Source: Marsupella aquatica
Lineage: Eukaryota > Plantae > Marchantiophyta
Direction: 5' to 3'
DNA: 64,000 nucleotides
NCBI GenBank assembly: GCA_973895155.1
Contig: OZ316892.1
Coordinates: 7,485,251 to 7,549,250, forward strand
The position numbers and the translations under genes are program-made. Below, piece by piece: positions 1 through 64,000 of the stretch; position 1 is the first letter of the stretch, and each line of letters starts with the position of its first letter. Under the pieces are notes generated by a model, which searched no databases, had not been told where the DNA came from, and saw only the letters and a program-made list of their open reading frames with translations.

Positions 1-235
1 AAATCAAAGACGAGGGCACAAATTCCGTTTTTGCACGACCATAAACCCGAAACGAACTTGCTCACAATTCTTCGTCGAGTCGAAGGAAACAAAAGCAAAA
101 CGCCTAAACTTGCGGATTGCCACGCCCTAATAGGCCGATGGTGGTAGGGTCAAGGCGCCATATGTTGGAACAAACTACAGTTAAGTTGGAGCCTACTCTA
201 GTCACATTGCACGCCTGCAGAGTCGGCCACGTGGT

Positions 236-366
236 CATAATGACTTTAATATGGCCAATTTTTATTTCACTAGCCACTATAGTGACTTTCATATGGCCAA
301 TATTTATGGCATAGTGTCACTAGCTACTATAGTGACTTTAATATGGCCAATTTTTATGGCATAGTT
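236..366. repeat. Degenerate tandem repeat, about 3 copies of a ~45-50 bp unit
   Basis: The motif (ctatag)tgacttt(a/c)atatggccaat(t/a)tttat recurs at about 241, 282 and 332. Confidence 0.75.
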
Positions 367-1257
367 TTTTTCACATGGTTGTTTAAATTTTTAATTTGTT
401 ATTGACTAGCTACTATAGTGAATTAATGACATACAAACCGGTTTTTATGGCAAACAGTCATGAATTTGGTGGTCTATACTTCTTTTTTTGTTTGTAACAT
501 TAAATACCAAATTAGGATATATCAAAATTGTGACGTTTCAATACCTTCTGTCAAGTACTAACCAGAGTTAGAGAAACGGTGTCTGTACGACTTCACATCG
601 AACTATCGAAGGGGGAATATTGACCGTTGATCGAAATGTCCTCCACGACAGCCTCCTGCATCGCCCAATTACAGAGCGCCACGCGTTCCACCAGTGCCCA
701 ACAGCACCCTCCGGGTTCCATGGAGTTGAGACGGCTAGGTGGGCTGAGGGCCCTGTCAATGGAGGATTGGAGTTTGGAGAGTGCCAACGCAAGAGTGTCG
801 ATGACTTAAACAAATTCCTTATTCCTAGCTTTGAGATCCAAATCTGGATCACTTCAACGAAAACACTCGCACGAGAATTGGACTTGCGAGCTTTTCGAGG
901 AGAAACTGTCTGATTTGAACAAATTACTAGGACTGGAGTTGTGTAGTTCCGAATCGGTTGGAGCCAGGCAGCCGTTCAGGAACCCTCAGTCTTCGATTTT
1001 TCATTGCTTCTCGGAAGAAATTTATGTGTCTCGGAAGACTTCTGCATGCAGTCGAGTGCCAATTGGTTGACCGATACATGTCAGGCAGATGTGTCTTTCG
1101 CAAGGCAACTAGTGCGTGCGTGTGACTGGGGACGCGCGTTGAGCAAGAGGGGAAATTCTGCGTCAGTTGGAACGTTTTTATCACTTTGCAGGGAATTTGG
1201 AGAGAAGGTTTTTGCGTCAATTTGAACTGAGTCAGAGAGAGAGAGAGAGCGAGAGAG

Positions 1258-1503
1258 ATGGCGGAGAAATCGGCGGCGTGGAGCAAGCCGAAGGAGACGA
1301 CACCGTTGCTGGTGAATGATCTCGAGAACGCCTATGGTACTACCACAAAGGCCGCTACTCCGACCGAGAAGAAGCCACCGCAGACGCTGTGGGAGTGGAC
1401 GAAGGCCGAAACGGCTTGCTACTCAAAGTATATTTGCCCTGTCATCTTAGTTAACTCGATAATTGTCATTATCCTTCTAGCTTACTTCGGCGTTCTGTCG
1501 TAG
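1258..1503 (+). CDS. Small (81 aa) single-exon protein with C-terminal transmembrane helix (tail-anchored candidate), unknown function
   Basis: The ATG directly follows a (GA)n tract, the same leader style as the Mic10 gene in this window. The N-terminus is hydrophilic and contains ETTPLL; the C-terminus is hydrophobic (ICPVILVNSIIVIILLAYFGVLS). No family recognised. Confidence 0.55.
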   Translation: MAEKSAAWSKPKETTPLLVNDLENAYGTTTKAATPTEKKPPQTLWEWTKAETACYSKYICPVILVNSIIVIILLAYFGVLS

Positions 1504-4500
1504 ACTGCTTAGCACATGAGCCGCACTATTTAGAAGAAGAACGCGCAATTGTGCCGACTTACACTATCAAGGTACCCTTGCCATGTCCACCTCAATAGAG
1601 TTCGGACTAGCAACTGGGGGCAGTTCCATGTTGACTCCCTTGTCCCTATCCTACGTCTGTAAATGTCCATCACAGGTTTTCTCTGGTGAGTATGGAGAGT
1701 TTACCTCCAACCTCAGAATTAGGAAGGGCTATTGTAGATGTGTGTGCGAAGGTCCGCTATGCTTGTAGAATCATGAAAGATATGCTGGGGTTCCAAAGAT
1801 CTGCTGTGCTTGCAGATTGGAAATTCCAATCGACCTTACCGCCAAGGTCACTTAAGACGGTGTGTTGTAGCGATCACTGCACTGCCCTATACATGCAGAG
1901 GCATTTGGAGGGATGGCTCTGGGGTTTCAAAGCTTTCCCATTCTTGCTGATTGTAAATTCCAATTGAGCCGACTTCCAACGTCGTTAAGAAGAGCTTTTG
2001 CAGCTGACTGTGCACAGCTACACGACATAATTGGACTCATTTAGAGGGATAGCTCGTTGGCATCAAAGATCTCCTTTGCTTACTTCCAATATATTTAAGA
2101 AGGGCTGTCCTGTCTGCGCACAGGCACACGATATAAATGGACTCATTTTAGAGGGATAGCTCTACTGTATCGAAGATCCTTTTTGCTTGCAAATTTGTGA
2201 GCTTCAGCTGAATTTCTTGAAGGAATAGAGTCGTTTAAAAGGAGATCTGGTTAGGAAACATCCTGTGCTTGCAGAGATTCAATTATATTGCTTGATGGTT
2301 CTTACAGTTCAATGTAAATTCGATTGTTATTGAATGGTTGGTGGCGATTCTCTTGTAGTGTTTATCTCGAGAGCAATAGGATTCTCGATCTGTAGGAATG
2401 TTTAATTTAGGGGATGGAATATGGAATATGGGATATGGATATGGTAGACAAGGAGTGCTCAGTGTGTTTCGTTTGGCAGGAAGCTGTCGGAGGAATGGGA
2501 TCGAGTCAATAGGTATGGGCCCAGCCACCAGTCACCGCGATGGAAGGAGGCTAGAAGTTCTAGGTTCGTATGAGAGGCTGTCCCCGTTGACCCGAGCCGA
2601 AAGGATTTCTTCTCCATTATTCCTTTGTCAATGACCCACATAAGATGATATTCAGAGTTTGTGATTTCAATCGTTCTCTGTGTAAATTAATGTGATTTCC
2701 AGCAAAGGTAAAACTTCCACTTGGTCTTCCGTGGTTGAGATCTATACTAGAGACCTTTCGAGGAAGTTAGGTTAAAGTTAGAGAAACCTTGATGGCATTC
2801 GGATTTTAAGCACTGTAAACATTTGAGTGACCTTACCTGGCATGCGGATTTTAAGCAGTGTAAAAGTTTACTCCATGCCGTTGTGAAAAGTCAATGGGTG
2901 GTAAGAATTTTGGGCATTTTGCTTGTGTGCGAAGTTTTGTTGTTGTTGGTGTACTTAGTTGGAGCTGTGTTGCTTTTCTGAAAAATCGATTGAAATTGAA
3001 AGCTATGGATTGAGAAACTTCTTCGTGTCCAGTTTCGGCAGCTTTACTATGGCAATCTGTGCAATCGATCTCTTAGAACTCATCAATTTAGGCCTTGATC
3101 GTTCAACTTCACTGTATCTAGAACGGTGTAGAGATTGACCGCGTTGTGCAGGGGCGAATGCGGGTCATCAGGGGCAAATTTGATGTACCACAGGTCTCTT
3201 GCTTGCATTGTTTCGAACCTGACTTGTTTCAAGACCCTAACGAATCCGCTAGAAACCGGATTCTTTCGCCCTGTTAAAGATTTGCAAAGGAATACTCTAG
3301 CTAGAATCCCTTTCTGGCTTATTTCTTTACGCCGACCCTATGGTTCATCGGGCTCTGTCTCCTGGAGTGCTCGAACCTTAGCCAACAGCCCAAAAAGCAC
3401 TCCAAAGATTGAAAGTCGAGAAAACTTAAAAAAGTACTACAAACATTGAAAGTCGAGAAAGGGAATGTAAACAGTTCTGCGCTACACTGGTCAATGTAAG
3501 AAGCGAGGGAAGACACTAATTCTTAGTAAAGGCCTAATCCTCTGTAGGCACCACAATCCACAGTCAGATCTAGAAAATTGGACTGGTACCAGCATAAAAA
3601 GTAAAAGGTAAATGAAACGTTTGGGGTTTGTTGTTCTTAGTTTCAGACGCTGTTTCTACAATGAAATAGATAGCAGATAGGTAAGTCTTTGATTCTGGGG
3701 CTAGGACACATACCTTCCTCTGTCCAAACATAAATTTATTGTCTACCTTGCTAAGCTGTGATCCTTAGACGGATAGCTTGCAAAGAAATCACTCCGTTTT
3801 AAGTGAGAGTAACGGCTGTCCTTGAAGAATGCAATGAACTTAGATTATAATTTTCAAATGATGTGAAAGGGGGGACCAGGTAGCTCAAGCTATCAATAAG
3901 TTCGTTCACACTACAGTACTTAACATAAACTGTATGTCAAGAAAAGACAGAGTCAAAAGCCTATCGAATTGTCACTGAAAACTCCATCGATCACAGTCAC
4001 ATTACACTTGGTTTGTTTGCACATAGACTTTGTAATTTATAAGTTGCCAACAGTTCACTGTCCCATTCCAATCTGGCTGAAAGATCTCAGGTTTTTTATT
4101 CTTATAGTTTTTCAAAAGGACTCTACAATACAGAAGTAAAGCCTATCCAGCATAACTCACGTTGGCTCATTTAGATCCTATTGAGATTTATGCACATATG
4201 ACATGAATGTGACAGCTCCCCATCCGTCATTCCATAAATATACAATTTGAGCTAAAAAATTCAAACTCGGAATTCACGTCTTCACCACAGGAGTCTCGTA
4301 GCAACAATTTCATGCAATTATATGGCACACGGCTTTTAATTGCAAAGTAGGTAATCACGAGATGCAAGCGCTCATTGAGTCTTATTACCTGAAGATATTG
4401 TACCCAAACAATGCCTGGTGCTAATACCGATCACTTCGGAAGATGGAAGATGAACTCTGCAATCAACAGTCTTTGTTGAGAACTCATTCACACTCGCTCG

Positions 4501-4849
4501 CTACAAAATCATACAAAATTGATTGTACCTAGCTGCAGAGTGTGCCCTAAAACGGACCATATCCATCATCGAGTAGAGCTGAAGCCGAGAGCAAAGAATT
4601 ACTCGCGCGGAATTTGGCCATATAAACAAACAGTGCCTCCCTATTGTCATTCCACCCGGGTAGAGGAAAGAAATGACTGGAATGTGTAAAAAAGTAGAAA
4701 TGTTGGACAATCCCCCCTGTATATTTACATATATATGGGTAGTTTTGGTTGAACGAGCCTCCATATTGTCATCCCACCTGGGGCCACATATATATACAGA
4801 GAGAGAGAGAGAGCGAGAGAGAGAGAGAGAATTGTGAGGAGGGTCCGAG

Positions 4850-5107
4850 ATGGTTGCAAAGAGGCCGAAGGAGTTCGGTGATGTGGACGAGAAATGGGAT
4901 GCTGCCATCGATTTGACTCTGCGAAGGTTCGTGTACTCCACCGTGGGAGGAGCCGTTGCTGCGTTCACTCTCTTTCGCACCCGCACGACGAGATGGTCGG
5001 CGGTTGCTTTCGGGGCAGGGTTTGGATTAGGCTCTGCGTTGCGGGAGTCCTCGGACATCATCGGACCCGATTTGGTGTGGCCTTTTGATTTCAAAGATAG
5101 CCGGTGA
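4850..5107 (+). CDS. MIC10: MICOS complex subunit Mic10 (DUF543 family), intronless
   Basis: KWDAAIDLTLRRFVYSTVGG...FR...RWSAVAFGAGFGLGSA matches plant Mic10, including the GxGxG motif of TM2. A (GA)n leader lies at 4798-4830. Confidence 0.9.
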   Translation: MVAKRPKEFGDVDEKWDAAIDLTLRRFVYSTVGGAVAAFTLFRTRTTRWSAVAFGAGFGLGSALRESSDIIGPDLVWPFDFKDSR

Positions 5108-7195
5108 CGATCACTGATGTCATCGGGAGAAGAGATTGACGGCAGTGAATAGGAATATGGATTTCCCATCGAGAACTGAACATGAGACTCGTAATTGGGC
5201 CGAAACGAGAACGCTAATGGGCCTGTCACCCAAATACCAATTCTCTGATTTGGCCTCATTGGTTTTTTGATCGGCGGGGTCACGTTGTGAGAGAAGCATT
5301 TTGATCCATTGCTTTCGCATTGTGATGCTCTTTCGTCGACTGCAAAGGCTACAAAATTTGATCTGTTGAAGTCTACAAGGGGTGCAGATCTCACATTTGG
5401 ATTGCTTTCATGTTGTGGATGGACCAAAACGCCATTAGTCAATGCTTAGAGAACCAAGTGACTACTGTGCCTTCGCTTCTACCTTACACAAGAGATTCAT
5501 GGACCAACCATTGTTGCAAACCGTTGCGATTCTCGTCCCGAATCAGAACTCGATCAATATTTCGTCTGGTTTACCAACCATGTAAATAGGTGCAATGCAA
5601 GAACATATTCTATGGGTGCCCAACAGATGCAGAGAACTGGATTTACAAGATTGCAGCAAGAGAATTACGGGATAAACAATAGAACGGAGTACTATGTATC
5701 ACTCCAGCTGTGGCGTTGTTTTGCAATGTCACTCAAGCAAAATTGACGGAAACAATGGTAGAAATTGGTTGTGCTCTAGAGAGCGCACCCTTATTGTAAA
5801 TTTGGAGACGTTAACAGATTATTCACACTTAAACATAAAACTACTGTACCTATCTGTTGTGACCGTTGCCTTGATTATTAGTTAGTCTGGAGGGCAAAGT
5901 GTTCCTCATGTCGAGACATATCCAACGAGCCTAATGGCTTTCTATAGGAAACAAGATGTAATTCGTAATGGAAGTCGGTTTCATAAGAAAGGCAAGGATT
6001 CCAATTCATGTTCTACGAATGTGCAGCAAGAGATCTTCCATAATATTCTCGCAAATATTAGGTCAAGTAACGAGGATGCATAATTCATGGCTAGCTTTCG
6101 TGAAGGGTCGGAGAGTCGAAAATTTGGCAATCCTCAATGGATACAAGGTTCTTATGACTTTCGACCAAGGTGGGCATCACGTACCGCCCACCTGTGTAGG
6201 GGCAGCACTGTGGGTTTGATATATCACTGAGATGTCGAGAATATGGTCAATTTAGTCTGGATTCAATCTCTGCAAATGGTCATGAAATTTGAAGGACTAC
6301 TCCTGTGACCTCGCCCAGGAAATATCACTGCAACCAAACCACTATTCACTGACCCAGAGAGTCGAACAGAATTCGAGTATCAGTTTGATGATTTGAGTAC
6401 TCAAGTGCGCTGGGACGAGAGAATAGTAAGAATATTAGACTCTCGATGAGCATGACGCAATTACACACAGCAGGGGAGCATTCAATTGACAGAGATCTCA
6501 GAACCTCAGAATCACGTCCAGAGGCAGAAACCATTTGTACATTTACTTTCTCAACTCATTACTGTAGTACTAAAATCGATTCGAGTGACCGCTTTCGACG
6601 TGATCGGCTGTTTGTCCTGCATCATTACTACATCTAGGCAATTTCTGCACTACATAATACACGAATATATCCACAACATGGAGACCATAGTGGATTTCTC
6701 TTCTACCCCTGCTGGCAACCACGAAATGTGCTGTAGCCTCCAAACTGAAATTGCCCAGTAAGTCAGGATTCTATTGTCCCTCCCCACTCTCAAACGACCT
6801 CCAAATTATGGAGGGCATTTCCTTCTGGCTCCAATTGAAATAATTGGTGAGACCTCCGCCACAGGCAATGGTCCAAGCCGGAGATCATCATCGTAAGCCT
6901 GCATCAATTGAGTAATGATGGGAGTACCTTGTTGCTACCAGGCTTGTTCATGCACCGTCCTCCACTTTCAATGTCGTATGCCAAGCTAAACATCATTTCA
7001 CGTCTTTGGACAGGAGCTCAGGTAAGAAAGGGAGGTAGGGGTCTGTCTTCTTTCTTATGAAGTCAACATCTTCCACATGGCCGCAACGCAGAAGCATCTT
7101 CACATAAACTTTTCTTGCTGGCAGAGGCACCACTCCAGTAAGCGGTCGTCAACGTGTCCCAAGCTTGGATCCTGTTTTTTGTCATATCCTGTTCC

Positions 7196-14369
<7,174 letters not shown>

Positions 14370-14642
14370 GTCTCCGGATCCTCCCCACTTCCTCGATCAA
14401 CCACTCACTCCCTCAATTCGTTAGCAATTTCTGTAATCCTCTGGAAACAGAAAGATCGGGCTATCAGTGCAAAGAGATGTGCAGAACAGACAGGTAATGA
14501 ACGCCGAACAATCCTGAGAGGACTGTAATGCCGAATTCTTCTATGCTGTGTGAAGACTTGGAAGACCCAGAAAGGGAGAGAGAAAGAGGATTCGTTTCTG
14601 CTCTTTCCCCTCTCCCTCGCTTTTGCATTGCTGACAGAAACA

Positions 14643-14661
14643 TTTGGCGGGAGTTTCCCGC
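14643..14661. promoter_or_regulatory. Paired E2F-binding sites upstream of MCM4
   Basis: TTTGGCGG (14643-14650) and TTTCCCGC (14654-14661) both fit the TTTSSCGS consensus. MCM genes are canonical E2F targets. Confidence 0.8.
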
Positions 14662-15139
14662 GTAAAATTGATACTGCACCATGTCACCGTATTTATACGG
14701 TGACGGTAGAGAAGGACCTACCGTCGCCAAACCAACGGCGTCCAACGGTGGGGCAACGATGACGTCTGTGCCAGATTTTCCTAGAGGCCTAAACCCTGGC
14801 TACATTTCAGTACAAATTTCCCTAACCATTCAAATAGGGTGTGGAGGAGCATATTTAAAAAATAAATTGTTAGGAATATTCTTTATCAATTTTTCTTGGA
14901 TTATATCTTAACCATCAGATTACCTATTCTTGGATTATATCCTGACGATCAGATTTCCTAGATTTATGGAAGACAGGTAGACTCTGGCAAATAGGGTCCA
15001 TGATTTGGTGGGAAAGTGACAAATGGCATACAAACAAAGTTTAGCCAAAAGTGACTAACACTTTTTGGGAAGGTGGGATTTGGCAAAATTAGCACCTATA
15101 AATATACGCTGTTGTTGAGCCCCAAATTTTCCAGAGGTT

Positions 15140-15620
15140 TAGGGTTTAGGCTCATAGGAAACAGTCAAAGATAGGGTGCATAGCCCCAAAGACCTCCAAT
15201 GCATGTGGGTAGAATAAATAAACCAGCTGCATATGACTCCTCCTTAAGCCCCTGCCTTAGCTACACCATGGCCTAGCACATGAGTAAACCACAATATTGT
15301 TTCGTCAGAAGGATCCCCAAAGACCACCTCCCAATGCCACAAACTTTTCCCCTAGGAAAGACCAGATGAACCAGTCACCTGTAAAAACCAATATCCTAAG
15401 ATGGAAGCACATATCATTACCCCATAGTGACATCCTCCTGGACAATGGCTGCTGCCACATCCCATATGTCATTGTGTGTTACAATGGGTTGCAATTTTCT
15501 TACTTCCATAACCACATTGAGTATATGAACTCTCTCCTGGTCCAGAGACTCCCCACAACGACACATGTGGGTTGGTCCAAGAGGCAAGGTGGGGTACATG
15601 GAGTTGAAGGCTCATAGAAT
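15140..15620 (-). mobile_element. Decayed non-LTR retrotransposon fragment (RLE-type, CRE-like C-terminal Zn knuckle/endonuclease)
   Basis: Translation across frameshifts gives CRCGESLDQERVHIL-QCGYGSKKIATH-NDIWDVAAAIVQE and, further on, LFYPHALEVFGAMHPIFDCFL. These resemble the CxCG..LD...H..C...THD and PxAxExFG motifs of RLE-bearing non-LTR elements. Confidence 0.6.
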
Positions 15621-15817
15621 GATAAAAATGAAAAACCTATGACAGAAGTGGGCCCAGAGTGGACTAGAGTCAAGTTCTTGAATCAACACCCATACAAGAT
15701 AGATAATGTGTGCACTCATTGATTTAAAGAAAATAATGAGATTTATCATTGTTTGGACTGATATTGTACACCATATATATGTTATATTTTGATGTGCCCT
15801 GGTTTATTGGATGGCTC

Positions 15818-16221
15818 TACGGTGTAAGTAAAGACAAGAAGATGGAAGGCTATCACTATGGTGTAAGTAAAGATATCACTATGGTGTAAGTAAAGACATG
15901 ACAACAGTGTCAGTAAAGACATAAAAATGGTGTAAGTAAAGAGGAGACAATGGAAGGCTATGACTAGGGGTGTAAGTAAAGACGAGAAGATGGAAGGCGA
16001 TCACTACGGTGTAAGTAAAGACAACACAACTGTGTAAGTAAAGACTGGACGATGGAAGGCTATGACTAAGGTGTAAGTAAAGACATCACAACGGTGTAAG
16101 TAAAGACTGGACGATGGAAGGCTATGACTAGGGTGTAAGTAACGACATCACACGGTGTAAGTAAAGACTAGACGATGGAAGGCTATGACTAGGGTGTAAG
16201 TAAAGACGAGCAGATGGAAGG
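15818..16221 (+). repeat. Minisatellite: 13 copies of core GGTGTAAGTAAAGAC with ~23 and ~39 bp units
   Basis: Cores start at about 15821, 15860, 15883, 15906, 15929, 15969, 16008, 16031, 16070, 16093, 16132, 16154 and 16193. The linkers are themselves repeated (ATCACAAC-like, or ..GATGGAAGGCTATGACTA..). Confidence 0.92.
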
Positions 16222-16363
16222 GCTGTCTATCCGGAACAGGAGCAGGAACAGGAACAGGAGCAGTACCCAAATAGGAGGAAGCAAACAAGACGAAGGAAAG
16301 AAGAGGAAGGAATCCATGGCTCTCGAGTAGCACCATCGTCAAGCAGAGCACAGGCACAGAGAT

Positions 16364-18052
16364 ATGGCGTCGTCGTCTCCTCTTCTCAGCTCGCGTCTCT
16401 CCCTCTCTATTCTCCCATCGAGCTTTGCTTCCGCGCCATCGTCAGTGTCTTCTTCCGCTTCCTCGTCTGCCGCACTGGGAGCTCTGTCCACCAGCAATTC
16501 GGCTGCGGCTTCAGCCATTCCGCTCAGAAAGACCACTGCTGCTGCTGCTGCTGCTTCTTCCTGTGCGAGGAGTTCTGCGAGGACGACGAGCTGTGATGTG
16601 AGAGAGGGCGTGCATCATCGCTACACTTCGAAATTCAATGGAGCTTTGGTTTCTGTCACGCGAGTTTCTTTCGCCCGGACGACTCGGCGGCGTGGTTCGT
16701 TTGCAGGGAATCCCGGCGTGACATCCTCGCCACGCTCGGCCCTTGTGGTTGGTGAATCGTTTCCCGATTACGGTTTTTTCATCGTGTGGATTGTGTCACC
16801 AGCTTCCGTTGTGTGGGTGTTTCCCGATTTTGTACCGTTTTTCCGTCGTGTGGATTGTGTCACCTGCTTCCGTTGTGTGGGTTGAAGTTCTTTGGTTTCC
16901 TTCGTATTTTTTTCTCCTTTTTACTTGGATCGAATGAGGGGATTTGTGTCATTCTTTGTTTGCTTCTCTAAGATTGGCGTTTGGCGTGGTGACGTTTGAT
17001 TGACCTAAAATATTTCATCCCCACAATCACCTGGTCTGCTCCATCTAGCTCCTTTTTGTCCTGAAATCTAATCATGTAATGGTTTGAGGGCCTTGAGTTT
17101 TTTTTTTTCGTTTGGATCCCGAGTAGACTATTATCAATTCGTTTGAGAGACCAGAAAAAGTGGTAATGAACAACAATCAAAAGATTCGCGTCCTTCTTCT
17201 TTGGTATATCGAAGACAATGGTTCTCTGCTTAGAACTTATATATCGATTGAGGTGTCAAATGTCTGTTGCAAGGTCTTAATTCTCTCCGTAAAACGCTAC
17301 TGTCAGTCCTTTACCTCTGTGCTTTGCAAAGAAATTTGAAATCTGATAACGTGGAGCTTACTCCGTCGGTATGGTCCAACAGCAAAAGGTCTCAGCGAAC
17401 GAGCTGGACTCCATCTTGAGTGCGGAAAGAACTTCTCCGATGATAATTGATTTCTACGCCACCTGGTGCGGTCCCTGTGTCGTGCTTGCGCAAGAGCTTG
17501 AGCAGGTGAGTTGAGGTTCTTTTATTTTCTTTGAGAACTCACCGAAAATCGCATTTAGTTTCACCTTATTATTTCATACTTCTTCTCATTTTTCTCTGTC
17601 GTTCGTATTTGCTTTTCTACTCAGATTGGATATTACTTCACTTCTGCTCATGTTTTGGGATTTGGACATTTTTGAGAGTGCAGCTGGCGGAGGAATACGG
17701 TGACGATGTCCGATTTCTGAAAGTGGACACCGATGAGGAGCACGAACTTGCTTCACAAATGGAGGTAAAATTCTATCAGAAGCGTTTGATGAGGACCTTT
17801 TCTTAATTTGCTCTGTTCAGTTGACGGTCGTTCGTGTTCGAAACCACGCACCAAGAGATTGGCGTCGGTGCTGTTGTAACGAATCGCGGCTGCTTTCACG
17901 ATGTTAACTCCCGTGCGTGTTCTATGCAGATCCGTGGCTTACCCACTATGGTATTTGTGAGTAAAGACGTCGATAAGCTTGCCATTCGCACCGAAGGATT
18001 GCTTCCCACAAATGCAATTCGTGATATCATAGAGAAAGAAATCTTGGTTTGA
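16364..18052 (+). CDS. TRXz: Plastid thioredoxin z (CITRX-like), 4 exons
   Basis: Exon 1 (16364-16747) encodes a Ser/Ala-rich transit peptide. Exon 2 (17383-17505): QKVSANEL..IIDFYATWCGPCVVLAQELEQ. Exon 3 (17684-17764): LAEEY..KVDTDEEHELASQME. Exon 4 (17930-18052): IRGLPT..AIRTEGLLP. The WCGPC site plus AIRTEGL is typical of TRX z. Confidence 0.9.
16760..16882. repeat. ~60 bp tandem duplication in TRXz intron 1
   Basis: tttcccgatt...cgtgtggattgtgtcacc(a/t)gcttccgttgtgtgggt occurs twice in succession. Confidence 0.85.
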
Positions 18053-19903
18053 TAAACTTGGAAACCTCCCGTTTTGGAGAGGCATTTATTATTCAACATA
18101 AGCCAATCATGTCATTAGCCGATCACATCATCATCTCGGGCTCTCTGTTGTAAATTCTTTCCTCGTTTTCTTCTTGTATTTCTGAGCCGCAAGTGCTCAA
18201 TAAAGCTATGGAGAACCTTTGGATGACGGAGGCAAAGTTCTCATACCGAAAAAAGTGCACCACTTGTAAAGGGATTTTGTTTTCTCGCAAGCCTCCGTGA
18301 TGGAATTGCCGTCATGTTAAATTGTTTCCTAAGCTGTCTTCTTGTATTTCTGAGCGACGAGCGCTAAATGAAGATCTCGAGCGAATTTTTGGATGACTGA
18401 ACTTGTAGAATGGTTCTTTCTCACAATAAGCCTCCTCCTGAGGGCATTGCCACCATGAGCGAAGTATCTGGTCGTATTCTACTGAATGAATCCAGAGAAG
18501 AGATCTCTAAGAGGCGGTGTTCTCCTTCACGCATTCGACGAAGCTTTTGGTATTGTAATTACGAGGAACTCAACAAATGACCCCTACTTTCTGTTTCAAC
18601 TGACTTTATGTGCTCGTACCCTCTTTGGCATCTTGCAGTCTCATCAGAGCAAAACTAAATTCTTGTAAGTCACTGGGAATCCCATGCTATCTGAATGTCA
18701 ATCACGTTGTCTAGTTTGCCATCCAGGGATGTACAAGGCCCAAGGAGAGAGGCCGATCGGACATCCTGGGAATTATTTGGCTAATTTTCTATAAGCTTAA
18801 CACTTCAGGTGGCCAGCCATATCGAGAGACTTAACTAGTCATCATATCTAACCCTCTGATCATAACTAGATGTCTAGTGAGCTTACTGTGCAACGGAATT
18901 ATGATCTGGGTGTGACAAAAATGTTTTCAAAGCTGGATTTGCGTCGCAGCAGACTTGTGGAACCTCAAAATATAGTCTGGCAACATTAATTGCAGACTAA
19001 ATTTTTTTAACTGTAATATCATATTTGCAATGCCAGTGTTTCTCAACCGCAGCACAATAAACAGTCCACGGTCTGGTAACAGTACGAAATCGTTGATAAC
19101 CACAGACGATTTACGCATTATCGGTGCCCAACTCTTGAGCACGATGACTTGAGCTGAACTTCAAATTTAAAAGCGTTTGAATAAAGACTCTAAGCAATCG
19201 CTCTCAATCAACATGTCTCAAATTAGATATGTTGAGCATATTTCTGTGGATAGTCTGCATAGCGAAGAACTTCAGCAGTTGCAGTAGCTAGCTAGCTTAT
19301 ATATGAAAACGAAAATGAAAATGAAGCAACACCATTGGGACGAGGGTCCGGTCTTCATTGATCCCATAGCATCAAATTAAACGCTGCTGAACATTCTCGA
19401 CCTTGATCTTATACAAAATCGAGTGGAATATATTGTACACGTATGTATGTTATATCTATTGATTACACCAAGTAGGTTATTAGAAGATTTCAACTCAGGT
19501 TGAAAACTAGGATATCTATATGTAAGCTGTTCAACGGTCTTCCTTCAGCCCATCTCCCTCAAGCCAAAAGACACTGACAGTTCTGTGTGCCTCTAAATGG
19601 CCATCTAAGGCAAAGAAATTGCTGTCCTTGGGCGATTCTTGCATGACAACATGGCGGGCTTGTGTAAAATTTCCGTTGTTTACACCTTTCCCTTCTATAC
19701 AACCCCTATGAAACAAAACGCCAACGCCAAGAAAATTTAACTTGCTGTTTCGTACTTGGTGGGCTCGGCAGTCACTGAAGTAACCAATCCAGTGTAAGAA
19801 ACTTTCATGACTGTGATTACCTTTCCTGAAACTTCGTGAATTTCAGAGATTGTCCACATGCTTCAGATAATTCATCTTTAGTCACTTTTGACTGGAAACA
19901 AGT

Positions 19904-22900
19904 TTACTCCGGATCACTGGCAACAGGCTGCACGCCCCTCTCTTTCCTGAAACTGCAACAATGAACAATATGGAAATTAGAGACGTCTCAGCTTGCGGGT
20001 GCTGTGTGACCTGTCTTCACAAATCGTCGTACATAAACTGTCGAGAAAATTCCACGCAAACTAGCAAGTCAAGTCACTGATTCAGTGAGCTCCCATTGTC
20101 AGATGCCAAGAGAAGAAATCACCTTTCTGTCATCTGTTGAGAATGAGGAAGTCCGTCACTCTCCTGTTTGACTGAATGATCTTTCGGTAGAATAAGATTA
20201 AGAGATAGGGCTATCAGCCCACCAATAGAGAAACCATTGGATAACATTATGATAAGGGCATCCCTAAACCCTGCAAGTCCGGAGAAACAACAGTTAAATG
20301 AGTCCTGGAAAAGTTTTAAAACCTTTTTTGATATAGACGGTAAATAAGGGGATTGACTTTGAGTGAGAACGAAGGACGTACCAAGGTATCCAGAACTCCA
20401 GTTTGGATTAATTGGCCAAAAGTTGCCTTGATTGGGGTACGAGTCCTGTCCAGTAATATTGATCCAAGCAGGAACCAAATTCACACCAAGGCCAATGCCT
20501 AGAGCAATGATCACAATAAATCTGTCTCTCCTGCCGAGAGCTCTCCTTGAGGTAAGGACCCCAATTCCAGACACAATGACACTTGCGAACAAGAATGTGG
20601 TCATTGCCCCCAACACACACGCTGGGATGGTAAGAATAATGCCCCCAAACTTGCCAATGACTCCAAGCAACATCAGCCAAAAGCAACATGCATAACCAGC
20701 CCGCCGAGATGCACACCCAGATAGAGAAATGACTCCATTGTTCTGTGCATAGGTGACCACAGGAGTCATTGTTGCCAATGCTGCCCAGAATGAGTTCAGA
20801 CCGTCAGCAAGCACAGCTCCTTGCACTGCAGTATCAAAGGAGGCTCCTGAAAGCAAAGCATTGGAACCAAAAGACAAAAGTTAGAAAACGAAAGAGAATC
20901 ATTAGCTGAAAAATTGGGAGAATAACTGAGACTACAGTGACATGGCAGAACTTGGGGACAAACTTACCGAAAGGTTGAAGTTGGCTAGCTTCAGTTGTTG
21001 CAGTGACATCCCCAATGGCTTCCATGACAGAAACCATGCATGCAAAGAGCATTGGAAGCACTGCAGGTGCGTAGAAGCCGAGGGGGAATGTGTGAACCCA
21101 CAAGAATGTGACCCAGGGAGCTCCAGAGATTTGTTTACTTGTAACATACCTGAAAAAATTATATAATTATCAGTGTTACGACCGTCCATGAGAGATTTCT
21201 GCTAACCCAGAAACAAATCTTATCCCGGAAAACACACTACATACCATCTACCCAATTGTATGTAGTTTGGGATGTCGGATGAGTACGTTCCGCCTTTGTA
21301 CTTATCTGGGAATTTCCCTCCGCCCAAATTAAAGAAAAGAAATTGGATACTCTCCATGGGAATCAAAGTTTACATCAACCCAAATGGCCTAGAGTGACGA
21401 GAAGAGATATACACCTGTACTGCTGAGAAACACCTTGGGTATCATGCCTAGTGACATGCACACTTGCCGCAACCACCATTCCAACAAACAGGCCAATCAC
21501 GATCTGCAATTTAGATCAGTGCAAGATTTCAAAAGGCCTGAAGTATAGGTCGACAAATAATCTCCCGGGTGGGATCTCCACTGTTAAAAGTAACTATGTG
21601 ACGGAATATAATTAAAACAAAAACTTACAGAATACAATGAAAGCAGCGATGCCAACTTCTAGAGGCTTTCGTACCTGTGTATTACGCATGAAAGGTGAGC
21701 CAAACAGTTCCACCAGAATAAGAGTAAAGAAAACAACCAGGCCCAATCCTAGATAAAACTTATGTCCAAAAGGAAGTAGCACATCTCCATTGCCATTGCA
21801 AAGAGCGTGTGAAGTCAGCACCTGGAAAGGCAGCAGGTAGACTGGTTAGTAAAGCGCTTCAACGAGCCATTTTTTTTATATTAGTGACAACCTGAAATTT
21901 AATCATCAACAAGACCGTCATCTCGTAAATCCTTCAGCAGCATGAACAATTATAGCAACTTTGAATAGAATGTTGGGCAAACAGGACCAACAAGTTTATG
22001 GGAAGACTTTTGAACTACTAATGAAACTAACTGCCAACAGACGCAAATGGATATTGCTGTTCTGAGACTTCAAGAAATAAATCTCAACATGTAGTAGATC
22101 CAAAAGTATTTTTGCAGCGGGATATTGCTGTTCTGAGACTTCAAAAAATAACTTTCTCATGTAGTAGATCCAAAAGTATTTGTTCAGCGGGAGGCATTCG
22201 AACAACATTGACATTGTCCTGGTTACTCCCCTCTGGTAGATTTCAATCTTACAAAGATTCACAAGCAGCAGAGCGATGATTACCTGACTCGCACAGTAAG
22301 TACCCCCGCCCCACTGTTCAATTCCGGTAGTGATTAATGCCACACCAATAAGAATAACTGTTGGGCCAGTTACCACTGGTGGAAAAATCTTCTCCAAGTA
22401 TCTTGGGGGGCAAAATGACAGAGCGACTTGAAACCAGGAGGTCACAAGTATCTGAACCCACAACAGATACAGTGGTCAATGGTCTGCACGATTCAACACG
22501 CTCCTCCAATCTACTCGATTTGAACCAAACTAGAATGAACTCTATTAGGGTTTCAAAGAAAATTCAACGCTAAAATCTAATCCGTTTACTTTGATGGCCT
22601 CAGGAACGCTCATATTTATGATGTGACACCATCAAAAGCCGTAAATTCAGGAAGTGCTATTGGTATTGAACCCCTCCGCGAAAAACAAAGATTAATATAT
22701 TAAAACGCTCATTCGTATCAGATTTGTTTTTCAAAAATGGGTTAAATTCAGAACGGGCACGGGAGAAAGGCGACCCCAAGTCACAAAAATGTCGTCAGAC
22801 TTCTTCAAGAAAGGTAGACAACTCTTGATGATTAAGGTAAGTAGCTTACAGTGCCAAGGACATGCCCGTATGCCGTCTGTCCCTTCAAGCAACTCCCCAC

Positions 22901-25200
22901 AAGTGCCACTGGACATGCGTCACATGACAATTCCTGTGTCGATCCTGCAAGACCAGTGCTGCAAGGGACTCCATTGCAAGTACAGGCACGCAGCGTCTGT
23001 ATGACCTGTTGGGCTATAGGACCATAAAAATAAAACTTCAGTGATCTTCATCTTTGATTGCAATCATCCAGGCAGCTCTCATCTCAGACCCGAGTAGGCC
23101 AACATATCAAAACATGAAATCAGCAGCTGACAAAGATGCTGATTATAACTGTCGCGTCATTCATATACTTCGTGTTTGGATTTGCCGGCGGATGTACAAC
23201 TTACCGACAGGTAGGTAGGCAAACGTGACTCCCATCACGGATAGCAACCCTGAGCCTGGAGTGATCAATGAACCCCAGTTAGCTTACAGAATAAAAGACA
23301 TAACTATCATTCAATACGGCTCGACAGACGGAGTGTATAGAGATGAGTAACTTGTACACCTGAGTGCACAAGAGTTGAAAACTTACCGATAACATACCGA
23401 GTAAACGGTATCTTAAATTGCGTCACTTGAATAAACGATGCAATAGATGATACAATCAAAGCGGCTGACACCAAATCTGCAAAGAACAACCTTCAATATC
23501 AGCACAGCTCTTGTCGGCGCAGAAGACTCAAAAAGTCGCGCTCAATTTTATATCCAATGATGATGATTAGAGATATTCCAGAATGTTCCTTCCTTGAAGC
23601 ATTCACTCTGTTCCCTTGACAACTGCTTCAACCAAAAGCCCTGGTTGCCACTACGCTACTTGACGTAATTTCAGGGAGAGAACAAGGCATCCTGCCAGCT
23701 AGGAGATGAAATGCGTGTGCAACTTACACTCCGTTTCTTTAGTGGTGAAGTCCCCATACGCTGCACCAGCTAAAATAATCGGCGGTGTGATGATGCCTCC
23801 GACCTTTAAGACATCAAACACGAGACCAATTTCCTTTCAGAGAACTTCCAACCGAAGGTCTAGTTTATATAAGGTGAAGCCAAGCACGTTTAGAACATAT
23901 AATGACGTTCAGAATTTGGGAAAGAGTATATGACGACTGGATTCAAACATCCACAGTCAAATGAGGCCAAGACTTCATGTAATAGCTAAAGCACAAATGG
24001 TGGTTACTGGCGGCGTCCACTTTTCTTTCTTCAAAACCGCCTCCAGATCAATCTACCCAAAAGCTGAAGACAAACTTAGAGAAATTGAACAGAAGGTTGG
24101 ACAGACAGTACGAATCAGTAATTGATCCACGAGTAATCTGGATATACAGATGAACGCATGCTCAGCATGCCGTTGTGAGCAAGCAGCACTAGAGAAAAAC
24201 ACTGAATAACAAATGGAGTCAAATCGCAAACAAACGACCCGAACAAAATACCACTACTCAAAGGAAGACACCAAAACCAGGACAAAAAGCATAGAACGGG
24301 TAGACATATTTCTCATAATTGGCGACTGGGACTCTGAATTGACTTTCTGGACTAAGACTAAGCTTCCTCATCCTCACGGCCATGCACGTGAAATAGTTCC
24401 AGCTACACCTGACCATAGGGCCCTCACCAGCCCAAAACATCGGATTGAAAGTGCGTGTTTCTATGTTGTCAGCACGGTACCGAGGTGGAGGGTCAATTAG
24501 AAATACTTTAATTGCATCTCACATACGCATTAGAGTAGCGTAATTGGGTACTAGGAGCAAACACAGCGCATCACGCGTAGAGAGGCAACCGAACTGTTGC
24601 CTAAGATGCCACAGACTGTGATATTAAAGATCCTCAAACACAATTATCTGCAATGAAATCCCATCCAGCTCCCGAACTAGAAGAGAACGCTTGCCTACTG
24701 AATTGTGCAATGATCTCAAAGGCCGAGTGTGAGGGAGCCAAAGAATTAACATGGAAGTCCAGTGGGTCACATGGACTAACTAAGAAATAGCGGTAAGTAT
24801 TTAGACGAGGGTGATGGGCATTAACTAAAGAAAGTCAAATGATGGGCATTTCACTTCTTTGGGAAAATGCCTGCTGCCAGTTTTGGCCCCATGGCCCAAT
24901 TTATACTTCGTTCACGCAAAATTTTGTTCTCTTCAAGACACCGCTCACAAATTTGCCTATAAGAAACTTCAGATCATGTAACAATTGTGGAACAGGGGAG
25001 GGACAAAAAATTAAGACATGTTTTGGGACTACCATGGATAAAGCATGCTGCAGACCCATGACTAGAGCCAGAACGACGGAAATCTTCTCGTCTTTCCCAT
25101 AGAAAGGCGGGGCAGTCCTCTTCTTGCTCCATGGAAGCTGAAGAGAACAGAGAGTTCCCCAATTGTAGTTCCCTATAAGAGTCTCCTTGATTTTCCCCAT
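19904..25200 (-). CDS. Nucleobase:cation symporter-2 (NAT/NCS2) uric acid/xanthine permease, UapA-like, multi-exon
   Basis: Exon 1 (25200-25033) reads MGKIKETLIGNYNWGTLC..PPFYG..GLQHALSM. Later motifs: VGGIITPP, YLVSAALIVS, GSGLLSVMGVTF, FPPVVTGPTV, FGSPFMRN, MEAIGDVTAT, VLADG and the NAT signature YAQNNGVISLSGCASRRAG. The 3' end is either the stop at 20119 or, via a GT-AG intron, a last exon FRKERGVQPVASDPE* ending at 19904. Confidence 0.92.
22050..22191. repeat. ~71 bp tandem duplication in a transporter intron
   Basis: gatattgctgttctgagacttcaa...catgtagtagatccaaaagtattt..cagcgg occurs twice. Confidence 0.85.
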
Positions 25201-26728
25201 TACTCTGCCCCTGCTGCCAATGCTCCACCCTGTTCGTTCCTCACACCACCCAAAATCAAATTCAGCCCAATGTTGGCTTTGACTTCATCGACAAATATAT
25301 CTTGGAAGTGAGACGCCCACTGCCTCCCTTCCTCTATATGAAGTTTGGCCTCTGTTACTGTGTCGGCCTCTCCATCTGATGTTCGAGACCAATTTTAATG
25401 ATTTACAGGAAAGCAGATACGAATCCTCAAAGCGGTGAAAAGAGGACTGCTCGGTGTTGTGATTGGAGTTGACCTTATACAGCCAAGTGTAGCCAAATCT
25501 CCCAAATGCTAGGAACGGTCATGACGGGAGATTCTTCGCCAAAGGGGCCCACGAACTATCTACAGTGGGCTCTCAAGCGAATCTATGGCTGGATTGGAAG
25601 ATCAAATTAATAAGCATTGCATCGGTGGAAAGAACCAACGAGCATCCCGGCGTCTACATCGCTCTCTGTCTAACTTTGTTAATTGGTTCTCATCACTAGC
25701 CTCTATCTGAGAGCCACATCCAAGCCTTTATTTCTTCGACCTGGCCTGCAGACATTAGTTCTTAAATGTCTGCCACTCTCCCAGAAGTTGGGGAAGCATA
25801 AAATTGTCACTTGTCAGTCAATTTTAACTTTGTTCTTAATGTAAGAATAGTATTGCGGATCCACCGTGACCAATGGAGTCCCATAGTATCATTACTTTCA
25901 CACAGTATCATTAATGTTGCCTCAACATAAGGGAGACGTGTAAATCTCATGAAAAGACAAAATAATTTGTGCAGTTTTTTTTAAATATATAAATCTATAC
26001 TAGAGGGTAAATTGTTTGGGCAACCCCTCCTATTCTAGTTCTAAGCGTCGTTCCTGGTTAGTGTAGTATGGATTAAAAAATAAAGAAAAGAAGTGCTCTC
26101 CTCCCACGAAGGCTGCTCTATATAAACTCTCTCGTCATCATGGATACTGATTCTACATTTATGGACTTGTTCTTTGTTTCTACCTGAATGCCATTTCCAG
26201 GAGATTGATGTGAATTTTGTTTCTTCCCACTTGCTATTACTAGAAGAATCGTGATAAAAAAGTATTACTTGCCAAACAGGGGTACCCCACACTCCAAAGC
26301 AATAACAAACTGGCGTTAAAGTTAATTTGTTTTCAATGAAGTAAACTGTTCTACTACCTTTTATTCTCCTTTACAATTCTGCAAGTTATATTTCTCATTG
26401 TTTCATAATAATAGGCCCCATATGTCACCCCTAAGGACAGCTTAACTAGCTTTGAGCTATGGCAAGTTAAATCCACGAGACAACTTTTATCAGTGTTTGC
26501 AAATGTGAAAGTTTTTCTGCTCATTTACTCACAAAGGATAGGCCCCATGTGTCACTATTAAATGACAAGTTCAATTTGACTGAAACACCAAGTCTTGCAA
26601 CACATTCAAGCAAGGAATCTTTTCAGCGTTGGGAATTTGGGCTTCGTGAATGGAAGCTTGGATAAAATTCATTATTTAAGTCAATCTTTGACTCAAGAAG
26701 AGGGCCCACTTGGCTGGAGATTTTCAAC

Positions 26729-27440
26729 GATAGTCAGATCTCAGAACAGGGTTTATGAAAGGAATCTGGGCAAGGGATGTGCAGGACACCAAACGGATGG
26801 GCATGGATCTGACCAAAAAGGAGATTTTCTTGATCGTCGGATTGCTTGGACAGGGTTTATGAAAGGAATCTGGGCATGGGCCGTGCAGCCCAATCGGATG
26901 GGCATGGGCTGTGCAGCCTAATCGGATGGGCATGGATCTGACCCAAAAGTAGATTTTCATGATCGTCAGATTTCCGGAAGAGGGTTTAAGGAAAGGAATT
27001 TGGGCATTGGCTGTGCAGGATGGGGCATGGTTCTCACCAGAAAGTATATTTTCATGATTGTCAGATCTCCGCAACAGAAACAAATCACCATAGTTTTTAT
27101 ACCCAGGGAAAAAAAAACCAAGTACAATGAAAGGCAAGAAAAAGTGGTCCAATGAGAAAGAGGTCCAAAGAGGACAAAAACCAAACGAAGAAAAAGAAAG
27201 CAAATGCAAATCTAAAAAATTGAAGAAAATAAAGGGAAGGGAGTCAATCAGTGCATGAGTGAGAACTCAGCAACTAGTGTCCATATTGAAAAATATGACA
27301 AGAGCTAATGGGCCACATCTAATGATCTCCTCAACAGGGTTTATGAAAAAGGATTTGGGCAATTTAGGCATGCGTTGTGCAGGATGAGTATGGGATGGGC
27401 ATGGATGGCAGGGGCGTTTGGGCATGCTGATCAGATAATG
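26729..27440. repeat. Degenerate ~100-130 bp tandem repeats (probable TE subterminal region)
   Basis: The unit gat.gtcagat...cagggtttatgaaaggaatctgggca...ggatgggcatggatctgacc.aaa..agattttc starts at about 26729, 26832 and 26961, with a further partial copy near 27323. Confidence 0.75.
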
Positions 27441-30122
27441 TGTTGGGGTGAATTGGTGGTGGATGAGGGTAGGACAGTCCTGGGGGCAGATCTTCCCAGA
27501 CACACAAGGTCTAAGGTTCAACTCGCATGTGAAATGTCTTTCAAAAAATGTCCCTTAACTTGAGTAGTGTGAGGATGTAAGTGAATGAGGCATTTCTGGC
27601 GTACCCCCTCATGCCCAGGCCTGACGGCATATTTTGTGGGATCCCAAGGGCAGGGACCAGAAAGCTTCTGGCCCTTGCAGGTCTCCACCTTTGCCTTGTG
27701 GGAAAAACAATAAAAAAACTATACACTTGTTATAAACTCTCTCGTAGTTGGGAAGTACAGACCAAGATTTATGTCAAATTGTCTGATCATAGAAATGTTA
27801 CATTTTCCCAAAAGTATCTGGAGCACAAAGAGCAGCATGATCATGGTGGTGAAGAATTTGTTTCTTGTTGGGACATTAGCCCATCCCTCTAGTGCTGTGT
27901 TAGCAAATTCAGCACCCCCCCCCCCCCCCCTTTCCCCTGAGCTGCACTTGCTTCTTTTGAGTTTGTCCTCTTTAGACTTCTTTTGTTTGCTCTTTATTGT
28001 ACTTTATTTCTGGCCCTTTCCGTGTATATATTTTTCCTGCTTCTTCTTTTGCTAGAAAGGAAGAAAAATTCAAGCTTAGGCATGCACTGATGGTCAGCAT
28101 CCAAACGTAGACAGCCCATTCATGTGGACGACATTCACACCAAGGAGTTTTTTTTTCCCATTGACTTGGCTGCCACTTTTCTTGCACAGCACTCACAAGG
28201 CCACAGAAGGAAAAAGCTTCTTGTTGAGGGGGTGGAGAAATTATGGGGGTGATGCTGTGCAACACCGACCATTAGGCAAGTATCTGAAAATATTGGGGTA
28301 TTCTACCATAGCTAGCTAGACACAAGCAGCCAAAAACTTACCTGGAAAAAGGGCTGGCGAACAGCTACACTGGGAGAAATTTGTCAAACCATTAATTGGC
28401 CACAATCAAATCCACCGCGGAGGAAGGTTCGCTAGAAAGTACTGTACATTCAACTGACCGTACTATACAATTGAAAATCCTTACTGTACAACTAGGCTTT
28501 ATGTGTCCATACTGTAGAGATTATGCCCTGGAGCTTTTGTTTAGGGTGCACTACAGTGTGCTGCAACAAGTGGGGGCAACTTGACAGCTCTTTCCGTTAA
28601 ATTAAAAAGGACCCTATTAAAAAGCATTTTTAACGCAGTCTCTCGTTCAAAGTAGCCCAATCACAAATCATCTCCAGATTACAAGTCCCAAATCTGGAAC
28701 TCAAGGAAACAGGACACTATACAGAATCTAAAGTTGACTCAAGAATCTAGCGCTACATATCCATAGGTACTAGGCCCGTACGACCTTAATTTTTGAGGTT
28801 GTTCGTTTTTCACCAGTGTTGCTAACAGGCCCAACCACCTTATTTTTTAAAGATTTTTACCTTCGTCGTTAGCGTGGCTAAAGTCATTCTTTTCTTTATC
28901 AAATTCATGCTTAAGAACTGGTGAAGGAGAAGATGCTTAGAGCCTTTTCTCTCTATTTTTTTTAATTAATTATTTGTCATTGGACCTCTCTAGATTTAAG
29001 GATAACCATTATGTTTTGATTAAATGAGGTTTATGGCCAGGTGTGAAACTGGCTAATGGAAGGCCCCAGCCAGCTTAATTTTTAAGGCGTTTTTCTTGCC
29101 AGAGTGGCTATTGTCACCATGTGTGAAAACAAAGAACAACCTTTCTGTAATGTTCCTAGATTAAGTCCTCACTGTCAGATCTCCCTACATTTCAGGATGA
29201 CCGTTAGATTCTGGCTTATGTGGCTAGATGGAAAGTGGTTTAAGGGAACAGTGGCCCATACGTTTTAGAGAGTTGAAATCTAGCGAATGTTAGCCACTAA
29301 GCAAAAAGCTGGCCCCAATAGCCTCCTCGATCAACACTCATTGCAATGGCCTAAAAAGTTGGATAGCCACCCTTCTGCGTGGAAAACGCTGGAAAACATT
29401 AAAGAAGTCTACGATGAGGAAAGATTGGCTTTAGGTACTAGCTGTGCCATGTAAACACTCATCATCACCAGTGGAGTTAAATTCGAGCTCATGCTCGAGA
29501 TCTCTGTCCCTCGCGTCTCATTGATCAAACGACCCAACGGATAATTCGCAACCTGTTGTGAGAGAATGAAGAGCCATCCATAGCTTTTTATGCCATGAAA
29601 GCTCAATGTATGCAAAAAACCCACAATTCGAAGAGAAAAAAAATAGTGACGGGGCGATACCACAACCACATGCGAAGATAATAAACCCCAGCAGTACAAA
29701 GAAGGAAGAGACAAGGTTGCTCTAAAAGTTGCCAGCTCTCGTAATGGTTGCTGGGAGAGAGAGGGAACCTTTGACAGGGTGAACGTTCCATGGACTGCCT
29801 TTTGTGCTCAAGCAATGATTGCCTTGGAAAAAAGGTGTCTATGCAAGGTCAAGCCGTCCTAGGGAGAGCACGGTACCAAATAAACCCTGGGGACTCTCAT
29901 TCCCAAGAGCCTTTTTGGGGGAGAATAATGTGTGAAACTAAGTTTACCCCTGAGGGTAATCACACATCAAAATGTCATGCACACTCATTGATTTAAAGAA
30001 ATTAACTACAGTAGACCCCCACAATGTCTTAAATTAGAATTGAAGAGTGACTCAAGATTCAGGTTGAGGGCTAATATTGATGCTCATTAATGAGCCTCGT
30101 GCACTAGTTGGACCTATACCCT

Positions 30123-30123
<1 letters not shown>

Positions 30124-30176
<53 letters not shown>
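30124..30176. repeat. (CT)n microsatellite, about 26 units
   Basis: Perfect CT dinucleotide run. Confidence 0.97.
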
Positions 30177-30178
<2 letters not shown>

Positions 30179-32158
30179 AAATAAGCAGGAAACTGAGCTA
30201 GCCAGGACCAATTTTGAGAGTGTCAAAAGCCATGTGTGAACCCAATTTTTGGGTGGGATTTGTGTAGAAGGGATGAACACCTCTAGCATGATTTGACCTT
30301 GCAATCTGGCCTGCCCCAGTAAGCTGGTTCTGCTATTGACACATTTATTTCAATACTTGGGTGGGCAGTGGGCCGTTGGCAGGCCTCCCTAATGAGTAAT
30401 GTGGTTTCCCTCGAATAGTTCATGTGGCCACTGGTGACATGTGACCAGAAGGTCTCAAGTTCAATCTCTGACCAGACACTTTTGTTTCCAGGAATTGCTT
30501 TACTTGAACCTCCAACTTAGACCCATTTGGGGTGTGCCCAATACTCATGGTTTAATGACCCATTCCAAGCATCAAAAGCTTACTTAGTTTCACTACATTG
30601 TCACTCTTGGTTGCTGAAAATGCATAATTATGTTGCCACTCTTTTTAGTTTAATTTGACATTATTTTTTCACTGTAAGTTGGCTAACAAGTAAACTCTCT
30701 CTATCAGAGAGTCAACATTGGGTTCTTTATGCTGGCCACAAGACACTCCAACCCTCAACATTGGGTTGGGTCTCTTACTCTGCTTCTGCCGCAACTCTGT
30801 CTGCCCCTTCCTTGTTGGCTGCCCCGGTCCTCAATCCCCCTGGTCGAGGGTGGGCTAGGGTGTTGATGTTCAGTTGAAGATGATGACAACCATCCAGTGA
30901 TGAAAACTGGCAAGATGTTGACCGATGGATCATCCCAAACTATCTAAAGTTATTTTACTTAACTAGCGATGGAAAAAGGTCAATGTACAACCTACTGAAG
31001 TGTTAGAATCCCTTCCAAGCTTGAACTCTAGGTCACGGCCTGCATAATGTCCATGTGTTTGGAGGTACTCCCAATATTTCAGCAAACAACAGGTAACCAA
31101 GTAAGTTACTACAAATACTGGCACATAGAGGCAGACACATTGCAAATTCTCCTTTGTGTGGACAGCTTGCTGAAAGGGAGAACTTCCCCTTACAACATAA
31201 GAAGGTCTCAGTAACGTGAGTTGCAACAACCCTCACCAGCTACCCTTTTGGTAAAAATCAGCCAATAAAATTATACTTGATTCCATCCAAGCATCTTGTC
31301 AAAAATTGCAGTCTATGGGAGCTTGGGCAGTGGAAGATGTGGACCATAAATCAAGAGACAAGGAGAGGATGCAACATGGATTGTAAACCACGAGACACAA
31401 AGTTATACTGTAAAGAATCAGGTGAAAGGAAGTATCATGAACCAAAAAAACCAGGGACTGTAAATTCTCGCACCGACACGAATTGACTCTGTCATGAAAC
31501 TCTGCTTGCGATGGTGGGGCAGTGCTGTGAACTCAGAGTTTTCTCATTTGAAGTTGTCTCATTCTGCTACAGCAGAACTGCTGGTGACTTGGAGCAAAGC
31601 ACATAGGGTTGTTTCATTTTGCTCCAACCAAACTGCTGGTGACTTAGAGCCAAGCATCACCCAAAGCCCTGTTGGCAGTTTGAAGCCCTATTCTTATCCT
31701 GAATAATTCAACTGAGAGATGATGCTCAACTGGCCCTAGATCAATGCAAGATGACCCTCAACTCAGCCTAGATCTGTGCCAGATGACCCTCAACTCACCC
31801 TTGATCCATGCCCCTAACTAAGAGTGGACTCACCCCGATTTGGTCACATTGCCGATGGAGATAACTGGTAAAGCATCCTCCAAAAGTACCTTTAAGTTGG
31901 AATTTTGGATATCCACAGCCGGATTCGTGTAGCTGATATCCTTTCCAATGATCACCCTATTTGAGCCTCTCTCTACGAAGGAATAGAAAGAAAGAAAGGT
32001 GTGAATGGAGTTGTGTAGACACAGAGCCAGGGTCTAGCAATCCGCAAACTCAAACAATTGGAGTGGGAAGTTGACAAAGAGCTCTATATTCCTTTCGGAG
32101 CTTGGAGAAACCATTGTGAATGTTAGGGACTTCGGATTAAGGAAAAAAGGGAGTGGGC

Positions 32159-34709
32159 ATGGCAGGAGCAACAGCAGCTCTAGTAGTTGGAGCATCCGTT
32201 CCTTTGTCATCATTGCCAAGGAGCTATGGTGCAACCACGTCCCTGACACGGGATAGGGGAGTGAGAACTTGCAGCAGCACTCGCTGTAGTAGCAGAAGCG
32301 GCAATGGCAGATATTACGTCGCAGCTCGTTTGGGACAGCGTCCACCAGTAATTTCGCCAATTACATGCTCAGGTGAATGAATTTCCTTCCCAATTGGGTT
32401 ATTTCTCCGCAACGCTGGCTACACGGCGACTTAGTTTGTTGTCGATGTCGTCCCCCTTGGTATGGAATTTCTGGAGGCATTCCCCAGCAGGAGCTCTGAG
32501 ATGGGTTGCTGCTCCCTCAGACGGAATTGCGATATTTGGATGAGATTTTGAAAGGGCTTGAATTCTGTAGGAGGTTTAGAGTTATCTCCCCGAAGTCTCA
32601 TGCTGAAGCCTCGCGTCTACGTGAGTCGATGGGAAGATTCTCGAAGTCTAGGAGATGGCCAAGGTTGAGAAAAGCTAGAGACTTTGGGTTAGTCGGCTGA
32701 TGGAGGAGCTGACAGAACTTCTCACCGATTATGGTGCTCACGTTTTTTAATTCCACTGCTCTCGAACTTGATTGCCACCGGCTCTACTTCGAGTGCAGTT
32801 CTATTTCTGCTCTGCTAGGAGGTGTATTGTTTAATCGTTGAGATCGTAATGGGGTTATTTCTACCAGAGTTACCTGTTTCACTGTTTTTAGGACCTTGCT
32901 CATACTGTTGAAGAAAGTTCTCTAAATTCTGCAGCATACTTGGGCTGTAAGAATTTACTCTCGCTCTGACCATCTCGTTCCCGAAATTCGTTTGCTTTGG
33001 TTTCCGTTTTATAGCAGTGATTTTTTGTTGGAACTAATCAATATTGAGGCGAACGATGCCCATATATTAAGGTCTTACTATATTGTTGTTGGGTAAGGTT
33101 TCTGTAGATTGTGGTTCAAGGAATAGAAATATGCACACTGCAGTGAACGTATCCGTTTACTGGTTTAAAGACCTATGTCCAGCATTTTGAAATGTCTTCA
33201 ATGTAGGGGTTGGTAAGAAAATTTGGTTTAAAGTCATTTGGCCCCCGAACTTCTCGTTTCCCTGAAACCAACTTTCCTGACTTAAAAATTCTGGGAATGA
33301 TTCAAAATTTAGGAGAAAATATTTCAGATGGGTATTTAATAGTGCTCTGGTTAGTCGAAGTCATTCTGGACTGTCCTTCAACGAGCTACCTAAATTCTCA
33401 ATTTCACACACCGTTGTTAATGGAGACTGGTGTGAAGCATTCTGTAAAAATAATTGGCTGAATTTGGACCTCATACACACCGTTTGTATCTGAACGCAGC
33501 TGTGGTGCAGGCCACCGAGACGGTGTTAACTGAGGCACTACCGGGCGAGGTTGAGACTCCTGATCAAGGAGCAGCATGGAAGGGATTCGTAGAGCGTGTA
33601 TCTGGTGAGTGGGATGGGTATGGAGCAGATTTTAATTTCCTTGGTGAGCCATCTGAGTTACCTTCCCAAGTGGTGCCAGATGCGTTCAGGGACTGGGGTG
33701 TTGAAGTTTATGATTGGCAGACCATGTGCCCCACATTAGGGCAAGACGAGCCTGAAATTCTAGGCTACAAGGTGATTAGGTTGCTCCCTACTGTTGGCTG
33801 TGAAGCTGATGCTGCTACCCCCTACTGCATTGAAGACAAGGAATTTGTTACAGCACTTACATATGCTTTCCATGCTAATGGCTCTTACAATGCTGTATGG
33901 CCCGGAAAGGGAGTTGTGAGGAACAATCCAGACCCTGGAAGAACTGGAAAGATTGTGGTTCGGAACACAGATAGTACAAATGAATGGGAGGTTGAGCACT
34001 GTCTTGTGAAGGAAGAAGGATCCAGTAGAAATAGAACGAGGATTCTTCAGCAATTTTGGGTCGACAACACCAAAGTCCCTCAGCTCAAGAATATCACGGT
34101 GTATATTGAGCAATGGGATGGTCCCTTCAGGAACGGGGAATCTCTGGGGGGTTGTTCCACAAGTGGATCTGGATTTGCAACAACGGACATTTTACAGCCT
34201 ACGAGCTTGGCCGGTAGCTGGCGCGCTGACAGCTTCGTTACGAAGGATGGCGAGCCTTCACCAAACCTACTAACGTCCGAGGGATCCAGAGACGTGGAAA
34301 GACCTCAGGCCGAAGAATTTGTTGCTCTTCCAAAAAACTTGTGGTCTTCCGTGAAGGCGTCTGAGGGGGCGGCCTCCTACACTATAGAGGCTGGCTGGCT
34401 GTTGAACCCTGAACAGATAATCGTTTCTAGCATTGAATATCTACCCTCGGGTGACTTCCAGGTGAGATTAGTATACTTTTTATAAGTTGGCCATCAGATT
34501 CCACTGCTTTTGACAGTAGAGGAGAACCGTCATTTCCTGAAATGTGGGCTGAGTCGTCCAACATTCTGTGTAACATCTTTAGATGTTTGGTGCTCTGGAG
34601 GTTTAGGGGGACATCATCTGTAATGATCGCAAAGATTGACAATGTGCTTGTTTATATGCTCTCCGCTGTGTCCCAGGCTTCCAGCATCAGGTTTGAGCAG
34701 AGAAGGTGA
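32159..34709 (+). CDS. Conserved uncharacterised plant protein with predicted plastid transit peptide (3 exons)
   Basis: Exon 1 (32159-32372) is Ser/Arg/Ala-rich (MAGATAALVV..). Exon 2 (33500-34461) contains VSGEWDGYGADF, VVPDAFRDWGVEVYDWQTMCPTL, LLPTVGCEADAAT and EQWDGPFRNGESLGGC. Exon 3 is 34677-34709. Splice phases are consistent. The motifs recall a conserved plant family of unknown function. Confidence 0.85.
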
Positions 34710-35186
34710 GAATTGAAGTGATACATCATTATCTGAAGAGCAAGGTGATAAGGTGCTGATGGTCCCCTGATACTTTCGTCACACGTAACTTAAGTATTAC
34801 GATTTTGCAATCCAACACACATCTGTTAACTCGAAGCTTCTCATATCAGAACTCGTCTAGTCTGCAAAGGTCTTGGAGAATAAATCATCTGCACAAGAAG
34901 GCTTTGAAGAGGAGAGGCTTTGCGATTTATGAGTGATAAGTTGATACTAGAGAGATTTCTGCAGTGTTCGTGTGCCAGTTCTACACGGAATCAAATTGTG
35001 ATCCAGGTTGCAGGATATTTCCAAGTAAATTGAGGTGCTTGTGCTTAATATTGTAAGCATGTCAAAAGCGGTATTCACCTAAGAGACTCGGTTCGTTCCA
35101 TTTTGAAATTTGGTTGATCGCTTTCCATCAGAGAAAGCTTGGAGGAATAAGTCTTAATAGTGTATGACCCTATTTTCATGCATCAT

Positions 35187-35451
35187 GTTAAGGTTTGCCA
35201 TGTAACATAAAGCCAACGCAGACAAAATGCCTCGTTCTCCACGGAAGGTATTTTGTTCTGGAGTTTCGCTCAACATAGACAAGCTTTAGCTCATGGGGTA
35301 TTGGGTTGTGCACCAGATGTCCTGTTAAGGTTCGCCATGTAATACAAAGCCGCGGCAAACCAAACTCCTCGTTTCTCCACAGTATGTTGTTCTGGAGTTT
35401 GTACTCAATATGGACAAGCTTCAGCTCATGGGGTTCTGGATTGTGCACCAA
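35187..35451. repeat. ~135 bp tandem duplication
   Basis: gttaaggtt.gccatgtaa...tgttctggagttt...gacaagctt.agctcatgggg...ttgtgcacca starts at 35187 and again at 35324. Confidence 0.85.
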
Positions 35452-37012
35452 ATATAATAGATTGCCATCATCAGATTAAGAGAAGATGGGAAGGACAAGC
35501 AAGCCAGCAGTCAGATGTGGAAGTATTATTTCTATTGGCGTTATGCGAGAACAATGCCTAGACTTTGTGCAACTTCAGTGCAAAGCCTTCGTCATCAGAG
35601 GTCGTTGAATGCACTTGGCAGCCATCAAATTGAAGTAGTTCCTTGCTGATTTTTACTGGTTTTCACATTGATAACATTTGCAGGACAACTATGTGAATTT
35701 CATCTCATGAATAAATGCCTAGGCAGTCCAGGGGGATGTTTTGTAATCTTCCCTGAGCATCAAAGCTTACAATCATCAGGTTCGTAACTGCCTATATAGG
35801 GATTGGAGGTATTGAAGCCCTGAATTAAGTGATTCTGTTGCTTCAAAGCGTGTTTTTTTTTTCGTTTTGGTTGTGGGTGGATGATGAGGACTTAGGTGAG
35901 TGAGCTTTTACACCACTGATGTGGAGCTGCCACCTTAGTGGAACTGAAAACCTACCTGATTCTTGGGTCCTTGTTTCTGGTTGTGACTGCATTGACCAAA
36001 CGAATGCCACTGATGAGTAGATCATTGTTGAGGGTGTTGTTCTGCATTTCTTATTTGATGGGGTAATATTTTGACCTGATCCGAAGTATGAACATATCTG
36101 ATCGTTGCTCAGAAGAACGTATGAAAAGATCTCTAATTTCAGCGATTCCTTGTAACTTTTCATCGTGCCTTTGTCCAAAAGAAGAGACTCTATGAAGCTG
36201 CTACGTGTTCGTTGAGCTATACAGTACTTGCTTTTCTACGCCGTGCATTTTCTCGTAGTACAGCTCGATAATCTCTCCTTGCTTTGTTCTTTGAATCCTT
36301 TCGGCTCACCACATTCATAAATACAAGAACTCACATGCTCCAGAAACCTTCAAAACTGAAAAGAAACGATTATTCAAAGCCACCAGCAGATGGCGTAAAC
36401 AATTCCGTTGATGGCTTCTGTCCAAGATCCTTAATATCAATTAACAAGCATCTCTTCCACAAGTATCTCCTGTTGTATTAATGAACTAAATAGGCCGTTC
36501 ATAAAACCACCTCTACAAAACATGCCCATTCCTTTGTGGCGAGGAACATCTAAGAAGCGTGACGCATTGTTCCAGGCCTCGATTGGATAGCATCGAACAG
36601 ATTTCCCAAGAGGTTACAGATCTCCGAACCCTTTAATTAAACATGCACTACATATAGTCGACAGAAAAGTAAATCCACACCTCAGCCGTAGAGAGGGAAG
36701 GAGACAGCCTCGATAACAAAGAACTCCATGGAAATGACTGGGACGTCCATTAGTTGGAACCGAATCATATCGTGTGTGCAGCGTTCATCTGCAATCTTCA
36801 GCATACATTAGATAGCCCCAAGCCTGTCAATATCATTCCACCGTGAACCTGCACAACGTATGGATGGTCAAGCAGTTTGCCGACGCATAATTCTCCTTCA
36901 GACAAACTTACGACTACGGAAGCAAAATGATGGAAAGAAATGCACCAAGCCTACCTTCAGAAGTCTTTCCCTAGCATGTCAAAATTGCGTTAGAAAGTAT
37001 GATAGCTGCAAA

Positions 37013-37968
37013 TCATGCCACTGCGATGACAACTCCTCCTTTCTCTGTTGATATCTTTTCCGCGGTATTCTTCTCGGATTTACCATCCTTCTCTTGAAAA
37101 TCTTCCTGGAAATTGAACAAGACTTGATCAGCAAAGCGGAGGCTTTATTCTCACCGGAAAAGATGGAACGGAAAACAATCTTCCCCCACCTGAGCGGAAC
37201 CCATTAAACCTAGATAAGGCCACACTTCCCTTCGTATAATGTTACTGTTTCAGGCCCATAGTGAATTAAATTTTGAAGTTAAACCAAGCAGAAAGGTTCA
37301 GAAAACATTCTCTCACCTGGTTGTAAACGACTGTGATATAGAGAGAGCAACTCGGACAGCGGGCTATCTCTTCCCCATTCTTCAGATCGGCCTGTAAATA
37401 GAAACAGTCATAATATACTCCAAACTCAATTCGTGAGGCACTAGACTGTGCCTGATCATTGCAAGCAATTCTGCCACTACAATGCAGCTAGACATACAAC
37501 ATCGGCAAAAGGACCAACAAGCCTCAATATAAACTCTTTAATCTAAGTCCGCCTAAACTCTTACGGCATTTGTTTTTCGGTGCGAATCATCCTGGAACCT
37601 CGACAAATCCAAGGACACGGTTCCGAAACGAACTGAGGGGAAATCATATTGTAAGAAGCAAAATGATTTATTGAATTCTTAAGACACAACCACACATGAA
37701 TTGAGAATTGTGTCCCAATTGCATAAGCTTTACTTGCAACTGCTTAAACTGTGACTCAAGTTCCAAAAAGCATAAGTTCCAGTTGCAAAATAGAATCGAA
37801 GCAAGAAATAGGCACTTTTCGCATCCTGGTTAGAACCTACCTTGACGTCCACAGGGAGCGACTCACCTTGGTAATCATGAATAGGTCGCCGCACGGGCAG
37901 GGATACGTGAAGGCCTTCAATTCCTCATTCCACTCCATATCCTCAACTTCCACATCGTCGTACGACAT
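37013..37968 (-). CDS. DPH3: Diphthamide biosynthesis protein 3 / KTI11 (CSL zinc finger), 3 coding exons
   Basis: Exon 37968-37867: MSYDDVEVEDMEWNEELKAFTYPCPCGDLFMITK. Exon 37391-37317: ADLKNGEEIARCPSCSLYITVVYNQ. Exon 37105-37013: EDFQEKDGK..VIAVA*. Carries the CPCGD...CPSCSL signature; junctions are GT-AG. The gene is absent from the ORF track because its exons are short. Confidence 0.95.
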
Positions 37969-38438
37969 GCTGCCGGTCGATGGAGCCCCACAAGTCCTCT
38001 AAGCTTTACAGACTGTACAATCCGCACGAAACTCTTCTTAGTCAATTGAGTCATGCAAAAACTCCACAGACTGAACCATCCGAAATTCTGGCCCGTGAAA
38101 TTAATATTTCCTGCAGAGAATTTATAGCCGCACATTGTGGAATTAAAACTCACACTCAGCCACTTCGCCCGATTCAGTGCCTTTCCAACAAACATCCAGC
38201 CAAGCGGAGTCACTCACCTTTTAAATATCTCCTTTAGGTAGGATGTTCCTAGAACTCTCGGAACCAAATCAACTCGTGAACATGTAGGACCTGAACTGCA
38301 ATTGACAATTTCGTGAAAATTCAATTACTTCTCAACTCAGAATCGTTTGAAATAGGTTTCGATGGGTACATCTCGGCATTCAAGCAGACATCTGACCGAT
38401 AAAAGTCACTCACTTTTAAATCTTCCACCAAACCCTAA

Positions 38439-38687
38439 TCAGTCAATAAGCCAGTCGGCCTCCAGACTCCACATGCCGAACAATCCACACAACAGGCGGA
38501 GCACAATAAGCACCAGAGCTACCACGACGGCTAGCCCAACAGTGGCGTGACCTACGAGGCGCCTCTCATCCCCCTCAAGTGCGTTGCAAGCTGCTCGACC
38601 GCAGCCGAGCTCCGAAAGAACGCACAGACATAACGCTCTGGACGTCTGGATGACGATTTCAGCAGCGGCGTCTCCATCGCCGCGCAT
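38439..38687 (-). CDS. 82-aa upstream ORF with one predicted TM helix in the apparent DPH3 leader exon
   Basis: ATG-initiated and GC-rich, with hydrophobic segment VGLAVVVALVLIVLRLLCGLFGMW. A strong donor (GTGAGT, 38413) lies 25 nt after the stop and pairs with an acceptor (ttgtacAG, 38013) 44 nt before the DPH3 ATG. Confidence 0.4.
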   Translation of the reverse strand: MRGDGDAAAEIVIQTSRALCLCVLSELGCGRAACNALEGDERRLVGHATVGLAVVVALVLIVLRLLCGLFGMWSLEADWLID

Positions 38688-39429
38688 GATATTTGCTCAC
38701 CAAGAATTGCAATCAAATCCCAGAAGAGAAGCGTGGGGGTGAGGAGGAAATCAATGTTCTTACATAATTGATTGCATCCGCAGAAGAAGCTCTGATGGTC
38801 GGGTTTACTTCGTCGTCGTCGTCCACGATTGTGATTCTTCGGCCGAACAATCTGCTGAAGTATTCACAGTGCACCGCGTTGATCTCACAACCGTGTTGAT
38901 CTGTCGCAACTGTGGTGAACTGTGTCGTCCCTCGAGAGCCCACTGGCGAACTGCGTTCCAGTCCTCTTAGAGCAGAAGGGCCGGCGTTGGACTCAGTTCG
39001 AGTATCCCCACCGGTTGCACTATCCGTGACAGGGTATTGGGGTCAATGCTTAGGGCTAGGTTCCATGGGCCAGGGGCAGGGAGTAGGATCACTCCCTCTG
39101 ACACCTCCCTGGGTCCCAATTATTCCATATGCCAATAGGTACATACTATTTTAAATGTATGAATTTTGAATTTTAGAGCCAATGAGAATGCACTGTACTT
39201 TGGCTACATAGAAAGGGGGGGGGGGGGGGGGGAGAGGTGCTGTTAGAGTTTAACAGTGAGTGTGAAGGAAAATCATACTAGTTACTCCCTACTACCGACT
39301 TTGCGCATTACTCACTCTCTGGAAAATCTGTGATCTTATCCGATCAAATATGCTGACACGCATGTGCCCTCTTCACTCCGGGCCCCATAGAACCTTGCCC
39401 TTCGGGCTTCTCAAACCTTCAGGTCGGCA

Positions 39430-39690
39430 AAAAGATCCCTAACCCAAAAGTACAGTCATCTTAGATCACAAATGGTTGGACAAGCTTTTGCAAGTCCCTA
39501 ACCCAAAAGTACATCTTGGATTGCAAGTGGTGAGACAAACTTTTGCGAGTCCGTCACCTTAGTTTTGGGAATTAAAATGACCTTGACTGTGCCAGAGGCA
39601 AAATTGATAGGACAAGCTTTTGCAAGTGTGCCACTTCAGTTTTGGGAAAACTACCTTGGGTGTGACCCGAGGCAAAACTGATAGGTTTGA
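39430..39690. repeat. Degenerate short direct repeats
   Basis: Two copies of ccctaacccaaaagtaca, three of acaa(g/a)cttttgc(a/g)agt, two of gttttgggaa and two of gaggcaaaa.tgatagg. Confidence 0.6.
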
Positions 39691-40490
39691 GATGCCCTAA
39701 CAGTGAGATGTAATGATGCGGTAGCTGGTGGCCGGGGTACAGACTGAGTTTATCTTACAGATTGCCTCACCAGGCACTATGAGTGATGAGCTCCCTCTCA
39801 ATGAGAGGACTTAGGGGCAAGTGGCAAGGATGCCCCATTTTGAGCACTCCCATTGGTGTTAAACCACACCTGCCCCTATAAAGGGCTACGGGGTAACTCC
39901 CGGCTCTCATTCTAAAGAATACAAGTTCAGAAATGGACTTTGAACTCCACAAAAGATGCTGACAATCTGCAAAACTTTTTTTTAGCAAGTACTCCACAAA
40001 AGGTGCTAGTGTTTCACCTTTTATGGTGAGTAGTGAGACATGGAATGAGGCTTTTATAGTGACAGGTGTGGTTCAAAAATCCGTGCCATTGGGGAGTTAG
40101 CAAGCCAGTTTGGCCCCTGCCATTGGGGTTTGTGAAAGGCCTGTCCCCACCTGTCCAGTCTTTTGCAAACCACAAAGGCTGAAGCCTCAGTGCACTTGCC
40201 ATTGCCGGGACATTAAAGACTGGGAAGGGCAATTGCTTAGTTGTGGAACGCAGAACTAGATGTACCCTAGATATTCTTGCCCCCTGTTGATATATCTCTT
40301 CCTTGTGTTGTTTTTGGACTTAGTCAAGATTCATGTTTGTCAATGAATTCCATGCCCCCAACTAAAGTGCTCATCTGAACGCAGAAAATTTAGCAAAATT
40401 GTGTTTCTTGTAGAAAAGGCTCTCATTCTGTCCATTGACAACCTTGTAAGTAGTTATGTAGTTGAGCTCCCTTCAGCTCATTATATAATA

Positions 40491-42766
40491 AATTCACGGA
40501 GACTAGTCCTTGCTTTGTCATTAAATGCACCTCGGTTCTCCCCCACACCTCACCGGAAGACCCTCCTCATTTTTGTGTCACAATTCAGTTTCAGGCCAGC
40601 CTTTTTGGGTTCCCTCGTTGCCCCTGCCCATCCTATGTCTGGGCAGCCCTTAAAATCACACCCTTCCTGCCCAACACCCCACCTCCCCACCTGAAGACTC
40701 TCCTCATTTTTGTGTCACAAGTCAGTTTCAGGCCAACCTTTTTGGGTTCCCTCGCTGCCCCTGCCCATCCCATGCCTGGGCAGCCCCTAAAACCCCACCC
40801 TTCCAGCTGCTGACTGTTTGTTGAGTAGGGGTGGTGAACAAAGTTGCCATGACACGAAGGAGTGTTTACGGCAAGCATCTACTCTTTCCCTTATCCCCTT
40901 TCTATGTCTTTCCCCAATTTCTCCAAAGAATAGTCTTCCTTGAACTTTAGTAAGGTGAACCAATGGTTTGGGTGAAATCCGGGTGCCTTGCCGATGCTAT
41001 TGGGTGCTATTTTTTAAAATTTGTTTTTTGCAGTTAAATCAAGTGGCCCTTAAACCATTCTTTGATGCTATTTTGCCAAAAACCTTTGTGGAAATATTCA
41101 TGTTAGACTTGAGCTTTTCGTTGGTGTTATTTTTGTGAAAGTTTTTTTCAGATGTGAGCATCTAGCTAGAGCATTTCAGGCAATTTACACAATGTCACTT
41201 AAATGGTAATTTTTATTGTTTAGCTTAGTACACAATGCACTAATTGAATTCAAAGGCATCAATTGATTCATAAAAATGAGCACTAGGATGCATATAGTAA
41301 CAAATGTAAAAGCAGTTATATGACCTTAAAATATGAGCTCAATGTTGGTGAAACAACCACAAAATTAGCTATCAAAATCATATCACAATTCACATCTCTA
41401 TGTTTACTCAAAGTGACACAAAAGAAACTTTCACAAAAAGAACTTGGTGTGTTTAGGAAATACTCACGTTGGACTCCTTCTTTTGGCAAAATAGCATCAA
41501 AGAATTGTTTAAATCACACATGATTTATTTGCAGAAAACAAATTTAAAAAAATAGTACCCAAAACCATTGACTTGCCTTACTAAAGTTCAGGTAAGACTA
41601 TGCTTTGGAGAAATACTTTCAGGTGTGAGTACTGCCAAAAACTTTGAGATGGAATAACTAAAGAGAGTAAATATTAGGTACCTTAAAGTAGTACTTACCT
41701 TGCACAAGTATTTCAACACATGAAAAAAATGAATATGGGAGTGACAAGGGCTAAATACTTTGTACATATGTTATCTATTTATTTTAAGCAAGTGTACACT
41801 TAAAATTGCTTCTAGAGAGTACATTTGGTGGACTGATGTAGATAATTGTAGGACTATGTTACAATTAAAAATGCAGAAAAGAATCACTGACACAGGTCAT
41901 GAGAAAGGGTTGCAGGGACAAGCCAGGGGCCCCATTAAGTGTATTTGAAAAGTGAGTGGCTAGTCACGAATATCTTTACCTAGAGGGGACCCATCAAGTA
42001 TTTTTCTGGCGCTTTTTGTGATCGATTAGTTTCTGCCTTGAAATTCCTTTCTTTGTCTTTTCTCAACTCCATTTATTTCTCAACCAAACCAGACTTTTTG
42101 ACATCCTTTGATTCATGCCAGAAATTTTTGTCTGTAGGGTTGTAGTTATTTTAGTCATTTTTGCAGTTGTTTGGACTCAGGCTTATTTTGGCTCTTTAAT
42201 CTTACAGAGGTTAGGCTAATGTTTTCACCCCTTTATTGAGTCACTTGCCTTTGGTATCCTGTTTCCTAGTTTGACATTTTTTTTTCTTTGGAAATGTCAC
42301 ATATACATTCAACCAGATAGTTCTTTTCTGGAATCTGAGATAATTTTGTTCCCACAAAAGAGACCTCAATGCAACCACACTCAATGCTGAGAGGAATTCC
42401 TGCCTGAAAAAAATTATGTTTGTAGGGAGGGTTTAGTTCTTTTTGCAATTGGTGGCTGCGCTCGCCTTATTTGGCTCTTTGGTCTTGGGTTTTATTTCCA
42501 TGTTTCAAACTTTCAAAATACAGTTAGAAAAATCTGACTAATGACCAGAGAGCGGGCCAGAGAACCCATTATTTAAAATAAAAATATAAAAATAAAAATA
42601 TAGAAATAAGGGCTGCCCAAGCATGAGATGGGCAGGGGCAGCCAGGGGACCCGAAAAGGTTGGCCTGAAAAAAGTGGGACAGAAAAACGAGGAGAGTCTT
42701 CCGGTGAGGTGTGGGGGAAAACCAAGATGCATTTAATGACAAAACAGGGACTCGTCTCCCTGAATT
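40491..42766. mobile_element. Non-autonomous element with ~160 bp terminal inverted repeats (MULE/foldback-like)
   Basis: 40491-40652 (aattcacggagactagtcc...ttgtcattaaatgca...ccccacacctcaccggaagac...gggcagccctta) is the reverse complement of 42607-42766. Part of the left arm is tandemly repeated at 40683-40790. No coding capacity inside. Confidence 0.75.
40918..41613. mobile_element. ~700 bp palindromic MITE/foldback nested inside the larger TIR element
   Basis: Three inverted pairs: tttctccaaag.atagtctt.c.tgaactttagtaagg with ccttactaaagttcaggtaagactatgctttggagaaa; ttctttgatgctattttgccaaaa with ttttggcaaaatagcatcaaagaa; tttttgtgaaagttt with aaactttcacaaaaa. Confidence 0.75.
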
Positions 42767-43519
42767 ATAATAAGGCATCTCAAAGCTTCAGACAATGGCT
42801 TTTGGCCATAGCTATTTCATAAGGTTATAAAAAAGTTTGGTTTTTTAGTAACCTCTACAGTGACTTATGAAAATGGAGTATGACCAATCTTTAAGGCAAT
42901 TAAATTATGGACTATAAAGGTAGTCCATAACTTTTTTATGTAGGTAACCTTAACTTAGTAGTTAAGTTCCATCAGATTTCAAACTTTGAGATGCCATAAT
43001 ACAATAATGTATATAATAACAATCCTGATATGGGTAGAGTGTATGTGGACCTATGTATGGCGGGGAGGCACATGGGAGGCCATATAAATGTATGGCCACC
43101 ATGAAACCATAGGTAAACATAAAAGGCCGTTCCAGTTCATGTATGCCACAAAGAGGCTGTCAATGCTCAGACTCAGACCAAAAAGTTAGCCAGAATTCTA
43201 CCAGTTGAGACACATTATGATTGAACCGCCCTGGCACATCCCAGATATTATGAGACACAACATGATTGTTTATACCACCCTTGCAGATCCCAGAAGAGTA
43301 TGTCTATATGATTAGACGTGGAATACCTTAGAATTAATATATATTCACCATTAGGAGGTGCAAATCGGTGGTGACCCACATGGTTGTTTATCAATTGCTG
43401 GCCTTGAAGGAACCCTTAGTTTGCTTCAGTCTAAACCATAATAGTTGGTTTTTTTTGTCTTCCTTCTGTCTATAGTAAGGGGTCTCAAATCTCTCCTTTC
43501 TGCCTTCAGTTGCTGTCAA

Positions 43520-43690
43520 AAACAAATACCCAAGAAAAAAGTGGGAGACACAAAAATGTCTCAAATCTCTCCCCTTTCTGCCACAAATACCCAAGAAAAA
43601 ACTGGGAGACACAAAAATGTCTCCTTTCTGTATCCAGTCGCGGTCAAAAACAAATACCCAAGAAAAAAGTGGCTGACACAAAAATGTATG
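43520..43690. repeat. ~60-68 bp tandem repeat, 3 copies
   Basis: caaatacccaagaaaaaa(g/c)tgg(ga/ct)gacacaaaaatgt occurs three times. Confidence 0.85.
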
Positions 43691-44815
43691 TCCTCACCAG
43701 TGACTAAAATTGTAATTTTGGGCCAACTTTGTTTTCCGCAAACTCTGAACTTTGAGACCCCCTAGTATATCTCTGAATGCCCTCTAACATCACACGGGCG
43801 CTCACATTACCCGATTACATTGTTCACATCATTCCATATGTTCTCAGAGTGAGTACAATTCAATTGCAACTTGCTCATATGTGCGTGTCTTTCGGTCGTT
43901 CCAACAAATGAGAGTATTATTTGCTGCCCTTCACGATATTACAGACGAATGAGTGACGAATGCACTTCTATTGAATTTGAAATTAATATCTATCTTTCGT
44001 AGGCTCTCTAATATCCTCGACTGACATGAGCTGTTTGAACGATCTTTCTGACCGAGTAAGACTTAATAATGCACTATGACCAAATACTCGAAGCTGTGAT
44101 TAAAATTTGGGTCTGTTCAATGTCTCATGTCTTTTCCAAATGAAATCTCCAAGCTTCCAATGAGTTCGAGAGTATTGCTCATCCTGATTAGTCTACAAGT
44201 CTCAGCAGATTTGAGGTGTTTGGTGCCTCGTAACTCTCAGTGCTACTGCTCCAAAACCTGCAAGCCGCAGATGTCTTCCTTTGTGCTCTCTAGTGTCGCC
44301 CAATCCAGCTCTCAGGATTGTGTAAAGCAGGAAGGACTTTGCAATTTCAAATGTAGTACATTCAGTTTCAGCGGAGACAATTGCCGAAATTCAACGAACA
44401 GACACAATTGGGGACATGAATTCACCCAATATCTTGGGCTGTTTGACGCTGAATCGCTCCCTGTGCGACTTTGGCTGCATGACTACGCAATGAGCTGTGC
44501 AAAACCAGGAGTCTAAGTAAAGTTATCGTCTGCAGTGAGGTTGATTGCGTCTTTGGATGTGTAAAAGTGCAACGAGCTGATTGACGGTAAGTTACATCTT
44601 TTGTAATATTTCAAAAAAGGAAAGAGGACCCCGAAGTGCATAAAATAGGGGCAACAGCCAAACAAAGTGCGAGAAGCTCGGAAGAGGTAGAACCATGGTA
44701 ACCTGCGTGAGCAGATATCAGAAACTTCCAACTTGCTCCATGCATCTAACTACGATACCGGTGTACGTGACTACCTTCCAGTGTCGCTTCTTCCAGAAGT
44801 TCTTCAAGAAGGAGG

Positions 44816-45650
44816 CTAAGGTATTTCCGCCAGAACATTCCAAACAGCATTGTCAAAATTGTCTTTCAAGAACTGCAATGCCGCCCGTTGGAGACCTGTA
44901 GAGTTAAACTTCCTAGCAATCTTCAACATCTTTACCACGTTCTCGCAGGTCATTGATTTTTTCATAGTCTCCTCGCATATACTTTGGAGGAAAGCAATGT
45001 TATATTTGTGAGCGACTGCAAATACCTCGTCCACAGGGACACTCTCAGTGAACTCAATTTCGGCATCATAACAGAATTTAATCATTGCTTTCATAACGTC
45101 TTGAGAGGCATCATCGATAAAAACTTTCCCTGTCCCCGCTTTTGGCATCTCAGCATCAAGTATGTTACAGAAGACAGATGATCTGCTGGACTGGATGCAT
45201 AAATCGGCAAACAGAAGTCAGCGCGCTCCGCTTTTGTTAAACGTTCACAACGCAGCTTGATATCCTCCATTAGTTGACTTCTGGATGAGCTGTGAAGAGG
45301 TATGTAAAGGACACTCCTAATTTCAAAGGTAATCTACAAATTATAGCAAGCAAGCAAGCCCATGATGTATAAGCTTGCAAAGAAATGTGCCAGGGTCAAT
45401 CACGTACCAGAACAAACTTGTGAGCGAACAAATCCTCATCTTCAACTCTTCTGCCTTTCACTACGATCCTCACGTCACCTTTGAGAATTCCATCCACCGG
45501 CTCGTTATCTACTCGGTTCGTGGAGCGAAGGAACTAAAGCTTCGACCATAGCGTGGTGTTCACTCCAATAAGTCCACAAACAAAACAGAATGGGCTATTC
45601 TCGTCTGATTGCATTTTTGCCTTGCAATTACTACATCCAGTCCAAGGCAT
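44816..45650 (-). pseudogene. BTB/POZ gene copy A (CxxC-CxxC + BTB) with premature stop
   Basis: Exon 1 (45650-45408) reads MPWTGCSNC..FCFVC..WSKL*FLRS..DNEPVDGILKGDV..FAHKFVL. The TAG at 45536-45534 replaces the CAG (Gln) of the paralogs. Exon 2 (45190-44816) is an intact BTB C-terminal half. Confidence 0.85.
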
Positions 45651-45954
45651 TTTGAACCAGGATCTTCAATCGCTAAGTAACGTTCTCCACGGGACGTCAG
45701 AATTTAGCGTTTCCTCGAAGGAGCGAAATACGATAATTCTACTCTCTGGTGTGAATCCTGACGGCCCGTAAGAAAACCTACTTATAACCTTTGGAAGCAA
45801 AAGCAGATAGAAGCAAACGAAGACCTATCGATCGGTATACCGCAGTGTGGCGTTCAGCTTGGAGTCTTTCTAGCCGTTATTGGGTGCCCTTACTGTAAGG
45901 AGAAAATAGATCGACATGTGTTATCAACATGTGAAGAGTCACTCACAATAATAT

Positions 45955-46359
45955 AATTGAGCCCAGATTGGTGAACGTGCAACAAGCTTGAATGTAATTA
46001 CCTCTATTTACATTGAAGAACGGCAGTAAGGGTAGTCAAATGACACTCAGCCCCAATGATCCCTTTAATAAATGATCTCAAGGGCGACCATGCACCCAAT
46101 GTATGGCGTACAACTAAATTTGGAGTTGCGGCTGGAAAATGACAATTGGGGACAAAATGAGTCTCTAAAAATCAGCATGTGAGGAGCCACTCAAAATATG
46201 AAACCAATTGAGCCTGAATTGGTGAACATGCAACAGGCTTGTCTGAATGTACTCACCTCCATTTAAAATTACAGAACGGCAATAAGGCTAGAAAAATGAC
46301 ACTCAGCCCCAATGAACCCCTTAATAAATTATTTCAAGGGGACCATGCACCCAATGTAT
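45955..46359. repeat. ~150 bp direct repeat pair
   Basis: aattgagcc..attggtgaac.tgcaaca...aatgacactcagccccaatga...gaccatgcacccaatgtat starts at 45955 and at 46206. Confidence 0.85.
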
Positions 46360-48128
46360 TCCAACTACGGCCTCAATCAGCAAAGACCAGGAGGGTACAA
46401 ACTCAGCCCCAACCCTTACTTGACAGTTTTCCTAAACAATCCTTAGAATATATTTGGCTTCACACCACCTTAGATTAAAATTGTGTGACCAAGAAAATGA
46501 CCTAATTATATTAATGTCTGTAATAATTATACAAATCCAATTATAACAGAAAACCCAGTGCCTGGAAATTGGGTAACTTACACTAGAGTGAATCAATGGG
46601 TTGGAAATGGCTTATTGCAATTAAACTACTGGGTTCAGCGGGGGTTGGTCAATACCCAGTTATCGTAAGGCTTTCAAGAAGTGCGCTGGAGATGCTTGAG
46701 GTCTCAGATTATTTAGTCTTGAATGATTACACAAAATTCCATTAAGTATAACATCATACATACTTTGACGTTTACAAGGTAATAAGCTCTAGTGATACAT
46801 AGTCATGAAAGTTCAGGTGGGTCATCCAAAATCTGTAGATTGATTCAAAATCTGACATTCCTTCTAGTTAAAATAAATAAATTATTAGCATAGTAGCGGA
46901 TTTAACCATATGTGTGACCAGGCGTCTCGTTTGTGGTTCCACAAAAGTTTTCTAAGGGAAAAACCCAATATGATACAAACTAAGGATTCCATCAAACACC
47001 TAAGTGACAAAATTTCACAGACATTCATTTGACGGTAAAGACTTTTACTGAAAATGGCAAAATAAAAACATCTTAGACCTTACTTTATGTAATAATATCC
47101 TGTTGAAAGGCATTAATGGCAACCCATTTGCAATAAACAGCCCGTCGAACTAGACCTAAATCCCTATTTTGGAGGGGCATCATGGCACATTATGTGGGTG
47201 TTTCTCTACATAACGGGAAAAAGGGTGCAAAACTGCTGGGAAACATGGAAATTGGGGACACCTTTAATTCAGCAGGGTTTGCTCCTATTGGCTGAACAAA
47301 GTTCCATTGAAGTCATGGGGCTCTGAAATTGCCCTAGAACTTATTTTGGGTGATTGTATTGTAGAAAATAATCCAAAAATTATTGTGCACCCTGAAGTTC
47401 AACTTATTGTGACCTCGTGGGTTTGGTCATGGGCCTGGTTGGCTGAACTTGTTCAATATTACGATGGCCCCCAAAAATAGACCTAGAGTGCATTGTCTAA
47501 GCAGATTTCCCACCATATTCTAAAAACCTTAAACTACAAACCATCTTGTTTAGCCTAGAGTGACCACATTGGTTACGGAGGGTGCACTTAAAGCGAACTT
47601 ACTGCACCTTCCTATAACACACGAAGCAGCCCATGTTACTAAGATATGCCATAATCACCCATCTTACTAAGATGCGCCATAATCAGTACTCAAAGCAGCT
47701 GCCTCACTGCCTCAGTCTTTGCACGGAGGCGCATGCAATCTGCGCGCCGCCAGTTTATAAATGCAATTTAGTTGAACGATTCCTTTAATTTTGTCTTGAT
47801 ACCTCTTGGGGCTTGGTGGGTTTCACATAATTGCTTCCAGAATTCTCGCAGCCATTTCTTGCATTTGCAGTCTGTTGAATACTTGAATGGTTGTTTATAA
47901 TTGCCTTCCTCTTTTCCGTAAATTCTGCACTCGAGATTTTGAGATGAAACATAAAGTTCGTCTTGACGGCAAGGTGATTGTATATACCTGAACGGCGGTC
48001 CCGAATTGCCTCACGGAAAACCTTCAACAAAAGCCTTCGGCACCGACGACTTCATCGAATTCTCGCGTCAGAAGAACGTGAAATTCTAGAATTCTGACGA
48101 GTACGCTAACGAATTCCCTGTTCCGAAA

Positions 48129-49144
48129 ATGATGCGGGGAGATCCTATTCGCATATCAAATGTACCGCCCGTTATTAAGCGGGACGATTCGGGGCAATCC
48201 GGGAGAACTTTTGGTGCTTGCAACGAAACCACCACAATCAATGTATCGCCTGGTACGCAGAGAGGGTTGGGGCGAATCGGCCCGGGGATTCCAGTATGTG
48301 CTGCTTGCAACAAAAGCATTACAGATATATTGCCCGGCACGACGAGATCATACTGTGAACCATGCTCACCTCTTCGACAGAGTTCCGAGCTCAAGAAGCT
48401 ACGGAGTGAGCTCGAAATGGTTCAGTCAAAGCTGCAGTTTCTTAGGCCCCAGAAGCAACAAGATAACGAGCCGGTAGATGGAATTTTCAAAGGAGACGTG
48501 AGGATAGTGGTACAAGGCCGAAGCCGTGAGCCTTTGTATGCTCACAAGTTTGTTCTGGTGCGTGATCGATCCTGGCGCTCCATTTGTTTGCAAGTTTATG
48601 CATGTGCTTGTATGGTTATTGCGTTTTCAGTCTAGGAGTTTCGTCCTGAAGAATAGCTGTGCACAGCATACCGAAACCTCACATTTTGGAGGATTCCAAT
48701 CAAGGTGAGTCGAGGAAGTTGGACTAGGCCACAACTCACTCGTTTGCGAAAAATATGCAGTGCAGGAGATCATCTGTCTTCCGTAAGATATTCACAACAT
48801 CTTTGTGCACACTGAATCTGGAGGAGCCGGGGACAATTTGTATCTATGATGCCTCTTTGGAAGCCATGCAAGCAGTGATTAAATTCTGCTACAATGCCGA
48901 AGTAGACTTCACCGACGAAGTCACTGTTGAAGAGATAGTGGGAGTCGCGCGAAAGTATGATATTGAGCTCCTCCAAAAAATATGTGAAGAGAATATGATG
49001 GCAACAATAAGCTGCGAGAACCTGTCAAAGAGGTTAATGGCCGCTAAGAAGTTTGAACTGACAGGTCTCGAAGCGGCGGCATCACAGTTCTTCAAGGACC
49101 ATTTCGACGAGGCTTTTAAGAATGTTCTGGCAGAAATATTCTAG
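48129..49144 (+). CDS. BTB/POZ-domain protein copy B (N-terminal CxxC..CxxC, coiled coil, BTB), 2 exons
   Basis: Exon 1 (48129-48557) contains CAAC..CEPC, LKKLRSELEMVQSKLQFL, GDVRIVV and YAHKFVL. Exon 2 (48761-49144) reads CRRSSVFRK..GTICIYDAS..FCYNAE..KYDIELLQKICE. The architecture matches the plant At4g08455-type BTB family. Confidence 0.88.
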
Positions 49145-50304
49145 AAGCCTCGGTCTGGACCAAGTAAAACGAGATCGTCGGATCTTCTCAGTAAGAATTC
49201 AGTTCTGGGTGGCTGGCAATTAGACCGGATATATGCAGTATTTTGAATAGTTTTAATGAACTTTTAGCTATTTGCATTCAGGTTTTGCACAGATAGAGGA
49301 TCACTTCTGTCTAGTGGCACCTATCAAAAGACGCCCAACTTTCGGCTAGTTCTGGGCTTTGTATCAACATTCGCTGTGGATAATATGGTTTCATCAATCT
49401 CATAGGCAAGCTCTCTGGCCTCCTTTGCAATCCTACACTGACCGTGAACTCTGGATGTCTAGTCGTGCTTATCTCTAAAGCCTCCCATTTTCCCCTTCGA
49501 ATGAGATCAATTAGAGCACGCGCAAACACTGTCCACCTTTCGACAGGCCAGCGAACTGTCTCCCAGCTACACTACGTACACTTATGAACTTGGATAATTT
49601 TGGACAGGTTAGAATGAAACCTTAGCATTTGGCAGGACGAGCACACATATAGAAGAAGGTTGGTATGTCCAGGCTCCAACCCATTTCTGACTTGAAGGCA
49701 TTTAAAGTGTCGGAACTCAGAAAGACCTCAGAAGCTGTCGGCCTGTAACCTCTTTGCTTGATAAGGAAAAAACTGGCTGCTGGTGCAATGTCCCCTTTGA
49801 GTGCTTGGTGAGAGCATTTACTGTCAATTCCTCCGTCTTCTTCACATTGATGAGCACAGGTAACTGAGTAAATAAGTTGCTCGAGCTTTTGAGTAGAGCT
49901 GCCAGCGTACTATCGATGCAGGCCCCACCGCCCAGCAGCAGTGTCCACAAAATGTCCGTCCACACTAGAGCTGCAGCCGGAGGCTAGACTACTAACTGCT
50001 AGCCGTACGTAGTATGGCAACCCTGCTGTCTCATAATTAGGCCTTGAGCCACGGACTCGAATGAAACATCCCCCGATCCCCGCAATTTTTTTAGTGCAGT
50101 TCGCAGGTTTCGGTCCGACTTTGAGATCCTTGCGGTCGAGTCAAAAAGAGTAGTTGCCACGGATGCAAATGAAACATCGCCGCAGTTTTTAGAGTGCAGT
50201 TTGCAGGTTTTGATCCGACATTTGAGATCGTTGCGGTCCAGCCAAAAAGGATAGTTGTGAAAGCATATTTGTCTTAAAGTAGTTTTGTCTGTTGTGCTTT
50301 ACCC

Positions 50305-53300
50305 TCCTTACTATAAAAGGGGTCTCCGTAACTGCACATCAAAATATGGAATATATGGTATACAACATCCTTGCATACCTTGATAACCCTAGTTTTTTTC
50401 TTTTAATCAATGAATGCATCACATTTTGATGTGTGATTACCAGGGAACCCTAGGTTTTTTTCTTTTAATCAATGAATGCAGCCACATTTTGATCTGTGAT
50501 TACAAGGGAAAGGATGCGGGGTCCTTACTTGCTCTCTACACTGATTACCAGGTCCTTACTTGCTCTCCTACACTGATTACCGTAATTAGTGTCACACACA
50601 ATACTTAGGAACAAAGGTTTTTGAAGTATATCACCATGATTTATGAGTGTGAGATTATATAAAAAAATACACTGATTACCTTAATTACTGTCACACACAA
50701 TATTTAGGAACAAAGGTTTTTGAAGGATATCACCATAATTTGTGAGAGTGAGATTATACAAGAAATGAGAGTAAATACATGTCCTTCTAAATTAAAGTAA
50801 GTGAAATTATTTCTGGTGATAGGTTTATAGTGTGCATTGAACTCTGAATTAATGAATGAGAGTAAATACATGCCATTCTAAATTAAAGTAAGCAAAATTA
50901 TTTCCAGTACCACGCAAACAGTGTGTGATGAACTCTGAATTAATGTGTGTAATTTATGAAAAATATAAATTTTTCCACTCATAACAAAGATGTATTTGCA
51001 ATGGGCATATAAAATTAATAAATGAATGTCAATTGATGTAAAGTATTTTTTAAATTATTTTTTTGGGAAATTTACCAAACCTCATAGAAAGTGAAGAATC
51101 AATCACAATAGTTGAACCCAAGACCTGTCAATCTCTATTCAAGTGAGTTATCACAAAGTCATGTCTCTCAGGGCAGAAATGTCAATTTAAATTCAGACTT
51201 CATTAAAGTATGATAAAACTAAGTATTAATGCAATCAAAATCAAACTAAAATAAATTATGTATAATAAACTAAATTCATTGCTTGTACTATTGCAATCAG
51301 AGTCTAAGTTAAATTCATTTCCAAATCCAGATTCATCATCTTATGATCTGGAATTGTTATTTTCAGTCTCAGAATTCATAGGGGTTTTTTTATAGTCTCA
51401 TTTTTTATTAATCTATAGGAGACTAATAAGGAACCTACTTTTTATATTCTTTTGAGATTTGATGTCACACCTGTATTAGTGTGTGTGAGATTATTTAAGT
51501 AAGGAGACTAAATAAGTTATGATACTAAGTAGGATAAACAATGTAGTCGATGCTCCATCCTCTGAGCTTTTAAGAATTCAAACTACAGATTGTCTCACCT
51601 CAGTTACCAATTTGAACTATTGGCTCTAGACTGGCTAACTTGGCTGTCCGTAACTCTTGCTTGTAAGTGACTTTACATCAAGAACTATAATACAAGGTTG
51701 CGTCTTTTTATGCAGTGGTCGTCATTCAAAAATACAGTGCCAAGAAAAGAAGTAACCAATAAACAGAAGGGATAAAACCAAAAGCAAATTAAATATAGTG
51801 TGAACCAAAAAGTACAGGAAATCTTTTCACCCAGTAATCAATTGGTGGACACAAAAAACAAAAAATGTAACTAACCCTGTTGCATGCACTTTTCAAAAAG
51901 AATCTAATGGTGGGAACAAAACACAAAAAAGTACCTAACCCAATTGTATGCAAGAGTATCATAAGTGATATACCATATCCTCTAAAAATGGATACGGTAT
52001 TATTTACAAACTCAAGAAAAAATGGGAACAATCCTAGGTCTTAAGTAAAAATTTGTTTTTGTGTAAATGTAGGATCCATCCATATCTCTATTAATCTGGA
52101 TTACCTCTGCCCAAGCTACCCATAACCTACCCAAACCCAACTAAAATAAAAAAATTGGAATATTATTGAAAACTAATTATTCAAATTGAGGCTTAAAGAA
52201 TTCGATAATAACTTTAAAGTTTTGAAAAAACTTGAGTATTAATAATGTATATATATGATATTAATTTCTCTAAAATTTTATAATATAATAAAAAATATTT
52301 TTTTCTATCACTTGGTTGTGCTTAGACTCTATGTTGCGGTGACTATTATCTCAGCCTCCAATTTCTATGTGCAGTGCACGAGTTGTTGCACACCACCACA
52401 ACAACTCTACCTTGCCTTGACATATTTTTTCATCTCGCCATTTTTTATGACATTGACATTTTTATCTCATGACAATGTTTTCTCACCCTCAACATCGTTT
52501 AGGTCCTTGATATATTTTCTCACCTTGACATCATTATCTCACCACAACATCTTTCCCTCACCTTCGACATATGTTCTCTCCTCAACGTCATTTCTCACCT
52601 CGCCATGTTTTTTCTCTCCTCAACATCACCTTGACTTCTTTGTCTCACCTCAACATCTCTTTTTGTCATAGTGACATTTGTTTTCACCTCAAAATCTGAC
52701 CTATTTCTCAACTTCACATTTTTATCTCACCACAACATCTTTCCCTCACCCTCAACATCTTTTCCTCATCTTCACATATTTTTCTCACATCGCCATCTTT
52801 TCTCTCCTTGACATAGTTTTTGCTCTACTTCTTTTCCTAGCTCAACATCTCTTTTTCTCATCAACATCTTTGTTCACCTCGACATCTTTTTCTCACCTCC
52901 ACTTCTTTTTCTCACTTCAACTTCTTTTTCTTACCACAACATCTATTTTCACCTCAACATATTTTTCTCACCACACCATCTTTTGTGCAACTTTTGTCTT
53001 AACAACATCTTTTTTACTTAGTGACAACTTTTCTCTTAACGACACCTTGGGCAACGTGATATTTCTTTTCTTAAGGACATATTGGGTGCCACAACATCTT
53101 GGGTGACACAATATCATTTTTCTTGAGTACATCTTGGGTGTCACAACATTTTTGTTCTCAACAACATCTTGGGTGACACGATATCTTTTTTCTTCATTAA
53201 TGACACATTGGGTGACACAACATTTTTTTTGTTCATGACATCTTCAGTTGGGCGACACTACATTTTCTTTCTTAACGACATCTTGGGCGACATCACATCT

Positions 53301-53452
53301 TTTTTTCTTAACGGCATCTTGGGCGGCAGAACATATTTGTTCTTAACGACATCTTGGGCGACACAACATCTTTTTGTCTTAACGACATCTTAGAGGACAT
53401 GACATTTTGGGCGACACGACATCTTTTGTGCAACATACGGGTATTGAGCTAG
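50305..53452 (+). mobile_element. Probable non-autonomous Helitron (AT-rich, serial internal duplications)
   Basis: The 3' end ttttgtgcaacatacgggtattgagCTAG|T resembles a transition-decayed Helitron hairpin followed by CTAG. A possible 5' end is TCcttactataaaag at ~50305. The interior has successive tandem duplications (50385-50945) and acaacatct repeats (52400-53430). Confidence 0.5.
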
Positions 53453-53562
53453 TGCTTCTATAATAGTCTGTAACTAAAGTTTTGAGACTCCTTATTGTAG
53501 TTTCCTGGTTAGAGGAAAACTTAAGAATAGGATGTATTCAGAGAAATGTGCAAATCCTGTGT

Positions 53563-53691
53563 GACACAAAAGTGTATATCCATTTCAAACAGTACCCAAC
53601 AATCCATACACATTGAACGGGTAAGCCACAAAAGTGTATACCCATTTCAAACAGTACCCTACAATCTATACACATTGAACGGGTACGCCAC
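53563..53691. repeat. ~61 bp tandem duplication
   Basis: cacaaaagtgtata.ccatttcaaacagtaccc.acaatc.atacacattgaacgggta.gccac occurs twice. Confidence 0.9.
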
Positions 53692-54329
53692 GGACTTATG
53701 GACCTAGGAGCGTTCAGAGACCTGGAGGCCCAGGGTTTCCCCTGCGGCAGGGCCGCATGGTGGGAAAGGGGACGACAGGGACGAGCGTCCCTATTGCAAT
53801 ACGGACAAGGGCGCAGGGTCCCTAGCAAAAGACGAGGCTCACTAGGGAGTGACACCTGCCGGAGTTTAAACTTTAAGATGAGTGTAAGCACGGTTCTAAT
53901 GGGACATTAATTGGCATAGATATTGCCAATCGAAGTGAATCTCCGCAAGAGCATTTGCTGTCAAGTCCCCCATCTTCTTAGTTAATTAACATTGATGAGT
54001 ACAGGTAACTCAGGGTGGCTTTACAAGACGTTCACGCTAGAGCTGCAGCCGGAGGCTAGACTACCAATTGCTAGCCGCAGGAATGACACACCCTGCTGTG
54101 TCATAATTAGGCCTCTAGTGTTGGAATGGAGCCAAGGACGCGAATGAAATATCGCCGCCGTATTAAGGATCCACCACAATTAAGGATAAGACCTGAGTGA
54201 GGATCCCAAATGACTGACCAAACCTGCGATCAAAGCAATAGGTTTTCCTACAGTTGTGCCAACGGGAGAAGAAACGTGAGATTCGGACTTCCCGTGGAGA
54301 GCACTGCTAAGCAGACACCCTGTTTCAAA

Positions 54330-55233
54330 ATGTCGTGGTCGACGACTCGATCTCAATGTCTTGGTTGCAGACAAGGATTTGAACACAGACCCACCCATAC
54401 AATTATATCATTTTGTCCTGAATGCTCACTTACTCAACTGGACGCGAAGGATGCTGAGATCAAGAGGTTACGGTCTGACCTCGGGATGGTACAGTCGAGG
54501 CTACAGTTTCTTTGCCCTCAGAAGGAACTTCACAACGAGTTGGTGCATGGTATTCTCAAGAGTGATGTGATGATCATCGTCCAAGGCAAAAGAGATGAGT
54601 CTTTGGTCGCTCACAAGTTTGTTCTGGTGCGTGATCCTGGCGCCCCATTGCTTTGCAAGTTTACTTGTATATTGTAGCAACCTTTGACATTAAGCGTGTA
54701 GCTGCGGTACGTAGCTAAAAGTTTGCATCTCTTTAAAATAGCTTTTGTCACAGCTTAGCAAAAATTGGTGTGGAGGATCGATGCCAATCAAGGAGACCTG
54801 AGGACGCATGTGTTGTGTGTCGTGACTTCTGTTTGCCGAAACGTGCATGCAGTCAACCAGATCATCTGTCTTCTGTAAGATGTTCGACGCCAATATGCTG
54901 GAAGGGGAGACAGGGACAGTTCTCATCGATGATGCCTCTCATGACGTTGTCAAATCAGTTATTAAATTTTGCTATGATGCCGAAATTGACTTCATTTCAG
55001 ACGGTATTAGTGCGGAAGAAGTACTAGAAGTCGCTCACAAATATGACATTGGTCTCCTCCAAAAAAGATGTGAGCAGGAAATGAGTACAACAATAAGCTG
55101 CGAGAACCTGCCAAAGATGTTTAAGATCGCCAAGAAGTTTGGGTTGAGAGATCTCGAGCGGGCCGCATCGCAGTTCTTGAAAGATCATTATGACACTGAT
55201 ATTGCGAGTGTTCTGACGGAAATACTTCCATAG
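54330..55233 (+). CDS. BTB/POZ-domain protein copy C, 2 exons
   Basis: Exon 1 (54330-54626) reads MSWSTTRSQCLGC..FCPEC..LRSDLGMVQSRLQFL..VAHKFVL. Exon 2 (54853-55233) reads STRSSVFCKMFDANMLEGETGTVLIDDAS... The start was chosen by leader homology with copy A (ttcaaaATG); an in-frame upstream ATG also exists at 54210. Confidence 0.88.
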
Positions 55234-55932
55234 CGCGAAAGTAGTCTTTCCTTACCAGGAATTCAGTTTTGGTCATTTGTAGTCATACCGGATAAAATAT
55301 TTGTAGCTCAGTTATCAATCTCCATCAAGCTCCTGTATGTCGGTGCTTTGGATTCCCCTAAGAGAAAGGAAGGGAAAGTCGGTGATTTTATCTGGATAGG
55401 TCGTAGGTATCCTTGTCCTGTATATCATCCCCTGGCTTGGTCCATACCTGTTTTGGAATCGAACATGCTCCAACGTGACACGACTCGAGAGTTCACCTTT
55501 AGCGATGATACTTAGAGTAGCACACAGTCCCATTGAGAAAATGAAGGGCATGTACAAGCGCAGACATCAGCCACCTTGGTTACATCCAACTTTGCGATGT
55601 GTCACTTAAGATATGTGGACGTTTTCCTACAATTCGTATTCCAGTGTTTATCCATGTATCTTGGGGACGGCTATAATTGTATCTCACTGTCAGCGTCTCT
55701 AATTAAGTTAGCGGAATCGTTTCTGACGGAATGAATGAGTGGTTGTGACTTCTGAATTGAATGGTTCCTCGAATCACTTAGTCAATTTAAGTCGACTCTG
55801 CTTGCACACTCCTGCGAGGAGTGCAGTGCAGTGCAGTGTAAAAGAGAAGTGCTTTTGGAAAAAATCAGTGAGTTTTGATTTTCTTAGAGCCTTTTTTTTC
55901 CCCGTACTGAATAAAATCAGCTTTCCTTTTCC

Positions 55933-56507
55933 ATGAGCAACTCCGCTACAAAGATATGGCCCGGTATGCCTGGATCACTTTGTGAACGATGCTCATATAT
56001 GTATCAGAGTTTAAAACTCAAGGATTTACAGTGTGAGCTCGAGATGGTTCAGTCGAGGCTACAGTTTCTTCGGCCCCAGAAACAACTAGATAACGAGCCG
56101 GTAGATGGAATTCTCAAAAGGCGACGGGAGGATAGTAGTACGAGGCAGAAGCCGTGAGCCTTTGTTCGCTCACAAGTTTATTCTGGTGCGTGGTCGATCC
56201 TGGCGCTCCATTTCTTTGCAATTTTGTGCATCGGCTTGGTTATTGTGTTTGTAGTAGTATGTTTGAAACCGCGTGGCTAGGTGTTTCCATTTATTAAGAA
56301 TAGCTCTGCACAGTACACTGCAAGCCCACACAGTGGAGTATTCCTATCAATGTGAGTTGAGTAAGTAGTACCAGGCTTCAACTGACTCGTTTGGCTGAGT
56401 CCTGACATGTGTTTGCGAAATATATGCAGTCCAGAAGATCATCTGTCTTCTGTAAGATGTTCAGCACATCTTTGTGCGAACTGAATCAGGAGGAGCTGGG
56501 GACAGCG
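55933..56507 (+). pseudogene. BTB/POZ copy D, frameshifted and truncated paralog of copy B
   Basis: ELEMVQSRLQFLRPQKQLDNEPVDGILK is followed by a +1 frameshift at ~56116, after which GDGRIVVRGRSREPLFAHKFIL resumes. The intron is homologous to that of copy B. Exon 2 starts at 56430 (SRRSSVFCKMFSTSLCELNQEELGT) and homology ends at ~56507. Confidence 0.88.
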
Positions 56508-58680
56508 CCTATGGATTTCTAGTTGCAAGTTTGTGGATGAGTCGCTGATGAGAAGTTTGGCAAGAGTGGTAGAGGGAAAACAGGTCAGAAAAAGTGGTAC
56601 CATAGAGAAAACGCGATGCTTCGTGAATGCGTCATGATCAACAAACCTCGAAAAATTGGAGACGGGTCACTCGACGTCCTCAAAACTGTTAGTTCGAATC
56701 GAATCGAACCAATTTGGTTGGCAGATCGTCGGCGAGAAATTTGAGACTCCCAGTCGGCACTTGAAGTGAAACGGCATGGAACATATGTGAGGAAGATCAG
56801 GCGTTCTGAACTAGAGGAGATTCGAAGCACGACCGGGATGATACCGTAGCAAGGCAAGGTCGGCAGTGTATTGAGATATGTGTTCCAAATCTCAGGTTAT
56901 GCATGCATCTCAAGGTATGGCTTTCGTGAAAGCGTCGCTAAATTGTGTAGAGATATCTTTTCGCTCTAACGCCCATCCCACCAGATAAACTCATTGGAAC
57001 ATGGGACCTCGAAATACTTTTTTAGTGTGGAATTTGCAACCTGTCGCAACAATATTTTCACATGACAATGGTCAACTCAGATCCTTAAGAGTAAACGAAA
57101 TTAATTCTCAAAACAGTAGTCGAGGATTGTCTGCTTCTCAGTCTGCTTATCTGGGATAGGACTGTCCTTCCTACTGTTTCTGAAGTATCGATGAATCGCA
57201 TGGCTCGTGGGTTTTATGCAAAAAATCCCCACTTGAATGGCAATCGTAATATCATACAGGTTTTTCAGTGTTAAGCTCACCGTTAGGTACTTCCAATCTT
57301 TGTGTTCAAACAAGGAGTCCCAATTCACTAGTACATATTTGCCAATTTTGCGAAGGCGTTTTACAAGAGGAAGAAAGCTTTGCAAGATTAATCTCATCGC
57401 TAACCTTGCGATATGATATGCATCGCACTTAGCGAATCTACACACATCGCAACACATAATTGCGAAACTTAGACCATCGCAACATTTTACGACACTTCAG
57501 GTATCGCAAAACATTTCCGAAGCAATTACCATTGAACAAGTTAGCGATCTTTATCGCTTCGCAAATTCATTGAGATGCGCCGGAAAACTAAATGGTTGCG
57601 AATATTTAAGCATCTCAAAATATTTTGCGAGTCTTATTGTCTCGCAAATGAGCGATGTTTGTGGAATATATGGCTAACTTGCGATAGTAATAGGCTCGCA
57701 AATCCTGTGCCTGTCTAGGGTCTCATTTTGTGAATGTTTTGGTTTCGCAACTTTGAGATGGTGGTATCTTCGGAAGTTTGCGATGAGGGGATGATGGCAA
57801 TTAGGGAGCAGTTAAGTATCGCAAATGTAGCGATGAGTTTGCGGGTGTAGGGGTTTCGCAAGATGTTTCGCAAAATATTATGAGCGCTTCAAAGAGGTGG
57901 AAAAGGAATGGGATTGGGGAGGGAGGGTAAAGGAAGGTGGATACATGTAATTTTTAGGGAGGGACAATGAAAAGGAGGAGGAAGGGAATGGGGCTAGGAG
58001 GGACAAGGAACGGAGGGATCCAAGAGGGAGGATACAGGTTTAGGGGGCACAAGGAAATGAGGGAGGAGGAAGGGTATGTAGATATAGTTTTAGGGAGGGT
58101 TTGGATTTAGGGAGTGAAAATAAAAAGGAGGGAGTTTAGGGTTTAGAGAGGGACAAGGAAAGGAGGGAGGGTATTGGTTTAGAGAGGGACAAGGAAATGA
58201 GGGAGGTTTAAGGATATAGGTTTAGGAGGGAGGAGAGAAGCTAGGTTGTATAGGTGAGAGTGGGGGACAGGGGTGGAAAGTAAGGAAAGTATAGGGTTGA
58301 AATAGAAAGCCAGGGGTTGGGACAAGGAGAGGAAGGAGGAAGGAGGGTTTAATAAGAGGGACAGACAATGAAAGAAAGGAGGAGGGAGGTGGGTACAAGT
58401 AATAAGGAGAACAGCTAGGGGGGGATTAGGAAAGCATGGAGGATAGAGGACTACAAGCAACATGAGTTTTCTTTGCATAAAGTCTACCAAAAGGTGTGGT
58501 GAGTGTGGGGTAGGGATGGGAGATATAGAAAACAACATTTGAAAATGATATACTTACAAAATATAAGTTTATTGATAATTGAGAAGCGCATATTTCTCCA
58601 TTCTACCGAGAAGAGAAATCTTCATATCATCAAATCTAACTATATATCCGTGTAGCTATATATCCACAAACACAGACCCC

Positions 58681-61600
58681 TCAAACTTGGTCCTCATCAT
58701 CTTCAGGTTGGGACACAACCAGAATATCAGGCTTTTCCCCAATGATTGAACGAGACCGTGGCACATATGTGATGACAAGTGACCATTCCTCTGGGTTTGG
58801 GGGGTATGGAATATAGAAACATTGTTCCACATGACTTGGAAAAGTGAACGGCTCTGATGTTTGCCAATGAGATGGCTGGAAACTAGTGGCAGACGTCTTC
58901 AGTCGTGTAAATCCACACTCATCTTGAACCACAGTAGGATTGTTACCTGCAAGGTTCACTTTGAACCACTTGCACTTGAAGACATACTCTTCAAACTTTG
59001 ATTGTGCATCATAAGATATCACTAGAATCTCTTCTACCTTTCCATAATGTGGCACAACATCTCGAATAATATTTGTGTCATGGCGACTGCTGCGGGAATC
59101 TTGAGAGAATTGTCCTTGAACTCCACAATCAAAGGTACGACCCCTCTTCTCATCAAGGGAAGAAATCCTAAAATCCATCAAACCATAAGGATATGTTACA
59201 CAAAAATGGACACAAACATATTTCAATTAATTGAACACACCAAGAATCTGCCTCTTCAATATACGTGCTTGTATTACAAATGAATTAAATTAAACCAAGT
59301 GATTCAAATCAAAGGTTACTAAGGTAGATGGAGATCACCTGAAATGTCTTCCTTGTGTCCACATTGTTGTCCTTGTTGTAACCACTCTCAAGGGACCATG
59401 AACAATGGTACGAACATCATCTGTGATAGCCGGAAAATGTAATACACTCTCTCCCCTGACCACCATGTCATCCACCTCAACTAACTTCTCCTTGGTCTTG
59501 TGCTGTTACTTTTGGCATCCTCATAGAAATCCCTCCATTCTTCCATGATAGTGCTGTTACTCAACATGAATGTGGTCAGTTGTTTCACCTCCACTGGTGT
59601 CAACATGCGAGTTTTCCTAGCACCTGTTAAACGATCCTCTTCATCTTCCCTCTCCTCTACCCAAGTACGGGGAGAGGTACAATCAATTGTGGCCAATATG
59701 TTACTACAATAGAACATACTCTCAGCTGCTAAGTATCCTGTAGCCATGCTTCCCTCAACCCGTGCACGGTTACGTACATAACCTTTTAACACTGCCATGT
59801 ATCGTTCTAGCCAATACATCCACCGACAATGCACAGGACCTGCAATGGCCACCTCATGAACAAGATGAACAAGTAAATGCACTTGACAGTCAAAAAAGGA
59901 AGGAGGAAGGGCCTTCTCCAACTTGCATACCACCTCTGCTGCCAAAACCTCCATCCCAGGGATCTCATCAGTATATATCTCCTTAGAGCATACCCATCTC
60001 AATAGTTTTCCCAATGACCAAAGGGCATCTTGCACTTCTTCACTTGCCAAACCTATTATGGCCACAGGCAATATGTGCTGCAATAACCTATGGTAGTCAT
60101 GTGTCTTGAGATACCTTGGCCACTTATGATTGTCCTCCATCCCAAAGGCCTTTCGGAGATTGGCACCATAACCAGTAGGAAACTGCATGTCTCCTATGCG
60201 ATTCTGAAACTCCCTTCTCTGGCCAATAGGAAGCACCCATGGAGCTGAAGGTCGATGCTCGATCCCTGTGATAGGATCACTTATGACCCACACGTCTGGA
60301 TGCATCTCAAGATCCTCACAAGCCTCCCTGAAGTTAGTGTCTTTCTCTCCATAGAAAGCCTTTATCAAAGCCTTTCCCACATTTCCCTCAATGTGCATGG
60401 GGTCTAATAGATGGCGGATCTTCAACTCACCCCAATAGGGCAAAGTGGTTAATATACTCCACCTTGTCAAGCCACTACCGTCAAATTGCATGGGATCCTC
60501 TGGGTCTGTCACTCTTGCAGCCATGTCTTTCCAGTGTGTAAAAGTTGTTGGCTCAGGTACATCACGCTGGTCACCAAAGGGCATATCAATAGAGGAAAAT
60601 AGTAGTGGGTCATGCCTCATCTGATGTCCCATTGAAAGAAACTTTGTATGCCCAAGATAAACAATCTTGCGAAGATGTGATGAATACTTGGCTACATCAC
60701 CAAGGCTTGGGCCACAAGTGGAGCAAGCCTTGTAGCCTTGGGTTTGCAACCCACTCACAAAGCCAAATCCTGGTCATATAAACACACATTATGTTAGGAT
60801 TAGCACATGGAAATGAGGGGATACCATGCATTAGAATATGATGCATTTAAACAACAAAGTTCTTACCTGGGTAGTCATGCATGGTCCACATACAAACCCC
60901 TTTGAGTTTGAAAACCCGTGGGGTACCCCCTGTAGTCTTTCAACCATCATATGCCCATACTCCTTCCCATAATTTCTGGAGTTCCTGAACCAGTAATGTC
61001 AAATAGGTGTCCATGTTCTTCACCTTCTTTGGCCCTGGGATAATCAAAGATAGCAACAAAAAACCCTTTTTCATGGACAACCATGGTGGAAGGTTGTAAT
61101 TCATGAGAACCACAGGCCAGACCGATGTAGGTCTCCCCTTCCCTCCAAGTGAATGAGGGCTAACTCCATCTGATGCCAACCCCAGTCGCACATGCCGAGG
61201 GTCACGCTCAAAATCTGGCCATGTTGATTCCACATGTTTATGAGCAGGAGAGTCAACTGGTAATCGCATGACACTGGGCTCCGAACGATGTTTCTTGTGC
61301 CATACCATCAACTCGGCCAAGTCAGAACATCTATACATGTGCAACAAGCGAGGAATTATGGGGAACCAACGAACTGCTTTCCTTGGTACCTTCTGGGTTA
61401 GCATGTTTGGCTCATACCGTGGCTCATGACACACTGTGCATTCTGTGATATGGGCTGTATCCCCGTGAAATAACATGCAATCATTCACACAGGCATGAAT
61501 AATATGGTAATCCATACCAATGGATGAGAGAACCTTCTTTGCATCCTTCCAGGTCCCTGGCAACACATTCTCCGAGGGTAACATCAAGTCATGACAATAT

Positions 61601-62016
61601 TCAAATATGTCTGATAACATAGAATTGCTTGTCTTGTGTTTGGCTTGAATGTTCAAGAGCACCAATATGGCAGAAAGACAGCTCAACCGAGCACCCTCAA
61701 AAATAGGTGTTCGAGCATGTTCCTCTGCCTCTTTCCATTGTTGTTGTCCCTCTGGAGTATGTTGTGGCCGTGGGTCATTTGAAGGGCCAACCTCATGACC
61801 AATGTGAGGCACATCATCCTCAACATCGGCACCAAACCAATCAACCATGAAGTCATCCATGGCTCTATCTTGATCATGCATGACCTGGTCATCAGTCCGA
61901 GGTGCGGCTTCTTCATCAGCACCACCTACATCATTACTTGATGAGGAATCACCCAAAACCTCCTCATGTATATTTGACCAAGTACAACAAATTAAAATAG
62001 ACTTAACACCATTCAT
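58681..62016 (-). pseudogene. CACTA Tnp2/TnpD transposase (Transposase_21 + DUF4218 + DUF4216 regions)
   Basis: Motifs: IHACVNDCMLF..CTVCHEPRY, WFPIIPRL, RLGLASDG, SVWPVVLMNYNLPPW, WTMHDYP|GFG..GYKACSTC, HLLDPMHIEGNV, LKTHDYH, PPSFFDCQVHLLVHL, GPVHCRWMYWLERYM, WFKV..DECGF..EPF. Lesions are an in-frame TGA at 60942-60940 and a frameshift near 59490. Confidence 0.93.
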
Positions 62017-62146
62017 TCAAGACATTAAGAATTAAAGTAAATGCATGGGCTAAAACCTTATTACTCCAAAATGAGCCCAAAGGCCATATATATAATAGTA
62101 AATGGGAAGTCCAAAATAGGTGTAAGAGGATAAAGGACATGATTTC

Positions 62147-62951
62147 CTAATCCCACTCATAGTGTGTGAATAACTCATCTCCTGCTCTAATGGTCCTAGT
62201 GATATGTCGTGCCATATGGTGCCGGCATTGGACCATCAGTAAAAACCCACTCACAATTGGCCCTACACTTGGGCCGAGTCCCCACAGTACTATTTATGAA
62301 ACCAGCAATATTCCCATTACGTATGGGATCACCATCTATCACCCGCTACTCACTATACCTTCTAGTGCTACCATCAAAAGTATCCATCTCTAGAGCATAT
62401 ATTTTCCACTCAGGATGTTGTGCAAGGATCATGTTCCAATGTCTTCTCTTGTAGATGGGTCCACCGTATGGGAACAAAGTAGGACCCTCTCTACCACGAA
62501 CACTTGACCCACCCTCCTCATCCATGATGATATCCTCACAAGCAAATACTCCATATCCATGTCTCTCTCCAAGTGTGGAAGTTTTCACAATCCAACGTCT
62601 ACCCCAAACCACAATCTCCTCATCAAAATCTGTAAAATAAGGCAAGCCAAGAGTGATAGGTTCCCAATCCTTGATGATAGAGGCACACTTGCCAGTGAAT
62701 GAACAAACACCCCACCTACCCTGAACTAGTGTTCTGGATGGGTCATTGGGTGCTCGTGGCCTCCTGTTGGATTGGGGCCTGGACCGGGGTCTTCGTGTCT
62801 CAGTGGGCACATGAGGGTGTTCCCCTTTTGTCCCATGACTGGTACTAATTCCCAAACCCAAGGCTTGTGAAAGTGCATTGCCTATAGCATCTAAAACTCC
62901 TTGTGATGGGACATAGGGTGGTGGTGTCACTAATCTACGCATATTGGATCC
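62147..62951 (-). pseudogene. SET-domain coding region inside the CACTA element (premature stop + frameshift in this copy)
   Basis: Translation: WIVKTSTLGERHGYGVFACEDI...LFPYGG..IYALEM...SE*RVIDGDPIRNGNIAGFINS..RANCEW..[frameshift ~62200]..TRTIRAGDELFTHYEWD*. The SET motifs (GxGVFA, ID..GNxAxFIN, IxAGxELxxxY) occur in the canonical order. Confidence 0.8.
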
Positions 62952-63062
62952 CTATTCCATGCAAACACCCACAAACAACCAAATGTGTAAACCATATGTG
63001 TAAACATTGATTCACCTCTAAAAATAACAGTAAAGAACGGCAATCAATTGAAACAAACTTAC

Positions 63063-63287
63063 CATATGGGATGAAGAAGCCCCGGGAGTAAGACCTCTAT
63101 GATGTCCATATCTCTCAATATGTTGAGCACACACATAAGATTTTTGAGAAATTTGGCCCACACATTTGGTGCAGTCACAAAGTCTTCGGGGTGGACCACG
63201 AGGACCAGTAACCTCGGGCTGAGGAGGAGGGGGTATATCGTCATCGAAGGAGTACTCACTACTGGATAGTTCAGAGGAAGAGGACAT
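63063..63287 (-). CDS. CACTA first coding exon with transposase-associated Cys/His (CxC..C...H) domain
   Basis: MSSSSELSSSE..RRLCDCTKCVGQISQKSYVCAQHIERYGHH..SSHM is followed by a phase-0 donor GTAAGT at 63062. It resembles the N-terminal transposase-associated domain of En/Spm TnpD. Confidence 0.65.
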
Positions 63288-63875
63288 ATCCACTGCCACA
63301 TTACATTGCATGTAGGGCATGATTAGGAAAAATTAGGCCATATATAAAGCGATTTTAAAAAAAATGAACTCAAAAAACAATTAGGTTGGTTTATACATGG
63401 GGTTTTATTACCCTTTTATATTTGTTAGCATGAAACCCAAATTAAGGTGAGTGTCATGCAAGAAGAAACCACATTATAACCTTTGGGAAAATTGTAATAC
63501 CCTATGTCCTAAGTGAGGTTAGATTATTACCTGAATGAGACCCGGGCTCAACAGTGCCTATAGGTCACGTGGCTTTTGGAACATTTGCCAAATCTAGAAG
63601 TAGGAGGAAAATACTGGAAACAAAATGTAAGTTTGGATGGTAATTAGCAGCCGTCAAGTTGTGGAATCTTAGACATTTACCCACATATATCATGGCACAA
63701 CAAAGAAGGGCAAGCATAAAAATCTGTACTAACAACATTGACTGTATACATGATGTTATACCTTTTAGATGCCCGGGTTCCCACAATGCATATGCATTAG
63801 ACAAAAGTTGAGGTAGTAGTGTTGGCCCTGCGTTGTATCATGATTACATGGGTTTTCCCCTCAATTGTTAGCATA

Positions 63876-63897
63876 AAACCCTAAACCCTAAACCCTT
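63876..63897. repeat. Short interstitial plant telomeric repeat (AAACCCT)x3
   Basis: aaaaccctaaaccctaaaccctt. Confidence 0.7.
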
Positions 63898-64000
63898 ATC
63901 CCCCCTCAAGTGAAAGGTGAGTGTCATGCAATAAAAACCCACCCTAGACCCCTGGGAAAACTCTAAAGGCCTAAGCCCAGAATGAAGTTGGACAATAATT

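Follow-up and report, generated by a model that had tools for sequence, protein, structure and literature searches.

The 64,000-nucleotide stretch of Marsupella aquatica DNA analyzed here, referred to as the window, contains part of a CACTA transposon in which a SET domain appears to be encoded beside the transposase. An earlier note on this DNA had proposed that the element carries a SET gene of its own, with which it might write or read chromatin marks. The locus raises the questions of whether the SET region belongs to a family of elements or was captured once by a single copy, and of what a transposon might gain from it.

Layout of the CACTA element and its SET exon

The element lies on the minus strand, running from beyond position 64000, with its 5′ end outside the window, to a CACTA terminus at 57326. 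Here and below, L-numbers denote metagenome loci, P-numbers denote homologous proteins or gene models, and X1, X3, X5, and X6 are public runs, used as contigs. The right (3′) terminus (57326 to 57353, minus strand) ends in ...TGTACTAGTG and holds the sole CACTAGTACA of the window, at 57326. Locus L022 has a similar end, and the summed contig depth jumps at 57326/57327 in three of the four runs. An unstranded subterminal array of TCGCAA/TTGCGA motifs occupies positions 57326 to 57900, with 17 motifs in the last 575 nt, or 29.6 per kb versus 0.35 per kb in positions 1 to 57325; the 5′ end of L006 has 13 such motifs as well. Among the relatives, CACTA stands at the start of the shared stretch at three distinct sites with distinct flanks (L006, L013, which equals L034, and L036). 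Termini of the form CACTA...TAGTG are a criterion for CACTA/EnSpm elements as given in PMC4158355, and the element in the window has the CACTA 3′ end at 57326 together with a Tnp2-type DDE transposase (PF02992, PF13960, and PF13952).

Three minus-strand exons are predicted to encode the transposase. The first Tnp2 exon (60867 to 62001; PF02992, E = 1.9e-33) follows a putative phase-0 acceptor AG at 62003-62002, the middle exon (59339 to 60769) contains the C-terminal part of Tnp2 and DUF4218 (PF02992, E = 1.2e-7; PF13960, E = 3.7e-34), and the last exon (58681 to 59167), whose splice site was placed by reading the sequence, contains DUF4216 (PF13952, E = 3.4e-8). The motifs ASDG, HDYP, and LERY are present in the element, and we take them to be the catalytic motifs of the Tnp2-type DDE transposase. 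The window copy has a premature TGA at 60942-60940 in the first Tnp2 exon, where CGA accounts for most of the contig depth in X1 and X5 and for 56% in X3, and its middle exon lacks about 31 nt near 59500 in comparison with L001. Beyond the transposase lies a 3′ noncoding region with pyrimidine-rich 36-nt repeats (57900 to 58680, minus strand), and no second gene (ORF2/TnpA) was found from the end of the transposase to the right terminus of the window copy. Since one X1 contig (depth 506) spans 57981 to 58777 with 5 differences, this noncoding layout is that of the family. The Sphagnum-like transposase has an intron of about 150 nt (L001, 2628 to 2777) that is cleanly missing at window position 60172, and its absence from the window's family is in line with the intron loss reported for CACTA transposases in PMC4158355. 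Locus L022 (2387 to 2449) is an internally deleted derivative in which a cut transposase is joined to the 3′ end and the SET exon survives, lacking a stop.

The SET exon (62147 to 62951, minus strand) lies between a Cys/His exon, exon 1, and the Tnp2 exons, all on the same strand. The earlier note had this order right; its description of the upstream exon as transposase-associated found no profile support, as exon 1 matched no Pfam family, the transposase-associated one included, and had no usable ESM Atlas match. The likeness to the transposase-associated domain lies in the CxCxxC...H motif, and a motif resembling that of exon 1 is also found in Riccia families. The SET exon begins with an amphipathic-looking helix and an Arg/Pro linker (62951-62727), continues through a pre-SET hairpin region (62726-62595), and ends with the SET domain (62594-62150) and a stop (62149-62147), all on the minus strand. 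The SET motifs that had been named were all located, in order on that strand: HGYGVFA (62561-62541), YALE (62399-62388), IDGDP (62339-62325), GNIAGFINS (62315-62289), ANCEW (62261-62247), and, after a change of frame, TRTIRAGDELFTHYEWD with its stop (62200-62147).

Two breaks interrupt the domain in this copy. A premature TAG at 62346 to 62348 (minus strand) had been explained as a CAG-to-TAG change, and other contigs of the family support this: CAG makes up all of the contig depth at 62348 in X1, X3, and X5 (6, 6, and 5 contigs) and about half in X6. The frameshift suspected near 62200 is present and can be refined to a 26-nt deletion between 62201 and 62200 (minus strand), by comparison with other contigs and homologs, which shifts the frame and removes a strand of the SET core. 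The loss amounts to about 8 codons, whose residues are present in homologs, and the missing 26 nt are held by loose ends at 62200 in three X1 contigs and four X5 contigs. Among the best-supported contig variants, where the window's own variant does not figure, both breaks are confined to the window copy. With its SET exon and its transposase both broken, the window holds a dead copy of a family that has better-preserved members.

Coding exon 1 (63063 to 63287, minus strand) has 75 codons, with a Ser/acidic start followed by a CxCxxC...H...H motif that is a possible zinc finger. A phase-0 GT-AG intron (62952 to 63062, minus strand) joins it to the SET exon, with the donor and the acceptor AG each kept in 8 of 8 sequences, and the same join appears in gene models P0001, P0002, and P0104. 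A stop directly after the final Tyr is found in all nine aligned sequences (the window, L003, and Sphagnum-like loci). On the transposase side, the window and seven Sphagnum-like loci share an aligned AG that is in phase with Tnp2, and in the window this acceptor is a weak AAG. Because an in-frame ATG lies near the acceptor in both lineages, Tnp2 may also start on its own. None of the joints listed for the contigs of the four runs corresponds to the predicted introns, which speaks neither for nor against splicing. The conserved phase-0 splice sites point to a single unit whose product is transposase or SET protein, with exon 1 likely common to both. What had been called the element's own gene is indeed a stable part of a CACTA clade, and it is more aptly described as an exon that probably has exon 1 in common with the transposase.

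Two AG-GT-flanked segments beyond exon 1 are conserved far above the surrounding introns across three lineages, despite frame-breaking indels. One, of 83 nt (63531 to 63613, minus strand), is kept in the window, L003, L006, and L036 with 1-nt indels; the other (63762 to 63827, minus strand) is kept in the window, L003, and L036 and is missing in L006. Both are likely conserved 5′ untranslated exons with a regulatory role. A candidate G-box at about 63570 was rejected, being not conserved in the loci checked. In Sphagnum-like elements, a head-to-head gene lies upstream of exon 1 (L030, 1477-485, minus strand; L006, 8811-7015, minus strand), and its first exon is an intact 331-codon open reading frame in L030. 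The gene had no Pfam or PDB match. It has a helical stretch that we assume to resemble TnpA-type DNA-binding domains, and it may encode a DNA-binding partner or the true TnpA equivalent. Given this gene, the idea that SET replaces TnpA was set aside.

Relatives, copies, and selection

A protein search found 45 relatives among 340 candidates, the named ones belonging to Sphagnum and Calypogeia fissa, and several of these are annotated as exon 1 plus the SET exon; one cluster of relatives has 360 members. A profile search added families from Riccia sorocarpa at 30 to 46% identity, with the Cys motif kept or with a run-on into Tnp2 sequence. When the full library was searched, 183 proteins were found at E values up to 0.001, and 129 of the best 150 of these 183 were new. 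Looking up 20 distant proteins yielded names from two liverwort genera, Riccia and Calypogeia, as well as from the fern Adiantum nelumboides and from Ginkgo biloba. P0345 (Ginkgo), P0360, P0368 (Adiantum), P0297, and P0307 (Calypogeia) are distant SET proteins with the Asn-Ser pair described below (NS type) and other N termini, P0297 having Cys/His repeats, and they may be members of other elements or domesticated. In the ESM Atlas, the second-nearest cluster by features consists of 207-amino-acid SET proteins, mostly from Basidiomycota (score 0.96).

The SET exon is closely linked to the remainder of the element. Tnp2 lies downstream of it in 18 of the 21 related metagenome loci that extend far enough on that side (500 nt or more), and exon 1 lies upstream in all 17 loci that extend 300 nt or more on the other. 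In the three loci without Tnp2, two of which are one site, the SET exon is cut by other sequence. The 36 metagenome loci are not independent: 35 were treated as one Sphagnum-like family (in five loci checked, 131 to 149 of 154 residues were identical to P0001), and some are the identical insertion. Linkage is also seen in gene models at 30 to 48% identity, where SET runs into PF02992 (P0279, P0295, and P0301) or Tnp2-like sequence (P0081 and P0082). In X1, possibly a run from the same source as the window, the junction contig has a depth of 17.7 versus 332 to 611 for near-identical element contigs, which gives roughly 20 to 35 close copies, depth being a poor copy count. A 3,992-nt contig in X3 follows the flank to 57326, then departs from the window sequence, and reads as an empty site. 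Stops occur inside the SET core or just before its end in 8 of the 24 loci covering the core, and more occur in the linker. On the strength of these comparisons, the SET exon is family cargo and not a one-off capture. A Pack-type capture, with a single copy, a near-identical host gene, and neutral change, does not describe it, and the objection that the region might occur only in this copy fails, as it is multicopy and found across species.

Between lineages, the SET domain changes at well below the neutral rate. Its dN/dS was 0.14 to 0.24, with upper bounds of at most 0.40, for the window against 13 loci (12 Sphagnum-like loci and L003), these being nonindependent pairs; the values from window-to-locus comparisons were 0.42 to 0.52 for the linker and 0.13 to 0.18 for the transposase where at least 130 codons align. 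Single-step changes, a count that skips multihit codons and runs low, stood at N:S ratios of 4:23 on the window branch, 8:14 on the L003 branch, and 8:10 on the branch of the Sphagnum-like majority. These codon comparisons show purifying selection on SET between lineages, on all three branches tested, and the neutral dN/dS that the earlier note would have counted against its proposal was not found between lineages.

Within the Sphagnum-like loci, SET is near neutral, with a dN/dS of 0.89 versus about 0.5 for Tnp2. Shared variants in the 14 Sphagnum-like loci holding both regions were 41 N and 12 S in SET versus 38 and 26 in Tnp2 (Fisher p = 0.048); without C>T and G>A changes, they were 7 and 1 versus 4 and 5 (p = 0.13). 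The near-neutral pattern is partly due to dead-copy decay and to recurrent C>T/G>A changes. A trans-acting product would be under weaker per-copy selection than the transposase. A dS of about 0.55 in the SET core, against 0.9 to 1.3 in Tnp2, had suggested that the two modules were swapped, an idea that was dropped because four-fold sites differ little (0.36 to 0.42 versus 0.37 to 0.56).

The element and its host differ in their distances from mosses. A host open reading frame (33454 to 34482) is 81 to 82% identical to its counterpart in Calypogeia fissa, 63 to 65% in Marchantia and Riccia, and 41% in the moss Ceratodon, values that by themselves point to a leafy liverwort as the likely host. 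The SET domain of the element is 82% identical to Sphagnum P0001 (122 of 149 residues), its transposase is 75 to 83% identical to that of L001, and four-fold sites between the window and the Sphagnum-like element are unsaturated (0.36 to 0.56). The Riccia families are 41 to 50% identical to both the window and the Sphagnum SET, and a tree of 34 rows places the window together with Calypogeia and Sphagnum on one 100/99 branch without Riccia. Because the element is close to Sphagnum while the host reading frame is far from moss, there is a hint, based on one host gene, that the element moved horizontally between mosses and liverworts; old paralogous families are a possible alternative explanation.

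Fold and active site

The SET piece of the window alone scored below the Pfam cutoff (PF00856, E = 0.074; 13.9 bits versus 22.4). Of its homologs, 24 of 25 matched PF00856 (best E = 7.5e-8), and P0010 reached 29.3 bits against the cutoff of 22.4. An AF2 model of P0010 made with a 35-row alignment had a pLDDT of 88.7; AF2 on the shallow 25-row alignment A2 gave a pLDDT of 42.3 and was not used. Searches of the PDB by single sequence and by alignment A2 found no SET, and the best PDB profile match had an E value of 0.014, so the family is without a close solved relative. With the P0010 model, all listed Foldseek matches in the PDB were SET enzymes (best E = 1.9e-7), and viral SET proteins scored alike. 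The best VIA match had a Z score of 12.0 and an rmsd of 2.7 over 124 aligned residues. As the top VIA Z scores are tied (12.0, 11.6, 11.6, 11.5, and 11.3, with Set1, SET8, EZH2, and SET7/9 within one Z unit, at 12.0 to 11.1), neither subfamily nor target lysine can be assigned from them. Residues 1 to 24 of the model barely aligned to any listed chain, and none of these chains resembles it in the long SET-I insert and the N-terminal hairpin. The Pfam matches and the P0010 model show that the exon encodes a predicted SET fold, which disposes of the possibility, allowed for in the earlier note, that no fold match would be found.

Active-site positions were read in a 35-row alignment (A3) and in 130 domain rows of 129 distant proteins from among the 150 best of 183. 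GxG, the SAM-binding motif of SET lysine methyltransferases, is kept in 34/35 and 33/35 rows of A3 and in 76/82 and 79/83 distant rows. The final, catalytic Tyr is present in all 30 nongap rows of A3 and in 69 of 69 distant rows, and its position is supported by alignment to the C termini of EZH2 and MLL1. Distant rows keep the E of ELxxxY (74/74) and the second Asn (95/97). By sequence alignment, the first lysine-binding Tyr of SET methyltransferases (YxG) is Tyr in 32 of 35 A3 rows, and in 88 distant rows it is Tyr in 58 and Phe in 28. At the Phe/Tyr switch, where a small residue permits di- or trimethylation, at least 70 of 71 distant rows have a small or aliphatic residue.

The catalytic Tyr of ELxxxY is given as a SET methyltransferase feature in PMC4919437, and H/RxxNHxC is given as the canonical SET motif in PMC4146578. 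The latter is absent from this SET family, in which its His and Cys are missing. At the NH position, 99 scored distant rows have Asn in 92, Ser in 94, and His in none, and A3 has Ser in 33 of 35 rows. The replacement of NH by NS with the terminal Tyr kept, first noticed in the window copy, is a family-wide trait that, in these alignments, defines a SET lineage without the NH motif. With no canonical NH-type SET among the 99 rows, no host donor is in sight. The close family stops 2 to 3 residues after the catalytic Tyr and has no post-SET lid to close the SAM pocket; past the Tyr, tails are longer in some distant members.

Possible roles and known systems

We see about an even chance that the SET exon, likely spliced to exon 1, encodes a protein-lysine methyltransferase that marks histones at the element's own copies and helps their expression. 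One transcript would have two spliced forms, exon 1-SET (about 345 amino acids, with its stop right after the catalytic Tyr) or exon 1-Tnp2, the transposase. The SET protein would bind SAM and methylate a lysine, to which, given its small switch residue, it could add two or three methyl groups. Recruitment to the element would depend on the shared Cys/His exon or on an element-encoded partner, and the mark placed there would oppose silencing, as TnpA does in flowering-plant Spm elements. Several observations count against a histone methyltransferase: the missing His and Cys of NHxC, the absent post-SET lid, the near-neutral SET within Sphagnum-like loci, Phe in place of the first Tyr in 28 of 88 rows, the weak Tnp2 acceptor with a nearby ATG, the head-to-head gene, and the lack of an evident DNA-binding domain in the SET protein. 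We propose only tentatively, and with more doubt than belief, a broader history in which an old and hitherto undescribed NS-type SET lineage of land-plant CACTA elements has a working histone methyltransferase spliced onto the transposase's zinc-finger exon, gives its own copies a mark that activates them or blocks PRC2, takes the anti-silencing place that TnpA has in flowering plants, and has passed horizontally from one to the other of peat mosses and leafy liverworts, with relatives in ferns and Ginkgo.

An active enzyme could instead methylate a nonhistone protein, such as the transposase, the second protein, or a host silencing factor, and so tune transposition after translation. SET7/9 (Z = 11.3) and SET8 (Z = 11.6) tie with Set1 and EZH2 so that no histone site is singled out, the unusual SET-I insert and hairpin fit such a target, and a common exon 1 could put the SET protein and the transposase in one complex. 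Nearly all listed structural neighbors, however, are histone methyltransferases, and chromatin is the target of other transposon cargo as described in PMC12730594, and we regard a nonhistone target as unlikely. The absence of the NHxC His and Cys and of the post-SET region would also suit a SET domain of little or no catalytic power that serves as a reader or shield of a histone tail, either tethering the transposase to a chromatin state, and so choosing target sites, or blocking a host methyltransferase, PRC2 for example. PR domains lacking these features can fail to bind AdoHcy (PMC4146578), and H3K27me3 is reported on a large share of Marchantia transposons (bioRxiv 10.1101/2022.10.24.513474). 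A protein of this kind is quite unlikely in our estimate, since the catalytic Tyr (69/69), GxG, Asn, and Glu are kept across families at 40 to 50% identity or less, and since activity is described for some PR domains without NHxC (PMC4146578; PMC4919437).

Gene models that run from SET into Tnp2 in Riccia (P0081, P0082, P0279, P0295, and P0301) and in Sphagnum (P0009) would be expected if SET were spliced in frame into the transposase to make a SETMAR-like fusion protein. This is very improbable, as all nine aligned sequences have a stop directly behind the final Tyr, and the predicted joins vary in position and often interrupt the domain, a pattern expected where gene callers bridge broken copies. 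SETMAR/Metnase is a domesticated, single-copy, in-frame fusion of SET and a mariner transposase; SET also stands beside a transposase in the window family, but there the exon is closed by a conserved stop and travels with the element. Finally, the domain might be a captured host fragment, passively carried and of no current use to the element. The near-neutral change within the Sphagnum-like family and the stops in or near the end of the SET core (8 of 24 loci, with more in the linker) agree with passive carriage, but neutral drift is expected among dead copies anyway, and purifying selection on three branches and the linkage to Tnp2 at 30 to 48% identity speak against it. Passive capture is largely refuted, and we give it hardly any weight.

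The preferred reading, a histone methyltransferase carried by the element, has partial precedents. SET cargo was described in HarbingerS and MuDR families of Phytophthora (Repbase Reports 2014, cited in PMC12730594) and in Helentrons (PMC4067079), where the Helentron SET is given as 50% similar to Clr4. According to these sources, they are likewise DNA transposons with an accessory open reading frame resembling a SET histone methyltransferase; unlike the window element, they belong to other superfamilies and to oomycete hosts. Plavaka elements of red algae, in the EnSpm/CACTA superfamily, have a SET accessory gene, PAG2 (bioRxiv 10.1101/2025.02.11.637652). PAG2 is similar in that SET (PF00856) is long-term cargo of a CACTA-superfamily transposon with a proposed role in histone methylation. 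By description, PAG2 is a gene apart, in which SET is linked to an N6-adenine DNA methylase, and it sits in a cassette of three genes within elements of 17 to 19 kb, whereas the window family has a lone NS-type SET in a Tnp2 (PF02992) land-plant element and likely shares exon 1. No methylase family was found in the SET homologs scanned (20 and 32). Our literature search, which lay outside Repbase, subscription journals, and supplements, found no report of SET cargo in land-plant CACTA elements.

Other systems resemble the proposed role more than the protein. Arabidopsis Spm3 is reported to produce TnpD and TnpA from alternatively spliced transcripts, with TnpA causing a loss of CG methylation in its family, and proteins resembling TnpA seem to be confined to flowering plants (bioRxiv 10.64898/2026.08.24.746577; PMC13547354). 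The En/Spm elements, maize Spm and Spm3, share with the window family a transposase and a likely accessory regulator from one unit and subterminal motif arrays, but their TnpA is described as a helix-turn-helix DNA-binding factor with an anti-silencing role and without a catalytic SET domain. VANDAL elements also encode a factor, VANC, against silencing of their own family (cited in PMC12730594); these elements belong to the MuDR superfamily, and VANC is described as a sequence-specific DNA-binding protein, not a SET fold. Among host enzymes, SET8, Set1/MLL, EZH2, SET7/9, and PR domains are similar in structure (Z = 10 to 12; rmsd, 2.4 to 3.1 over about 120 to 135 residues) and keep GxG, Asn, and ELxxxY. 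The window family differs from them in sequence (15 to 24% identity, 29% at most), in having NS for NH and an extra N-terminal hairpin, and in lacking a post-SET region in the close family.

SET cargo is already known for oomycete and red-algal transposons, where, as described, its activity is only proposed. New here are the liverwort host, a young multicopy family, the hint of horizontal transfer, and the fern and Ginkgo relatives. Sequenced Sphagnum and Calypogeia genomes contain intact copies, and the 204-residue domain can be modeled with confidence. Since the hosts are related to Marchantia and Physcomitrium, in which transposon histone marks have been mapped and transgenics are routine, the question of whether transposons write their own histone marks can now be put to a direct test in a land plant. 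Annotation of many copies as "SET domain-containing proteins" of the host will inflate bryophyte chromatin gene counts.

Elsewhere in the window, minus-strand exons at 8679 to 10438 presumably belong to an MCM helicase gene, and others at 20119 to 22475 (minus strand) resemble what we take to be a xanthine/uracil permease gene. Four related small BTB-domain genes or pseudogenes, one of them inverted, are clustered at 44816 to 56500, adjoining the insertion, and a degenerate tandem repeat with a strong strand skew (GC skew, -0.50) lies at 52250 to 53400.
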